64,000 nt of DNA from Candidatus Hydrothermia bacterium (lineage in GTDB: Bacteria > Hydrothermota > Hydrothermia > UBA1063), in the NCBI GenBank assembly GCA_049719805.1, contig JBNARF010000002.1:423926-487925 (forward strand), given 5' to 3'. Below the pieces are notes generated by a model. That model ran no database searches and was not told the DNA's origin. It saw only the letters and a list, made by a program, of their open reading frames with translations. Positions within the stretch are counted from its first letter, which is position 1. Every line of letters begins with the position of its first letter. Made by a program: the position numbers and the translations under genes. Positions 1 through 64,000 of the stretch are shown here, piece after piece.

Positions 1-732
1 TGTTTGCTCATTGTTATAGCAGTGTAATAAAATGACTACATTGTCTCTTTAGTTCTCTGACGACTTAAGGCCTGTTTTTCATATTGTCAGACTGTTAGAC
101 TGTTTAAGTTCCCGGTACACTTGAACTCATCTTCCCCATTTTATGCAGATTCATTTATGTTTTTTCAATGCTCTCTCAATAGGGAATCTTTTAACAAAGA
201 TTTGTGCCCCCTTGATGATCTACTCATCTGCCATTACATCCTTCTCTACTTCCTATTTGTTGAAGTCAGGATCGGTGGTGTTTTTATAGAGCTTATTTCC
301 TGATCCTTCCTTTATTTTTTGGAGTTAATAGGTACTTTCGATCCCACCAGATTACCGATTGGTTATTAGCAAGAATCCATGACCTCCAGATACCGTTTTT
401 AAAGTTTTTTCTGTCCAGTTTCCAGTAACTTAATTCTTGCAGGGCTGTCCATGTGCCACAACTTTATTGAGCGTTTACCCTTTTCTCCGGAACTCTAATT
501 TTATATTTATGAATTAAGTGAGTTTTAACTACCCGGTTCAAAAAAGGATCTACTTCCCTGAAAACATCCCCTTACCCGAACGTTTTTTCTACAAAAGGGT
601 GAGTTTTTCAAATAGCGCCGGATTAACAGTTCCTGAAGGTTCTCTTGAGGAAAATACCAGCAGGTAACCTGAGTATCTGGAAAAAGGTAAATGCCATAAC
701 CAAACACCTTCTAATAAGGCGAAGCCACAAAA

Positions 733-3282
733 CTACTGGTTATATTCCTTAATTTCAATATCTTCCTGTCTTGCAGCTTCTAATATTTTATCCTCATAAT
801 CTGATTTACTGAGCCATCCATCTTTTGCCTCTATGTATATTTTTATGTTACACTGTTTAAACTTACTTTTCAAATAGTTTATAATCCTCGTTATTGTAGA
901 CATTTTGCCCTCTAAATTTGAGGGAAGTTTAAGTTCTAAACTTATTTCGCGTCGAGTTTCTTCGATCCGCGACACTTCTGTTTTCTCTTCCCTTACTTCA
1001 GATCCGTGCGTTGAAACTTCTTCCTCTAACTCCATAACCCCTGGCTCTATCTTTTCCTTTTCTCCAGTTTTTCCCTCACATAAATCCGGCCTTATTATAA
1101 TTTCTCCTTCACTGAGGGTTATGTGTGGAGTTTCCTTTATGTTATTACAAACAGGTTTTCCGTTCTCAATGTATCCGAACCCAAACAATCCTCTTTCTAC
1201 TCCCTCTTTAAGGCCGGTGATGAAACCTTCTTTCGAAGTTATTCTTAACTCACCGGGTGTTTTAAACAAAGATTCAAAAAGTCTAGAGATCTCAATGAAG
1301 TCTTTTCCGGCAAGGTACTTGTCTTTGATCACGTTGGGTGCTATTTTCTCCAGAATTTCCCCAGAAATCTTCAAATAATTGTAAATTTCCTGATCAATTT
1401 CCGTTTCTCCGTAAGTTGGTAATCCCAGATCTATTTCTTTAAATCCTTCTCTTGATGGAATGAACAACTTTCTGTATAACTTTCGGAGTTCTTCATATTC
1501 TCTTTCTTTATAGCTTTTGAGTTTATTTCTTAATTCATTTTTCTGGGTTTCTGATAAGTTTAGTTTATCGTCCTGCTCTATTTGCCGCAGTGCTATTAGC
1601 TTCCTCAGGTAAGAGTAAAATGATTCTCTCTGTCCTTCATCAATGCATAAAAATATTAGTGTGTTTCTAAATACCCGTGGCGTTTCGCCGTGTTTCTCCA
1701 GAAAGTCCATATCTGGCTTGTCTGAATTTAGAATTATAAGTTTTAACTCTTCGTTGTCTGCTACATCTCTGGAGAATTTTGGATGGATATATATCCTGAA
1801 TTTTCTTCCTCGTGATGTATGATCTCCAATTACTTTTTTTTCTTCCTCGTAAATCTCGTTTGTTGTTACATTCTCCTCCCTTGAGATAATTATTCTATTA
1901 AGATTTGGTCGATTTGTAAAGAAAAATCCGTCGTCAGAAAGATAAAATAGTTGTTCTTTAAGGTTGTTTAAAACAGTGTCTATAACATTGATTTCGAAAG
2001 CAGGTTGGGCGGTAGTTAATTTTATTTCTCTTATACTGGCACCGGTTTCACCTTTCCCAGAAAATGAAAGCATAAATATGGCTGTACTCACGGAGGTTCC
2101 TAGTTTGTGAGGCAAATACGAACTTCCCATCATTTGATTAACTTTCTTGGCACCTGAATCTCTTGAAGTGATGTCCTGGGCTATTATACTATCCCACTCC
2201 TGTCCAATAAGTTGTATGAGTTCTCTCCTCAGGTCTTCGTTTTCAAGGTTGAAGTCAGAAAGGCGTATGAAAGGTATGTTTTCATTGTTAATTAAATCGT
2301 GAACAACCATGGAGAGGATCCTGAGGACTCCTCTTGTTCTCTGGAAAGTGGGAAAAGAGCCCCATCTTTTGTAAAGGACATCAATAACCTCAGGTTTGAA
2401 CGGATAACTTCTAATAAATCTCTCTCTATATGCTGAAACCTCATCTTCCAAGAGAATTCCTGCTTTTTTTGCATATTCTACAAAACCATCCACTACTTTT
2501 TTGGCTTCTTTTTCGTCAATCTGTTTAAATAGCCTCGCGCGAACCACATTTTCTATCTCGTCGTCCTGGACCGGAGTGTAAATTTTTTCCGTCCTTCCGG
2601 TTATTTTCTGGAGTTGTTGAAACATCTTTTCAGCATTTTCGTCGTAGTGTTCCAGAATGCTTGAGGGAAGGGTGAGAACCAGAAGTGAATTACCCACTGC
2701 GGCCACAGCCCCCGTAAGTTCCTGAATAAAGGCGAGGGTTTGTGCAGCAAGGTTAGAATCCCCCACCTTTATTCCTGCTGCCTTGGTCATATACTGCAGG
2801 ACTTCGTCCATGAGTATAAGCACAGGAGCATTCTCAGAAAGCAGTTTTATTAGTGCTTCTTTTCCTGGAGCGGTGTCTCCTTTTGTAACCTCAATTTTAC
2901 CTGTTAACTGTTTTTCGAGTTCTTCCCACAGTTTATCTGTGGATTTAAGTGCTGTTCCATCCAGTACCACGGTCTTTGTATTCCATTCCCTGGCTTTATG
3001 ATATAGAGCTATCAGTGTGTGGGTTTTACCACCACCGAAAGGTGTCTGGAGCTGGATTGTTGAATCACCGCTTTTCCCCTCAAGTCTGTTTTTTGCAACA
3101 TTCAGTATGTTTTTTAATCCGGCAGTTTGATATGTTTTTCGGAAAAACAAATCGGGATTCTGATAATCATTGGGTGCCTGCCCACTGGCAACTAGCCAGA
3201 GGTCTGCGGCAAAAACATCCATGGTAAGTTGGCCCTTGACTATGTCATCATGAGGGATTGCAATCCGTGTAAACCCCTTCAT
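733..3282 (-). CDS. DUF499-family P-loop ATPase (BrxC/PglY-like) of an R-M/BREX-like defense module
   Basis: 849-aa ORF. N-terminus has the PHDDIVKGQLTMDVFAADLW...LQTPFGGGKTH Walker-A block typical of DUF499, and LILMDEV is a Walker-B-like block. The stop abuts the methyltransferase gene. Confidence 0.8.
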   Translation of the reverse strand: MKGFTRIAIPHDDIVKGQLTMDVFAADLWLVASGQAPNDYQNPDLFFRKTYQTAGLKNILNVAKNRLEGKSGDSTIQLQTPFGGGKTHTLIALYHKAREWNTKTVVLDGTALKSTDKLWEELEKQLTGKIEVTKGDTAPGKEALIKLLSENAPVLILMDEVLQYMTKAAGIKVGDSNLAAQTLAFIQELTGAVAAVGNSLLVLTLPSSILEHYDENAEKMFQQLQKITGRTEKIYTPVQDDEIENVVRARLFKQIDEKEAKKVVDGFVEYAKKAGILLEDEVSAYRERFIRSYPFKPEVIDVLYKRWGSFPTFQRTRGVLRILSMVVHDLINNENIPFIRLSDFNLENEDLRRELIQLIGQEWDSIIAQDITSRDSGAKKVNQMMGSSYLPHKLGTSVSTAIFMLSFSGKGETGASIREIKLTTAQPAFEINVIDTVLNNLKEQLFYLSDDGFFFTNRPNLNRIIISREENVTTNEIYEEEKKVIGDHTSRGRKFRIYIHPKFSRDVADNEELKLIILNSDKPDMDFLEKHGETPRVFRNTLIFLCIDEGQRESFYSYLRKLIALRQIEQDDKLNLSETQKNELRNKLKSYKEREYEELRKLYRKLFIPSREGFKEIDLGLPTYGETEIDQEIYNYLKISGEILEKIAPNVIKDKYLAGKDFIEISRLFESLFKTPGELRITSKEGFITGLKEGVERGLFGFGYIENGKPVCNNIKETPHITLSEGEIIIRPDLCEGKTGEKEKIEPGVMELEEEVSTHGSEVREEKTEVSRIEETRREISLELKLPSNLEGKMSTITRIINYLKSKFKQCNIKIYIEAKDGWLSKSDYEDKILEAARQEDIEIKEYNQ

Positions 3283-5994
3283 TAAAATAACCTCCTTTGA
3301 GAGTCTTCATGCCTTATTTCATCTACCAACTTATCTTTCCCGCCCAGGAATCCATCTAAAAGTCTCTTTTCTCTGCTATCATCAGGTAAAGTCTCTGAAA
3401 TTGCCTGAGCAACCCTGTAAAAAGCTTTGCTTAAACCATATCCAGTTTCCTTCAGGACTTCTTTCATTTTTTCCTTTTTCCCGTCTTTCCAGAGTATGAG
3501 AACTTTGTGAAGCACGTCAATCATCTCCCGGGGGTTTTTTAGATCATCAAGTTTTCTGTCCTGAGGGCCAAGAACAATTATGAATTCCTTATCTTTTTTT
3601 ATAAAGCTTTTATTCCATTCCTCTTCAACATTTACACCTGTTGATTGGGCAAGTTTTCTTGCATCATCAAAATGAACCTTTGCCTCCTGGTAAGTCCATC
3701 TCCACAAAATATAAAATCTTGTAAGTGGTGAAAGCTCTCCCGCAATGCCGTTGTGGAGAATTTGCCTTACAGCATAATCTGTGACAATCTCACGGACATA
3801 ATTAAGCAATTCTCCTGCGCTAATCTCATTACCCTCATAATCCATGATCTTTTTGTATTTTCCAAATATCTCAATGGCTGAACCAATGGCAGCGATGAAA
3901 TAATCGGCACCGCTTATTCCCTCTTCCCAGAGCATCTCGAGCTTTTCTGTGATGTGTTTTTTCATCTCCTCCTTTACTTCATTTAGCCAGCCTGTTTCTT
4001 TTCTTTCTATTTTTCGACACACAAGGTAAATAGAAGAAGAAAGAGCTGCGGTTTCTTTAGCTGTAAGTCTTGTTTTCATTTCAGTATCAATGGGCCAGGA
4101 TGCAGTTACCACTAAGTTAGATTCTAAAAGCGAGTTTATTAATGTTTCCCAGCCTGATGTTGATTTATGGGTATAAACAATGGTTGCAATTCCATTGGGT
4201 TTTAAGACACGGTGAATTTCTTGGAAAGCTTTCTTAAGCATACTTTCAAAGAATTCCTTAGCTTTCTTTTCATTTCCATGTCTGACTGGGTTTGCAACTG
4301 TTTCTTTTGACTTTGGGACTAAGGGAGTTAAAAACAGTTCGGGATAAAGATCTCCAATGCTTCTTTTTAGCCAGACATAGAAGAAATCAGAAAGTTCAGC
4401 ATAGTTTATATTGTCATAATAAGGGGGGTCTGTAAAAACCGCATCAAAATAGTTATCAGTATAGGGAAGCTCTGTGGCAGAGGCTTGGGTGATGGTTGGG
4501 ACTAAGGAATAGGGACTGGGGGTTGTGGCAATTTGGGAAAGGTGAGAGAGAACATTAAGTATATTATTTTTGAGGATGTTTTGATACGAATATCCCTTCT
4601 CGGAAAAAAATGTTTGTTTCGATATAATCCCAATTCATAGGGAGAGCTTGTCTAGCAAAGGTTGTAGATATTTTTTCCCATGTTCCATCCCAATGACAAA
4701 GTGTAGAATTTGTGTCTGCTAACCTACTAGGTATAAACACCAAATAACTCACCACTGCCTTTGCATACTCTTTATCATATCCTTCTTCAAGCATTTTTTT
4801 GTAGGCAAGTCTTCCTTTCTCGGTAAAGGTAATCAAAGCCAGTTTCTGGCGCGAATTGAAGAGGTTGCCCCATTTGAGCATTCCATACCTTTGAACACGA
4901 AAACCAAGGGTTTCTTTCGGAGGTAATTCCTCATCTGGCACAGGGTCAATGCCCCATTCTTCCATAAGTTTTTGCCTTTTTTCATTCAGATACTTTTGTG
5001 CTTCTTTGAAGATCTGGATGTCCCTTTCCTGTGCAAGTCTGTACCTTTTTCCGTCTCTTCCGGGCTTGTGTAGAACCACGGCAACCATCCTTTCTCCTGC
5101 TTTTCCTTCCTGAAAGAGCTTCCTCGTTCTTTTGTCGTCAACCACAGAACCGCAGACGGGACAAACCGCTATAGCCCTTGAAACCGTCCCCCTTGTGGGG
5201 TCAAAACCTTCGGGCATTTTCTCGTATCCATCGCCCACTATCTTAAATTTGACCTCTCTTCCCTCCACAAAAGGATAGAGTGAAACCTTTTTGTTTTTTT
5301 TCTTTGCAAGCCAGAATTGTCGCATTAAGGGAATCTCAGCACCGCAGGTAGGGTTCTGGCAGGGGATAGTCCTTGCCCATATGTAGCCCACGGGTATTGA
5401 ACCATCTTCATCTTCAGGATAAAATCTTCCGATTTTTTCTTTTGCCTCTTTAAGAACCCAATTCCCCCATTTTTTTACATCTTCAAGGAGGGGATTTATG
5501 GTATGGGTCCCAAGGATACCCTGCTTGTTTTTAACTTCCACTGGTCTACCATATTTTTGGGGATATTCAAGTGTGCATTTCAGAATTAGCGTGGCAACGG
5601 GATTGTATTCGATTGCATGTGCTTCACAACCAATGCGAAGAGCTTCGAGGGGGATTGAACCTCCACCAGCAAATGGATCGAGAATTCTCGGGGGTTTCCC
5701 GTTGTTTACCTTCAAAACATTTTCTCTTGCTTCTGTGATTATTCTTTTATTCAGACTGTTCTCCCATTTTGAGAGTTCTATTATGAAATTTTTGATCTTT
5801 TCGCGTTCTGCGGAGTCATCTGTGGCTGGAATCAAAGCAGCAAAATTTGTTGCCCTTGAAGAGGCCAAAGGACGGCGTGCCCACCAGATATGTAGTGTTG
5901 AAATGTGCCCGTGCCTTATATTTTTCTCCCTTACAGATTCTTCGCTTACTTCCTTTATCGGAAAGCTCACTTCAATGAACCGTTTATCGTTCAT
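3282..5994 (-). pseudogene. DUF1156-family Zn-ribbon N6-adenine DNA methyltransferase (COG1743/PglXI-like), disrupted by two frameshifts
   Basis: The N-terminal 476-aa ORF has [13 protein letters not shown], the SAM motif [13 protein letters not shown] and the Zn ribbon [10 protein letters not shown]. The catalytic FTDPPYYDNINYAELSDFFYVWLKRS motif is read by hand in a third frame between 4380 and 4440. That frame runs into the 319-aa C-terminal ORF. The frame changes are at the A7 tract 4604-4610 and near 4422-4442. Confidence 0.75.
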
Positions 5995-6306
5995 TTATCC
6001 ACCCCTTTTTTATTGATTTCTAAGTTTTTTTAATCTCATTGCTTTCACCTTTTTGTGTCTATTAAAAAGTCCCTTAAGTAAACAAGTTTTTACCTATAGT
6101 CCCTCTAGCTTTGTAATTTCACAAATATTCATCTTTTTTGTACTGTTTAACATCAGTTCATTTGCAAATTTTAAATTGTTATTTAAGTATATAGTGGACT
6201 TCAGGTCCTTCCATCTTTTTGCAAAATTCATGATTTAAGCTTTTTCCGTATCTCAAGATCTTGCTTTTTCACCCAACTTACCATTGAGTGTGATACTCCA
6301 CGCGAG

Positions 6307-6546
6307 TTATTTCCCCTCTGTTTTTACATTCATAATCGAGCTTACCTTATCTTCGTTTAATCCCGGTTTTCCAAAATGGGTCTTTTTGTAGATACTCCTT
6401 AACGATATAAATAAAAATCCTTTACTGGATTCTTGGAATTTCGGCTCAGGAAGACCGTGTTTTTTAGAATGTGCAAAACCCCTCTTGGTGCCAGTGCTCC
6501 ATCTTTCAATTGTTCCGGCATAATGGGGTACCATTGCAATTAACAT
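6307..6546 (-). CDS. hypothetical small protein (79 aa), translationally coupled to the upstream unknown gene
   Basis: The start overlaps the upstream stop in an ATGTTAA arrangement. No recognizable domain. Confidence 0.35.
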   Translation of the reverse strand: MLIAMVPHYAGTIERWSTGTKRGFAHSKKHGLPEPKFQESSKGFLFISLRSIYKKTHFGKPGLNEDKVSSIMNVKTEGK

Positions 6547-7442
6547 GCTTCTTCCTTCGAGAAATGATTACCTTCTGACAAATGGAAGGTGAGGCATTCA
6601 TGCAAGATCCCACGGTCCAGAAGCGGACTACGGTTCTCGTTAGTTTTTATTTGTGTTTCTGTGGTATCGATGTAATACCCACGAAATTGTGCGGTAATAC
6701 ATGCCTCTCTGATTGCGGGAACAAGATAATCGCAGACAACATTTTTCTTCATGCTATCTGTTTCTAACCCGCCGATAATATGCATGCTGGCAGGTTTTAT
6801 TAACTCTTTATCCCGAGTGTGAAGATTTTTCCTTACTTCACTATTATATATAATCTCCACTGGAGTATTTAATCCACCTGCTTTCAAAATAGAGTTTTGA
6901 AAATATCTCTGTGGAATCTTTCCAGAGAATAACCCTTTATAACTACAAAGTTTCCCATTTTTTGCCAATTTAAGAGTTTCCGGTATTATTTCAGGAAAGT
7001 CTTTCCGGGAAATGGCCAATCTCTCTTTAGCGCCATCCCAAAGTTTAAGAAAAGTTGCCTCACATGTTTCTGCGATGATTGCGGTGGACAGAAAAGAATA
7101 ACTTAAAAGCCTTTGCTTTTTCAGTTCTGTTTCTATTGGCTTTACACTGCTCGATTTCGGCTTTGTTGAACTTGCTCCAGTGTAAGGTCTTCCTCTGTAT
7201 GAGACTGGAGATTCTAAATATAAGGCCACTATTTTGAGGTTAGCATTATCTTTAGTATTCTCCCTTAGTTTATTGCTTAAACCCTTGAGCAATTGTTTTA
7301 AGTTTTTAAGTCCAGCAGGATTACCACTGTCTGGTATGCAAGAATGGAAAATGACACCATCTATATCGAGAATAGCAAAAGGAATTTTCAGAAGTTCGTC
7401 TTCTCGGAATTCTTTAAATTCAGCAGTCTGGTTTTCCTTCAT
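6540..7442 (-). CDS. hypothetical protein embedded in the defense module. It has an hhhDxDGhh motif (FAILDIDGVIF) reminiscent of HAD motif I or the PIN first strand
   Basis: 316-aa ORF with an alternative TTG start at 7490. The ATG at 7442 overlaps the helicase 3' end by 23 nt. Same strand and operon as the helicase and methyltransferase. Confidence 0.5.
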   Translation of the reverse strand: MKENQTAEFKEFREDELLKIPFAILDIDGVIFHSCIPDSGNPAGLKNLKQLLKGLSNKLRENTKDNANLKIVALYLESPVSYRGRPYTGASSTKPKSSSVKPIETELKKQRLLSYSFLSTAIIAETCEATFLKLWDGAKERLAISRKDFPEIIPETLKLAKNGKLCSYKGLFSGKIPQRYFQNSILKAGGLNTPVEIIYNSEVRKNLHTRDKELIKPASMHIIGGLETDSMKKNVVCDYLVPAIREACITAQFRGYYIDTTETQIKTNENRSPLLDRGILHECLTFHLSEGNHFSKEEAC

Positions 7443-10400
7443 TTTCCCACATCTCGCATTTGTTTTTCCACTCTTCTGCAGAGATAACAAATCTCACAAC
7501 CTCAACCTTTTCTTCGGGTTTCAGGTTCTCTGCAGGGTTTCGTATGATATATAACGCTGGATTAGAGGTAACATTTGTCACAATATACAGATAGTACTGA
7601 TCCTTAAATCTCTTCGCCTTAAACCATTCGTTTGGAGTTAAAGCTACATCACCTTCATATGCTCTTGCTTTTACTTCTATGTATCTTATTTCGCCTTTTC
7701 CCCTCGATCTGATATCAAATCCCAGATTTTCACTTGATACATCCTCGGGCTCCCTTCCTTGCTGTCTCTCGTATTCCATTGCTATTTCCATGCCAATTCT
7801 CTCAATTTCTTCATTTTCAATCATATCTGCTTTTTCAGGAATTACCCGGATTACGGTAAAAAATTCAGGCATAGGTATGGTAAGTGTCTGCCCCAGTTCC
7901 AGTTCTCTCTCAAGTTCTTTTTTTGCTTCCTCGTACCTTTTCTTCTGTTCCTCTTTATTTCTAATGGGCAGGTCTACCCTTTCACCTTTTGCCTCTCTTT
8001 CGCGAAGTTCTACAAGTTCCTCATCCAGTTTTCTGATGAGATTATTTAAAGATTCAAGGCCGTATTTCTTTTTAATCTCGGCCTGCCTTCTTCTTTCTTC
8101 TAATATTTCGTTTTTGTAACTTTCAACAGTTCTAATGGCTGCTGATAAGGTTTTTTCCTCATTTAAGGTTTTTTCCTCATTAGGAATAACGACATTTTCC
8201 CCCTGATTAACTGGGGAAAGGTCCCATAAAATCGCCGGATTGATCTCTCTTAAATTTTTTCCATCATCGTATAAAGCGATAATTTTTCTCCCTGCTACCT
8301 CCCCCTTCCCATCTCTTACTTCACCTATGTAAAACCAGATGTATCCATTGAGGATTCCCGAAGGATCCTTAAATACAGAACCCCTGGTAACTTCTTCTGA
8401 GTATTTCCTTAATATCCATTCAAGAAGGGCTTCAAATAGCGGATGTCCAAAAGATATAAATTCCGTGTCCGGGTTTTTGAAGGCTATGTCTTTATCAAAG
8501 GTTGCTCTGGGATATCTCGACATTACCACACCGAACCTGTTTTTAAATTCTTCGCTCTCTGCAATTTTTCTTATCTCATAGGGAATAGAATCTATAGCAA
8601 TGAATCCTTCTTTGATTTCCCTCATTCTCCCACCTGCTTTCTGGAAGGATTTTTTAAAGAATTCTACCACATATTCAGGAATTAAGCGGTATTCCTTTGC
8701 TTTTTCTGCCATCTCTTTTATTCTGGTGTAGTCTATGATCCTTGTGGCGAGGCTTTCTCCTAAAATTTCCTTTATCTTTTTTATGTATTCCTCATTGGGC
8801 TCTATATCCAGTTCTTTCAGGATTTCATCCATACTCTTTGCATTGGTTACTGCTTCCAGTATCAACTGGTAAAGGTTTTTCCCTTCAAATACCTCTCCTA
8901 TAACGTCAAAAACTCGATCACTTCCAAGTTTGCTTCTAATCTCCTCAAGTTTCTCAAAGAGTTTAAGAAGGACCTTACCCTCTCGTGTATCCTCCGCCAC
9001 GATATTGAAAATATACACATCTTTTTGTTGCCCGTATCTGTGGATCCTTCCCATTCGTTGCTCGAGCCTGTTGGGATTCCAAGGGATGTCGTAGTTAATC
9101 ATTATATGGCAAAATTGGAGATTTATTCCTTCGCCTGCTGCCTCAGTTGCAACCATGATTTCTGTTTCATCTCTGAAAATTTTCTCTGCCTTAATTCTCT
9201 CATCTATGTTCATTCCGCCATGAATACAGTTAACCTTGTATCCCCATGATTTAATTTTACTGTGAAGATATTCAAGAGTATCCCTGGATTCAGTAAATAT
9301 CAGAATTTTCTTGTTCCCCTTCATCTCCTCAATTTTACTAAAGCCTTCTCCAATTGCCTTTTTTAGTTCATGTAGTTTTATTTCCTCTTCTTTATTTATG
9401 ATGTCTTTTGCCTTCTGTATAAGCATCTCAATGGTTCTAATTTCCTCCTTCAACTCTTCAGGGTCACTGGCGATGGTTATAGATTCCCATTCTTCTTCGT
9501 TTTCCCATCTCTTACTTTCTTCCAGATCGTCCATTTCCTCATAGTCGAAGGGGAAAAGGCCCTCCTTTGGTTTTTCTTCTCCGCTCAGAATTTTTTCAAG
9601 TCTCTCTTTCCTTCTTTCAAGAGATTTCAAAAGTGCGTAAGTGCTGGATGCCATTCTCCGCTGGAGTATCACGAGGGCAAATGCAATGTTTCTTTTTTTG
9701 TCAAATTGCAGCGCTTTGTTATATTGTTCAACCACATAACGAGAAACTTCATTATAGAGTGATTTTTCATCTTCTGAGAGGCGAAACTTGATGGTTATAG
9801 GGAACCTTCTCGTAAAAATTGGTCTTCCATCAAAATCCTTAAGATCTTCTTTTAATCTTCTTATAAATAATGGGTTATCGTTATTTTTAAGGGACTCTTC
9901 TACCATTTTGCTGGTGGCAAAAAAACCTGGCATGAGTAGATCCAAAAATAACCTGAAATTTTCCGGGTCGCCTTTGTGTGGTGTTGCCGTTAAAAAGACA
10001 AGGTGGGTTGATATTCTGGATAGCACCTCTCCCAATTTGTAACGCTGTGTTCTATTTATCCTGTCACCGTACCTGTATGCTGACATTTTATGAGCTTCAT
10101 CAACGATTATAAGATCAAAGTGAGCTGAGCTTAAGCTCGCAAGTATCTCGTCCTGTTTTGCAAAGTCAATGGAAGTTATGATCTGATCGTTTTTTTCCCA
10201 TGGATTTTCCCCATAGTGAGCGTTGAAGGTATTTCTATCCAGAACCACAAACTTCTCATCGAATTTCTCTTTTAACTCTCTTCTCCACTGATCCTTTAAG
10301 TGTCCTGGTACGACTATTAAAACCCTGTTCGCTAATCGTCTAAGTTTCAACTCTTTCAAAATTAGTCCCGCCATTATCGTTTTTCCAGCGCCAGGGTCGT

Positions 10401-10761
10401 CGGCAATTAGAAATCTAATGCGCGGTTGTCTCAGAACATAGCCATATACTGCTTCAATCTGAAATGGAAGTGGGTCTATTTTTGAAACATTCATTGCAAG
10501 TAAGGGGTCAAATAGAGATGCATATTTGAATCGTGTTGCTTCAATTACCAAAAATGTCTCCTGTGGATTTGACGATAAGTCAATTACTTTTTCTATAATC
10601 TTAAGGCTATTTAAATCTTCTTTAGTGAGCAGGCAGTCTATATGTTTCTTTGAACGAATAGTTGAGCCTATAATACGAAAGTAATTGTCAAACTCTGTAA
10701 CTTTTTCGACTTTAACAGGTTCTTCCCAGAAAGGACCTTTGACTATGCATCCTTCCTTCAT
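7420..10761 (-). CDS. SNF2-family helicase (BrxHII/RapA-like) with C-terminal DUF3883
   Basis: Helicase motifs are LIADDPGAGKT, LIIVDEAHKMS, TATPHKGD and a C-terminal helicase block ending MGRIHRYGQQKDV. The DUF3883 signature GFDIRSRGKGEIRYIEVKAR...YYLYIV lies at the C-terminus. Confidence 0.85.
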   Translation of the reverse strand: MKEGCIVKGPFWEEPVKVEKVTEFDNYFRIIGSTIRSKKHIDCLLTKEDLNSLKIIEKVIDLSSNPQETFLVIEATRFKYASLFDPLLAMNVSKIDPLPFQIEAVYGYVLRQPRIRFLIADDPGAGKTIMAGLILKELKLRRLANRVLIVVPGHLKDQWRRELKEKFDEKFVVLDRNTFNAHYGENPWEKNDQIITSIDFAKQDEILASLSSAHFDLIIVDEAHKMSAYRYGDRINRTQRYKLGEVLSRISTHLVFLTATPHKGDPENFRLFLDLLMPGFFATSKMVEESLKNNDNPLFIRRLKEDLKDFDGRPIFTRRFPITIKFRLSEDEKSLYNEVSRYVVEQYNKALQFDKKRNIAFALVILQRRMASSTYALLKSLERRKERLEKILSGEEKPKEGLFPFDYEEMDDLEESKRWENEEEWESITIASDPEELKEEIRTIEMLIQKAKDIINKEEEIKLHELKKAIGEGFSKIEEMKGNKKILIFTESRDTLEYLHSKIKSWGYKVNCIHGGMNIDERIKAEKIFRDETEIMVATEAAGEGINLQFCHIMINYDIPWNPNRLEQRMGRIHRYGQQKDVYIFNIVAEDTREGKVLLKLFEKLEEIRSKLGSDRVFDVIGEVFEGKNLYQLILEAVTNAKSMDEILKELDIEPNEEYIKKIKEILGESLATRIIDYTRIKEMAEKAKEYRLIPEYVVEFFKKSFQKAGGRMREIKEGFIAIDSIPYEIRKIAESEEFKNRFGVVMSRYPRATFDKDIAFKNPDTEFISFGHPLFEALLEWILRKYSEEVTRGSVFKDPSGILNGYIWFYIGEVRDGKGEVAGRKIIALYDDGKNLREINPAILWDLSPVNQGENVVIPNEEKTLNEEKTLSAAIRTVESYKNEILEERRRQAEIKKKYGLESLNNLIRKLDEELVELREREAKGERVDLPIRNKEEQKKRYEEAKKELERELELGQTLTIPMPEFFTVIRVIPEKADMIENEEIERIGMEIAMEYERQQGREPEDVSSENLGFDIRSRGKGEIRYIEVKARAYEGDVALTPNEWFKAKRFKDQYYLYIVTNVTSNPALYIIRNPAENLKPEEKVEVVRFVISAEEWKNKCEMWENEGKPDC

Positions 10762-10901
10762 AATGTTTCTCCCTTAATCTTTAATTGTTGTGTTAAAAGG
10801 CTTGCGTGTATCTGAGACCTATAACTGCGAGAGATTGAATGAGGGCTTAAAGCCCGAGCCGGGTACCTGATGATCAGGCAAGGAGCTATTCTCTTCATTT
10901 C

Positions 10902-11504
10902 TCAAATGCCTCCTTTACTCACCTCTTGAAATTCTCTTTGTCTATCTAAGAAGGATTCAATTGGCTTTCGGTTAGCTACACAAAATGAGATTTTCCCACT
11001 TTTCGTAAATTCTTCCGCTTCCCCTTTCTCGGAGAATTCGTGCTGAGGATATCTCGCCTGGACCTGAAATGCCCATGTGATGAGTCCACACGGGGATTCA
11101 TTGTTAAAATGGGGCTTCGGTTCCTTAACCTCTTCCATGAGAGAATTCAAAAGCATTCTACCAATACCCTTTCTTAGGTTACCCTTTTCTAGAACGGATA
11201 TGCATGTAATCTCTATTAATTTTTCTTCCAGAACCGGCATATACTGAATCATTCCTACGGGTTTCCCTTCCAAGTAAGCCAATTTAGCAAAATTACCATA
11301 CCTTTCCATCACCTTCATCGCCCAGCTTTCTTTGAGGTTCGCACCCTTAATGAAAGACTCGTCCTCTTTTTTCTCAGGCGGGATGCAGAGATTTATAAGA
11401 TCTCGCACATTTTCAACATTCACATTTTTTATTTCTATATTTTTCATTCGGTCTCTCCTTATAACGCACCTCCGCCTCGTTGTTCCAGTGTTAGCGAAGT
11501 TCAT
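10902..11504 (-). CDS. GNAT-family N-acetyltransferase (true start probably the internal Met, MKNIEIKNV)
   Basis: GNAT motif A-like GIGRMLLNSLMEE, about 180 aa. Confidence 0.55.
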   Translation of the reverse strand: MNFANTGTTRRRCVIRRDRMKNIEIKNVNVENVRDLINLCIPPEKKEDESFIKGANLKESWAMKVMERYGNFAKLAYLEGKPVGMIQYMPVLEEKLIEITCISVLEKGNLRKGIGRMLLNSLMEEVKEPKPHFNNESPCGLITWAFQVQARYPQHEFSEKGEAEEFTKSGKISFCVANRKPIESFLDRQREFQEVSKGGI

Positions 11505-11620
11505 CAGCGCTTGCCGTCAATCTCTAATGCCGTGTTACGCCCTGTTTACTTTTCTCCTTTTCAGTCTTTTGGGTAAGCTTGCTTGATTCATCAATATGGG
11601 TACGCATACTTTCACGTTTT

Positions 11621-11929
11621 TTAATCATCAAAGACTCCTCCGAACATCTCTTCGGGGATTTCTAGTTCTAAAAGGCGAGACTCCGCCATTACTTCAATTA
11701 GTTGATTCATTTTCTTAAAAGCTTCTTGGCCCTGTTGAGCAAGTTTATTAAACTTGCGTTCAATTTCTAGAGGTCCTAACCTTGCCCTGTGAACATCTCT
11801 TCTAGTGAATTGCTCAAGTATTTGCAGCAATGGTTTGCGAAACAGTATGATGGCAATAAAACCAACTACAGACCAAGAAAATACTATTGCTCCTACTAAA
11901 CTTATACACTCAATAATCTCTGAGTGCAT
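11621..11929 (-). CDS. small membrane-anchored hypothetical protein
   Basis: One N-terminal TM helix followed by a charged coiled-coil tail. Confidence 0.35.
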   Translation of the reverse strand: MHSEIIECISLVGAIVFSWSVVGFIAIILFRKPLLQILEQFTRRDVHRARLGPLEIERKFNKLAQQGQEAFKKMNQLIEVMAESRLLELEIPEEMFGGVFDD

Positions 11930-12701
11930 TATTCCCCTTTTTTGTACGCATGGATTTTAACTTATGCTTATTAAAAATCTTCGGATATACTAGCAAATTT
12001 TGGGTATATGCGAACTGTTGGTGTAAACCTTCCACAAAACGATTAATATTTATTGTCTTTCTGTTCATTCTCCATAGCTTACAAAAACACTATAAAGTGG
12101 ATTTCTTATTGCTGATAGGGTTTGCCCTGGCTCGTTGACGATAAAAGTTAAATCAGTGTGGTTTACTGGGTACATGGTTTTTTACTTGTTGGGAAAGTTT
12201 GAGATTGTTTAAAGACCTATGCAAAATTGAATTTTGCATTACCTTGATTATAATGACAACCGAAAATTATTTCAAGCACCATCTTCTTGAAATGTTCGAA
12301 GCCAGGAAAATTTGATTGACTTTGCGGTTAAGGCTTAATTTAAAATCTTTTTGAGAAAAGTTTTATAGGTTGGAGAGCAAAGTGAGCGGTTAGTAGTCCT
12401 GGGAGAACTTGATGTCATGCCAAAACACTATAAAAAGGAAGTTTTTTAGGAATATTTCTTTGTCATATCGTAAGGTTCTCGTACTTTCTAAAGTTCTATG
12501 CTATTGTAATTACGCATGTTTAAGAAAAATCAATAACTTTTGGGGTGAAAAGGCGTTATAATTAATTGCGTGGATAGTCAATCGCGCTCTTAGCTTTCCA
12601 GGGACAATCAGGATATGTTCACAATAGTTATTAGCCTATGGACAATCCCTGCTTAATTGTCTTATTGCCAGAATCTGTGTTTTATGCCTGATTTATTTTT
12701 A

Positions 12702-12736
12702 GCGGAGGCAAATTTGCCGCATTTTTATTCGTTTTT
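12702..12736 (+). terminator. orphan rho-independent terminator-like hairpin (GCGGAGGCAAATTTGCCGC followed by a T-run)
   Basis: Perfect palindrome GGCAAATTTGCC followed by ATTTTTATTCGTTTTT on the plus strand. No plus-strand ORF lies upstream. Confidence 0.4.
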
Positions 12737-12768
12737 CGCCCGATTCCACTAAAAAAGAACACAAGATT

Positions 12769-14106
12769 TCATGGTAAAAAGCCATTTACATCGGTTTTGG
12801 CAAAAACTGGACGAGTAACATTATAGCCTTTGGATCCGGTGATGGCAAGGCCATAATCAGCCGTTTCAATTAAGGATGATATTGATTGGAGTTCTGAGTT
12901 TGAATCGTAAATTTGCTTCCAGATTAAATTACCCTGGACATCAGTTTTAATTACAGTGCCGAATATACCATACCTGGAAGTCCAACCATAAAATATAAAG
13001 TTATTATCGGAAGTTTGTATTGCTGATATAAGTTCTTCAAGTTCAGCGTTTTTAACTGAGTCACTCGAAACCAGATTACCATCAAAGTCAGTCTTTATTA
13101 ATAAAATCTTACGTGAGGGTACGCGAACACCTAAAAAGTAGCGATTTGAGAGTTTAAATATTGGGCTGGGGGTACTACCCGAAATATCGTTTATTGTTCT
13201 GGCCCATAAAGTGTCTCCAGACTCATTAAATTTAAAAAGAGTTGTGCCAGAAGCTGCAATGATTTCACCGTTATCCTCTTCCAGTAACCTAAAGATAGGC
13301 TCAAATCCTATACCTTTTACCCATATAGTATTTCCCTGCAAGCTTATTTTAGCTATGATCCCAATATAATGTCCATAATAGTAGGTTCGACCGCAAACAA
13401 GGATATTCCCATCTCTTGATGGCGTAAAATCAAAAATATCATAATTAGCATCGGGGATATTAACTGATATCAATGAGTCACCATTAAAATCAATTTTGAG
13501 GAAAGATGTTAGATCTTTCGTCATGAACATAATCTCATTTTCACCTGTGAATCGTGTAATACAATATTCAGAAAAGTAGTAAAACTTTGTCCATTGGATG
13601 TTGCCAGTGTTGTCGGTTTTTGATAAAAAGTATTTAATAGTGTCGTAATCAGAATAACAACCGATCACAAGAAAACTACCGTCAGGCAATTCTTTAACGT
13701 TATTGACGCTCCCCCATGTAAGTTCTTGAGGAAAGACTTTGTAAAAAACAGGGTTATTAGTTATATTAATGTAAAACGGATCAGACCAGGAATAGTTTAG
13801 CGATTTAGCTCTGATAGCAAAGGTACCCGTTTTTGTCCATTTGTGCTTAAGGGGAATGTTATACCCGACGTAGTATGTAGTATATTCAGACCCGTCTCCC
13901 CAGTCTATAATGTAGGGATATATATATGCCAAATTAGAAGAAATTTGAAACTGATATTCAATACCAATAGAGCCTTGAGATGGGCCGGTAATTGTAGCCT
14001 CAAGCTTTGGCAGATTGTCTTCCTCGTCTCCCGTTTCGTCCTCTTTTTTACAGCCATAAAAGACTGTAAGAAAGAGAATAAGCCCCAGGGTCACGATTTT
14101 CCTCAT
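12769..14106 (-). CDS. lipoprotein with PKD domain and beta-propeller-like repeats
   Basis: Signal peptide with an FYGC lipobox and the PKD motif IDWGDGSEY. Confidence 0.6.
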   Translation of the reverse strand: MRKIVTLGLILFLTVFYGCKKEDETGDEEDNLPKLEATITGPSQGSIGIEYQFQISSNLAYIYPYIIDWGDGSEYTTYYVGYNIPLKHKWTKTGTFAIRAKSLNYSWSDPFYINITNNPVFYKVFPQELTWGSVNNVKELPDGSFLVIGCYSDYDTIKYFLSKTDNTGNIQWTKFYYFSEYCITRFTGENEIMFMTKDLTSFLKIDFNGDSLISVNIPDANYDIFDFTPSRDGNILVCGRTYYYGHYIGIIAKISLQGNTIWVKGIGFEPIFRLLEEDNGEIIAASGTTLFKFNESGDTLWARTINDISGSTPSPIFKLSNRYFLGVRVPSRKILLIKTDFDGNLVSSDSVKNAELEELISAIQTSDNNFIFYGWTSRYGIFGTVIKTDVQGNLIWKQIYDSNSELQSISSLIETADYGLAITGSKGYNVTRPVFAKTDVNGFLP

Positions 14107-14722
14107 AATGTTTTCCTCCTGTTTACTGAAGGAATTTTAAAATCCATAAAAAACACATGGCAAACTCTAAAATTGATAAATCTACTCCGTTTATTTCTTC
14201 TTCAAACTTTAAAAACCTATTTACAAAATCGCCTGTTAAAGTATAAGGTGTAATGGTAATTAAGAAAAATTAACAACAAAGTCGCGGCAGGAAGTTTATT
14301 TTTAAGCAGAATGAAACTCACATATCTGGGAAGCCAAAATATTCATGTATGAATTTGGCTCTATATTATTTGCGGAAGGAGTTCGTAAGGCGCATGAGAG
14401 CGATTAACGAATTTTTGGGGGAAATTGTGATAATTTATAGAATAGCGGTTAAAAACGAAGGACTTTTACCTTAATGTGTGGTTATATACCTATTGTTTCT
14501 TCTTTTATGTATTTTAATCTGTCTCACAAGCGCCTGCTTTTGCAAATTCATAACATTTCGTAACTAAAGACTGTGTTACTGCCTGTCAAATCATTTTTAG
14601 GCAAAAACAAGAGTCAAAGCAGCGTATTTGCAGGCATTCCTGGGAGTTTTGTTGATCGAGATTTCTTTTCGTTGTAATTTTTTTCTGGATCTTGAACACA
14701 AAAGTGCCCTAATAAAAATACA

Positions 14723-14795
14723 CTCCCCGGGAGGGTCTCGAACCCCCAACCCCCTGGTTAACAGCCAGGTGCTCTGCCGGTTGAGCTACCGGGGA
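14723..14795 (-). tRNA. tRNA-Asn (anticodon GUU)
   Basis: Manual cloverleaf: acceptor stem UCCCCGG/CCGGGGA, D-stem GCUC/GAGC, anticodon loop CUGUUAA, T-arm GGGGG-UUCGAGA-CCCUC and discriminator G. CCA is not encoded. Confidence 0.85.
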
Positions 14796-15166
14796 GTGAT
14801 GCTAATATTATATGTTAGGAAAAATGTATAGTCAATTTTGCTTTAAAAGCCCTCAGGACACGACCAATATTTTAAGTTTTGAGTTCCTGCCTAATGCCAC
14901 TCGCCCTAAGTATTACTAACTTTTGCCTCAAATCTAAATTGTGTTTTTTCAATAAGTTGCTCTCTTTAAAGGCTGTTAGAAAAAATCAGCAAAATCATAA
15001 GACAATGCAGAGTTCGATGATACTAAGTTATTATGCGACAAGTTGAAAATGTCTGTAACTCAAGCGTGCGAATTTCCAGGATAAGAGTAATTTTAGAATT
15101 GATTAATTACTTTAGCCCAGCATTATAATTTTTCTAGAAGAATGTTCTCAATCTAAGGAGGTTGTT

Positions 15167-15676
15167 ATGGCTAAGAAGGCGGGGTGGTACTGGTATGTTA
15201 TTCTTATCCTGCTCATTGCACTGGCAGGAATGTTTCTCTGGGGTTATTTTGGTATTAATGCGGCGAAAAAATCTGTGGAAAAAGAACGCGCAGTTATTCA
15301 GCAAAAGGCGGAGCAGGTTATAAGTGCGAGAACTCAGCAGTTATTAAGGCTTTCTGTCTTGCCCATGACATGGGTTGTTAGAAGAGAGGTGATGAAGGGG
15401 AATTACGAACAGGTCAGGGAATATTTTAGTTTGCTGGTTCAGGAGCCAGGGATAAGGTATATTTTCTTTGTGGATAATACAGGTAAGATAGTAGTTTCCA
15501 CCGACGAGGGGATGCAGGGGACGGAGTTTTCCAGATTCTATCCCGATAGTATTCTTGAGGTTAACGAGGTGTCCATAACGGGCGACGAGACAGGCAGAAT
15601 AATATCGGTATCACCAGTTATGGGACTGAATGCGAGACTGGGTTCCCTTGTTTTGATTTATGAATCAGAAAAATGA
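15167..15676 (+). CDS. membrane-anchored hypothetical protein
   Basis: N-terminal TM helix and a good RBS (AAGGAGG). Confidence 0.5.
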   Translation: MAKKAGWYWYVILILLIALAGMFLWGYFGINAAKKSVEKERAVIQQKAEQVISARTQQLLRLSVLPMTWVVRREVMKGNYEQVREYFSLLVQEPGIRYIFFVDNTGKIVVSTDEGMQGTEFSRFYPDSILEVNEVSITGDETGRIISVSPVMGLNARLGSLVLIYESEK

Positions 15677-16271
15677 GTGGTTAGAAGTAAGAAAAGCCAC
15701 TCCCGAGGACGTGGAAGATTTTGTAGCTCTCTTTTTAATTTCATCACCGTACTTTTTCAGATTATTTGGTGAAAAGATTAGGACGGCTCTTTACAATATG
15801 TTTAAGGCTGAAAGGAATCTCTTCAGTTACCAGCATGTTATATTTGCAGAGCTTGATGGTAAGAATGCGGGTATGCTCCTTGGATACCCTTATGATGTTA
15901 AAGCCCGGGAAAATTTGCGAACCGGTTTATTATGGTTGAAATATTCGGGGTTCAAGTTCCTTTCTACATTACCTTTGCTCTTAAAGTTTAACACGACTGT
16001 CGGGAAATTAGGTAAATTTGAATATTATATCAGTAATTTAGCAGCTTTTGAGAAATTTCGAGGCAAAGGGGTTGGAACGGTGTTAATTATGAAAGCTGAA
16101 GAAGAAGCAAGGCTTCTAAAAGCCGAAAGAATTGTCCTTGATGTTGAACAAGAGAATACCCTCGCGATAAACTTCTACGAGAGACTGGGCTTTGAAAAGG
16201 TTGCGGAGTTCTATATACCGATAAAGGGTAAAGGTGTTTTATCGTTTTATAGAATGGGTAAGAAGATCTAA
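15660..16271 (+). CDS. GNAT-family N-acetyltransferase
   Basis: FRGKGVGTVLI and NFYERLGF motifs. Confidence 0.7.
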   Translation: MNQKNEWLEVRKATPEDVEDFVALFLISSPYFFRLFGEKIRTALYNMFKAERNLFSYQHVIFAELDGKNAGMLLGYPYDVKARENLRTGLLWLKYSGFKFLSTLPLLLKFNTTVGKLGKFEYYISNLAAFEKFRGKGVGTVLIMKAEEEARLLKAERIVLDVEQENTLAINFYERLGFEKVAEFYIPIKGKGVLSFYRMGKKI

Positions 16272-16412
16272 TTAATAAGCGGATAAAGCTCAAATATTTT
16301 GCACCTTCTGGTGGGTTCAAGGTTTTTAAGAGTATTGCAGGAACAAGAAAAATAAACTAATGATTTTCAAGTTCCAGGTCTTTCCATTATAAATAAACGA
16401 AAGGGAGGAGGT

Positions 16413-16988
16413 ATGCTGAGAGACTTGATCATCAAAAATCGCAGTTACAGGAGGTATTACGAGGATCACCATATAAGCAGAGAAACTCTTCTTGAGCTTA
16501 TAGACCTTGCGAGACTCTGCCCCTCCAGTATGAATCTTCAACCTCTGCGTTACATCATTGTAAATACCCCTGAAAAATGTGAACTGGTATTTCAGAATGT
16601 GACCTGGGCAGCGTATCTTAAGGATTGGGGAGGCCCTAAAAAAGGCGAGAGGCCGTCTGCCTATATAATCGTTCTTGCTGAAAAGGAGGTATCCAAAAAT
16701 TATCTAATAGATGCGGGATTGGCTTCCATGGCTATTCTCCTTGGAGCCACTGAAAAGGGACTAGGTGGCTGCGTTATGGGTTCTTTGAATCGGGAGAATA
16801 CCCGAAGATTATTCAACATACCGGATAGATACGAAATTATCTACGCTATCGCTTTAGGTAAGCCCAGAGAAAAAGTGGTAATTGACGAGGTGGGCCCCGA
16901 TGGGGATATCAGGTACTGGCGGGATGAAAACGATGTGCATCATGTCCCCAAGAGAAAGCTGGAAGATATAGTTCTTAACTTCGATTAA
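16413..16988 (+). CDS. nitroreductase-family oxidoreductase
   Basis: Nitroreductase-type fold motifs. Confidence 0.75.
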   Translation: MLRDLIIKNRSYRRYYEDHHISRETLLELIDLARLCPSSMNLQPLRYIIVNTPEKCELVFQNVTWAAYLKDWGGPKKGERPSAYIIVLAEKEVSKNYLIDAGLASMAILLGATEKGLGGCVMGSLNRENTRRLFNIPDRYEIIYAIALGKPREKVVIDEVGPDGDIRYWRDENDVHHVPKRKLEDIVLNFD

Positions 16989-17051
16989 GTGAGTAGAAAG
17001 AAAAGCGTCAAAAGCGCTTAAAATCCGTCAAATCGCGTTTTTACTCGGAGT

Positions 17052-17738
17052 TTATCTTATTATATTTTGGGTCTCCTGGTATTTCTTAAGTTCTTCAAGG
17101 ACCTCATCTCTAATTTTGTAAGCTAAATCTCTATCCTCCACGAAGGTTAAAGGCACATTTGTACCGTTTATTCTTGCTATGAGCCTTGCCGTTAATATTC
17201 CTATGTTCATGGCGTCAAGTAGCGCTTTGTCATCAAAAATGGCATTCTCCCGCTTGTGGGAATATGCAATGCCCCATGGCGGTATTATACATCCCATGGA
17301 CGTCATAACGGAGACCAGATACCCACCTGACCAGGCACCTCCTGCATCGGCACCAACGGAAATGGCTCCAAAAACCTTTCCTTCAAGATAGCTTGGCTCT
17401 TTGTAAGCCACCATGTTTTCCATGGACGTCATCCGGTCTATAAGATTTTTGAGCGCACCCGATGGGGCATACCAGTATATGGGTGTAGCGAATATGATAC
17501 CGTCAGCCTCGTACATTTTTTGAAGCAGGAACTTCCCGTAGTCATCAAAAATGCAAGGGAATTTACAGTAAGGGTCTTCATCGTGAATACAGCCTATGCA
17601 AGGTTTTATTTCCCCGTCATAAACGCTGTAAAACTCTGTTTGTGCTCCTTCTCTTTCCGCCCCCTTGAGAGCCACGTGTAAAAGTTGTGCAGAACCGCCT
17701 GTTTTATGAGGCGAACCAAGAATCCCCACAATCTTCAT
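17052..17738 (-). CDS. NADPH-dependent FMN reductase / iron-sulfur flavoprotein (Isf-like)
   Basis: Flavodoxin-like MKIVGILGSPH and the Cys cluster CIGCIHDEDPYCKFPC. Confidence 0.7.
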   Translation of the reverse strand: MKIVGILGSPHKTGGSAQLLHVALKGAEREGAQTEFYSVYDGEIKPCIGCIHDEDPYCKFPCIFDDYGKFLLQKMYEADGIIFATPIYWYAPSGALKNLIDRMTSMENMVAYKEPSYLEGKVFGAISVGADAGGAWSGGYLVSVMTSMGCIIPPWGIAYSHKRENAIFDDKALLDAMNIGILTARLIARINGTNVPLTFVEDRDLAYKIRDEVLEELKKYQETQNIIR

Positions 17739-17913
17739 AAATTTCCCTCCCCGCGGGACTAACTTTTTCTGTTAGTTATAATATTATGATGAATTTTGCT
17801 TGAATTATCAATGGATACAGGCGTTTTTAACGTTTAGATATAAGGCGAAGGCCAGGTGGCAAATTTTTCTTGCTTCTTTTTTCTTTGAACTCTGAGATTG
17901 TTCCAATAAAATT

Positions 17914-18777
17914 ATGAAGATGCAGCTCATATTTCTAATGTTTTTGGGCTATAAAATCGAAAGTGGCGAAATGCAGATTATTCGGGAAAAAAACAAAGAA
18001 ACTATTTTGTTTTACGGAGGTGTAGTTATTACTGATACAAATGCGGTTATAACATCTCCCAGCGCCACGTATCTTTCTAAAGATGGGGTAATGGAACTTT
18101 CAGGACCCGTTTCTGGTTTTTACCAGACAAGAAATCTAAAATGTGATTATGCGAAAATTTACGAAAAAGAGAGGATATTCAAAGGTTACAGGCGTTGTGA
18201 TATCCAGGGCCCCGCGGAAACATTAAGATGTGATAGTATCATTCTTCATGGAGATAGTCTCCTCGCTTTTGGGGATGTTTACTTAAAAAGCGAGAAAGAT
18301 TCTGTTGAGGCAGAGGGTAATGAAGTATTAATCAGGGATAAGTTCCTCAGAGTTAGAGGGAATGCCCTTTTAAAATCTACAAGCTCGGATTCCCTTGCCT
18401 TAAAGTCTTTTTTCTATGTATACAGAGATTCTATTCTCTCGGCTTCCGGGAATGTGATTGTCAATTCAAAGGATTTTGAAGCCTCAGGTGACAGCCTTTA
18501 TTATGACCGGAGAGAAAGATTTTTTAGCCTTTATGGAAATGCCCTGGTGCGGGACCAGAAAAACACCGTAACAGGTCCTCAGGTTATTGTTTTTCTGAAT
18601 ACTGAAAATAAGATTGATTCAGCTCTTTCTTTTCCAGGGGGTAGCTTAAAGAATGCAGAGAATGGGAAGGAAATTTTTATCGAGGGTGATACCTTAAAAT
18701 TTTATTCAGAAGGAACGGACAGTCTAAAGTGGTTTAAGGGTTATAAAATAAAAGGCTATTATAAAGAGGAAGAATAA
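17914..18777 (+). CDS. lptA: LptA/OstA-family periplasmic LPS transport protein
   Basis: OstA_N-like repeats. It lies immediately upstream of lptB. Confidence 0.6.
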   Translation: MKMQLIFLMFLGYKIESGEMQIIREKNKETILFYGGVVITDTNAVITSPSATYLSKDGVMELSGPVSGFYQTRNLKCDYAKIYEKERIFKGYRRCDIQGPAETLRCDSIILHGDSLLAFGDVYLKSEKDSVEAEGNEVLIRDKFLRVRGNALLKSTSSDSLALKSFFYVYRDSILSASGNVIVNSKDFEASGDSLYYDRRERFFSLYGNALVRDQKNTVTGPQVIVFLNTENKIDSALSFPGGSLKNAENGKEIFIEGDTLKFYSEGTDSLKWFKGYKIKGYYKEEE

Positions 18778-19499
18778 TGATCACATTGAGGACGGAGAAT
18801 TTACGCAAAAGATACGGTAAAAGAGAAGTGGTGTGTGGAGTGGATATAGTGGTTAGTACTGGAGAAATTGTTGGTCTTCTGGGCCCCAACGGTGCTGGTA
18901 AAACTACAACTTTTTACATGATCATGGGTGAGGTGCGGCCTGATATAGGAAAGGTTTTTATGGGTGATACCGATATTACCAATTTCCCTATGTATAAAAG
19001 AGCTCGTCTCGGGCTTACCTACTTACCCCAGGAACCATCTATTTTTCAAAAATTGACGGTTTTTGATAATATATATGCTATCCTCGAGTACCGGGGTTAT
19101 AAGAAAGAAGAGGCTGTGGAAATTGCCGAGAAAAATCTCAAGCTGATGGAGATTTATCACATTAAAGATCAGCCGGCATATACTTTATCAGGTGGTGAGA
19201 GAAGAAGGTTAGAGGTGGCAAGGGCGCTTTCCCTTAATCCAAAGATTTTGCTCCTTGATGAGCCTTTTACGGGAGTTGATCCAAAAACTAGGCAGGAGAT
19301 ACAGGACATTATTCTTGGCCTTAAGAAGCTCAATATAGGGGTATTGATTACTGATCACAATGTTCGGGAAACTCTCGAAATCACTGATCGAGTATACATA
19401 ATTTACAGGGGGGAGATTTTAATTGAGGGAGACAGTCAAGAACTAATTAAAAGTGAAGAAGCGCGGAAAATATATCTTGGCGAGAGATTTAAACTATGA
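18777..19499 (+). CDS. lptB: LPS export ABC transporter ATP-binding protein
   Basis: GPNGAGKTT and LSGGERRRLEVARAL motifs, in the lptA-lptB-rpoN context. Confidence 0.9.
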   Translation: MITLRTENLRKRYGKREVVCGVDIVVSTGEIVGLLGPNGAGKTTTFYMIMGEVRPDIGKVFMGDTDITNFPMYKRARLGLTYLPQEPSIFQKLTVFDNIYAILEYRGYKKEEAVEIAEKNLKLMEIYHIKDQPAYTLSGGERRRLEVARALSLNPKILLLDEPFTGVDPKTRQEIQDIILGLKKLNIGVLITDHNVRETLEITDRVYIIYRGEILIEGDSQELIKSEEARKIYLGERFKL

Positions 19500-20788
19500 T
19501 TCGAAAGCCAAGGATTGAATTAAATCTAAGGCATGAACTTCTCCCTCTCCCACTCATCATTCAGGAGGCAACTCTCCTTGAACTCGATGCCCTGGATCTG
19601 AGAGAGGCCATTATTCAGGAAATGACCTCTAATCCGATACTGGATATAGATATGTACAGTGATCTTCAAATGGTGGCGAGAAAGTTCGAAGAGCTTGGAG
19701 AATCGATGGAGGCCAGTGGAGAGCTGTGGTATCTTTATGAAGAGGAGGAAGGTGGGGACAGGAAGGAGGACTTCATAACCTATGTGCAGAGTCCCTGGGA
19801 AAAATTGGAAGCTCAAATTGAAGCTCAGTTTGAAAAGAAAAAGGATAAAAAATTAGCTTATGCCATTCTGGAACATCTTGACCAATTTGGTTACCTTGAT
19901 GGTGATCCCGCTGATATTGCGAAAGATTTAGGGGTAGAACTTGATGAGTTTGAACGTATTCGCAGGATTTTCATTCAGTTTGAGCCTTTTGGGTGCGGCA
20001 CCAGGGACTTTAAAGAATTCTTTCAATATCAACTTAATGAGATAGGTATCCACGTCTCTCCCGATGAGGCGCTGGAGCTAATAAAGGCTAATGAAAAGCT
20101 TGGAAAGCGTGTTATTCCTTATCCATTTTACCAGGTGGAGGAGGAACATGTAAGGTATGTGACACCCGAGCTTATCATACGCATCGATGAAAATGGTGAG
20201 TTAATACTCAGTTTTAACGACAAGATTTATCCGTCATTTCGTGTTTCCCGAGAATATATGAACTATCTTGAGGATAAAAGTGTTGACAGTGCCACCATTA
20301 AATATCTTGAAGACAAGTATAAGAGGGTTCAAAAATTCGTTGAAAATCTTAAAAAGAGAAAGGATTATCTTCTAAAGGCAGGTGAATTGATAATTGAATA
20401 TCAGGGCGACTTTCTGAGGTCTAAAACGGACAAGCTTGTCCCACTGTCACAAACAGAGGCGAGTAAAAAACTGGGAATACCCGTTTCTACCCTTAACAGG
20501 ATTTTAAAGAGCAAATATGTTGATACACCGAGGGGGATATACTCTTTGAAGTTTTTCTTCCAGAAACCTTTTGGTAAAAAAGCTACTGGCATGTCGAGGA
20601 TTTCAAAGGAAGATATCGGGGAGAGAATTAGGGCCATAATAGAGAAGGAAGATAAAAGAAATCCTCTATCAGATGAGGAAATTGCGAAAATCCTTACCTC
20701 CTACGGTATTAAGATTTCGAGACGTACCGTTACAAAATTCAGACACACCCTTGGAATCCCCGATTCCAGGGAAAGGGTTAAGGAATGA
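19496..20788 (+). CDS. rpoN: RNA polymerase sigma-54 factor
   Basis: C-terminal RpoN box ISRRTVTKFR and a position directly after lptB. Confidence 0.9.
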   Translation: MIRKPRIELNLRHELLPLPLIIQEATLLELDALDLREAIIQEMTSNPILDIDMYSDLQMVARKFEELGESMEASGELWYLYEEEEGGDRKEDFITYVQSPWEKLEAQIEAQFEKKKDKKLAYAILEHLDQFGYLDGDPADIAKDLGVELDEFERIRRIFIQFEPFGCGTRDFKEFFQYQLNEIGIHVSPDEALELIKANEKLGKRVIPYPFYQVEEEHVRYVTPELIIRIDENGELILSFNDKIYPSFRVSREYMNYLEDKSVDSATIKYLEDKYKRVQKFVENLKKRKDYLLKAGELIIEYQGDFLRSKTDKLVPLSQTEASKKLGIPVSTLNRILKSKYVDTPRGIYSLKFFFQKPFGKKATGMSRISKEDIGERIRAIIEKEDKRNPLSDEEIAKILTSYGIKISRRTVTKFRHTLGIPDSRERVKE

Positions 20789-21981
20789 TTCTCCTTGCTC
20801 TTTACAGAATTCTATCGTATATTCCCCTCAGAATAGTTTCACCTTTTAAGCTCAAGGATTTAGCACCTGGTAAAGTGGATGTGTGGTTTCACATGGCATC
20901 CCTTGGGGAAGTACTTGCAGCAAAGAAACTTGTGGAGCTTTTCCTTGAAAAAGGGTATAGAGTTCTGGTTACCTGTTTTACTCAGACAGGGTTTAACAAG
21001 GCTTTGGAACTATGGAAGGAGAAGGCGACGATTTTGAGATTCCCGTGGGATTCCTATTTTCATGTAAAGAGGATATTAAGGGTTTTAAGACCCGAAGCAT
21101 TTATAGTTCTTGAGACGGAGTTATGGCCGAATACCCTTTATCTTATAGGGAAAAATAAAATCCCCGCCTTTCTCGTAAATGCCAGGATCTCTGAGAAAAA
21201 TTTTGAAAAATCAAGGAAATTTAAATCCCTTTATAAAGAGATTTTAAAACCTTTCGTGACCATTTTTGCGCAGACAGAGGAAGATGCCTACAGATTTGAA
21301 GCCCTTGGCGCTCAGAAGAATAAGATAAAAGTTGTGGGAAATATAAAGATAGATTCTGCATCTGGAGAAGGAAAGCATTTCTCAAAGGAAGAACTGGGAA
21401 TATCAAAGGATGAATTTGTTATAATATTTGCCAGTCTAAGGGAGAAGGAAGAAGATTTTGCGCTAAGGATAGTGCAGGATTTAAGTAATGTTGATGGGCT
21501 TAGGTTTGTCTTTGCCCCGAGGCACCTCGATAGAGTGGAGGCGTTATCCAGGGAACTTGAGAATTTAAGAATTCCCTTCAGTTTGTGGACAATGAAAAGG
21601 CAGGGGGATAGCAAAGTCTTGATTTTAAATACCCTGGGGGAACTGAGAAAACTTTACCCTATAGCAGATCTTGTTCTATTAGGGGGTACCTTCGCACCCT
21701 ACGGGGGACACAACATTCTGGAGGTGGCGATTTCGGGTGCACCTGCCCTTGTTGGGCCTTTTCACAGTAGTATAAAAAATGAAGTTCGTTTCTTAGCGGA
21801 AAGTAATGCAGTAATTCTGTGCCAGGATAAAGAAAAGGTAAGGGATAAGATACTGGAAATTATGAAGATGAGAGAAGAACTAAAAAATATTGGTGAAAGG
21901 GCTAAAAATGAGGTAAAAGCCCGTCAGGGCATTTCTGAAAAGATCTTTAAGGAGATATTAGTCCATCTCAAGAAAGCTTGA
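20785..21981 (+). CDS. waaA: 3-deoxy-D-manno-octulosonic acid transferase
   Basis: Typical KdtA length and motifs. Confidence 0.75.
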   Translation: MILLALYRILSYIPLRIVSPFKLKDLAPGKVDVWFHMASLGEVLAAKKLVELFLEKGYRVLVTCFTQTGFNKALELWKEKATILRFPWDSYFHVKRILRVLRPEAFIVLETELWPNTLYLIGKNKIPAFLVNARISEKNFEKSRKFKSLYKEILKPFVTIFAQTEEDAYRFEALGAQKNKIKVVGNIKIDSASGEGKHFSKEELGISKDEFVIIFASLREKEEDFALRIVQDLSNVDGLRFVFAPRHLDRVEALSRELENLRIPFSLWTMKRQGDSKVLILNTLGELRKLYPIADLVLLGGTFAPYGGHNILEVAISGAPALVGPFHSSIKNEVRFLAESNAVILCQDKEKVRDKILEIMKMREELKNIGERAKNEVKARQGISEKIFKEILVHLKKA

Positions 21982-22806
21982 GGGGAGTAATTTTTCTCCG
22001 AAATTTTCAAGGAAAGGCATCCTTTCGAAGATGCCAAAGACGGCACTTCCTGAACCAGACATTACAGCAACCTGTGCACCTAAGGATACGAGAATGTCTT
22101 TAATATCCAGTATCTCCGGGCATCTGGTATTTACAATCTTTTCAAAGTCATTAGAGATTTCCGTCTCTAAAAGAGAAATATCGTTGTTTTCCAGAGCATC
22201 AGCAATTTTAACGGCTTTTTTATAGGCTTCGCTGAATTTTGTAAAGCTTGAGAGCTCGTCAAATCTTTCGTATGCCCATTTTGTTAATATTCGGCAATCA
22301 GGAAAACCGAGGATGAGGGGATAATTGAAAGTGGACCTTACAGGCTCCAGAATTTCACCTCTTCCTGTGGCGATGGCTGCGTTTTCGTTTAAGAGGAAAA
22401 ACGGGACATCGGAGCCAATTTCCTTACCAAGATCTACAAGTTCTTTTGTTGATAATCCTAGATTCCTTTTGTTATTTAAATATTTGAGGTAATATGCAGC
22501 GTTAGAACTAGCACCACCTAAACCAGATCCCACGGGGATTCTTTTCAAAATCTCGATCCTACCCGTTATGGTAATTCCAAAGTTCTTTTCCACCAGCTCT
22601 TTAACCCTGAAAAGGATATTTTTAGTTTCTATTTCTTCTCCTATAGTTACTACTTCGAAATCATGGTGGGGAGTAACGGTAATGATGTCGTGAAGACCGA
22701 TTTTATGAAAGACTGTAACGATGTTATGGTAACCGTCGGGCCTTTTCTCCGTTATCCACAGCCCGAGGTTAATTTTTGCGTATGATTTAATGATATCTTG
22801 ATTCAT
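21958..22806 (-). CDS. ispE: 4-diphosphocytidyl-2-C-methyl-D-erythritol kinase
   Basis: GHMP kinase motif PVGSGLGGASSNAA. Confidence 0.85.
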   Translation of the reverse strand: MNQDIIKSYAKINLGLWITEKRPDGYHNIVTVFHKIGLHDIITVTPHHDFEVVTIGEEIETKNILFRVKELVEKNFGITITGRIEILKRIPVGSGLGGASSNAAYYLKYLNNKRNLGLSTKELVDLGKEIGSDVPFFLLNENAAIATGRGEILEPVRSTFNYPLILGFPDCRILTKWAYERFDELSSFTKFSEAYKKAVKIADALENNDISLLETEISNDFEKIVNTRCPEILDIKDILVSLGAQVAVMSGSGSAVFGIFERMPFLENFGEKLLPSSFLEMD

Positions 22807-23393
22807 TTCTTGAGCCCCATGAGCTTTTCCAGATACTTGGCTATTATGTCAAACTCCAGGTTCACAGGATCTCCCTCCTTTAAAAATTGGAGGTTAGTTT
22901 TATTTAAAGTGAAGGGAATTATAGTCACCTTGAAGGTCTTTTCCTTAATATCATAACACGTAAGGGAGATTCCATTAACAGCTATAGAACCCTTTTCCAC
23001 AAGATACTTCATATAGTAGGGATCATGAACTTTAAATATAAATTCAGCGCCTTCGGATTTCCTTTCTTTTGAGTAGATTTCACCAGTGCAGTCCACGTGG
23101 CCCAGAATAATGTGACCACCCATAAGTGACGAAGGGGTCAGGCTTCTTTCCAGATTTACAGCCAGGCCTTCTCGCAGTGTCCTCGAAAAATGTGTTCTTC
23201 TTATGGTTTCTTCACTCAAAAATACTGTAAATTCTGTATCGGTGTGTTCTTCAACGGTGAGGCAAGTTCCGTCAACGGAAACGGAATCGCCTTCGTTGAC
23301 TTTTAGTTGCGAAACAATGGTAATTCGAGAACCCCCTGAAATTCTTTGAATCCTTTTTATTTTCCCTATGTCTTCAATAATACCAGTGAACAT
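22803..23393 (-). CDS. ribE: riboflavin synthase alpha subunit
   Basis: MFTGIIEDIGKI and duplicated lumazine-binding halves. Confidence 0.85.
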   Translation of the reverse strand: MFTGIIEDIGKIKRIQRISGGSRITIVSQLKVNEGDSVSVDGTCLTVEEHTDTEFTVFLSEETIRRTHFSRTLREGLAVNLERSLTPSSLMGGHIILGHVDCTGEIYSKERKSEGAEFIFKVHDPYYMKYLVEKGSIAVNGISLTCYDIKEKTFKVTIIPFTLNKTNLQFLKEGDPVNLEFDIIAKYLEKLMGLKK

Positions 23394-24571
23394 TATCTCC
23401 AGACCTTCATTTTCTCCCGGACTATTTCCATGGTTTTCGCCGCTTCTTCCCTTGCCTTTTTCTCGCCCTCCCGTAAAATTTCTATAACTAAGTCCCTGTC
23501 TTTTTCATATTCTTTCCTTTTCTCTCTGAGAGGTTCCAGGTATGTATTAATTTTCTCATAGACCCGCTTTTTACAATCTACGCAGCCCAGTAAGCCTTTC
23601 CTGCAGTTATCTTCGATTTCGGCTGTCTCGTCTCTGTTGAAAATTTTATGATAAGAGAAGATGGGACAATTTTCGGGGTGGCCGGGGTCATTTTTTCTTA
23701 TTTTCTGCGGGTCTGTATATGAAGACATGACCTTCTTTTTGAGAGTTTCAGGGTCTTCAGAAATTAAAATGGTGTTGTTGTAGGATTTTGACATCTTTCT
23801 TCCGTCGGTACCCAGGATTTTCGGAAATTCGGCGAGGAGGGGTTCCGGGATGGGGAAAACATCACCGTAGGTCTGGTTAAACCGCCTTGCAATTTCTCTT
23901 GTAATTTCAAGGTGCGGAAGTTGATCCTGTCCGATGGGAACTAAGTGGGCTCTGTAAACCAGGATATCTGCAGCTTGAAGTACAGGATACCCCAGATGAC
24001 CATAACTTATAAGATTGCCATAAGTTAGTTCCTCGTCAGAGTCAACAATCCCCTGATGTGTCAATTCCTCAAGGAAAGTTTCCTTGAGCTTGCTTTTTAA
24101 AATAGCTATGTATTCTTCCCCCTCTTTTCCTTTTATCCCTGATGAGATTTCCAGGAATTTCTGTACTACCGCCTCCGCAAAATTATCAAAGGCTCTCTTT
24201 TTTGCGGTAATCTGGGATACTTCAATGTTCTGTAAGTATTCCTTGAGGGTGGGATTTCTCAAAAGCCTTGAAGTGGTTATGAGCATGGAAAGAAGTAAGT
24301 GCAATTCTGCATGCTCTTTGACCGATGACTGGACAAATATGACAGACTTTTTTGGGTCAATACCTACTACCAGCCAGTCTATAGCCATGTCAATGATGTT
24401 TTCCATGAGGTCACTGGTGTCTGGCTTTGTGGTGAGTACGTGCCAGTCGGCTATTTCATAATAACATTCATATTCGTCCTGAAGTCTTCTCCAGTTTTGC
24501 AGTACTCCGAACAGGTGTCCTATGTGAAGCTTACCGGTGGGTCTATTCCCCGAAAGAATTCTTTTTTGCAT
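23393..24571 (-). CDS. trpS: tryptophan--tRNA ligase with a C-terminal four-Cys motif
   Basis: HIGH-like TGKLHIGH, KMSKS, and the C-terminal C-x20-C-x6-C-x2-C motif. Confidence 0.9.
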   Translation of the reverse strand: MQKRILSGNRPTGKLHIGHLFGVLQNWRRLQDEYECYYEIADWHVLTTKPDTSDLMENIIDMAIDWLVVGIDPKKSVIFVQSSVKEHAELHLLLSMLITTSRLLRNPTLKEYLQNIEVSQITAKKRAFDNFAEAVVQKFLEISSGIKGKEGEEYIAILKSKLKETFLEELTHQGIVDSDEELTYGNLISYGHLGYPVLQAADILVYRAHLVPIGQDQLPHLEITREIARRFNQTYGDVFPIPEPLLAEFPKILGTDGRKMSKSYNNTILISEDPETLKKKVMSSYTDPQKIRKNDPGHPENCPIFSYHKIFNRDETAEIEDNCRKGLLGCVDCKKRVYEKINTYLEPLREKRKEYEKDRDLVIEILREGEKKAREEAAKTMEIVREKMKVWR

Positions 24572-25775
24572 TTTGACCTCCGAAGAATATGGCGAAGAAG
24601 ATGAAAGAGAGGAAAGCCATTATGCTTCCAAAATAAAAGGGTGCTGAGGGGGATATTTTATCCCATAGAAAACCAGCCAGGAGACTTGCAGGAAGTAGGG
24701 TTAGCCCCACCAGGGTATGATATACGCCATAGGCAAATCCTCTGGTCTCTTTTTTTGATATATCCGCTACAAAAGCTCTTAGTACGCCCTCCGTGAAGGC
24801 GTAGTATATACCATATAAGGGGAAGAGAAGCCAGAGTAAATGAGCTTGCTCTGGCCTTAAAAGAGCAAATCCAAGGTAAACTAAGGAATATATTATGAAT
24901 CCTGTCATTATAGTTCTTGGTCTTCCTATTTTGTCAGATAGTACCCCCAGGGGTGTGGAGAGGAGAGCGTAGAAAACGTTGAATAAGGTGTAAAGTAGCG
25001 GAATTTGGGCCTGGGGAAATTTTAAATTTGAACTCCGCAGTATTAAAAAGGTGTCCGAAGAATTACCTAAAGAGAACAGGAACATGATAAAAAGGAGTAA
25101 TTTGAATTCTTTAGAAAGTCCTTTGAGACTGAGAGAAAGAGATATAGACGCATGTCCCTCTTTTTCCCTTTTAACTTCCGAGACCAGTGCAACAAGGATT
25201 AGTATGGCCAGAATTCCTGGTATTAATGATAACAAAAATATTACTCTGAGACTTTTCCCTTGATCCCAGGTCAGGTTTTTCGTGAAAAACGAAAGCAAAG
25301 CAAAGGCTGTTAAAGGACCCAGGATAGCGCCCAGGGTGTCCATGCTTCTGTGGAAGCCGAAACTTTTCCCTCTCTCATCAGGCTCCACAGAATCTGCGAT
25401 CAGGGCATCCCTGGGAGAGGTTCTTATCCCTTTCCCAATCCTGTCGAAAAATCTTGCGAAGAGGACGTGGAACCATCGGGTGGCAAATCCTATGGTGGGT
25501 TTAGCCACAGCCGAAAGGCCATATCCGATAATTACGAGAATCTTCCTCTTTTTAATTTTGTCAGAAATATAACCTGAAACACTCTTTAGAAGACTGGCTG
25601 TTGCTTCTGCAATTCCTTCAATCACTCCCAGGGCTGTGGCGCCTGCTCCTATAACCTGTGAGAGGAAAAGGGGGAGTAGAGGATAGATCATCTCGCTGGA
25701 AATGTCTGTGAAGAGGCTGGTAAGCCCCATGGCCACAACATTCTTGTTAAGAGCCTTCTTTCTTTTCTGGTTCAT
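24543..25775 (-). CDS. MFS transporter
   Basis: About 12 TM helices and typical MFS loops. Confidence 0.7.
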   Translation of the reverse strand: MNQKRKKALNKNVVAMGLTSLFTDISSEMIYPLLPLFLSQVIGAGATALGVIEGIAEATASLLKSVSGYISDKIKKRKILVIIGYGLSAVAKPTIGFATRWFHVLFARFFDRIGKGIRTSPRDALIADSVEPDERGKSFGFHRSMDTLGAILGPLTAFALLSFFTKNLTWDQGKSLRVIFLLSLIPGILAILILVALVSEVKREKEGHASISLSLSLKGLSKEFKLLLFIMFLFSLGNSSDTFLILRSSNLKFPQAQIPLLYTLFNVFYALLSTPLGVLSDKIGRPRTIMTGFIIYSLVYLGFALLRPEQAHLLWLLFPLYGIYYAFTEGVLRAFVADISKKETRGFAYGVYHTLVGLTLLPASLLAGFLWDKISPSAPFYFGSIMAFLSFIFFAIFFGGQNAKKNSFGE

Positions 25776-25839
25776 AGAATTATTATAATGGAAATTTTAT
25801 GAAATGGCTTTACATTCCCGAAAGAGGAATTAAGTTATT

Positions 25840-26208
25840 TCATTTTAGCTCTTTTATTCTTCTTTCCGCTTCCTCCGGTGTTATTTCTCCCTTTTCTAAC
25901 AAATCAAGGATTTCCTGCAATCTGTCTTTCGAAAAAGCAGGTTCAATACCTATTTTCTTCAAAAATTCCTCAAATCTTTGCCTGGTTGTGGGGTACGATA
26001 GATTCAAATATTTGGAGACCTCGGAGAGATTTCCGCGAGTTTTAAGAAACAGGTAGAGCATTTTCAGGTCATTATCATCGAGATCACAGAAGGGCGGAAT
26101 TTCAAAATCTCCCTCAACTTTCGTTTTGCATTTTGGACACTCAAGCACTTTTATCCTTAACCTGGTTTCACATGCAGGACATTTTCCAGGTAACCTGGGC
26201 ATTTTCAT
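25840..26208 (-). CDS. zinc-ribbon/HTH protein (DUF2089-like) with C-terminal SHOCT-like motif
   Basis: CPACE...CPKC ribbon, an HTH region and EKGEITPEEAERRIKELK. Confidence 0.5.
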   Translation of the reverse strand: MKMPRLPGKCPACETRLRIKVLECPKCKTKVEGDFEIPPFCDLDDNDLKMLYLFLKTRGNLSEVSKYLNLSYPTTRQRFEEFLKKIGIEPAFSKDRLQEILDLLEKGEITPEEAERRIKELK

Positions 26209-26555
26209 TTCCCTTCTTTAATCTTTTTTATAGCTTCTTCTGGCGAAATTTTACCGGACTCAAGGTCATTTAATATTTTGCCTATCTTCTTTCTCGATTT
26301 GTGTTCTGGTGAATATAATTTTCCTGCAATGGAACGTAATACCATCCATAGTCCCAAAATTATTAGTATCCATGGCCAGTCTCTGGACCAGTTAATGTAA
26401 GGAAGTAAGCCGAGGTTCCCCATCCAGAAAAGAAGGCCTATGCCCAGAAACAAAAGTCCTATTCGAATATTCGACCCTAACTTTTTTAAAGTTAATGCTG
26501 CCATGAAAATTATGAAAATTGCAAGAAGAATAAAGACGCCCAGGATATTATTCAT
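26205..26555 (-). CDS. membrane protein with C-terminal SHOCT-like motif
   Basis: Three TM helices and ESGKISPEEAIKKIKEGK. Confidence 0.5.
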   Translation of the reverse strand: MNNILGVFILLAIFIIFMAALTLKKLGSNIRIGLLFLGIGLLFWMGNLGLLPYINWSRDWPWILIILGLWMVLRSIAGKLYSPEHKSRKKIGKILNDLESGKISPEEAIKKIKEGK

Positions 26556-26752
26556 TGTTCCTCCTCCTTCTTAGATTTTTTGAAGTGAATTACAAACCTA
26601 CCTTTTGATCCCAGGTTTTCAACTATGCTGATTATCCCTATTATTATTAGGATAACTGGCCAGTCCCTTCCCCAGGACCACTGCCAGATACCCATTTTGT
26701 TTAGCCATATTATGAGACCTATTATAATTAAAAGAACCCCACCACTTATCAT
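26552..26752 (-). CDS. small membrane protein
   Basis: Two TM helices. Overlaps its neighbours on the same strand by 4 bp. Confidence 0.4.
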   Translation of the reverse strand: MISGGVLLIIIGLIIWLNKMGIWQWSWGRDWPVILIIIGIISIVENLGSKGRFVIHFKKSKKEEEQ

Positions 26753-26765
26753 GTAATCCTCCTTT

Positions 26766-27113
26766 TTATTCCACTGAAATTTTTATAACTTCGCCATCTT
26801 CCCCCTGGATTTCCACTATAGTACCATTGGCTCCCTCCTGAATGGCATTTAAAATTTCCCTTAAATCAACCTCATTTTCTTGTAGCGTCATTTTTGCCTT
26901 AGCCGGCAAAAAGTTCGTTATAAACTTCAAAAGGTTCACTGGTAACGTTATGTTAATTACATCCTCCTCATCTCTTATATATATTTTTAGAAATTTTCCT
27001 CTGGGCTGGGTAAAAGATACTTCTTCCAGAGCGTTAAGGAGTTTAAACCCCTCTTCCGAGGTTATTTTACCCTCCTCTATCATTTTAAGGATCCTTTTGA
27101 CTTCATCTTTCAT
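26766..27113 (-). CDS. SHOCT-like domain protein
   Basis: IEEGKITSEEGFKLLNALEE. Confidence 0.45.
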   Translation of the reverse strand: MKDEVKRILKMIEEGKITSEEGFKLLNALEEVSFTQPRGKFLKIYIRDEEDVINITLPVNLLKFITNFLPAKAKMTLQENEVDLREILNAIQEGANGTIVEIQGEDGEVIKISVE

Positions 27114-27865
27114 TTTTTTTCCTCCTTAAATTCTAATGCTAAATCCCCGCCAAACAAGTTTATTATTAACTCTTTGAAATTACCTTCTCCATAAACATAG
27201 TAATTATCCATTTTTCTTAAGCCTTCAGGTAGTTCTATATCACCACCGTATAAGGAGACAAGGATTTTTAGTGGTTCTTTGGGCAATGTAATCATGACAT
27301 CACCCCCGTAGCTCTCAATTTTAAGTCTATTAAAATTAATGTCGAGTTCTAAATCACCGCCTTTGGCTGAGAGGGTAACATCATTAAATACCCCGGAAAT
27401 CTCCCCGTCTCCACCCAAAAGGGAGACGGTTAGATTTACATTTTCCGGAAGTCGAAGTGTAGCGTCATCAATAACGGTCATTTTAATGAAGTCCTCGCCT
27501 ACATTATACGAGCCCTTCAGACTTCCATTGATTAATTGGGACTCCCACGAGGAGATGTCAATGTCTCCGCCGAGAACATTTATGAAAATGTTATCCTTCT
27601 TTTCTATTTCAATATCCATTTCGGCGGGTTTTTTTCGAATAAGTTCTGAAGAAGATTCTATTGTTTCATTTACGATATCTCCCACCATTTTAAAAATCTG
27701 ATTGGGGAGGTCATGGAAATCCATTTTTGGTTTCACATATGTTTCTTCACTTTCTTCATCCTTTCCTGACAATTCTTTAAGGGCCTTAATGAGCCTCTCT
27801 GCCTCCTCGGCAGTTATTTTACCATCTTCCAGTAGCTTTATTACCCCTTTTATGAATTCTTCCAT
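27110..27865 (-). CDS. Toastrack (DUF4097) domain protein with N-terminal SHOCT-like motif
   Basis: LEDGKITAEEAERLIKALKE followed by repeated GGD(I/L/V)x(I/L) beta-strand units. Confidence 0.55.
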   Translation of the reverse strand: MEEFIKGVIKLLEDGKITAEEAERLIKALKELSGKDEESEETYVKPKMDFHDLPNQIFKMVGDIVNETIESSSELIRKKPAEMDIEIEKKDNIFINVLGGDIDISSWESQLINGSLKGSYNVGEDFIKMTVIDDATLRLPENVNLTVSLLGGDGEISGVFNDVTLSAKGGDLELDINFNRLKIESYGGDVMITLPKEPLKILVSLYGGDIELPEGLRKMDNYYVYGEGNFKELIINLFGGDLALEFKEEKK

Positions 27866-28062
27866 TGTGCACCCCCTACCAAACTTTTGATTAATTTTTA
27901 AAAATATTAAAGATTGCTTAATGAATTGTCAAGTTATTTTTTATTTTTATAAAAAAATTCGCAAAATTTTTGAAAGTTTGCAGTGCCTTACAAGAAGTTT
28001 AGTGATATTTTTGAGAATTTGAGGCTCTTCCGAAGTTTCCCGGGTTTTTTGACATTCAGCTA

Positions 28063-29679
28063 TTGATTTTTTTAACAAAAAGCATTATTTTTAATTCAAT
28101 GCGGAGGGGTTTATTAGAGAGGGGTTATAAAATAGTAGTTGGTATTTCAGGTATTTTATTCATTCTCTATAAGCTTTTAACAGCTTCGGTTAAATTCCCG
28201 CCTCTTTATGAGTATTTAACTTACATTTTTCTTTCTGGTGTTGCCGCCACTCTTTACCTGAGTGTAGGGACTACGGTTCTGTCCTTTGAGATTGCGGTTT
28301 TTTTATTTCTCACGTTGATGTACGGGCCAGTAGTGGGCGGATTTTCGGCTATGCTAACAATTTTACTGGTATGGTTTTTGAAAGCTTCTTACTTTCAAAT
28401 AAGGAAGGAGCAGCCTTTTAAAGAGGTTTTCATAAGTGGACTCTTTAACTCTGGGTTATATGCCTGGATTTTTTACCTTGGTGGCAAGTTTTTCTATTCT
28501 ACAGAAAAGGGCTGGTGGTCTTATATTGCAACCATTGTCGTGATAATTGGCTTGAATGAACTAATTTTTGTCGTGAAAGAGGCCATTGACCGGCATAACC
28601 TGCTAAAATATATAAAAGAAGAAGCACTATTAAGCGATTTTCTGGAGTTATTAATTTATCCCATCGCCATAACGTTATTGCTTCTTTATAAAAAATACGG
28701 ATTCTTTTCAACTCTGCCTATACTGATCACGATTATCCTACTTTCTGCTATAGGTAGACTTTATTCTGTCATCAATCAACGATTAAAACTCAATCTTAGG
28801 CTGGAGAAGGAGTTGAACTTAGTTTCCAGGGAAGTGGGTCGGACATCGGATTTGATAAGTGTATTGAAAATTGGTGCCCGGGCTCTTGCAAACGTATTTA
28901 GTGATGCCATTCTTTGCGTGATTCCTTATGAAGAACTTAAAGAAACCCTCGAACACTCCTTGTGTTTTAAAAACCAGGAGATTTATTCTCGCAGTCAAAG
29001 TGAGCTGGTGCTCGCTGAAAAAGAAAAAGGCATTACAAAGGATGTTATCAAAGGTGAAAAAAAGATCGGCACCCTAATCATCAAAGTACCCGCAAAAATT
29101 TCGGAGAGCGAAAGGATCTTTCTGAATAATCTTCTTGATCTTCTCTCAATTAGTATCGTTAAAATCGTCTCTTATAAAGCTTCGATTTTCGATAGTTTAA
29201 CGGGCCTTTATTCCAGGGGGTATTTTGAAGAGAGGTTAAAAGCTGAAGTGGATAACATAAGGAGGAATGGTGGAAAATTTACTCTCGTACTTTTCGATAT
29301 TGATAGTTTGAAGTATGTGAATGATCGTTTTGGTCACAAAAGTGGTGATGAGCTCATTCTAAAGTTTGCTGAGTGCTTAAAGAAGAATACCCGGGAGTAC
29401 GATATTCAGGCAAGGTGGGGTGGTGATGAGTTTGTTCTACTAATTCAAGGGGTCGGCGAACAGAAGGCGAAAGAGGTGGTAAATAGAGTAGTTGAAAAAT
29501 TTTCTGCAAAAAAATTAGATTTTGGCAGGGAAGAGTTTAAACCCAGCGTTTCATTTGCTATGACTGAGTATAACGAAAACACGAGTATTGAGATTAATGA
29601 GCTGTTCCAGATGGTGGATTATAAATTGCTTAAAGTAAAAAAAGAAAGGAAAGGAGATGGATATAAAGAACTGAATTAA
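28063..29679 (+). CDS. membrane-anchored diguanylate cyclase (GGDEF)
   Basis: Multi-TM N-terminus and the RWGGDEF active-site motif. Confidence 0.85.
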   Translation: MIFLTKSIIFNSMRRGLLERGYKIVVGISGILFILYKLLTASVKFPPLYEYLTYIFLSGVAATLYLSVGTTVLSFEIAVFLFLTLMYGPVVGGFSAMLTILLVWFLKASYFQIRKEQPFKEVFISGLFNSGLYAWIFYLGGKFFYSTEKGWWSYIATIVVIIGLNELIFVVKEAIDRHNLLKYIKEEALLSDFLELLIYPIAITLLLLYKKYGFFSTLPILITIILLSAIGRLYSVINQRLKLNLRLEKELNLVSREVGRTSDLISVLKIGARALANVFSDAILCVIPYEELKETLEHSLCFKNQEIYSRSQSELVLAEKEKGITKDVIKGEKKIGTLIIKVPAKISESERIFLNNLLDLLSISIVKIVSYKASIFDSLTGLYSRGYFEERLKAEVDNIRRNGGKFTLVLFDIDSLKYVNDRFGHKSGDELILKFAECLKKNTREYDIQARWGGDEFVLLIQGVGEQKAKEVVNRVVEKFSAKKLDFGREEFKPSVSFAMTEYNENTSIEINELFQMVDYKLLKVKKERKGDGYKELN

Positions 29680-29701
29680 GAGAACAGGTGATTATAAATC
29701 C

Positions 29702-30136
29702 ATGCAAAAAAAGAAAGTGCTATTTCTTTGTGTTCATAATTCAGCGAGGTCTCAGATGGCTGAGGCTTTTTTGAAGCACTTTTTTTCAGATTACTTCGAA
29801 GCCTATAGTGCAGGTTCAAAACCCACTGCACTAAATCCTTATGTAGTTAGAGTAATGGAAGAGATTGGGATTAGTATGAAAGACCATTATTCCAAGAACG
29901 TTACAACTTTCGTAGGCGAGAGTTTTGATTATGTGGTTACTGTTTGTGATGAAGCAAAGGAATCATGTCCGTTTTTCCCTGGTGCTAAAAGTTACGTTCA
30001 CAGAAGTTTTCCAGACCCGTCTGAGGCCACAGGAACAGAAGAAGAGATTCTGGAGTTTGTGAGAAAAGTCAGGGATGAGATTAAAAATTTTATAGTTGAT
30101 TTTTTTGGTCCTCTTAAAGAAGAAGGTAATCTGTAA
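29702..30136 (+). CDS. arsC: arsenate reductase / low-molecular-weight phosphotyrosine phosphatase family
   Basis: CX5R P-loop LCVHNSARSQMAE. Confidence 0.75.
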   Translation: MQKKKVLFLCVHNSARSQMAEAFLKHFFSDYFEAYSAGSKPTALNPYVVRVMEEIGISMKDHYSKNVTTFVGESFDYVVTVCDEAKESCPFFPGAKSYVHRSFPDPSEATGTEEEILEFVRKVRDEIKNFIVDFFGPLKEEGNL

Positions 30137-30164
30137 AAACGTTTAGAATTATGGGAGGTGTAAT

Positions 30165-30641
30165 ATGGCCTTCGAGTTAAAAGAAGGTGATGCAGCGCCA
30201 GAATTCTGTTTGCCCGGCCTTGAGCGGGAAGTTTGTCTTAATGATTTTAGAGGAAAGTGGGTGGTGTTATACTTCTACCCCAAAGATAATACCCCCGGTT
30301 GTTCCAGAGAAGCTACAGATTTTTCTGCTCTAATTGACGTGTTTTCCAATATGGGAGCGGTGGTAATAGGAATAAGCAGGGACTCCATTGATTCTCACAG
30401 AAGATTTGCTGAGAAATACGGGATCAAGTTTCTTCTCCTTTCAGACAGGAACGGGAACGTTATTAAAGCCTATGGCGCGTGGGGTAAGAAAAAAATGTAT
30501 GGAAGAGAAACCGAGGGGATAATAAGAAGTACCTTCATAATAGATCCTGAAGGGAAAATAAGAAAAGTCTGGTATAATGTAAAGGTTGATAGCCATGCAA
30601 AAGAGGTTCTTGATTTTTTAAAAGCCATAAAGGAGGGGTAA
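30165..30641 (+). CDS. bcp: thiol peroxidase (peroxiredoxin Bcp/PrxQ)
   Basis: PGCSREA peroxidatic Cys motif. Confidence 0.85.
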   Translation: MAFELKEGDAAPEFCLPGLEREVCLNDFRGKWVVLYFYPKDNTPGCSREATDFSALIDVFSNMGAVVIGISRDSIDSHRRFAEKYGIKFLLLSDRNGNVIKAYGAWGKKKMYGRETEGIIRSTFIIDPEGKIRKVWYNVKVDSHAKEVLDFLKAIKEG

Positions 30642-30643
30642 GC

Positions 30644-31204
30644 ATGGACGTTAAGGAGGCTATTGAAAAAAGAAGAGCCTATAGATCCCTGAAACCCTTT
30701 GAAGTAGCTGAAGACTTAGTAAGGGATCTTGCCTATCATGCTTCCCTTGCACCATCGTGTATGAATAATCAACCCTGGAGGTTTGTTTTTGTACTTGATA
30801 AAGAGGTTTTCAACAAAGTTCTTGAAGTAATGCCCAAAGGGAATCAGTGGGCTTCAAATGCAGCTTTTGTGGTAGCGGTTTTCTCTAAAAAGGAAATGGA
30901 TTGTGTGCTCGAGGATAATAGAGAATACTACCTGTTTGATGTAGGCCTGGCAACTGCATTTCTAATTTTAAGGGCAACGGAACTTGGTCTCGTGGCACAT
31001 CCCATCGCAGGATATGATCCGATTAAAGTTAAAGAAATTTTAAACATACCGCAAGAAATGGTTCTTACAGCTCTGGTAATTGTGGGTAAGCACTCTGAAG
31101 AAATATCGCCTTTACTTTCGGAAAAGCAAGTAAAAGCGGAAAAAGAAAGACCTGAAAGATTACCATTTGAGAAGTTCTGTTTTATAGATAGATATTCTGG
31201 TTGA
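30644..31204 (+). CDS. nitroreductase-family protein
   Basis: Nitroreductase fold motifs. Confidence 0.75.
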   Translation: MDVKEAIEKRRAYRSLKPFEVAEDLVRDLAYHASLAPSCMNNQPWRFVFVLDKEVFNKVLEVMPKGNQWASNAAFVVAVFSKKEMDCVLEDNREYYLFDVGLATAFLILRATELGLVAHPIAGYDPIKVKEILNIPQEMVLTALVIVGKHSEEISPLLSEKQVKAEKERPERLPFEKFCFIDRYSG

Positions 31205-31211
31205 AAATATG

Positions 31212-31245
31212 CCCGGGGGCTCAAATAGGCCCCCGGGTTTTTATT
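31212..31245. terminator. bidirectional rho-independent terminator between convergent genes
   Basis: CCCGGGGGC-loop-GCCCCCGGG hairpin followed by TTTTTATTT. Confidence 0.8.
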
Positions 31246-31248
31246 TAT

Positions 31249-31554
31249 TCATTCATTTTCCAACTTCTCGATTCTTTCTTTTATTGCCTTTAGCTGGTTT
31301 TCCAGAAATTTAGCCTGTTCCATGAGTATTTCCTTTTCAGAGGATGGGGAGATATCCGGGTAATCCCGGCAAAAGGGATGAAAAGATCTTCTCGAGCCAA
31401 AGGCTGATCCAAAGCTGAATCCACACATCTTACCTGACCCTAAACGTGGCCATGGTTTTGTACATCCTGAAGAGTTGTAGCGATGGCAGAACCCCATCCT
31501 TCTACCTGTTCCTGGACCCATCCCGAAAGGTCCTGTACCGTCTCCAAAGGGCAT
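31249..31554 (-). CDS. DUF5320-family protein (Gly-rich N-terminus, coiled-coil C-terminus)
   Basis: MPFGDGTGPFGMGPGTGRRMGFC... followed by the coiled coil LENQLKAIKERIEKLE. Confidence 0.5.
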   Translation of the reverse strand: MPFGDGTGPFGMGPGTGRRMGFCHRYNSSGCTKPWPRLGSGKMCGFSFGSAFGSRRSFHPFCRDYPDISPSSEKEILMEQAKFLENQLKAIKERIEKLENE

Positions 31555-31572
31555 TTTACACCTCCCGTTATT

Positions 31573-31893
31573 TTATTGATTGTTATCTTTCTCTTTTTCA
31601 AATTTTTCCATCAAACTGTTTAAGAAGCTTATTCTTGCTTCTAATGCGGCTTTCATTAATTTGAGTACCTCGTTATCGGGGTTTGTTGCTAATTTGCTGT
31701 TCATATACTCAAGTTGCAATTCAATGCCTTTTTTAACAAAATTCAGATAATCTTTATCATACCAGTAGGGAAATGCGAATCTTCCTGCGAAGCCTCTTCC
31801 GAGGCCAGGAAAGAGTCCACATCCCCAGCCTCTTCCAAACCCTGGTATGGCACCGTACAAGCCCCATCCAGTCCATGCTGGCCTCCACCACAT
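31573..31893 (-). CDS. DUF5320-like paralog (Gly/aromatic-rich N-terminus, coiled coil)
   Basis: WGLYGAIPGFGRGWGCGLFPGLGRG followed by a helical region. Confidence 0.4.
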   Translation of the reverse strand: MWWRPAWTGWGLYGAIPGFGRGWGCGLFPGLGRGFAGRFAFPYWYDKDYLNFVKKGIELQLEYMNSKLATNPDNEVLKLMKAALEARISFLNSLMEKFEKEKDNNQ

Positions 31894-32872
31894 GTTTTCA
31901 CCTCCCTATTGTATATATATTATTAATGCATATATATGAATTGTCAAGGGCAGTAATTTAACTTGTGATTTCTGCGGTAAAAGTTGAGACTAAACTGGAC
32001 ATTTCTGTGTACTTTAATAAGAGCGTCAAATTGCAGAAATATGAATTAACAGCTACAACCTCAAAATAGATGAGCTTAAAATTTTTGATTGGCAACTTCC
32101 TTATGAGTTTATCTTACTTCTCTAAAAAGACGAAAAAAAACAGTACTGAAGATAAAAGAGACTCTTTTCGGCTATTTTTAAATTTCGAAGATTGCCGAAA
32201 GCGGGAGCTGGTTAAAAAGTAAGATTCTATAATCTTTGCTTCTAATCGGTTTGCTTTTGGTTCAATTTTAATAGAAGGAAAATTCGAAGAAATAGTGAGA
32301 AGTTACGTAGCTTTGAGGGGCGCTTGACTTAATGGATAGAGGTGGAAAAGTAGACCGTTGACATTTCGCACGGTCGGATTAGTTTGCAGTTTTTACTATA
32401 GAGTAAGAGATCCCTTTGAGATTTAAGGCAATTTTCATGGGGATGTTTCAAAAACTACTGGATGGATTTAGTTGTTTAAGTATTTTCGAGTATGCTTAAA
32501 TGAAAAACCCTAAAAGATCTGAAAAAGTTTTGCGGGTTGACCTGCCCGAATTCCGGAAGCTAAAAAATTGCGGGTTTTGAAGTTATGTATGTCCTGTTCT
32601 ATCGATTTAAGCAGTGGTCTTTTAGATTCAAATATTTCAGTTGTTACCATTGTGTTGAGTTGTTAAGAAAAGTGTACAGGTTCACGAAGTTTTCTCGCAA
32701 AAAGGGAATTATGAAAGCTTTTAATCACGGTTATTTTCTTTCCACTGTATTTCAACGATTTTCACAAATCTTTTTATCTTTAGATAAGTTTCATTACTTT
32801 TAGCGAGCCCTTTTCTTGACTTTCTGATTGATTTCTTTTATATTTAAGCACTAATTCTGTAAGGAGGGTGTT

Positions 32873-33247
32873 ATGTCTAAACTAAAAAGAGAGGATATTC
32901 TTCAACTCTGGGTGTCTGTGACTGATTTTGGTGAAACCTGGACTGAAAAGATACAGGAACTCCAGGCAAGGATTGACGAATTAAGGAGAGCAGAAGATTA
33001 CGAAACCGTTAAAGTGGACCTGGAAAACTTAATTGACGAACTGGATGACCTTCAAAGAGAGATAGAAGATTCTGTGGAGAGAGCCCTTGAAGGCGCCCTT
33101 TCCATAGATGATCTTTCTGAACTTTTCAGAGATTATGCCGATAGGCTATTAATGCTTGAGCAAGAGTTAATTGAGCTGGAACTGGAGCCCGAGGAATACG
33201 AAGAGTACTGGGAAGAAGAGGAAGGTGAAGAGGAGGAAGAGTTTTAA
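32873..33247 (+). CDS. acidic coiled-coil hypothetical protein
   Basis: Strong RBS GGAGGG and a poly-Glu tail. Confidence 0.4.
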   Translation: MSKLKREDILQLWVSVTDFGETWTEKIQELQARIDELRRAEDYETVKVDLENLIDELDDLQREIEDSVERALEGALSIDDLSELFRDYADRLLMLEQELIELELEPEEYEEYWEEEEGEEEEEF

Positions 33248-33264
33248 TTAAATAAAGGGATTAA

Positions 33265-35916
33265 ATGAGGGAAATACCGGCAAAGTATAATCCATTAGAG
33301 GTAGAGGATAGAATATATCAATTTTGGTTAGAAAAAAACTATTTTAAAGCTGATCCTCATTCCCCTAAGCCTAAATATTCAATAATGATCCCTCCTCCTA
33401 ATATAACAGGTGTTCTTACCCTCGGACACGTACTCAACAATACCCTTCAGGACATAATGATAAGGTTCAAAAGAATGCAGGGGTATGATACCCTCTGGCA
33501 ACCGGGAATTGATCACGCGGGAATTGCCACCCAGAACGTTGTAGAAAAGGCACTGGCTAAAGAGGGTAGGACCAGGTTCGAACTCGGAAGAGAGGAGTTT
33601 ATAAAGAGGGTCTGGGAGTGGAAGAAACAGTACGGGGAGACCATTTTATTGCAGCTAAGGAAACTTGGCGTTTCCTGTGATTGGTCCAGGGTGAAGTTTA
33701 CAATGGATGAGGATTTATCCAGGGCCGTAATTCGCGCTTTCGTCACCCTGTATAAAGACGGTCTGATTTATAGGGGAAACAGAATTATTAACTGGTGTCC
33801 AAGATGCGGGACAGCATTAGCTGACGACGAGGTGGAATACACTGAGAAAAAAGGAAAACTCTACTACGTTAAATATCCCCTGGTAGATGGAAGTGGTTAT
33901 GTGGTTGTTGCTACTACAAGACCCGAAACATATTTGGGTGATACTGCAGTGGCTGTTCATCCTGAAGACGAAAGGTTCAGAACCTTAGTTGGTAAAAAAG
34001 TGAAACTTCCCCTGGTGGAGTGGGTGAGATTCTCCACAGATGGGAAGGAAGTGAGTGCCGAGATCCCCATAATTGCTTCACCGAGGATTGATAGGGAGTT
34101 TGGGACAGGCGCTGTGAAAGTGACGCCGGCTCATGATCCGGTGGATTACGAGATAGGTGAAGAAAATAATTTACCTAAAATCCAGGTGATCTCTCCCGAA
34201 GGAACTATGAATGATAATGCCGGGATATTCAAAGGACTGGACAGATTTGAGGCAAGGAAGAAGATTGTAGAACTTTTGGAGCAGGGTGGGTTCATAGAAA
34301 AAATCGAGGACTATACTCACAACGTGGGTACCTGTTATCGTTGCAATACTGTCATTGAGCCTTACCTCTCTCTTCAGTGGTTTGTTAGAATGAAGCCCCT
34401 GGCGGAGAGGGCTTATAGGGCTGTTAAGGATAGGGAAGTGGTAATCGTTCCTGAGAATTTTGAAAAAATTTACTATAACTGGCTTGAGAACGTAAGGGAT
34501 TGGTGTATCTCCAGGCAAATCTGGTGGGGTCATAGAATCCCTGTTTACACTTGTAAGGATTGTGGTCACGTAATGGTTGAAGAGGAAAAACCAGAAAAAT
34601 GTTCTAATTGTGGTTCAACAAACATCGTTCAGGATGAAGATGTTCTTGATACCTGGTTTTCTTCCTGGTTATGGCCTTTATCTACCCTGGGATGGCCTGA
34701 AGAGACAGAGTACCTCAGGAAATATTATCCCACCGATTTGCTCATAACGGGGTGGGATATTCTGTTTTTCTGGGTCGCAAGGATGATAATGGCGGGCTAT
34801 TACTTTAAGAAAGAAAAGCCCTTTGACAGGGTCTATCTCCATGGGCTTATTAGGGATGAAAAGAGAAGAAAACTCTCAAAGAGCTTAGGCAATTCCCCTG
34901 ATCCTTTGGATTTGTTTAGCAAATATGGTGCGGACGGAGTCAGAATTGGGCTAATGCTTATCACTCCAGAGGGCCAGGACATTATTTACTCAGAAAAGAA
35001 AATGGAGCTTGGAAGGAATTTTGTAAATAAGCTCTGGAATGCCTCAAGGCTCCTTTTGATGAACTACGAGGGTGAGCCCTTTGATCCGGGCGTAGAACCC
35101 ACTAGAATTGAAGATCGCTGGATTTTGCATCTTCTCGATAAAACTGTTGCTGAAGTCACCAGAGCTTTAGATGACCTGGACTTTAACAGATATAGCTGGA
35201 CGTTGTATAACTTTTTCTGGGGGGAATTTTGTGACTGGTATCTTGAAGCAATAAAACCCAGGCTTAATATTAAGGATCTTTCAGCAATTAAAAATGCTTT
35301 TTACGTCTTAAAGACCGTTTTACAACTTCTTCACCCTGTGATTCCTTTTGTTACGGAGGAGATATGGCAGAAGTTGCCCATAAAGGGGCTTGAAGAATCT
35401 ATTATGATTTCAAAGTGGCCTGAAAGTGGTCTCTTTAATTTTGAAAGGGATTACAGGGATTTTGAACTTATCAAAGAAGTTATCCAGAACATTAGACAAC
35501 TCAAAACGGAGCTTACACTTCAAGAAAAGTTAAATCTCGTATTCGAGAAAGAAGAGGCTATAGTACCTTTATTAAAGGAAAACATTGAACTTTTAAAGTT
35601 TCTTGGTGGAGTTGTAGAAATAAAGGCAGCTACTCCGGATATAAGAGGTTTACCTGTTATTGTGAGAGATTTTCACCTGGCTCTTGAGATTTCTGATCCA
35701 CAGCTGGCCTTGAAAATGATAGACGATTTCGAAAAAGAGATTTCAGAACTTGAAAAACTATTAAATGGTATCAATTTAAAGCTTTCTAACCATGATTTTG
35801 TTTCCAGGGCACCTGCGGAGGTAGTGGAAAGAGAAAAAGAGAAAAAACGCATTTTTGAGCTTAAAATTAGTAAGTTGAAAGGTTATATAGAGGGTCTTAA
35901 AGGTGGTCTGATTTGA
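33265..35916 (+). CDS. valS: valine--tRNA ligase
   Basis: PPNITGVLTLGHVLNN and KLSKSLGN motifs, 883 aa. Confidence 0.95.
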   Translation: MREIPAKYNPLEVEDRIYQFWLEKNYFKADPHSPKPKYSIMIPPPNITGVLTLGHVLNNTLQDIMIRFKRMQGYDTLWQPGIDHAGIATQNVVEKALAKEGRTRFELGREEFIKRVWEWKKQYGETILLQLRKLGVSCDWSRVKFTMDEDLSRAVIRAFVTLYKDGLIYRGNRIINWCPRCGTALADDEVEYTEKKGKLYYVKYPLVDGSGYVVVATTRPETYLGDTAVAVHPEDERFRTLVGKKVKLPLVEWVRFSTDGKEVSAEIPIIASPRIDREFGTGAVKVTPAHDPVDYEIGEENNLPKIQVISPEGTMNDNAGIFKGLDRFEARKKIVELLEQGGFIEKIEDYTHNVGTCYRCNTVIEPYLSLQWFVRMKPLAERAYRAVKDREVVIVPENFEKIYYNWLENVRDWCISRQIWWGHRIPVYTCKDCGHVMVEEEKPEKCSNCGSTNIVQDEDVLDTWFSSWLWPLSTLGWPEETEYLRKYYPTDLLITGWDILFFWVARMIMAGYYFKKEKPFDRVYLHGLIRDEKRRKLSKSLGNSPDPLDLFSKYGADGVRIGLMLITPEGQDIIYSEKKMELGRNFVNKLWNASRLLLMNYEGEPFDPGVEPTRIEDRWILHLLDKTVAEVTRALDDLDFNRYSWTLYNFFWGEFCDWYLEAIKPRLNIKDLSAIKNAFYVLKTVLQLLHPVIPFVTEEIWQKLPIKGLEESIMISKWPESGLFNFERDYRDFELIKEVIQNIRQLKTELTLQEKLNLVFEKEEAIVPLLKENIELLKFLGGVVEIKAATPDIRGLPVIVRDFHLALEISDPQLALKMIDDFEKEISELEKLLNGINLKLSNHDFVSRAPAEVVEREKEKKRIFELKISKLKGYIEGLKGGLI

Positions 35917-36716
35917 GTTGCGGAATTTTTGCTTATATAGGTAGTAAAGAACTGGAGAAAAAAGTAATTTTTGATTTAATGTATGATATGGAATCTCTCA
36001 AGGAGGAAAGTGATAATTCTCCTTTAGGTGGACACGGAGCTGGTTACGTCTTCCTCAGTGATGGCCTTGTGCCTTACTATAATAAAATAGGAGTGGTGAC
36101 CGATATTTCTCCTGTGGAATCGCTCTTCGATTTTGATGAACTTAAAGATACCGGTTCTTTTAAATTTTTCATAGGGCATGTCCGAAGGGCCTCCGACGAG
36201 TTTTCCAGCACTGAGGAATTGGATGACTTACATGCACAGCCCTTTGTGCATTCTGGTTCAAAATTCAGGGTTTTTGGAGTTCATAATGGGTTTTTAAAAA
36301 ATTATGTTCAGATCGCCGAAAAGTTGGGAATTTCCGAATATTTCACTGACTCCGACGTATTAACTCAATATTTTTTGTACCTTCTTGAAGAAGAAAAAGA
36401 TCTATCCGACGCCTGTGAAAAGCTTTTCTCTGGAATTGAAGGAAACAATACTGCTGTTTTCCTTACTGAGGCAGAGGATGGTTATAAGCTGGTGGTTCTT
36501 CATGTGGGGAAAACCAGGGGACTTGTGATATTTGAGAATGAATACGGTGAGCTTCTTCTCTGTTCAAGAAAAAGCCTCCTAACGAAACACCTTCAGAATA
36601 TTCTTGAAGAGAGGGGCTTTTTTGAAACTCTGGAGATAAAACCCAGGGAGCATCAAATTTTCATCAACTGGTGGAGAGTTGATACAAATCCGCCTTTTAA
36701 ATTGAGTGAATATTAA
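35913..36716 (+). CDS. class II (Ntn-type) glutamine amidotransferase-like protein
   Basis: N-terminal MSCGIF with the catalytic Cys at position 3. Confidence 0.5.
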   Translation: MSCGIFAYIGSKELEKKVIFDLMYDMESLKEESDNSPLGGHGAGYVFLSDGLVPYYNKIGVVTDISPVESLFDFDELKDTGSFKFFIGHVRRASDEFSSTEELDDLHAQPFVHSGSKFRVFGVHNGFLKNYVQIAEKLGISEYFTDSDVLTQYFLYLLEEEKDLSDACEKLFSGIEGNNTAVFLTEAEDGYKLVVLHVGKTRGLVIFENEYGELLLCSRKSLLTKHLQNILEERGFFETLEIKPREHQIFINWWRVDTNPPFKLSEY

Positions 36717-37935
36717 TCACTTTACCAGCTCTAACGATTTTATCTACGAGGTTTCGGCCAACCTCATAAGCTAAGTGAACAAAAGAGTGTGCATTAAGTA
36801 TAAGGAAATCTGCGTCTTCACCTTTTTTAACGTTACCTTTTTTGTCCTCCAGTGCTAAAGCCCTTGAAGCGTTAACAGTAACCCCCATTAACGCCTCTTC
36901 GACGGTCATATCATACAGGAGAACTCCCAGAGCCATTATAAGGGGTTGAGAGTAAAAGGGAGAGGTTCCGGGGTTATGATCGGTACCAAGAGCCATGGGG
37001 ATTCCTAACTCCCTCATAACTTTTACCAGAGGTTTTTTGTTAGATTTAGTAAATAGATATGCACCAGGTAGCAATACCGCGACCACCTTCCTTTCCTTCA
37101 AAATTTCCAGGTCCTCTTCCGAGGTATATTCCATGTGTTCGCATGAAATTACATTAAATTCTTTTGAAAGCTTGCAAGCACCAGTGTAAGAAAGCTGGTC
37201 TACATGCATTTTAATTTTATAACCAAGTTTGTGCGCATTTTCTAAGATTTCGTAGGCCTCGTCAATGTTGAAAGCTCCTTCGTCAATGAAAATATCGCAA
37301 AAGGTCGCAAGATTTTTGAAATCAGGAAGCATCCTTTCCGTTATTAACTTTACGTAAGCTTTTCTATCTGTGGCATACTCTGGAGGAATGGTGTGAGCCC
37401 CGAGGAAGGTAGTGATAACGAGAGAATCGCTTACTTTACCTAACAAGTTTGCAACTTCCAGTATTTTCTTTTCGGTCTCGTAGTCAAGTCCGTAACCGGA
37501 TTTTATTTCAAGGGTTAGTGTACCGTGCTTTTGCATTTCTGCAAGGCGCTGCACAGCAGCACTGTAGAGGCTTTCCTTACCCTCTTTCCTTGTGAGGGAT
37601 ACAGTGTAATTTATGCCTTTGCCTTCTTTGAGCAGGTCGACGTAAGCCTTTCCTTTTATTTTTGCCAGGAATTCTTCATGTCTGCAACCTGCGTAAATGA
37701 GATGAGTGTGGGGATCCACAAATGCTGGTATGACGGATTTACCCTCGGCATCAATGACCTTGGTATTTTCACCCTGGAATTCATCAAGAATTTCCTTTTG
37801 TTTGCCAAAATCCAGGATTTTTCCGTCTTTTACCGCAATAGCAGCATTTGTGAAGATCTTGAGCTCATTTTCTTCAAAATACACAAGCTCGCCAATATTC
37901 CTGACAATCAAATCAGCCTGCATAGTATTTATCAA
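36697..37935 (-). CDS. amidohydrolase (imidazolonepropionase-like)
   Basis: Metal-binding VDPHTHLIYAG. Confidence 0.65.
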   Translation of the reverse strand: MINTMQADLIVRNIGELVYFEENELKIFTNAAIAVKDGKILDFGKQKEILDEFQGENTKVIDAEGKSVIPAFVDPHTHLIYAGCRHEEFLAKIKGKAYVDLLKEGKGINYTVSLTRKEGKESLYSAAVQRLAEMQKHGTLTLEIKSGYGLDYETEKKILEVANLLGKVSDSLVITTFLGAHTIPPEYATDRKAYVKLITERMLPDFKNLATFCDIFIDEGAFNIDEAYEILENAHKLGYKIKMHVDQLSYTGACKLSKEFNVISCEHMEYTSEEDLEILKERKVVAVLLPGAYLFTKSNKKPLVKVMRELGIPMALGTDHNPGTSPFYSQPLIMALGVLLYDMTVEEALMGVTVNASRALALEDKKGNVKKGEDADFLILNAHSFVHLAYEVGRNLVDKIVRAGKVINIHSI

Positions 37936-38968
37936 GAAGTTCTTGAATGAGCAAAGCTCTCATTTCTGATTCTTTGAGAAAATCGTCATCTGGTATGGCG
38001 TTAAAAACTTTGATATGGGCTGGAAGGATGCGGAAGAAGGCCTCTTTGAAAAATTTAGGATGCAGATCCTTGATATAACCAAGCTCCACACCCAGTTTTA
38101 CGTTGGAAATGTGCTCGTAGGCTTCCGGCAAAGATAATAGTCTTGAATTTTTCAAGATTGCATATGATTTTAGAATTCTATCTTCAACCTCAATGGGTCG
38201 TTCCAGAAGAATCAGATTTCGCATTTGATTTTCTAAGTCGTGTATTTCTTCCAGAGTTTGCTTCATTTTCGTCTTTACTTCAAGGGTATTGTCAAAAAAG
38301 GAGGTCAATTTTATCTGGACAAAGGCACCATACGTCTGAATATTAGTATCCATGAGCCCGGAGAGGATAATCATATTTCTTTGTAAAATCTGGGAAAAAC
38401 TCTGTATCTGGCCAAGAGTAAAAATGGCGGGTATGTGGATTACTGCCGAGACATTCAAAGAGTGTCCAAGATATCGGGGAGAGGCTGTGAGGTATCCCAG
38501 GCCCTCTTTGAATACGAAATTGAGTTTTTTATCGAGAACCCCCATGCATATCTCCGTTTCCTGTGTAATATCATCATATTCTTTAAAGGTACCATGAACT
38601 ATGAACTTCAGATGGTCCCTTTCATTGATTCTTGCAATAAAACGCTCTTCAGTATCAAACGCAACGGACGAGTAGCTGTTCTGAAAGGATTCATATCCTA
38701 TAATGCCTCTTTCATAATAAATCTGGAGTAAATGCCCTGGAAGAGTTGCTATATCCTGGAGTTCAAATTTTTTACCCCATATAGGTAGAGCTTCAAGGGC
38801 CGCCGCAAGTTTTTCTTTTGCCTCTTTCCTTTCCGATTCGTTCATTTTAAGTGGGAATTTAAACCCGCTTAAGTTTCTATAAAATTTTATGGAGAAGAAG
38901 ATAATTACATCATCGTCGGAGTCTTCAAGGTACCCAGGGGTTTTTTGTATTAAATTTAAGAGATCCAT
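37913..38968 (-). CDS. mcsB: protein arginine kinase (ATP:guanido phosphotransferase)
   Basis: Phosphagen kinase-like NERDHLKF motif. It follows mcsA. Confidence 0.7.
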   Translation of the reverse strand: MDLLNLIQKTPGYLEDSDDDVIIFFSIKFYRNLSGFKFPLKMNESERKEAKEKLAAALEALPIWGKKFELQDIATLPGHLLQIYYERGIIGYESFQNSYSSVAFDTEERFIARINERDHLKFIVHGTFKEYDDITQETEICMGVLDKKLNFVFKEGLGYLTASPRYLGHSLNVSAVIHIPAIFTLGQIQSFSQILQRNMIILSGLMDTNIQTYGAFVQIKLTSFFDNTLEVKTKMKQTLEEIHDLENQMRNLILLERPIEVEDRILKSYAILKNSRLLSLPEAYEHISNVKLGVELGYIKDLHPKFFKEAFFRILPAHIKVFNAIPDDDFLKESEMRALLIQELLDKYYAG

Positions 38969-39420
38969 TTGAGCAATTCTTCCAATTTATAGATCATATC
39001 TCTAACTTTTATCGCCTCTCTGAATTCTTCTCTCTCGGTTAATTCCTGAAGGTCCTTTTTTAATTTTTCAATTTTTGTGTTTAAATAGCCTTTGAAGTTT
39101 TCGGGGTTAATTCTCTCGCCCTGGAAAGAAGAGCGATGGATAACCCTTTCGAAGAGGTCTGTAAAAAACGGCAAGAAGTGGTCATAGCAACCCGGGCATC
39201 CCAGAGTAAAGGTCGTTCGAAATTCCCTTAAAGATAAACCACACGATGGGCATTTTATTTCAACGTCCCTTGGCTGCATCTCCTCTTCAGGAATTTCCCT
39301 GATGGCATTTGCTAAAGATTCCGCGCAATCTTCGCATACATATAACCTTGAGATTTTCTTGTTGACATACAACACAAGGGTGACTTTTGCTTCTTTTTGC
39401 CCGCAGTTTTCGCAGAGCAT
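38956..39420 (-). CDS. mcsA: McsA-like activator (Zn-finger plus UVR motif)
   Basis: CENCG...CEDC and CPSCG...CPGC ribbons, and a UvrB/C-like motif AIKVRDMIYKLEE. Confidence 0.6.
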   Translation of the reverse strand: MLCENCGQKEAKVTLVLYVNKKISRLYVCEDCAESLANAIREIPEEEMQPRDVEIKCPSCGLSLREFRTTFTLGCPGCYDHFLPFFTDLFERVIHRSSFQGERINPENFKGYLNTKIEKLKKDLQELTEREEFREAIKVRDMIYKLEELLKWIS

Positions 39421-41318
39421 CAGATATCCTCGAGAAGGGTTTTAATAGTGTTGTAAATCCCGTCAGGATCGAGGTTAACCAGCTTCAGAATTTCCTCTCT
39501 TTTGCCCTGTTCTATGAAAGCGTCGGGGAGTCCAATGTTGAAAACTCTAACGTTTTTACCTTTGAAATTCTGATGCAAGTATTCCAGCACCGCTGAGCCA
39601 AATCCTCCTGGCAGGTTATTTTCCTCAACGGTAACTATTAACCTGGGGGATGACTCCACAACATCTGAGATCATTCTATGGTCCATGGGTTTTATAAACC
39701 TGGAGTTAATTACCGCAACGCTTATTCCGTTTTTTTGTAGTCTTTCTGCAGCGTTTAAGGCTGGATAAACCATACTCCCAACAGCAAAGATAACAATATC
39801 TTTGTAGTCTTTCCCGAAGACTTTCTCCCATTTTCCTATGGGTATAAGCTCTGGATTTTCTTTTATTGGTACACCCGCCACTTCCCCTTTCGGATATCTT
39901 AAAGTAATAGGACCTCTATCGTATTGCCACATGGTGTAAAGCATATCCACAAGTTCATCTTCGTCTTTAGGTGCCATAACCACAAAATTCGGGATTATTC
40001 TCAGGTAAGAATAGTCGAAAACTCCATGATGTGTGGCCCCGTCTTCACCAACGATTCCACCCCGGTCCATTACAAACCTTACAGGTATGTTCTGAATCCC
40101 AACATCATGTATAAGCTGGTCCAAGGCTCTCTGTAAGAAAGTGGAATATATACATGTAAAGGGTTTTAATCCGTTAAGAGCCAGCCCTGCTGAGAAGGTT
40201 ACAGCATGTTGCTCCGCAATTCCAACATCGAAGAAGCGATCTGGAAATTTCTCTCTGAATAAATCAAGACCGGTGCCCAAAGGCATGGCTGCCGTTATGG
40301 CCACTACTCTTTCATCTTTTTCTGCAATGTCTACAATAGTTTTTCTAAATATACTGGTATACGTGGGTAAAGATGAAGTTTTAATGGGTTTGCCTGACTC
40401 TTTTTCGAAAGGCCCGAGACCGTGGAAAAATTCCGGATTTTCCTCAGCAGGTCTGTATCCTTTGCCCTTCTGCGTTAAAACGTGAAGTAGTACAGGACCC
40501 GATTTAAGCCTTTTTACTCGTGAAAAAGTCTCAATGAGCTGTTTTAAATCATGTCCGTTCAGTGGCCCCACATATTCAATTCCAAGTTCTTCAAAGATGA
40601 TAGTGGGTACAGCTAAACTTTTGATATTTTCCTTAATCTTCTTCGCTATTTCCTTCATTCTCCTGGATAGAAAACGGGAGGGGATCTTATCTAAAAACTC
40701 CCAGAGCTCTTCTTTAGCCTTGAAGTATTTTGGAGATGTAACAATTTTTGAAAGGTAATTCGATATGGCGCCAACATTTTCGGCAATGGACATCTCATTA
40801 TCATTAAGGATTATGATGAGGTCCTTCTTCAGGTGCCCAATATTGTTGAGGGCTTCCAGTGCCATACCACCGGTAAGAGCACCATCTCCTACTATGGCAA
40901 CCACCTTATAGTCTTCACCCTTTAAGTCCCTGGCCACTGCGAATCCCAGAGCAGCGGAGAGTGCCGTTGATGCGTGTCCTGCGCCAAATATATCGTGCTC
41001 GCTCTCGTTTCTTTTGAGGAAGCCGCTAATTCCATTCAACTGTCTTAGAGTTTTAAAGGCTTCGCGTCTGCCTGTTATTATTTTGTGAACATAAGCCTGA
41101 TGACCGACGTCCCAGATAAGTTTGTCTCTTGGAGAATCAAAGACGTAGTGAAGGGCCAGAGTAAGTTCCACTGCTCCAAGGTTAGGTGCAAGATGACCAC
41201 CATTTTTAGAAACCACATCTACTATATATTCTCGAATTTCGCTGGCCAGAATTTCAAGCTCTCTTAAGCTCAGTTTCTTTAAATCCCCGGGTGTGTTTAT
41301 TTTTGGTAAGATTTCCAT
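39420..41318 (-). CDS. dxs: 1-deoxy-D-xylulose-5-phosphate synthase
   Basis: TPP-binding GDGALTGGMALEALNN, 632 aa. Confidence 0.95.
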   Translation of the reverse strand: MEILPKINTPGDLKKLSLRELEILASEIREYIVDVVSKNGGHLAPNLGAVELTLALHYVFDSPRDKLIWDVGHQAYVHKIITGRREAFKTLRQLNGISGFLKRNESEHDIFGAGHASTALSAALGFAVARDLKGEDYKVVAIVGDGALTGGMALEALNNIGHLKKDLIIILNDNEMSIAENVGAISNYLSKIVTSPKYFKAKEELWEFLDKIPSRFLSRRMKEIAKKIKENIKSLAVPTIIFEELGIEYVGPLNGHDLKQLIETFSRVKRLKSGPVLLHVLTQKGKGYRPAEENPEFFHGLGPFEKESGKPIKTSSLPTYTSIFRKTIVDIAEKDERVVAITAAMPLGTGLDLFREKFPDRFFDVGIAEQHAVTFSAGLALNGLKPFTCIYSTFLQRALDQLIHDVGIQNIPVRFVMDRGGIVGEDGATHHGVFDYSYLRIIPNFVVMAPKDEDELVDMLYTMWQYDRGPITLRYPKGEVAGVPIKENPELIPIGKWEKVFGKDYKDIVIFAVGSMVYPALNAAERLQKNGISVAVINSRFIKPMDHRMISDVVESSPRLIVTVEENNLPGGFGSAVLEYLHQNFKGKNVRVFNIGLPDAFIEQGKREEILKLVNLDPDGIYNTIKTLLEDI

Positions 41319-41322
41319 TTTA

Positions 41323-42273
41323 CTATTTTAACCTTAAGTCTTCGTAAGCAGAAAGGGCTGCAATAGCCCCCTGTGCCGCAGCTACAATTATCTGCGCAAC
41401 TCCACCTGTAACATCGCCCGCAGCATAGACTCGTGGAATATTGGTTCTCATTCTATTATCTACTTTTATGTAACCCCTTTGATCCAGCTCGCACCCGAGA
41501 TTTTTTGCAAGTTCACTCTGTGGAATGAGCCCCACATAGATAAAAATCCCGTCGGTCTCAATAATTTTCTCCTCACCTGTTGCTCTGTCGATGTACTTTA
41601 CACCCCGTGCTACTTCGTCACCGAATATCTCGGTAACCTGAGCATTGGTTATGTACTTTATGCCCCTTTCCTGGAGTTTTTTGACGTAAAAGTTTTCGCA
41701 CATAAATCTTGGCATGAATTCCAGAATTGTGACTTCTTTCACAATGTCGGCCAGTACAAGGGCTGCTGCCGCACCAGAGTTTCCACCACCAATTACTACT
41801 ACTCTTCTGTCTTTGAAGAAGTAGCCATCGCAGGTAACACAATATGAAATGCCTTTTCCATAAAACTCCTGCTCACCCTTAACATTTAAATGCTTGTGAG
41901 TAGTTCCAGTGGCGAAGATTACTGCCTGGGCGATAAAATTTCCCTGGTCAGATTCAACGAAATACTTTCTGTCTTCCAATTTTTCCACCTTGGTAACTGG
42001 TGACATTTCCAATATCGGCATGTACTGCGACGCGTGTTCCTTCATTTTTCTTGCCAGCTCTTCGCCTTTAAGGCCAAAAAATCCAGTATAGTTTTCCACA
42101 AAGGGCGCTTCGGCTGCAAGGCCTCCGCCCACTCCCTTTTCAAGAATTATCCCTGTAAGTCCACTCCTTGCGGCATAGATTCCAGCAGTCAACCCTGCAG
42201 GACCAGAACCAATAATTACAATATCAAGTTCTTTTGTTTCTTTTGCTTCTCCCTTCTTTGGTATAAATAACAT
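41323..42273 (-). CDS. trxB: thioredoxin-disulfide reductase
   Basis: GSGPAG FAD motif and the redox CVTCDG motif. Confidence 0.85.
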   Translation of the reverse strand: MLFIPKKGEAKETKELDIVIIGSGPAGLTAGIYAARSGLTGIILEKGVGGGLAAEAPFVENYTGFFGLKGEELARKMKEHASQYMPILEMSPVTKVEKLEDRKYFVESDQGNFIAQAVIFATGTTHKHLNVKGEQEFYGKGISYCVTCDGYFFKDRRVVVIGGGNSGAAAALVLADIVKEVTILEFMPRFMCENFYVKKLQERGIKYITNAQVTEIFGDEVARGVKYIDRATGEEKIIETDGIFIYVGLIPQSELAKNLGCELDQRGYIKVDNRMRTNIPRVYAAGDVTGGVAQIIVAAAQGAIAALSAYEDLRLK

Positions 42274-42312
42274 CCTAACCTCCTTTCACATTTTTAGCCT
42301 TAAAATGATTAT

Positions 42313-44415
42313 ATGGCAGAAATTCGAGATTTAATTATAAAACTCCTAAAAAGGAACCCCAAAGGGCTCTCCTTCAGTGCACTGAGGAAAGCGCTTAAAA
42401 TAAGGGGAAGAGCCGTTAAAGCTCTTGAGAAAGAATTGAAGGTCCTTCAAAATGACGGGTTAATTTACAGAGACAGAAGTAAGTATCTGCTCGCTGCCGA
42501 AGGTACAGAGAAGGGATACTTTCAGAAATTTGCTGGTGGATTTGGTTTCCTTTTGCGGGAAGGGAAAGAGGATGTTTTTATTCCCCCACATGCCACCATG
42601 GGAGCCATGGATGGTGACTATGTTATGGTGGCCATCGTGAGAGAAAGGGAGGGAAAAAAGCCAGAAGGGCGGATTATTAAGATTATTAAGCGAGCAGATA
42701 AAAGGTTTTCAGGTACTTTGAAGAAAGTAGGTAAACGCATGGTAATCGTTCCGGATGATAAGACACTGCCAGAATATATTGCCATTGAAAAAAGCAAGAA
42801 TATTAAGGGAAAACTTTTCGAAGGATTCAAGGTTGTTTTCAGGGTGAGAGAGAATCGAGCAGAGATTGATGAAATTATAGGCCCTGAAGATGATCCTTCC
42901 GTGGATTATAAGCTGGTGATTTCAAAATATAAGCTTAAGGAGGAGTTTCCCAAAAAGGTACTGAGTGAAATTCAGAATGTCAGGATTACCGGAAAGAGGC
43001 TGGATTTACGCGATGAGTTTATTATAACCATTGATCCGAGGGACGCCAAGGATTTCGACGACGCAATTTCTATAAAAAGAGAGGGTGACCTTTATATCCT
43101 CGGGGTACATATAGCAGATGTTTCGGCATATGTTAGAGAAGATTCCCGTCTGGATAAAGAAGCAATGGCGAGGGGATGCAGTACCTATCTTATAGACAAG
43201 GTTATACCCATGCTGCCCCACGAGTTGTCTTCGGATTTATGTTCATTAAAACCCGGCGTAGATAGATATACCATGAGCGTATTCATGTGGATAGATAAGG
43301 AGGGCAATGTAATCAGGAGAGAGTTTTATAACTCTTTAATCAATTCCAAAGCAAGACTTTCCTACGAAGACGCCCAGAACATTATAGAGGGTAAGCCTCT
43401 GGAGAAAAATAGTGTATCTGTATTTGTAGGAGATAGTTTTTCAAAAATCAGAGATTTTTTGCTTCTTGCCAGAGAACTTGCATGGATATTGAGGGAGGCA
43501 AGAAGAAAAAGGGGCAGTCTTGATTTTGATCTTCCTGAACCTGTGGTGGAACTTACCCCCCAGGGAAGGGTAATTTCTATTACACCCTCCATAAGACTCG
43601 ATACACATAGAATTATTGAGGAATTCATGGTAAGGGCTAACGAAACTGTTGCAGAATATCTTGAAGAAAACGGTTTCCCTGCGATTTTCAGAGTTCACGA
43701 GCCCCCCGATGAAGCGAAAATAAGGAATTTTATAAAAGTTGCGGAGGGGATCATAGGAGAGAAATTGGATGTACAAGGTCTTGACAGGTATGCATTACAG
43801 AAAATTATAGAGATTGCAGAGTCAAAAGGTCATGGACCTATTATTTCTTATCTTCTCCTGAGGTCAATGAAAAGAGCCAAATATTCTATTCAGAACGTTG
43901 GCCATTACGGGCTTGCTTCAAAGTGTTATTTACATTTTACATCGCCCATAAGAAGATATCCAGATCTTGTGGTGCACAGAATTTTGAAGAAGGCAATGGG
44001 TAGGAGAAAGGTGGAATTCGACGATGAATACATTCAAAAACTTGATGAAATTGCAAGGCACTCCACACAGAGAGAGGAGATTTCGGAGAAGGCTGAGTGG
44101 GATCTTGTGGATTTCAAAAAGTATGAATTTATGAAGGATAAAGTGGGGCAAGTGTTCGATGGCGTAATAACCCACATGGTTTCACAGGGCATTTTTGTGG
44201 AAATCGAAGAATTTCTTACGGAAGGTTTTGTGATGATTAATAAGCAAGGAAAGAAAATAGCTTTTGATGAAGAGAAAATGGAACTTTCTTACAATGGCAA
44301 GATATTGAGACTCGGAGATAGAATAAAGGTGAAAGTGATTTCGGTGGACAAATGGAATAAAAGCATGGAACTTGCCTTATATGATGAAGAGCAAAGTTCT
44401 AATATTAATTCCTGA
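42313..44415 (+). CDS. rnr: ribonuclease R
   Basis: RNB motifs (FTSPIRRYPDLVVHR) and a C-terminal S1 domain. Confidence 0.9.
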   Translation: MAEIRDLIIKLLKRNPKGLSFSALRKALKIRGRAVKALEKELKVLQNDGLIYRDRSKYLLAAEGTEKGYFQKFAGGFGFLLREGKEDVFIPPHATMGAMDGDYVMVAIVREREGKKPEGRIIKIIKRADKRFSGTLKKVGKRMVIVPDDKTLPEYIAIEKSKNIKGKLFEGFKVVFRVRENRAEIDEIIGPEDDPSVDYKLVISKYKLKEEFPKKVLSEIQNVRITGKRLDLRDEFIITIDPRDAKDFDDAISIKREGDLYILGVHIADVSAYVREDSRLDKEAMARGCSTYLIDKVIPMLPHELSSDLCSLKPGVDRYTMSVFMWIDKEGNVIRREFYNSLINSKARLSYEDAQNIIEGKPLEKNSVSVFVGDSFSKIRDFLLLARELAWILREARRKRGSLDFDLPEPVVELTPQGRVISITPSIRLDTHRIIEEFMVRANETVAEYLEENGFPAIFRVHEPPDEAKIRNFIKVAEGIIGEKLDVQGLDRYALQKIIEIAESKGHGPIISYLLLRSMKRAKYSIQNVGHYGLASKCYLHFTSPIRRYPDLVVHRILKKAMGRRKVEFDDEYIQKLDEIARHSTQREEISEKAEWDLVDFKKYEFMKDKVGQVFDGVITHMVSQGIFVEIEEFLTEGFVMINKQGKKIAFDEEKMELSYNGKILRLGDRIKVKVISVDKWNKSMELALYDEEQSSNINS

Positions 44416-45346
44416 ACTTGAAGAAAAACATAAGAGTTTATTTGAGGAGCACCTTGGTAAGTACTGTGATTTATATTTCCGGCTTGAAGATGTGGCTCTT
44501 AATGATGTTGATGCACTTATTATTTTCCACTATGATGGTGTAATAAATCTCGATTTGCTCAAGAAAATGAAAAATTTGAAAATTATTCAGTCCATCACAG
44601 CTGGCATTGATCATATCCCTGTAAAGGAGATCGAGAGATTAGGCATAAAGGTAGAAGGAGCACCCGGCGCGAATTCTCATTTTATAGCAGAGCATGTCTT
44701 TGCCATGATTTTATGCGCTATTAAGAAGATATGTTACCATACTGAAACCATGCGGAAAGGAGAATTTCATCAGGAGGAGATGCACCGTACCCTCTGGGGA
44801 AAGAACATGTTAATTTTGGGGTTCGGTACCATTGGTCAGGAGGTGGCAAAGATCTCAAGGACCTTTAATATGAAAATAAGGGTTTTTAAGAAGAATCCTG
44901 AAATTCCTGAAGATTTTAAGAAAATTGTTGAAAAAGTTTATACTTCTAAGGACGAGCTATTTGAGGCCTGGTCCTGGGCAGACTATCTGGTTTTAGCTTT
45001 GCCATTAACTGAGGAAACCATAAGTTTTATTGGAGAACATGAGCTTTCATTGATGAAAAAGGATACAGTTCTGGTGAATGTAGCAAGGGGTAAGCTCATT
45101 GACGAGGGGGCGCTTTATAAACATCTTGTGGAAAATCCCGATTTTATAGCGTGCCTGGACACCTGGTGGGTTTACCCGGGAAAAGGGGGACTTTTTCGAC
45201 AGCACTTTGATTTTCAAAAATTAAACAACGTTGTAATGACTCCTCATGTTGCACCAAAAGTAGAGGGTTATTTTGAAAATATGATAATCACCGCTTCAAA
45301 AAAGCTTCTTAAAAGCCTTCAGGAGGTTGCTCATGAAGGAGCTTAA
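44372..45346 (+). CDS. D-isomer-specific 2-hydroxyacid dehydrogenase
   Basis: NAD-binding [11 protein letters not shown]. The true start is probably a few codons downstream. Confidence 0.75.
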
Positions 45347-45887
45347 AAGATATGAAGTAAAACCGGGGAAATATATCGTTGTGGTTCAGGGTGATATAAC
45401 CGAAGAAAATGTGGATGCCATAGTTAATGCTGCCAATTCCCATTTAAAACACGGTGGAGGCGTTGCTGGAGCCATAGTTAGAAAAGGCGGAGAGATAATT
45501 CAAAAGGAAAGTGACGCCATAGGATATTGTCCAGTGGGTGATGCCGTGGTAACTTCAGCGGGTAATCTCAAGGCAAAATATGTAATTCACGCTGTGGGTC
45601 CAAGGTGGGGTGAGGGGGATGAAGAGAGGAAGTTAAGGAGCGCAGTGTATAGCGCTCTGGAGAGGGCTACGGAAAGAAAACTAAAAAGCATCTCCATCCC
45701 CGCCATAAGTACTGGAATTTTCGGATATCCGAAGGGCCCCGGGACTCGAGTAATTTTTGACACATGTGTTGAATATCTGAAAAGTAAGGAAACTACCCTA
45801 GAAGAGGTAAGGCTTTGTAATATTGACGAAGAGACCTGTAAATATTATTTACTCTACATTGAAGAGCTTGAGGAGTCAAAAGGGTGA
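45327..45887 (+). CDS. macro-domain protein (ADP-ribose binding / O-acetyl-ADP-ribose deacetylase)
   Basis: [17 protein letters not shown] motif. Confidence 0.85.
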
Positions 45888-46426
45888 GATTCTAGTTCAT
45901 CGGGTAGAGATAGGAAAGCAGCAGCGAGAAAAATCCATCCTGCGAATATTAAAAAGGCGCCCACGACTAATATAATTAAAATAGATCCGTAAAAAATTAA
46001 GTCTCCAGCCGTGGAGAACTGCTTCACCTTTGTACTTCCAGCGGCCAATTTAAAGCTTCCCCTGTAAAAGTAAGCAGATGCTATGAGAACTGCGTAAAAA
46101 AGCAAAATTATAAAAATGATGGTGGAGGTAATGTTTTGTAAGAAATTATATGGACTTAGGCTAAAAATTGAAGTTAGAAAAGCACCAGCTCCCAGGATAA
46201 AAGCCAGGATTACTACTCCTGTGCTCCCTACAATGCTGATAATAAATCCTATAAGGTATTTATTGAAAATCCCTTCGTCATTCATAGCTTTCGACAAGCC
46301 ATTGATAGCGATTATTATCGTTATGATTCCCACAAGCCTGATCAGAAAACCTACTCTTGGTAAGAAACCCAATAGATTTAATATTACCCCCACAGTGCCC
46401 ATGATTTTTACGTCTTTAATTCTCAT
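45854..46426 (-). CDS. integral membrane hypothetical protein
   Basis: Five to six TM helices. Confidence 0.4.
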
Positions 46427-46444
46427 ATTATCCTCCTGAGAAAA

Positions 46445-47635
46445 TTATACAATTTTACGAAAATATTTTTCAATTCTGTCGATTATTGATTCCCAGGAAA
46501 AGTTTTCCTTAATGTGTTTTTGGCCTCCTTCCACCAGGGTTTTTCTCAATTCTGGATTCTCAATAAGTTTTATGATTTTATTTGCCAGGTCATCGGGATC
46601 CCCCGGGCGAGCTAGGAGGCCAGTCTTTCCCTCAATTATTATGTCTGGTATTCCACCTACCTCTGAGCCAATAACGGGAATACCAAAGGATAATGCTTCT
46701 ACGAGGACCATGCCAAGTCCTTCTGTTTCCCCTTGTTTGTTAACAATGGAGGGAAGGACAAGGATCGATGCCTCTTCAAAAGCTGTGCGAAGGGGTTCCC
46801 CGGTGAGGAATCCCGTGAAGGTGACATTATCTAAATTTAATTCTTGTACAAGGTGTAAAAGATCTTCCTTAAGGGGCCCATCACCCACTATGGTTAGGTA
46901 TGTATCCCTGTACTTTTTTTGAACCGCCTCAAAGGCTTTTATGAGGACGTCGACACCCTTCAAATCTATTAATCGTCCAACGAATAAAATATTGATTCTT
47001 CTCTTTTCCTTGTATGGCAACATGGAATCCAGGTGAGGATTTCCGAGGGGTATAATTTCGAATTTCGTTTTGATTCCAAGATTTAATAATAGATTCCGTA
47101 TATAGCTGGAATTTGTGAAAGTAACGGACGATAATGAACATAATCCGGAAAATAGAAGCTTCAAAAGCTTGGGTAATCTCCTCAGTAAAGCCGCATCAGA
47201 CCCATGAAAGTAGGTGACTATCTTGCTGCCCCTAATAATTTTATGGGGCAGAGCAAAGATGATGTGCGGTATGGGCCATTGCACATAGATTATATCGAAA
47301 TTCTCTTTTAATGAGAGAATAATGGAATGAAAAAAGCCCGAAAGTAAGTAAGGAAGAACAAGGAGTATGTAAACTGGTTTGACTTTAATTAGCGTGGGAA
47401 CTGCAGCATCGTGGGTCAGTTTTTCAATTTTTTTCGGAGCATATCGGAATCTGTAAATTTTAATCCCTTGAAATTCCTTTTGTTTTATTCCTCCATACGA
47501 TGAAGTGAATACTTTGACTTCGAAACCTCGCTCGCTGAGGAGTTTAATTTCTTTTACAAGCCAGGGGGTTATAACGTCGTTTTCACTCCTCGGAAAAGCA
47601 GTGGTAATCACAAGAACTTTTAGATTCCTTTCCAC
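46445..47635 (-). CDS. glycosyltransferase family 4
   Basis: EGLGMVLVEALSFGIPVIGS motif. Confidence 0.8.
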   Translation of the reverse strand: MERNLKVLVITTAFPRSENDVITPWLVKEIKLLSERGFEVKVFTSSYGGIKQKEFQGIKIYRFRYAPKKIEKLTHDAAVPTLIKVKPVYILLVLPYLLSGFFHSIILSLKENFDIIYVQWPIPHIIFALPHKIIRGSKIVTYFHGSDAALLRRLPKLLKLLFSGLCSLSSVTFTNSSYIRNLLLNLGIKTKFEIIPLGNPHLDSMLPYKEKRRINILFVGRLIDLKGVDVLIKAFEAVQKKYRDTYLTIVGDGPLKEDLLHLVQELNLDNVTFTGFLTGEPLRTAFEEASILVLPSIVNKQGETEGLGMVLVEALSFGIPVIGSEVGGIPDIIIEGKTGLLARPGDPDDLANKIIKLIENPELRKTLVEGGQKHIKENFSWESIIDRIEKYFRKIV

Positions 47636-47708
47636 GTTTCAATTTTAAAATGTAATCGGTGAAATTTAAAGTTTAGTTTATAATTTAATAAACAAAAGGA
47701 GGTTTTTC

Positions 47709-48179
47709 ATGCCCAGGTATTTAAAATTTGTTGTATCCATTGCATTACCCCTAATTATAGGTTTTATCGGAGGGATTGCTACGTCTTCTTCGGTGAGCAC
47801 GTGGTATAAGGGGCTTGTAAAACCATCTTTTACACCACCTAACTGGCTTTTCGGCCCTGCCTGGACTTTGCTTTACATTCTAATGGGAATTGCATTTTAT
47901 ATCGTATGGATGAAGAATTTCGGTGGCAAGGCATCATTGATTATTACAATTTTTTCATTACAACTTCTTGCGAATTTGTTGTGGTCAATTTTATTTTTTG
48001 GGCTTAAGAATCCCCTGCTTGGACTTGTTGATATTGTAGTGTTATGGATTTTAATCCTCATAAACATAGTTTATTTCTTCAGGGTTAGTAACGCCGCCGG
48101 TATCCTCCTTATCCCTTATATTCTGTGGGTAACCTTCGCTACAGCGTTAAATGCGGGGGTATATATCCTAAACAAATAG
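47709..48179 (+). CDS. tspO: TspO/MBR tryptophan-rich sensory protein
   Basis: Five TM helices and the PPNWLFGPAWTLLY motif. Confidence 0.8.
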   Translation: MPRYLKFVVSIALPLIIGFIGGIATSSSVSTWYKGLVKPSFTPPNWLFGPAWTLLYILMGIAFYIVWMKNFGGKASLIITIFSLQLLANLLWSILFFGLKNPLLGLVDIVVLWILILINIVYFFRVSNAAGILLIPYILWVTFATALNAGVYILNK

Positions 48180-48195
48180 AAAAGTTCACTTTCTA

Positions 48196-49290
48196 ATGTT
48201 GGTTTTACTATTTGATCTCTTTTTCTTCATCCTTTCCCTTTTTGCTCTTTTGAAAGTTGTCAAGTACTACAAGTCTAAGGGCTACCTTACCGAAAAAGCT
48301 GATGAAAGATATTGGAGAATTTCGGTTATAATTCCTGCTCGAAACGAAGCAAACAGGATCCGCAGATTATTAGATTCTCTGATGAAACAGACCTATTCAC
48401 CATATGAAGTTATTGTAGTTGATGATGATTCCAGCGATGGGACAGGAAAACTCGTTTCTTCCTATGGATTCAGACTCATTAAGGTTAAACCCCCTTCCCG
48501 TTGGACTGGAAAGTGTTTTGCGCTGTACAGTGGAGCAAAGGAAGCAACGGGTGATATTTTGCTCTTTCTTGATGCAGATACCTGGCTGGACAAAAATTTT
48601 TTAGGATATTTTAAAGATTTTATAGAAGGAGATAAAATTCTTACGATCCAGCCTTACCATGAGGTTTTACATTTTTACGAGCATTTTTCCATGCTTTTAA
48701 ACCTGATATCTTTTATTGGCGTAGAGGTAGGCGCAGGGAAGAGATCCTATAACGTGAAAAGAGGGCTCTTTGGACCATGTATATTCTTCCCAAGGAAAAT
48801 TTACACAGAAATTGGAGGTCATGAGCTTGTGAAAAACAGTTTGATAGAGGACATGGATTTGGGGTTAAAGCTCCGTGAAATGGGTTTTGAAGTTTTAGCA
48901 TTACCCCATAATGGTCTTATAAAGTATCGTATGTATTCGGAAGGTTTGTTGAGTCTCATAAAGGGATGGGTCAAGAATTTTTCCCGGGGAGCCAGGAGAT
49001 CTTCTTTTTTCACCATATTACAGGTAGTCTCTCTGGTGGCCTTTTATTTCGGAGGACTGAAGGCTTTATTTTTACCCCCCTCTGAAACGGAGCTCAGGCT
49101 TTTGTATGCATTTATGTGGATTATATATCTTTTGGCGTTTTACCTTGCTGTTTCTGAACTGGGTTCTTTTAAATGGTGGGATGTATTGTTACTTCCATTA
49201 CACTATGTCTTTTTCATTTTAGTTTTCACTGTTTCCATTATTTTCGCTGTTTTTAATATCCCAATTGATTGGCGGGGTAGAAGAGTTTGA
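48196..49290 (+). CDS. glycosyltransferase family 2
   Basis: IIPARNE and VVDDDSSDGT motifs. Confidence 0.75.
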   Translation: MLVLLFDLFFFILSLFALLKVVKYYKSKGYLTEKADERYWRISVIIPARNEANRIRRLLDSLMKQTYSPYEVIVVDDDSSDGTGKLVSSYGFRLIKVKPPSRWTGKCFALYSGAKEATGDILLFLDADTWLDKNFLGYFKDFIEGDKILTIQPYHEVLHFYEHFSMLLNLISFIGVEVGAGKRSYNVKRGLFGPCIFFPRKIYTEIGGHELVKNSLIEDMDLGLKLREMGFEVLALPHNGLIKYRMYSEGLLSLIKGWVKNFSRGARRSSFFTILQVVSLVAFYFGGLKALFLPPSETELRLLYAFMWIIYLLAFYLAVSELGSFKWWDVLLLPLHYVFFILVFTVSIIFAVFNIPIDWRGRRV

Positions 49291-49686
49291 GTTTTCATGT
49301 ATTAGCTTTAATGCGTTTTCTTTAAGATGTGGGAAGTTGCATTCGGAGCAGTCCCAGTATCCATAGCGGTTCCTATATCCCCGCCCCATGGGGTTTTTAC
49401 ATCTTCCGTATATTTTGTTTTCTTCATCCCATAGGTCATAGTCAAAATAAGGGCATCCACAGAAAAAACAAATTAATTCATCATCTTTTAGCTTATGACA
49501 CTTTACATTTTCTTTAAAAAGCGGGCAGAAGTCAGGATTCGATTTTTTCAGATTTGAGTAAGTAAAGTGTTCCAGGATTTCTTTCGGGCTTTTAGCTTTT
49601 ATATTTTTGACTACTTCTGCCCGCTTTTTCTTGAATTCATTGTACCACTTTTTTAGTGGATTAGTTGTATTTTCTGTAAATTCCAA
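49219..49686 (-). CDS. Cys-rich hypothetical protein. Last gene of the B12-riboswitch operon
   Basis: CxxCxC...C...C...CxxC pattern with no recognizable domain. Overlaps the upstream gene on the same strand. Confidence 0.4.
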   Translation of the reverse strand: MEFTENTTNPLKKWYNEFKKKRAEVVKNIKAKSPKEILEHFTYSNLKKSNPDFCPLFKENVKCHKLKDDELICFFCGCPYFDYDLWDEENKIYGRCKNPMGRGYRNRYGYWDCSECNFPHLKENALKLIHENSNSSTPPINWDIKNSENNGNSEN

Positions 49687-50680
49687 TAGGACCTACTCCC
49701 TTTGCCTGTCCAGCTTCGATCCAGAGGATTTCATTACTATCTGGTAGGATTTGTATAACATAGTTTTGGTCGTTACTACTGAATATGGATGCCCAAATGT
49801 TACCATTATCCAGAATAATCCTGCTGGCGCCAAAAATAACTATCACCGTATCCATACAATTCCCATCAGATGTAGCAAATACACCTCTTGAGAAATCTGT
49901 GAAGAAATACTTTCCCTGGTAATAGACAAAATCCTGGGGGTTAAAGCTTATTCTAACAGAGTCCACTAAAAGTTTTTCTGCCGGATCGTAGACATAAAAG
50001 CTTCCATTCTCTGAAATGTAATCACCTGTGCACATTATGTATACTTTCCCACTATATATTTTAACCATCTGTGGGTTTTTCCCAACTTTTACAGAATCTA
50101 TTCTATAGGGTTGGCTTCGAGTGTCTATCGTATACAGATACCCGTCTCCGTATGAAAAATCCTGTGTATTAAAACCGGAGCAAGCTACATAAATTGTTCC
50201 ATCGTAATAGACAATACCTTCAGGCCATCTTCCGACCCTGAAGCTGTCCTGCGGAATAAAGTTTTTATCCAGAACCAGCACCTGGTCTTTAGCCGCAAGG
50301 GTGATGTAAAATTTATCCCCCGATGTAGTAATGGCATATGGGTTCGAACCCAGGGGAAGTGGAGCTCTTTTGATGAGTTTCATTTCTTTAAGGTCAATAA
50401 CATCAAGGGCAGCTACACCTTGAAAACCAGAATTTACCACAAGTCCCAAATCCCCCAAAATGAGTAAATCATTTGGAGTTTTCCCTGTTTGCAGCACATC
50501 TTCTTTTAAAGTGTCGCGCTCAAGGTCGTAAATGGAGATGGTTTCTGAGAGGGTATTTACAATAAGTAAATAATTCTCAGGGGTGATTTCTTCTAACACT
50601 TCCCTGTTGCAGCTACCGAATATCAAGAGGGGAAGCAATCCCAGTATTATAGCATATTTTTTGTAGGACTTATGTTTCAT
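49661..50680 (-). CDS. surface lipoprotein, beta-propeller (BtuG-like candidate)
   Basis: Lipobox FGSC and YVTN-type propeller repeats. It lies directly downstream of the BtuB-like receptor. Confidence 0.5.
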   Translation of the reverse strand: MKHKSYKKYAIILGLLPLLIFGSCNREVLEEITPENYLLIVNTLSETISIYDLERDTLKEDVLQTGKTPNDLLILGDLGLVVNSGFQGVAALDVIDLKEMKLIKRAPLPLGSNPYAITTSGDKFYITLAAKDQVLVLDKNFIPQDSFRVGRWPEGIVYYDGTIYVACSGFNTQDFSYGDGYLYTIDTRSQPYRIDSVKVGKNPQMVKIYSGKVYIMCTGDYISENGSFYVYDPAEKLLVDSVRISFNPQDFVYYQGKYFFTDFSRGVFATSDGNCMDTVIVIFGASRIILDNGNIWASIFSSNDQNYVIQILPDSNEILWIEAGQAKGVGPIGIYRKYN

Positions 50681-50684
50681 ATAA

Positions 50685-52349
50685 TTACCTCCTTATTTCC
50701 ATCTCTAAATAAAAACTCCTCCCGGGTTGGGGATACCCGGGTATTAAAGAGTAATTGACATCTAATAAGTTTTCAGCTCCCCCAGAAATCTCAATTTCTA
50801 GGTTCTTCAGCTCGAATTTTTTCACTACCGAAGTACTCAAGAGATATATAGGTGGCATCATTTTGGTACTATTAGGCCTCTCTGGCCTTTTTCCAATGTA
50901 AGTAAAACTGAAAGATGTGAAGAAAACTTTGATCAGAGCATTCAGGGAAATTTCCGGCCGGTAAAGATATGGCATATCAGATAGGTAAGATTTCTGAACA
51001 TTTATGTTTAAATCTGTGGAGATGGAACCGCGTGAATGAAAAAGGCTAAAGTTTACCCCATAGTGGCGAACCACAGAGTAGTTTACTGGAGTGTACTTAT
51101 CTTCTTGAATCCATACTATCGCATTGGAAATATATTTAAAAAAAGTTGTTCCTGATAAAAGTGTATTTCCTGTGGCTATTCTGAAGCCCAGGTCTACATT
51201 GGTACCCTTTTCCGGGTAAAGTTTCGTGTTACCCCTGGCGAAAGGGTCTTCAGGCCAGTAAAGCTCGTTAAAAGTCGGCTCCCTGTAAGTTCTAGAGTAT
51301 GACGTAAACACAAAAAAAGTCCTATTTATGTTTTTTGATAGGGCGATGCTATAGAGGGGGATAAGTTGAGTTTGATTTTTAGTCAGGATAAAAATGAAAG
51401 ATGGGTGTACTGTAAGTAAAGAGGTATATATTTCTAAATTTTTAGCCCCAATAGTAAGTTTTTGCCTACTTTTTGACCCAATTTTTGTTGATTTAGCAAA
51501 ATCCAGCGAATAACTTCCTTGAAAAAATTTCCATCTAAAGTTCATCAGAACATTCGCCACAAAATGAGTATCTATCTGTGAAGGAGATGTATATACCTGG
51601 TAAAAGGCACTTTGATTGAGACTTACACCAATTCCATGAGGGAGGGGAAAACTAATTTTTGTGCCTTCCAATATTTCGCTTCTATGTCCATGGTAAATCC
51701 CACCAAGAGGTGAGGGTGCTCCCGCATCTCTCCGCACCAGGATTAAGGAATTCTTACCTTCGGTATCCTCCATAAGGAATCCCAGTTTTTTGTAGCCAGT
51801 ATTGTTAACAAAAAAAGACAAGTTATCTATATTAACCTTGTAGGAGTCAACGAAGGTTTCGTATGAAAATCCTATTCGGATTTTTGGGTTGATTTTAAAA
51901 GTACTATTGATATTCTTCTCGTAATTAGAAATTTTTAGTTTAAGAGGTGTGTTATCAGGAACAAGGTTTAAGGTTCCTCCAATACCAGGAAAAGAAAGAA
52001 GGGGTGAAGAACTGTTTAGTACTTCCACGTATTTTACTGATGAAAGAGGTAATAAAGATGGGTCAGTATATCCGAGCATTGCATTAGGCAGGTAAATGCC
52101 TGCAAAAAGGATGGAGTTTTGCTCCGGAGCTGTTCCGCCAATGGACATCGAGGAATAATTTATTCCTCTGAAAATTAGCGCGTTTGAGAATAAAAAATCA
52201 TTAGAACTTTGAAGCGTAGAGACGGAGTAAAAATAAGGTGCGATAAAGACGGTTCCAGCAGTGTGGGATTCGGTTACCACTATTGTATCTTGCAGAATAA
52301 ATAAGGGTAATGATTGTAGAAAGTTGATAAATATTAAGGCTTTTAACAC
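50685..52349 (-). CDS. TonB-dependent outer-membrane receptor (BtuB-like), GTG start
   Basis: TonB box DTIVVTES and a beta-barrel C-terminus. A strong SD (AAGGAGGT) precedes the GTG start, and a cobalamin riboswitch lies upstream. Confidence 0.7.
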   Translation of the reverse strand: MLKALIFINFLQSLPLFILQDTIVVTESHTAGTVFIAPYFYSVSTLQSSNDFLFSNALIFRGINYSSMSIGGTAPEQNSILFAGIYLPNAMLGYTDPSLLPLSSVKYVEVLNSSSPLLSFPGIGGTLNLVPDNTPLKLKISNYEKNINSTFKINPKIRIGFSYETFVDSYKVNIDNLSFFVNNTGYKKLGFLMEDTEGKNSLILVRRDAGAPSPLGGIYHGHRSEILEGTKISFPLPHGIGVSLNQSAFYQVYTSPSQIDTHFVANVLMNFRWKFFQGSYSLDFAKSTKIGSKSRQKLTIGAKNLEIYTSLLTVHPSFIFILTKNQTQLIPLYSIALSKNINRTFFVFTSYSRTYREPTFNELYWPEDPFARGNTKLYPEKGTNVDLGFRIATGNTLLSGTTFFKYISNAIVWIQEDKYTPVNYSVVRHYGVNFSLFHSRGSISTDLNINVQKSYLSDMPYLYRPEISLNALIKVFFTSFSFTYIGKRPERPNSTKMMPPIYLLSTSVVKKFELKNLEIEISGGAENLLDVNYSLIPGYPQPGRSFYLEMEIRR

Positions 52350-52384
52350 GTTACCTCCTTTGCCCCAGCACCCCGGGGGCAGGG

Positions 52385-52555
52385 TTTACCTGTTCAGGTT
52401 CGGGTCTCCCGGCTCGTGGCACCCTTTCCCCTTCCCAAGGGCGGAGCTTGCACCCCGTCCCTCAGTGGGTTTTTGAAAGGGCCTTTTAGCCACTCACGGT
52501 TGCGGGGGCAGCGCGGGATTTTCACCCGACTTCCCCTCACCTGAACCATTCACAA
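52385..52555 (-). promoter_or_regulatory. cobalamin (AdoCbl) riboswitch
   Basis: The minus-strand RNA has the core GGGUGAAAAUCCCGCGCUGCCCCCGCAACCGUGA, a B12-box-like CCCACUG, the 3' block GCCGGGAGACCCG and P1 pairing GGUUCAGG/CCUGAACC. Confidence 0.85.
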
Positions 52556-52641
52556 AGAGCTTTATCAAAATATAACGTTTTTTATTCAATCGTTCAAACG
52601 CGCTTCTAATTTTGTTCTAATTTAGTTGTTTTAAGGCAATA

Positions 52642-53694
52642 CTAAATTTTTTGTAATGCCTTCCAGTAGTTCTCCCACAGGACCCTGACGGGTACTCTTC
52701 TTTTCCTGTAGTAAGGAGATTTTTTGAGCAATAAAAACCTGATAGTTGGTCTGAAAAGTTTTATAAAGAAGATTTTCAAGCCCAGAGCGCTTCTTATGTC
52801 CTTAACATAATCGTCGATGGTTCTTGTCTGGTAATTCAGTAATTCTTGACTTTCTGACGTATCCATCCAGTCCGTTGCGAAGGGATTATCTGAAAAAGCC
52901 TCTCTGGGAAGCATACCGATGCCTATCCCTTCCAGTACTTTTTCAACGATTTCGCCATAGTAGTAACGGCATCTTTCGCCCCCACCAATTAATAAGATTT
53001 TCCCCCAGATCTTATCGCTTCTAACTCCGTGAGCTATGGCAAGTCCAACATCTTTTGTATGTACATATTCCATCCTATTTTTTAGAGATATTTCAAAGAG
53101 TGTCCCATCAATTTTCAAATTTATTGGCATAGAGGCGGCGAGTCTGAAAATGGACCACTCGAGATTTGACTTTTTGATAATCTCTTCGCATTCCACTTTA
53201 TGCCTGGAATAATGCTCAGGAGGGTTTACGGGGTCCGTCACTTTGCGAGGTGGTGCCATATTTTGAGTTATACCAAATACATGAACAGAAGAGGTAAAGA
53301 TAAGCTTTCTGGGCTTTTCCACCTTTTCCATTGCCTCTACAAGGTTTTTTGTACCGAGGACATTTACCCTATAGGCTATCTCTGGCACCTTCTCAGATTC
53401 CAGCCCGGTTGCGGAAAGTTTGGGAATTATGAAGGCTAAGTGCACAACCACATCCTGGCCCTCTATAGCTTTTGAGACATCTTCGGGGTTTACCATGTTA
53501 CCCCAAAAAACTTCGATATATTCACCGTAGCGTTTTTTTAGTTTTTTAAATAATTTAAAGTTCTTTTTGGTCCTCATGTCAAAACAACGTACGATGTCAC
53601 CCTGAGAAATTAGCGCCTCGATGGCACTTTGCCCTATGTTCCCAAAGGCGCCTGTCAAAAGTACTTTCATTATCTCACCTCCTTCTAAGGGCAT
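52642..53694 (-). CDS. NAD-dependent epimerase/dehydratase (SDR family)
   Basis: Rossmann motif LLTGAFGNIGQ. Confidence 0.75.
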   Translation of the reverse strand: MPLEGGEIMKVLLTGAFGNIGQSAIEALISQGDIVRCFDMRTKKNFKLFKKLKKRYGEYIEVFWGNMVNPEDVSKAIEGQDVVVHLAFIIPKLSATGLESEKVPEIAYRVNVLGTKNLVEAMEKVEKPRKLIFTSSVHVFGITQNMAPPRKVTDPVNPPEHYSRHKVECEEIIKKSNLEWSIFRLAASMPINLKIDGTLFEISLKNRMEYVHTKDVGLAIAHGVRSDKIWGKILLIGGGERCRYYYGEIVEKVLEGIGIGMLPREAFSDNPFATDWMDTSESQELLNYQTRTIDDYVKDIRSALGLKIFFIKLFRPTIRFLLLKKSPYYRKRRVPVRVLWENYWKALQKI

Positions 53695-54253
53695 TTAAAA
53701 TGAGTTCAATTCCTCTTCTACCAATGTATTCCCAATTTTTCTCGGGCTCAAAAATTTCCTGCTCAATAATGCCTATGGCATATGCGATTATAGTCCGGGC
53801 TGCAATTTCAGGTTCGATGTCTTTAAAAGTACCATTTTTAATCCCCTCATCTATTAACTCTGAGAAATAGTTTGTATAATTTTGAAAATAGTTTGCCAGC
53901 TCTTTTAGAACTCTTTCATCTCTTATGGCGATGCGTAAAAATTCCATAAAAAGTAGGAATTTCTGGCGTGATTCCCTGAAGATGTCTTTGAAAAGTTCTG
54001 ACATCCTGAGAACAGAATTCGCTACATCGGACTCCTGATTGACATATTCCTGGATCCTCTCGTTAAGTTCAGTCAGCCAGCGGTTTAAAAGTTCGAGGAA
54101 AAAAGATTCCTTTGAGTCAAAATAGTGGAAAAATGCGCCCTTACTTACGCCTGCCTCTTCGCAAATTTCTGCCACACTGGTGGCATCATACCCCTTGTTT
54201 GAAAATAACCTTTCTCCTGCTTTTAAGATTTTTTCTTTAGTGTTCTGCTCCAT
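53675..54253 (-). CDS. TetR-family transcriptional regulator
   Basis: N-terminal HTH ILKAGERLFSNKGYDATSVAEICEEAGVSKGAFFHYF. Confidence 0.85.
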   Translation of the reverse strand: MEQNTKEKILKAGERLFSNKGYDATSVAEICEEAGVSKGAFFHYFDSKESFFLELLNRWLTELNERIQEYVNQESDVANSVLRMSELFKDIFRESRQKFLLFMEFLRIAIRDERVLKELANYFQNYTNYFSELIDEGIKNGTFKDIEPEIAARTIIAYAIGIIEQEIFEPEKNWEYIGRRGIELILNALRRR

Positions 54254-54262
54254 CTCTCCTCC

Positions 54263-54280
54263 ATACCGACTGGTCGGTAT
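54263..54280. promoter_or_regulatory. 18-bp palindromic operator ATACCGAC-TG-GTCGGTAT, 10 bp upstream of the TetR start
   Basis: Perfect 8-bp inverted arms. Confidence 0.6.
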
Positions 54281-54468
54281 AAAGTATGGTGTATGGGAGG
54301 TGAAAAGTCAAGAATCGGTTTTACTGTGAATTTTCAATGCTATTTAAATGATATCCACTAACTCAGGATTCAAAGCATAATAAAGTACTTAAATATTTTC
54401 GAAAATTGAGTTTAACCAGGCGAACATCACTATGTGGGAAATTTTATGTAATGGGCTTTTTATTTAAG

Positions 54469-54945
54469 CTAATATGGGATTTTGTCTTCCTTTTTAATCC
54501 AGGCTCTAAAAACTTCTTTTGCCCCTTCTCTCAGAATGTTTTCCATGGGTATTTCCCTTTGGGTTACAGGCTTACATACTTCTTCGTAGAATTTCGAATC
54601 ATCAAAGCCCGCTTCTTTTGCGTCTTCACGGGTTCCAGCGTAATAGATTTTTTCTATTCTTGCCCAGTAAATGGCACCAAGACACATGGGGCACGGTTCG
54701 CAGGAGGTGTAAATTTCGCACCCATGAAGATGAAAAGTGCCCAAATTTTTGCAGGCATCTCTAATAGCCACTATTTCTGCGTGTGCCGTTGGATCATTGG
54801 TGGAAGTAACGAGGTTTGTCCCTTTTCCTACGATTTTCCCGTCTTTTACCACAATGGCAGCAAAAGGACCTCCTTTACCATTTTCTATGTTTTTCCGGGC
54901 CATTTCGATAACGAGCTTCATGTATTCTATCTTTTTATCACTCAT
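54469..54945 (-). CDS. tadA: tRNA-specific adenosine deaminase / CDA-fold deaminase
   Basis: HAE...PCPMC zinc-binding motifs. Confidence 0.75.
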   Translation of the reverse strand: MSDKKIEYMKLVIEMARKNIENGKGGPFAAIVVKDGKIVGKGTNLVTSTNDPTAHAEIVAIRDACKNLGTFHLHGCEIYTSCEPCPMCLGAIYWARIEKIYYAGTREDAKEAGFDDSKFYEEVCKPVTQREIPMENILREGAKEVFRAWIKKEDKIPY

Positions 54946-54981
54946 ATGGAACCTCCGACAGGCAATAAATGATAAAGCCTT

Positions 54982-55698
54982 TTGAATGCACGAAGAGTTT
55001 TTTTTATACTTTTACCTATGAGATCAAATTTGAAAATCGCCATTGATGGTCCTGCTGGTGCTGGTAAAACTACCACTGCAAAGTTAGTAGCTAAGGCTCT
55101 CGGACTTGTCCCTGTGGATACCGGGGCCATGTACAGAGCCGTGGCCCTTAAAGTTCTAAGGGAAGGTAAGGACCCTAATAATCCTGAAGACGTTAAATCT
55201 GTCTTATCAGGAATTGAAATAAAGCAGGAATTCAAGGATGACGAAGTTTTGACATTTTTGAATGGAGAGGATGTGTCGAAACAAATCAGAACACCTGAGG
55301 TGGATCGCATTGTTTCAACAATTTCTTCTTACTCTTTTGTCCGTGAAAAACTTGTGGAAATCCAGAGGGAGATGGCAAAAAGGGGTGGAGTAGTAATTGA
55401 AGGAAGGGACATCGGAACAGTGGTTTTGCCAGATGCGGATCTGAAGGTTTTTATGCTGGCTTCGGCTGAGGAAAGAGCAAAACGACGGCTTGCAGAACTT
55501 GAGTCAAGGGGTATTAAAGCAGATTTTTATGAAATTCTCGAAGAAATTAGAAAAAGGGATGAGATGGATTCCAGAAGAAGTCACTCTCCTTTGAAAATTC
55601 CAGAAGGTGCCTTTATATTAGATACCACAAATTTATCTCTTGAAGAACAAGTGGATTTAATTCTCAGGGAGGTAAGGAGGCGTTTTGCCTGCGGGTAA
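54982..55698 (+). CDS. cmk: cytidylate kinase (probable true start MRSNLKIAIDG)
   Basis: IAIDGPAGAGKTT. Confidence 0.9.
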   Translation: MNARRVFFILLPMRSNLKIAIDGPAGAGKTTTAKLVAKALGLVPVDTGAMYRAVALKVLREGKDPNNPEDVKSVLSGIEIKQEFKDDEVLTFLNGEDVSKQIRTPEVDRIVSTISSYSFVREKLVEIQREMAKRGGVVIEGRDIGTVVLPDADLKVFMLASAEERAKRRLAELESRGIKADFYEILEEIRKRDEMDSRRSHSPLKIPEGAFILDTTNLSLEEQVDLILREVRRRFACG

Positions 55699-56307
55699 AT
55701 GAGTTTAAAGTGGATAATAGCCAAGATTCTGCTTTTCTTTCCTTTTAGAGTTCTCTTCAGGCTTAAGGTAGTTAACAATAAATATGTTCCAGAGAGAGGT
55801 CCTTGCATTATCTGCGTTAATCACACTTCTTTCTGGGATCCCCCTTTCGTCGGGATGGCCTCACCGAGGGAACTTCACTTTCTCGCTAAAAAAGAACTTT
55901 TTGAGAACGTTAAAATTTTTGGATTGTTGATATCTTTTTATAATGCTGTGCCCATTGATAGGGAAAATTCCGTTTCTGGAATGAAGAAGGCAATAAAGCT
56001 GCTAAAAGATGGTAAGGCTGTGGTAATATTCCCGGAAGGGACAAGAAACAGGACTGGGAATAAACTTCTTTTGCCTCTCAAGGAAGGTGCTTCTTTACTC
56101 TCTTTAAAGCTCAAAGTTCCTGTAGTACCAGCCTTTCTTTTTGAAAGCAAGGGAAGTTTCTGGGACTGGATCTTTGGAAAAAGACAATTGAAGATTCGTT
56201 TTGGGAAACCCATCTTTCCAGAAAAGTTTGAAAAATTTAAAGATTCGGTAACAAGACTTACCAGGGAAATAGAATGTTCCATGAGGGAACTTTATGCCAG
56301 AGGTTAA
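55699..56307 (+). CDS. plsC: 1-acyl-sn-glycerol-3-phosphate acyltransferase
   Basis: NHTSFWD (HX4D) and FPEGTR motifs. Confidence 0.8.
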   Translation: MSLKWIIAKILLFFPFRVLFRLKVVNNKYVPERGPCIICVNHTSFWDPPFVGMASPRELHFLAKKELFENVKIFGLLISFYNAVPIDRENSVSGMKKAIKLLKDGKAVVIFPEGTRNRTGNKLLLPLKEGASLLSLKLKVPVVPAFLFESKGSFWDWIFGKRQLKIRFGKPIFPEKFEKFKDSVTRLTREIECSMRELYARG

Positions 56308-57145
56308 ACTGACGCCAGAGTATGGTTTTTGTTTTGGGGTTAAAAGAGCACTGGAGATAGCAAGAAAGAAGCTCGAGCAGGGTGAGGAGTTTGACAGTTT
56401 AGGCCCTATCATCCACAATGAGTTTGTAGTTAATGAATTGAAAGAGAAAGGTGTAAATGTAGTGAATTCCCTGGAGGAGAGTATTAAGAAAAGCGTCTTA
56501 ATAAGGACCCATGGGGTGCCTCCCGAGATTTATAAGAAAGCTCAGGAAATGGGAAAAAATATTATAGATTGTACGTGCCCTTTTGTGGCAAATGCCCAGA
56601 AGTGGGCGAGGAAGTTTTACGAAGAAGGTTATATTGTAATAGTAGTTGGTAAAAAGGATCACCCCGAAGTGAAAGGAATTATTGGTCACACTGATAATAA
56701 AGCCTTTGTCGCTGCCTCGAAGGAGGAACTGGACATAAACGTTGTCAGGGGTAAAAAGGTAGGGATAGTAGCGCAAACGACCTCCAGGCTTGATATGGTG
56801 CAGGATATAATTAATGCTATTCTTGAAGATGCCAGCGAGATTCGGTACGCTAATACAAGGTGTAACACGACTCAAAGGAGGCAGGAGCAGGTGGAGAGGC
56901 TATCGAAAGAGGTTGACGTTATGGTGATAGTTGGAGGGAAGGAGAGCTCCAATACCCGAAGGCTGTTTGAAATTGCCTCAAAAAACTCCAAAAGGGCTTA
57001 CTTAGTTGAATCTCCGGATGAACTATCACCTGATTGGTTTTATAATGTTAATACTGTAGGAGTGTCGGGAGGGGCATCGACTCCCCCTGAAATGGTTGAG
57101 AAAGTATACGAGGTGATTTTGTCTTATTTTAAAAAATCTGATTAA
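56294..57145 (+). CDS. ispH: 4-hydroxy-3-methylbut-2-enyl diphosphate reductase
   Basis: Conserved Cys motifs GFCFGV, CTCPFV and TRCNTT. Confidence 0.9.
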   Translation: MPEVKLTPEYGFCFGVKRALEIARKKLEQGEEFDSLGPIIHNEFVVNELKEKGVNVVNSLEESIKKSVLIRTHGVPPEIYKKAQEMGKNIIDCTCPFVANAQKWARKFYEEGYIVIVVGKKDHPEVKGIIGHTDNKAFVAASKEELDINVVRGKKVGIVAQTTSRLDMVQDIINAILEDASEIRYANTRCNTTQRRQEQVERLSKEVDVMVIVGGKESSNTRRLFEIASKNSKRAYLVESPDELSPDWFYNVNTVGVSGGASTPPEMVEKVYEVILSYFKKSD

Positions 57146-57157
57146 TGGGAGGAGTGT

Positions 57158-58885
57158 ATGGCAGAAGAAAGGTTGATGAAGGATGCGGAATTTGAAGAAC
57201 TGCTCCAAAAAAGTATATCCGTGCCAAAGGAAGGAGACGTGGTAAAGGGGGTTATTGTAAAGGTAACCCCACAGGAAGTTTTTATTGACATAGGTACAAA
57301 GTCTGAAGGAGTATGTCCCAGGGTTGAGTTTAAAGACCCTGACATTAAACCCGGTGACGAGGTTTACGTCTATGTGGACGCCATCGATGGGAAAGATGGC
57401 AGAACTGTGGTTTCGAAACATAAAGCTGACTTTCTGATGGTGTGGGATAGAATCAACGAAGCCTTCAAGAATGAAGAGATTATTGATGCTAAAGTTGTGA
57501 GACAGACCAAAGGTGGTTTGATGGTGGAAGTATTCGGGGTGGATGCTTTCCTTCCGGGTTCACAGATTGATGTTAAAAAGGTAAAGAGCATCGGTGCATT
57601 TGTGGGTAAGACCATTAAGGTAAAGATCATCAAGCTTAATCGTCAGCGCAAGAACATTGTTGTTTCAAGAAAAGAAGTAATTGAAGCTGAGCTTGAGGCT
57701 CAAAGAATGAAGCTTTTGTCCATGAAAGTGGGCGATGTGGTGGAAGGCGTAGTAAAAAATGTCACCGATTTTGGTGTTTTTGTTGATGTTGGTGGAGTGG
57801 ATGGGTTGATTCACATCTCGGACCTTTCATGGACTAAAGTTGACGATCCATCATCGATTTTGAAACCCGGTGACCAGGTAAAGGTAAAAGTTCTGGACAT
57901 AGACCCGGAAAATAACAGACTCTCCCTTGGCTATAAACAGCTACAGCCTCATCCCTTTGAACAAGTAGCTAAAAAGTATCCCATTGGTTCTCTTCATAAG
58001 GGAACGGTGAAGAAAATTCTTGATTTCGGGGTTATCGTGGAATTAGAACCTGGAGTGGAGGGGCTTGTTCATATTACGGAAATGAGATGGGGAAAACCGC
58101 CGGTACATCCCTCAGAGATGGTAAAAGAAGGAGATAGGGTTGATGTAGTGGTACTTAATGTAGACATTGAAAAACAGAGGATTTCCCTGGGGATGAAGCA
58201 AGCAACACCTGACCCATGGTCCCTTATTGATGAGAAGTATGCGGAGGGCACGGTGGTCAGGGGTACAATAAAGGACTTTGACAGTCAGGGCGCTTTCGTG
58301 GAACTCGAGGATGGTATCCAGGGTTATCTTCACGTGGGCGACATTTCCTGGACAAAGAAATACAAGTCACCTGAGGAGGCATTGAAGAGAGGGCAGAAGC
58401 TGCGCTTTAAGGTGCTTTCCACGGATAAGAGAGGAAGAATGGTGATTCTGTCCCTGAAGCATATGCGTCCCAATCCATGGGAGGAGATTGAGAGAACCCT
58501 TCTGCCTGGTACAGAAATAAAGGCTCCCATCACCGAGATCACCGATAGGGGAATTTACGTTGAAATTCAGGGTGCACTTGAGGGGTTTGTGCCTGCCAAT
58601 CAGCTTTACAGGAAGGGAAATCCCGCTGAGCAGTATAAAGTGGGTGAAGAATTAAATCTCAAGGTATTCAGGGTAGAAGCAGCTAAAAAGAGGATCACCT
58701 TATCCGAAAAAGAGTACTACAGAGCACTGGAAAAAATGGAGGCTCAGCAGAAGCAAGCTGCAGAACAGCAGGCGGTGGCAGGTATTAAGTCAGAGCCTGT
58801 GAGGATTAACCTGGGTGAGATTTTGAGACAGGAGCTCCAGAAACTGGAAGAATTGAAAAACATAATGGAAGAACCCGAAGAATAG
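57158..58885 (+). CDS. rpsA: 30S ribosomal protein S1
   Basis: Six S1 repeats, 575 aa. Confidence 0.9.
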   Translation: MAEERLMKDAEFEELLQKSISVPKEGDVVKGVIVKVTPQEVFIDIGTKSEGVCPRVEFKDPDIKPGDEVYVYVDAIDGKDGRTVVSKHKADFLMVWDRINEAFKNEEIIDAKVVRQTKGGLMVEVFGVDAFLPGSQIDVKKVKSIGAFVGKTIKVKIIKLNRQRKNIVVSRKEVIEAELEAQRMKLLSMKVGDVVEGVVKNVTDFGVFVDVGGVDGLIHISDLSWTKVDDPSSILKPGDQVKVKVLDIDPENNRLSLGYKQLQPHPFEQVAKKYPIGSLHKGTVKKILDFGVIVELEPGVEGLVHITEMRWGKPPVHPSEMVKEGDRVDVVVLNVDIEKQRISLGMKQATPDPWSLIDEKYAEGTVVRGTIKDFDSQGAFVELEDGIQGYLHVGDISWTKKYKSPEEALKRGQKLRFKVLSTDKRGRMVILSLKHMRPNPWEEIERTLLPGTEIKAPITEITDRGIYVEIQGALEGFVPANQLYRKGNPAEQYKVGEELNLKVFRVEAAKKRITLSEKEYYRALEKMEAQQKQAAEQQAVAGIKSEPVRINLGEILRQELQKLEELKNIMEEPEE

Positions 58886-58917
58886 TTTATCACAGGTAGT
58901 TTATAGCTTTTTCGGTT

Positions 58918-60120
58918 TTGAGATACTTTATTAAAAGTTACGGTTGTCGTCTAAATCAGTATTACGCTGACTATTTTATAAATGCAGTAATAAGCAGTGG
59001 TGCTCATGTAGCAAAAGACGAAAGCGAAGCCGATGTGGTGGCAATAGCCAGTTGTGTAGTTACACACAAGGCCGAGAGGGATCTAAGACATTATATATCC
59101 CATATTAAAAGAACAAATCCGCAGGCAAAAATTGTAGTTTTTGGTTGTTATCCAAAGTATAAGAATTTAGAGGATGTGTATGCTTCTGGTACCGTAGGTG
59201 AGGTCATTGAAAAGCTGAAACTCCACGATCCGGGATTTCTGATAAGGCCTCTTTTCAGGGTAAGGGTGAACATTAGAATTCAGGAGGGCTGTAATTTCAG
59301 GTGCTCCTATTGTGTGGTTCCTTTTGTGAGAGGACCATCAAGGTCGAGGAGTGAAGATGAGATACTCCATGAGATTAAAAATGTGGTGGAAAATGGTGCT
59401 GTAGAAATCGTTTTAACAGGAATTCAAACAGGAGAGTGGGGCAGGGAATGGGGCAAAAAACTATCGCAGCTCATTAGAAAAATTAAGGACCAGAATCCGG
59501 ATTTGAGAATACGACTTTCGTCCATATCTCCTATACACATCAAAGAGGATATTATAGCTCTCCTCAGGGAAGGTATCATATTGCCTCATCTTCACCTCCC
59601 CCTTCAGCATGGTTCAAGGAAAGTTCTTAAGGACATGAAGCGTCCCTATAAACTCGAGTATTATCTTTCTGTGGTGCATAGACTTTTAGATGAAGTGGAC
59701 AATATCGCCATAGGAACCGACGTAATTGTAGGTTTTCCCACGGAAACCGACGAGGATTTTGAAGAATCCTTTAAGCTCATTAATGCTATTCCTTACGCTT
59801 ATATGCATGTTTTCGAGTTTTCACCACGTAAGGGAACAGAGGCAGCTCTCCTTAAACCTTTGAAGAGTGATGTTGTTAAACAAAGGAAACGCAGACTTTT
59901 AGAACTTGCGAAAGTTAAAAAAGCGGAGTACCTTTCTCGACAGATTGGGAGGATTCTCACTGCAGTTGCAGAAACCGAAGAAAAAGATTATTATTCTCTG
60001 ACTGCTGACAATTACGTAAAGGTTTATGTAAAGAAAAGTTTTAACATGGATATTGGCAAAGTAGTAAAGATAATGATACTGGAAGCCATGGAAGATCATG
60101 TGGTGGGAGAACCTGTATAA
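58918..60120 (+). CDS. radical-SAM methylthiotransferase (MiaB/MtaB-like)
   Basis: MTTase N-terminal domain, CNFRCSYC radical-SAM motif and C-terminal TRAM-like region. Confidence 0.8.
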   Translation: MRYFIKSYGCRLNQYYADYFINAVISSGAHVAKDESEADVVAIASCVVTHKAERDLRHYISHIKRTNPQAKIVVFGCYPKYKNLEDVYASGTVGEVIEKLKLHDPGFLIRPLFRVRVNIRIQEGCNFRCSYCVVPFVRGPSRSRSEDEILHEIKNVVENGAVEIVLTGIQTGEWGREWGKKLSQLIRKIKDQNPDLRIRLSSISPIHIKEDIIALLREGIILPHLHLPLQHGSRKVLKDMKRPYKLEYYLSVVHRLLDEVDNIAIGTDVIVGFPTETDEDFEESFKLINAIPYAYMHVFEFSPRKGTEAALLKPLKSDVVKQRKRRLLELAKVKKAEYLSRQIGRILTAVAETEEKDYYSLTADNYVKVYVKKSFNMDIGKVVKIMILEAMEDHVVGEPV

Positions 60121-61181
60121 TGAAAGTTCGAAAGTTCCTTACTGTCTTAATCTATCTCTTAGTTACAAATGCTGATTTCTTGCAGGCGGGCAGGATATTA
60201 TTTGATTACACCAAAAATGAGACAGCAGGGAATGCTGACTGGGTAGTGGATCACAATTATCCTTACCCATTGCCCGCAGCCCCTACTTCTCCAACGGATT
60301 GGGATGGTGCAATCTCATCCTGGGGCTATTACCTTTACAGGCTCGGGCATGAAATAGTTACGCTAACACCTTCTTATGGTATAACTTATGGCAATTCATC
60401 CAATCCCCTGGATCTTTCAAATTTTGACGTTTTTATCATGCCAGAACCCCAGAATCCCTTGACTTCTTCAGAAAAAGCTGCAATACTTAACTTTATTTAC
60501 AATGGTGGTGGTTTTTTCATGGTTGCAGACCATAACAGCTCCGATAGGGATGGGGATGGATGGGATTCACCAAGAATTTTTAATGATGCCTTCGAGAACG
60601 TCCTTGGTGTTCATTTTAATGTGACGGGTGATAGGCCTAATCAGTATTCAGGGGTTTCTTACAATATATCGTATTTTGATCCAATAATTAATGGACCCTT
60701 TGGGCGTGTTAACTCAATAGGTTTTTGGTCCGGAACTTGCATAACTTTGAGAACTAATATTAACCCGAATGTTTTTGGGCTAATCTGGGTACCAGGAGCA
60801 CAACGTGATAATGACAGTATAATGTTTTTCTATGGATATTATGGACGTGGTAGGTTTGTGGGAATAGGTGATTCGTCACCCTGTGATGATGGTACGGGGA
60901 ACCCTTCAGACGATCTTTTCAATAATTGGTCCATGTATAGCGACTCCGCTCTCATCTTAAATGCCACTTTGTGGCTTCTTAATTCCGGTTCTCAGTCTTT
61001 AAGTGAAAAATCTCACATTTCACAGAGATTAGTAATTGTTGCTTACAATGACGCATTAAATCTGGTGAGATCAGGTTACATATTTTACAATGCTAATGGT
61101 CAGGAAATTACTGAAGTGAAACCAGGGTTGTACTTTGCTAAATCTCCCAATAATAGTTTCTCAAAATTATTAGTCAAGTGA
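60120..61181 (+). CDS. secreted hypothetical protein with T9SS-type C-terminal sorting tail
   Basis: Signal peptide and the C-terminal GLYFAKSP...KLLVK tail. Confidence 0.45.
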   Translation: MKVRKFLTVLIYLLVTNADFLQAGRILFDYTKNETAGNADWVVDHNYPYPLPAAPTSPTDWDGAISSWGYYLYRLGHEIVTLTPSYGITYGNSSNPLDLSNFDVFIMPEPQNPLTSSEKAAILNFIYNGGGFFMVADHNSSDRDGDGWDSPRIFNDAFENVLGVHFNVTGDRPNQYSGVSYNISYFDPIINGPFGRVNSIGFWSGTCITLRTNINPNVFGLIWVPGAQRDNDSIMFFYGYYGRGRFVGIGDSSPCDDGTGNPSDDLFNNWSMYSDSALILNATLWLLNSGSQSLSEKSHISQRLVIVAYNDALNLVRSGYIFYNANGQEITEVKPGLYFAKSPNNSFSKLLVK

Positions 61182-62464
61182 GCATGTTTGCTTTTAAGAT
61201 TCTGATTACCTTGATTTTCCTTGAAAGCCCTGCAAAGGGAGGGTCAGGAAGTTACTGGAATGTCTATTTTGATTCTGACACTCTGGATATTAAACTGGCG
61301 CGTTTTATAGGTGGTGCACAATATTCACTGGATATTTGTTTTTATGAAATTTTCCGTGATACGGTGGCAAAAGCCATCATAAGGGCTAAAGAGAGGGGGG
61401 TTAAGGTTAGGGTTATTACTGATTATGATTATTATTTCAGACCTTATATGGATAGTCTACGGAGTCACGGTATTCCCGTGATACATGAGCAAGTAGGTAG
61501 CAATACAGAACACATCATGCACAATAAGTTTATTGTGAGAGACTACAGAGACTCTGACACCACCAATGATTACATCTGGACGGGGAGCTATAATGCTTCG
61601 GACTATACAAGATTAAATGCAGAAAACGCGGTAGTTATAAAGAGCCACGCTGTTGCAACAGCCTACTTCTACGAATTTAATCAAATGTGGGGAGATACAG
61701 GAGATATACCGGATACGCTTAATTCCAGAACGGGAACGCGTAAGATTGACGCCTATCCCCAGCATCTTTTTGTGGTTAATGGAGATTCCATCTGGGTTTA
61801 CTTTTCTCCTCAGAACAGACCTATACAGTACTTGATAAATTTCGTTAACAATGCTTTGGATTCAATAGGGTATTTGATTTACAGTTATACGAGACAGGAC
61901 CTGGCTGATGCTATGATAGCAGCCTTTCACAGGGGGGTTTTCGTGGGAGGTGTCCACGATGCCAGTGATGCAAACTCACCCTATTCAGTTTTTAATTATC
62001 TTAGAGAAAATCAATTGCCAGTTTACATAGACAATCTGCCATCAAATTACAGTTTACTTCATCACAAGTTCATGGTTCTGGATAAAATGATGGTTATCAC
62101 GGGTTCGATGAACTGGTCCAATAATGGGAATCAAAGTAATGATGAAAACACCATAATTATAAAAAATTCCTCCATTGCCTCTTTGTTCTGGGAGGAATTC
62201 AAAAAACGTTATTATGAAGCCGTGGGTATTACTGAAGCGTATAGTAAAAGTGTGGAGTCAGTTTTTCTTTTTAACGGGTCGAGTTTTGACACGGGTTTTC
62301 AGGGATTTTCGGTTTTTGATGTATATGGTAGAAAGGTATTTGAAAGCCCTGATGGGCGACATTGGACTGGTAATGACTACAGTGGCGTTGCTGTAAGGCC
62401 AGGAATTTACTTCATCAAAGATATTAGGAGTCAGCGGGTATTGAAGTTAATAAAAGCCTTTTAA
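61178..62464 (+). CDS. phospholipase D-family protein (two HKD motifs) with T9SS-type C-terminal tail
   Basis: HNKFIVRD and HHKFMVLD...GSMNWS motifs, and the C-terminal GIYFIKDIRSQRVLKLIK tail. Confidence 0.7.
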   Translation: MSMFAFKILITLIFLESPAKGGSGSYWNVYFDSDTLDIKLARFIGGAQYSLDICFYEIFRDTVAKAIIRAKERGVKVRVITDYDYYFRPYMDSLRSHGIPVIHEQVGSNTEHIMHNKFIVRDYRDSDTTNDYIWTGSYNASDYTRLNAENAVVIKSHAVATAYFYEFNQMWGDTGDIPDTLNSRTGTRKIDAYPQHLFVVNGDSIWVYFSPQNRPIQYLINFVNNALDSIGYLIYSYTRQDLADAMIAAFHRGVFVGGVHDASDANSPYSVFNYLRENQLPVYIDNLPSNYSLLHHKFMVLDKMMVITGSMNWSNNGNQSNDENTIIIKNSSIASLFWEEFKKRYYEAVGITEAYSKSVESVFLFNGSSFDTGFQGFSVFDVYGRKVFESPDGRHWTGNDYSGVAVRPGIYFIKDIRSQRVLKLIKAF

Positions 62465-62470
62465 GAGGCA

Positions 62471-64000
62471 TCAAACCATATCCACGGGATCTACGTATAT
62501 AGAGATACTTACCTTCTTAGGGGGTTTACTATCTCTGAGGAAGTTGAGCTTTAAAGGAAATTCAGGATCCTTATACTTTAGCAAAATTCTCAGAATGTAA
62601 TTTCCAGCCTTCCTGCTCACTGGTGCCGGAACCGGGCCAAGGATCTCCAGGCTTTCCTCACTAAGGGCCTTTATCTTCTCTTTGATCTCTTCGGCAACGT
62701 TCCTTAAATTTTCCATTTCCGGCCCTGCGATTTCTATTAAAGTAATATAAACAAATGGTGGGTATACAAATTTTTCCCGTTCTTTTAACTCCATCTCTGC
62801 GAATTTTTCGTAGTTCATCTCAGCTGCAAATCTTATTGCCCTGGATTCGGGATTAAAGGTTTGAATCACTACCTTACCACCGGTTCTAATTCTTCCTATA
62901 ATTTGAAGTAAAAGCTGGAATACTTTTTCTTCAGCTCTAAAGTCAGGAAGGCCCAACCCGATATCTGCATTGACAACACCCACAACTTTAAGATTTGGAA
63001 AGTCAAAACCTTTACCCACCATTTTCGTACCCACAAGAATATTCAAGCTTCCCCTTAAAAATTCTCTAAATGTCATCTCATCTACTCCTTCCCGGATAAA
63101 GGCATCTAAATCAAAGCGTTTAACCTGGGTCTCTGGAAAGTATCTTTTGACTGTCTCTTCAATTTTTTGTGTTCCTGTTCCTGAAAGTTTAAGGTTTGGT
63201 GAACCACAGGAGGGACATACGTCTGGAAAATCTGTAGCATATCCGCAGGTGTGGCATTTTAATTTACCCTCGGTTTTGTGATATACAAGGTTTACCGAGC
63301 AGTTCGGGCATTTGAGGATGTATCCGCAATCTGTGCATATCATAAACGTGGAGTACCCCCTTCTGTTTAAAAAAAGTATTACCTGTTTTTTCTGTTCCAG
63401 GGCCTTTTTTATTTCGTCAAGAAGCTCCAGGGAAAAGAGAATTTGGCTTTTTCTTTTTCTCATGTCAATTATCTCGACCTTTGGCAACCGATATTGTGGG
63501 ACTCTCTCGGGAAGGTTCAGTAAAAGGTATTCGCCTTTCTTTGCACGATAATAGGATTCCAGCGATGGGCTGGCACTTCCCAGAAGAACCTTTATGTTAT
63601 TTAACTCTGCGAGTTTGATAGCCACATCCCTGGCATGGTAAGATGGTGAGCCTTCTATCTCCTTATAAGATGAATCGTGCTCTTCATCAATAATGATAAT
63701 CCCCGGATCTTTTATTGGTAAGAAAAGTGCTGATCTTGGGCCTATGAGAATCTTTTTTTCTCCATTTCTTACTGCTTTAAAAACCCACCGTCTCTCAGAA
63801 TCTGAGAGTCTTGAGTGGTAGAAGACCACCTGATCATGAAAAACCTGGCTAAAATAGTTGAAAATTTGCGGGGTTAATGCTATCTCGGGGACAAGAACAA
63901 TTGCAGACTTACCCTCCTTTAAGTAACGTTCTATGATCCAGGTATATACTCTTGTTTTTCCACTTCCTGTAACTCCCAAAAGTAGATTAACTCTTTTATC
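62471..64000 (-). CDS. priA: primosomal protein N' (PriA helicase), 5' end beyond the window
   Basis: Walker A GVTGSGKT, the DEEH motif, a Cys4 zinc-binding insert and the C-terminal domain. The ORF runs to the window edge. Confidence 0.85.
   Translation of the reverse strand, partial: DKRVNLLLGVTGSGKTRVYTWIIERYLKEGKSAIVLVPEIALTPQIFNYFSQVFHDQVVFYHSRLSDSERRWVFKAVRNGEKKILIGPRSALFLPIKDPGIIIIDEEHDSSYKEIEGSPSYHARDVAIKLAELNNIKVLLGSASPSLESYYRAKKGEYLLLNLPERVPQYRLPKVEIIDMRKRKSQILFSLELLDEIKKALEQKKQVILFLNRRGYSTFMICTDCGYILKCPNCSVNLVYHKTEGKLKCHTCGYATDFPDVCPSCGSPNLKLSGTGTQKIEETVKRYFPETQVKRFDLDAFIREGVDEMTFREFLRGSLNILVGTKMVGKGFDFPNLKVVGVVNADIGLGLPDFRAEEKVFQLLLQIIGRIRTGGKVVIQTFNPESRAIRFAAEMNYEKFAEMELKEREKFVYPPFVYITLIEIAGPEMENLRNVAEEIKEKIKALSEESLEILGPVPAPVSRKAGNYILRILLKYKDPEFPLKLNFLRDSKPPKKVSISIYVDPVDMV

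Follow-up and report, generated by a model that had tools for sequence, protein, structure and literature searches.

Does a PglZ-free cluster of defence genes in a Candidatus Hydrothermia MAG represent a new BREX variant, or a system that is already known? The window analysed here is a stretch of 64,000 nucleotides with its defence operon on the minus strand. Within the module, an ORF scan returned six minus-strand ORFs, all co-directional, at the positions given by the first-pass annotation (Table 1). That annotation had read them as a PglZ-less, BREX type 3-like module, never tested experimentally, with the 316-aa ORF as a new accessory gene; as an overall interpretation this was partly supported. 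We found that the six ORFs were three core genes and one relic, in the order hmaA-[Schlafen-like relic]-hmaB-hmaC. The locus is very probably an ordinary copy of Hma, the Type-1 DUF499-centred BREX-related (BR) system, degenerate and probably being lost or silenced by slippage. The flanks were as first described, with a GNAT gene upstream of the operon and ~730 bp downstream, where two 60-aa ORFs were the only ones to reach that length. Neither the window flanks nor the 10 kb of the source contig past the window's left edge contained PglZ, BrxA, or BrxF, bearing out their predicted absence, and promoter or terminator signals at the operon boundaries did not rise above chance. The operon is housed in a variable island whose right-hand boundary is the 3' end of a tRNA-Asn gene. 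Synteny to L088, a related genome (93% identity), begins exactly at 14722, and on the other side of this position that genome carries MmeI/Eco57I-type R-M gene fragments in place of hma.

Table 1. Features of the hma locus and its surroundings (positions in the window)
Feature	Position	Strand	Basis
ORF, 1113 aa	10761..7420	-	ORF scan
ORF, 316 aa	7490..6540	-	ORF scan
ORF, 79 aa	6546..6307	-	ORF scan
ORF, 476 aa	5994..4564	-	ORF scan
ORF, 319 aa	4241..3282	-	ORF scan
ORF, 849 aa	3282..733	-	ORF scan
hmaA, intact 1113-aa SNF2-family helicase with C-terminal PD-(D/E)XK (NOV_C) nuclease	7420..10761	-	PADLOC, Pfam
NOV_C nuclease domain, HmaA residues 986-1073	7543..7806	-	Pfam NOV_C
Perfect 18-nt tandem duplication within hmaA (NEEKTL x2)	8146..8181	-	
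N-terminal fragment of degraded Schlafen/AlbA_2-HisKinase-like gene, 300 codons from ATG 7442	6540..7442	-	
C-terminal half of HATPase_c_4 (HisKinase-like) domain, 79 aa, different frame	6307..6546	-	
C-terminal wHTH relic of Schlafen-like gene	6180..6306 (approximate)	-	frame translation, our reading
hmaB, DUF1156 N6-adenine-type DNA methyltransferase	3282..5994	-	PADLOC HmaB
Mosaic patch in hmaB	4495..4738	-	alignments to L081, L031
T7 run with +1 insertion	4604..4610	-	frame analysis; L031 and L081 alignments
DPPYY, catalytic motif IV of HmaB	4416..4430	-	sequence and translation
hmaC, intact 849-aa DUF499 STAND/ORC-like AAA+ ATPase	733..3282	-	PADLOC, NCBIfam
GNAT gene	11504..10902		profile match
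tRNA-Asn	14722..14796	-	ARAGORN, Rfam

The top PADLOC models were HmaA (4.3e-208, spanning residues 39-1092 of the 1113-aa protein), HmaC (8.2e-117), and HmaB, and the models of BrxHII, PglXI, BrxC, and DrmD scored worse. The helicase called at first pass matched ResIII, SNF2-rel_dom, Helicase_C, and NOV_C (9.5e-24), the last being the former DUF3883 that had been predicted. Its translated NOV_C domain holds 'GFDI...IEVKA', a D...ExK motif, and Halomonas HmaA needs the equivalent D/E/K residues both to defend and to nick (PMC11232893). HmaA was 98% identical to the 1113-aa gene of L081 and 60-80% identical to relatives from thermophilic bacteria and archaea. The methyltransferase call was confirmed by a Pfam DUF1156 match on the 476-aa ORF (7e-23). 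For the 849-aa ORF, the DUF499 assignment held with PADLOC HmaC, PADLOC DUF499 (2.6e-40), and NCBIfam DUF499_antiphage (1.3e-50), but Pfam's DUF499 model gave no match at E<=0.01. HmaC has a Walker A motif (GGGKT, residues 83-87) and no N-terminal HEPN domain; the first nucleotide of hmaC is also the last of hmaB. Among 80 HmaA loci searched by tblastn, hmaB followed hmaA on the same strand in 58/58 loci with hmaB, and hmaC was downstream of hmaB in all 29 loci where it was detected.

The kinship to BREX type 3 (BrxF, BrxC/PglY, PglXI, BrxHII, PglZ, BrxA) proposed at first pass is real, in that the two systems have homologous cores in their ATPase, methyltransferase, and SNF2 helicase. It is nonetheless very improbable that the locus is an unrecognised PglZ-free derivative of that system, with a new accessory gene and a new mechanism. 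BrxHII (5e-118), PglXI (1e-15 after repair of the gene), and BrxC (5e-6) models did match, and PglZ was missing from the flanks searched; the Hma models, however, scored far higher, the trio without PglZ already has a name, catalogue entries from thousands of genomes, and some experimental testing behind it, and what had looked like a new accessory is part of a Schlafen-HisKinase-HTH gene of known type. Unlike BREX type 3, the locus has no PglZ, BrxA, or BrxF, its helicase bears an active-type nuclease domain, its methyltransferase has a DUF1156 N-terminal domain, and its ATPase is weakly BrxC-like. The neighbourhood comparison proposed at first pass agreed, PglZ not being recurrent among 13 close hma loci. 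Type-3 BR (DUF499 trio, standalone PglZ, and iSTAND) has the same three core families, but its helicase is without a nuclease and PglZ is near-universal. Type-2 BR shares the DUF499 ATPase and DUF1156 methyltransferase and gave partial NCBIfam matches, whereas the N-terminal HKD (PLD) nuclease of its helicase and its DUF3780 gene are not in the locus. The NCBIfam models DUF499_antiphage, DUF1156_antiphage, and phospholipD_antiphage look to us like the Type-2 BR trio; the scores of the locus against the NCBIfam antiphage models were all far below the cut-offs. A class 1 DISARM fragment, made up of a DrmD-like helicase and a DrmMI-like methylase, is extremely improbable. With DrmD the helicase shares the SNF2 core, and its N-terminal part (730-950 residues) matched PADLOC DrmD (4e-163) and NCBIfam DISARM_DrmD, but the latter at 385 bits against a cut-off of 610 bits; the HmaA model fits better and along the whole protein, taking in NOV_C, a domain missing from DrmD, and DrmA, DrmB (DUF1998), and DrmC genes were not found beside the locus, the 10 kb left of the window included. 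Hma / Type-1 BR resembles the locus in the SNF2 helicase with its C-terminal PD-(D/E)XK/NOV_C nuclease, the DUF1156 N6-methyltransferase with DPPY, the HEPN-free DUF499 ATPase, the A-B-C order, and the lack of PglZ, and this copy departs from it in its frameshifted hmaB and decayed inserted gene. Nothing in the locus differs in kind from Hma, and it does not represent a new BREX variant without PglZ.

The novelty claimed at first pass was therefore not upheld, since the trio had been named Hma in PADLOC by Payne et al. 2021 (PMC8565338) and reclassified as the Type-1 BREX-related system, with PglZ absent by definition and 2446 taxa, by Rakesh & Krishnan 2026 (PMC12839542). Nor is the system without experiments. 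Halomonas meridiana HmaA was shown in 2024 to shield E. coli from T4, with both the helicase and the NOV_C nickase needed (PMC11232893), and T4 propagated on a host expressing the Halomonas HmaB gained no protection. hmaB is missing from ~15% of hmaA loci. In the published model, which is mostly inferred, HmaB would methylate adenines of the host DNA, HmaC, as a BrxC-like ORC/STAND ATPase, would assemble or scan as the sensor, and HmaA would translocate on DNA and nick or cut invader DNA through its C-terminal PD-(D/E)XK nuclease. Experimental support within this model is limited to the HmaA step, and methylation-gated restriction by Hma is a putative mechanism, against which the T4 result and the loci lacking hmaB both count. 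The locus, a degenerate copy, belongs to a system that was named before and tested in part, and its Schlafen-type accessory is likewise common and known.

Two uncharacterized ORFs had been placed between the methyltransferase and the helicase. Both are present, but by their sequences they are collinear pieces of one frameshifted, truncated, and heavily diverged Schlafen (AlbA_2)-HATPase_c_4-wHTH gene. The 316-aa ORF had no Pfam or PADLOC match of its own. Its 300-codon portion shares 23 nt with the 3' end of hmaA and retains E-x4-E-x-K (as ENQTAEFK) but not CAFANTxGG, and it has an 11-residue deletion; homologues of this fragment are 454-470 aa long with PF04326 and PF13749 (35-40% identity), and it aligned collinearly, at 39% identity, with the intact gene that occupies the same slot in L043. 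The 79-aa ORF matched HATPase_c_4 at 1.2e-4 (22.5 bits, cut-off 26 bits) and aligned to residues 320-400 of the same L043 protein at 44% identity. The wHTH could be followed only across in-frame stops (asterisks), 'ITLNGKLGEKARS*DTEKA*IMNF...' versus 'ITNKEYQNITGVKKRQATEDLR...' in the intact homologues. The slot holds an intact Schlafen-type gene in L001, L043, L025, and L060, Pfam-confirmed in L001 and L043, so the 316-aa gene did prove to have counterparts in neighbourhoods of related loci, but the window copy is degraded. A Schlafen-HisKinase-HTH class of this kind is reported to adjoin BREX/BR loci in at least 1017 taxa; the 316-aa ORF is no new accessory gene. Relative to pSlfn (Pfam SLFN_AlbA_2 and HATPase_c_4, with HTH), the two ORFs share the collinear order, the motif, and the slot, but differ in the frameshift, the lost wHTH, the missing AlbA_2 match, and an identity of no more than 35-40% even to the closest intact homologues.

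It is doubtful that the 300-aa ORF is still expressed as a truncated derivative of Schlafen that serves the operon in its old role or a new one. The open frame, the retained catalytic motif, and a dN/dS of 0.37 against L081 fit poorly with a purely neutral relic: 0/2000 random-mutation simulations at equal divergence stayed open (mean 15 stops), the ORF is conserved in six related assemblies (three NCBI MAGs, L081, L082, and the window), and its overlap with the hmaA stop is like that of intact genes. However, the dN/dS is based on just 24 differences (6/7/11 by codon position), the extra divergence is roughly equal across the three codon positions, and the replacements are radical (mean BLOSUM -0.68 at mismatches). 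The frameshift moreover splits the HisKinase-like domain, the wHTH is full of stops, and the open frame could merely avoid polarity on hmaB-hmaC. Among 1.84 billion representatives the relic had one close relative, likewise truncated. That the relic is still open over 300 codons is a minor puzzle.

The first-pass view that the methyltransferase needed repair was correct: a 1-nt insertion shifts the frame of hmaB, which therefore appears as two ORFs (476 aa and 319 aa). The two fragments matched PADLOC HmaB profile positions 7-530 and 672-853, and removal of one T yielded a 903-aa product with a single-stretch match (E 1.2e-142); L081 has an intact orthologue of 896 aa. The T run has one extra base relative to L031 and L081, and the sister MAG has T6. 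Deleting one T recovered a 14-residue stretch that agreed with the in-frame L031 allele. The DPPYY motif is downstream of the T7 frameshift and is therefore untranslated from the hmaB start as assembled. The mosaic patch in hmaB was ~50% identical to L081, against 95-98% for the rest of this relative, and over the patch and its conserved downstream flank (116 aa) the repaired HmaB was 80% identical to the archaeal allele L031.

We further compared the window with its sister MAG, which was 99.98% identical to it. L085/L087 and the window differed at 7 sites in ~32 kb, 4 of them inside hma: A6>A5 in hmaA, AGA>TGA in hmaB, T7/T6 in hmaB, and A8>A7 in hmaC. Every one of the four breaks a gene in one haplotype, and the outgroup L081 carries the intact states. 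The sister genome thus carries disruptive mutations of its own in each of hmaA, hmaB, and hmaC. Its hmaA frameshift arises from A5 in the second copy of the 18-nt duplication, each copy of which has an A6 run in the window, and its N-terminal hmaC fragment is annotated as a DUF499 protein by NCBI. Eleven of the twelve housekeeping proteins (5486 aa), all of those fully comparable, were letter-identical across all three MAGs; the twelfth, an MFS transporter, was listed in two MAGs only because, by our reckoning, it was cut by the sister MAG's contig end.

A mistake in assembly could account for the T7 frameshift, which like two of the sister-MAG lesions is in a homopolymer. It is unlikely, however, that the operon is fully functional and that all of the homopolymer differences stem from faulty sequencing or assembly. 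In favour of such errors, three of the four disruptive sites involve an A/T run (6-8 nt) that is one base longer or shorter, the kind of mistake typical of long-read assemblies, and the contigs are long (297 kb to 580 kb). Against this, T7 was found in two separate MAG assemblies, the direct alignment of ~32 kb showed no other indel although L086 alone has 44 more homopolymer runs outside hma, the housekeeping proteins are identical, and the fourth lesion, an A>T substitution that creates a stop codon, is of another type than homopolymer errors. We calculate P ~0.008 for three randomly placed indels all landing in hma (8.6 kb of the ~43.5 kb compared).

In the Streptomyces Pgl literature, pglX is phase-variable through a G tract. 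The tracts here could likewise be switches that toggle hmaA, hmaB, and hmaC ON/OFF by slipped-strand mispairing, with no permanent loss, as would suit three independent tract-length differences in three hma genes of genomes otherwise 99.98% identical; by our reading, slippage on U7, either ribosomal (+1) or transcriptional (one base), would restore exactly the ancestral 'NIFS'. We consider such switching distinctly unlikely, in that 6-8 nt is short for a tract that switches efficiently, the T run is not present in the L081 and L031 alleles, and the nonsense substitution of the sister haplotype is irreversible by slippage. The hma region, moreover, has 45 such runs, which simply follow from an A+T-rich genome and Lys/Glu-rich proteins, and they are therefore expected sites of ordinary decay too. 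Taking together the broken hmaB, the decayed Schlafen gene, and the triple-disrupted sister, Hma in this population is therefore most likely being lost, or is off via homopolymer slippage. A further minor puzzle is that an intact nuclease-helicase is kept in an hmaB-null genome.

The genes at 733-10761 were assigned to a class by comparing their products with PADLOC, Pfam, and NCBIfam models. The trio hmaA, hmaB, and hmaC was co-directional within one locus, with a 1-nt overlap between hmaB and hmaC, and the order A-B-C was found in all related loci with downstream genes detected. The best PADLOC models for the three products were those of Hma (HmaA, 4.3e-208; HmaC, 8.2e-117; HmaB, 1.2e-142 after repair of its reading frame), and the BREX-type models (BrxHII, 5e-118; PglXI, 1e-15; BrxC, 5e-6) and DrmD scored well behind them. 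The helicase-methylase-ATPase trio was named Hma in a survey of 1,638 loci from 26 phyla (Payne et al. 2021, PMC8565338). Hma-like loci have since been reclassified as DUF499-centred BREX-related (BR) systems: Type 1, recorded in 2446 taxa, consists of the trio alone, has its helicase fused to an REase, and lacks PglZ; an HKD-helicase together with DUF3780 marks Type 2; and Type 3 combines a nuclease-less helicase with PglZ and iSTAND (Rakesh & Krishnan 2026, PMC12839542). We defined a Type-1 BR locus by a NOV_C helicase, a DUF1156 methyltransferase, and a DUF499 ATPase that are co-directional (inserts allowed), with no PglZ, iSTAND, HKD-helicase, or DUF3780, and the gene content of the window locus agreed with this definition throughout. 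The four excluded domains were absent from the locus, from its right flank as far as 22.8 kb, from 10 kb of contig to the left of the window, and from the ten largest of the window's remaining ORFs. The locus thus differs from Type 2, which has both the HKD-helicase and DUF3780, and from Type 3, since it carries NOV_C and neither PglZ nor iSTAND. Judged by its predicted proteins, the architecture is that of a Type 1 BR/Hma system, a known kind in a degenerate state.

Two other classes were considered and rejected. For BREX type 3, the BrxC, PglXI, and BrxHII models did match, but far under the HmaC, HmaB, and HmaA scores; moreover, PglZ, BrxA, and BrxF were found neither in the locus nor on either side of it (PADLOC and Pfam; window flanks plus 10 kb to the left). 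DISARM class 1 shared only a DrmD-like helicase core, with DrmA, DrmB (DUF1998), and DrmC absent; the NCBIfam DISARM helicase model reached 385 bits against a cut-off of 610 bits, and all matches to the NCBIfam DISARM and DUF499/DUF1156 anti-phage equivalogs were under their cut-offs. The first-pass annotation had described four overlapping minus-strand genes with a GNAT gene upstream and about 730 bp of non-coding DNA downstream, and ORF and Pfam calls bore this layout out. Its domain calls (DUF499, DUF1156, SNF2/DUF3883) and the lack of PglZ, BrxA, and BrxF likewise held. Its proposal of a new PglZ-free variant gave way to the known Hma/Type-1 BR trio, and its belief that such a module had never been tested experimentally was mistaken, as HmaA has already been assayed against T4 (PMC11232893). 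The locus adds no new system: Hma/Type-1 BR already has a name, occurs widely, and has been characterised in part, and embedded Schlafen-type genes are documented.

Features of the hma locus and its variant sites in the window and the sister MAG
Feature	Position	Strand or place	Basis	Window / sister MAG	Effect
GNAT gene	11504..10902	upstream of hmaA	Pfam search
hmaA ORF, 1113 aa	10761..7420	-	ORF call
Schlafen-fragment ORF, 316 aa	7490..6540	-	ORF call
Schlafen-fragment ORF, 79 aa	6546..6307	-	ORF call
hmaB 5' ORF, 476 aa	5994..4564	-	ORF call
hmaB 3' ORF, 319 aa	4241..3282	-	ORF call
hmaC ORF, 849 aa	3282..733	-	ORF call
hmaA variant	8151-8156			A6 / A5	nuclease split off in sister MAG
hmaB variant	codon 395 (4810-4812)			AGA / TGA	nonsense in sister MAG
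hmaB variant	4604-4610			T7 / T6	frameshift, window only
hmaC variant	1834-1841			A8 / A7	frameshift in sister MAG

Each protein was then compared with its family. The HmaA match spanned residues 39-1092, and Pfam recovered ResIII/SNF2/Helicase_C together with a C-terminal NOV_C domain (9.5e-24; NOV_C is the current Pfam name of DUF3883). The translated nuclease domain carried a D...ExK motif of the PD-(D/E)XK type. At 8146-8181, hmaA contained a perfect in-frame 18-nt tandem duplication encoding NEEKTLNEEKTL, which was common to the closest outgroup locus, L081, and the frameshift in the sister MAG fell in the second copy of this duplication. HmaC matched the PADLOC DUF499 model at 2.6e-40 and NCBIfam DUF499_antiphage at 1.3e-50, and its Walker A motif read GGGKT. 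In hmmscan, Pfam DUF499 (PF04465) was not reported for the 849-aa protein at E<=0.01. A precomputed table lists PF04465 for the 483-aa N-terminal HmaC fragment of the sister MAG (L087:10001-11452), and the family call was based on the PADLOC and NCBIfam models together with this fragment match.

The two methyltransferase fragments both best matched PADLOC HmaB, and the 476-aa ORF carried DUF1156 (7e-23, Pfam). The frame of this ORF stopped at 4564; a second frame was open over 4634-3282 and held the catalytic TDPPYYDN motif, and the two frames overlap at the T7 run. Both FxGxG and DPPY motifs were found, and the assembled gene was frameshifted upstream of DPPY. Removal of one T yielded a 903-aa protein that aligned to the HmaB profile without interruption. 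The restored sequence agreed with an in-frame allele from an archaeal MAG (L031), identity being 80% across 116 residues that extend from this region into the conserved flank, and DNA alignment with this allele gave the window gene exactly one extra base. From these alignments, hmaB is read as one gene broken by a single-base frameshift. We infer that HmaB could be produced from the assembled sequence only if a rare +1 slip occurred at U7, and such a slip would recreate the ancestral hmaB sequence. Moreover, a mosaic patch of about 250 nt (4495-4738) was only ~50% identical to L081, with the rest at ~95-98% at the nucleotide level, and overall protein identity to L081 was 88% for hmaB versus 98% for hmaA and hmaC. 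The 80% identity to the archaeal allele, which was from Geothermarchaeum, applies to the repaired protein over the patch together with its conserved downstream flank (116 aa). These values suggest recombination inside the methyltransferase gene.

In one survey, 66.5% of hmaA loci had genes inserted into the operon (Liu et al. 2024, PMC11232893). The 2026 BREX survey counts at least 1017 taxa in which Schlafen RNase genes with a minimal His-kinase and wHTH are linked to BREX/BR loci, and phage-activated tRNase activity has been demonstrated for prokaryotic Schlafens. Homologues of the 316-aa ORF were proteins of 454-470 aa with SLFN_AlbA_2 and HATPase_c_4 domains (35-40% identity, E down to 3.9e-46), and multiple alignment showed both this ORF and the 79-aa ORF to be collinear with these Schlafen-HisKinase homologues. 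On this alignment, the two ORFs of unknown function are best described as a single degraded Schlafen-type gene. The 316-aa ORF, which the first-pass annotation had taken for a new accessory gene, is accordingly a fragment of a gene type known beside BREX/BR loci. The neighbourhood comparison proposed there was borne out in one respect, as PglZ was not recurrent in the loci of 13 close relatives; however, the slot between hmaA and hmaB recurrently held an intact Schlafen-like gene (in L001, L043, L025, and L060, with a remnant in L003) rather than a novel one. The actual start of the relic was ATG 7442, giving a 23-nt overlap with the hmaA stop as in the intact copies of L043 and L001. The Slfn nuclease motif E-x4-(E/D)-x-K was kept as ENQTAEFK. 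The ORF did not match the Pfam AlbA_2 model, although homologues with PF04326 were found at 3.9e-46. Lesions comprised a deletion of 11 residues, a missing CAFANTxGG motif, a frameshift at about 6546 that splits the HisKinase-like domain between two frames, and a stop at 6307, with the wHTH region legible only across stop codons; the HATPase_c_4 match was 22.5 bits, under the 26-bit cut-off. Compared with the prokaryotic Schlafen-HisKinase-HTH effector, the relic lacks a contiguous HATPase_c_4 domain and the C-terminal wHTH, and the regulatory half of the putative back-up effector is gone. The dN/dS values for the Schlafen fragment between the window and L081 were 0.37 and 0.75, which are indecisive on pseudogene status because they rest on 24 and 4 differences. 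The 300-codon frame was open, yet its divergence was radical and uniform over codon positions; simulations to equal divergence produced about 15 stops, and 0 of 2000 stayed open. The open frame and the retained E-x4-E-x-K motif are hard to reconcile with neutral decay alone. Among 1.84 billion representatives searched, no intact closer lineage of this ORF turned up; the sole find, P0001, is truncated likewise. Separately, the intact Schlafen-HisKinase-like protein of L043 (L043:5377-6765) matched PADLOC Aga_SIR2-PNTD1-PNTD2 at 4e-24 and pAgo at 1.5e-20, presumably through a domain in common.

We further compared the locus among near-identical genomes. Another MAG assembly (L084/L086) had an hma locus identical to that of the window, T7 included. 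The sister MAG (L085/L087) was 99.98% identical over ~32 kb with 7 differences, of which 3 were SNPs outside hma and 4 lay inside it. Eleven of 12 housekeeping proteins (5486 aa) were letter-identical across three NCBI MAGs, and the twelfth, an MFS transporter, was present in two only, lying off the contig end of the sister MAG by coordinate arithmetic. Homopolymer sequencing error could produce such indels, but the chance that three random indels would all fall within the 8.6 kb of hma in the ~43.5 kb compared was ~0.008 by arithmetic, which makes such error less probable. In L081, hmaA and hmaB (896 aa) were intact and hmaC carried A8; based on these states, the intact condition would be ancestral and hmaB would have been hit independently in two sublineages. 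The value of this result is modest: it offers a natural snapshot of defence-system turnover, in which the same operon is knocked out differently in near-identical genomes and the methyltransferase is struck twice. Only this parallel inactivation within a natural population merits follow-up; if confirmed at read level, it could inform whether HmaB methylation shields self DNA from HmaA.

HmaA alone shields E. coli from T4 via its helicase and NOV_C nickase, T4 passaged with HmaB was unprotected, and hmaA loci carry hmaB in 85% and hmaC in 81% of cases (Liu et al. 2024, PMC11232893). HmaA has thus been shown in other systems to be a helicase- and nuclease-dependent anti-phage effector, with defence by Hma demonstrated only for Halomonas HmaA against T4 (PMC11232893). 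By homology and the published model, HmaB would mark self DNA by adenine methylation, the BrxC-like HmaC would sense or assemble the complex, and HmaA would degrade unmarked DNA. A genome that is null for hmaB and keeps hmaA and hmaC intact is unexpected for classical R-M. In a more far-reaching reading, which as a whole seems improbable to us, the window would represent such a natural hmaB-null, and the sister haplotype would have lost hmaB on its own; were both real and viable, Hma/Type-1 BR restriction would not depend on HmaB methylation as classical R-M does, or else HmaB loss would be under active selection with homopolymer tracts as switches. On that reading, selection would also preserve the 300-codon Schlafen-derived ORF, devoid of its regulatory domains, as a new kind of accessory.

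The operon lies in a variable defence island, since synteny with a related Hydrothermia genome (L088) begins exactly at the 3' end (14722) of tRNA-Asn (14722-14796), with 93% identity to its right, and fragments of MmeI/Eco57I-type R-M genes (L088:1-5299) replace orf445-orf102-GNAT-hma on the island side. Within 1-14721 no integrase was found, and repeats that might mark an att site by duplicating the 3' end of tRNA-Asn were only short and at chance level. HmaA relatives at 60-80% identity came from Thermotogota, Thermodesulfobacteriota (Thermodesulfobacterium), Archaeoglobi, Methanophagales/ANME-1, Methanodesulfokora, and others (L001-L044). Because these thermophilic bacteria and archaea are very distant, such identity indicates that the cassette moved horizontally among thermophiles, recently and between domains. 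In the 13 close loci, flanks were unrelated housekeeping genes, and the only recurrent neighbours were SMC_N/AAA_21 and Schlafen/HATPase_c_4 genes. GNAT, orf102, and orf445 were rejected as module members, as they recurred in same-species assemblies only, not in other hma loci, and matched no defence model. Between tRNA-Asn and the operon, orf445 (12769-14106, minus strand, 445 aa) had no match in Pfam, NCBIfam, or PADLOC; its exact sequence was found in Hydrothermia MAGs only, and its 90% cluster added one JGI/Logan metagenome member. Promoter and terminator scans over 1-12500 gave counts equal to the shuffled expectation and therefore did not inform the operon boundaries. Downstream of hmaC, window positions 1-732 held no substantial ORF (~730 bp; ~880 bp on the source contig), and to the left of the window edge the contig carried a DUF6512 gene first, then RecA, dCTP deaminase, and ribonucleotide reductase. 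Neighbouring genes were LptA/B, RpoN, and KdtA, and the host, represented by a Candidatus Hydrothermia MAG, is a diderm bacterium. Elsewhere in the window, a cobalamin riboswitch (52380-52559, minus strand; Rfam, 81 bits) was located directly upstream of a TonB-dependent receptor gene (50685-52349).
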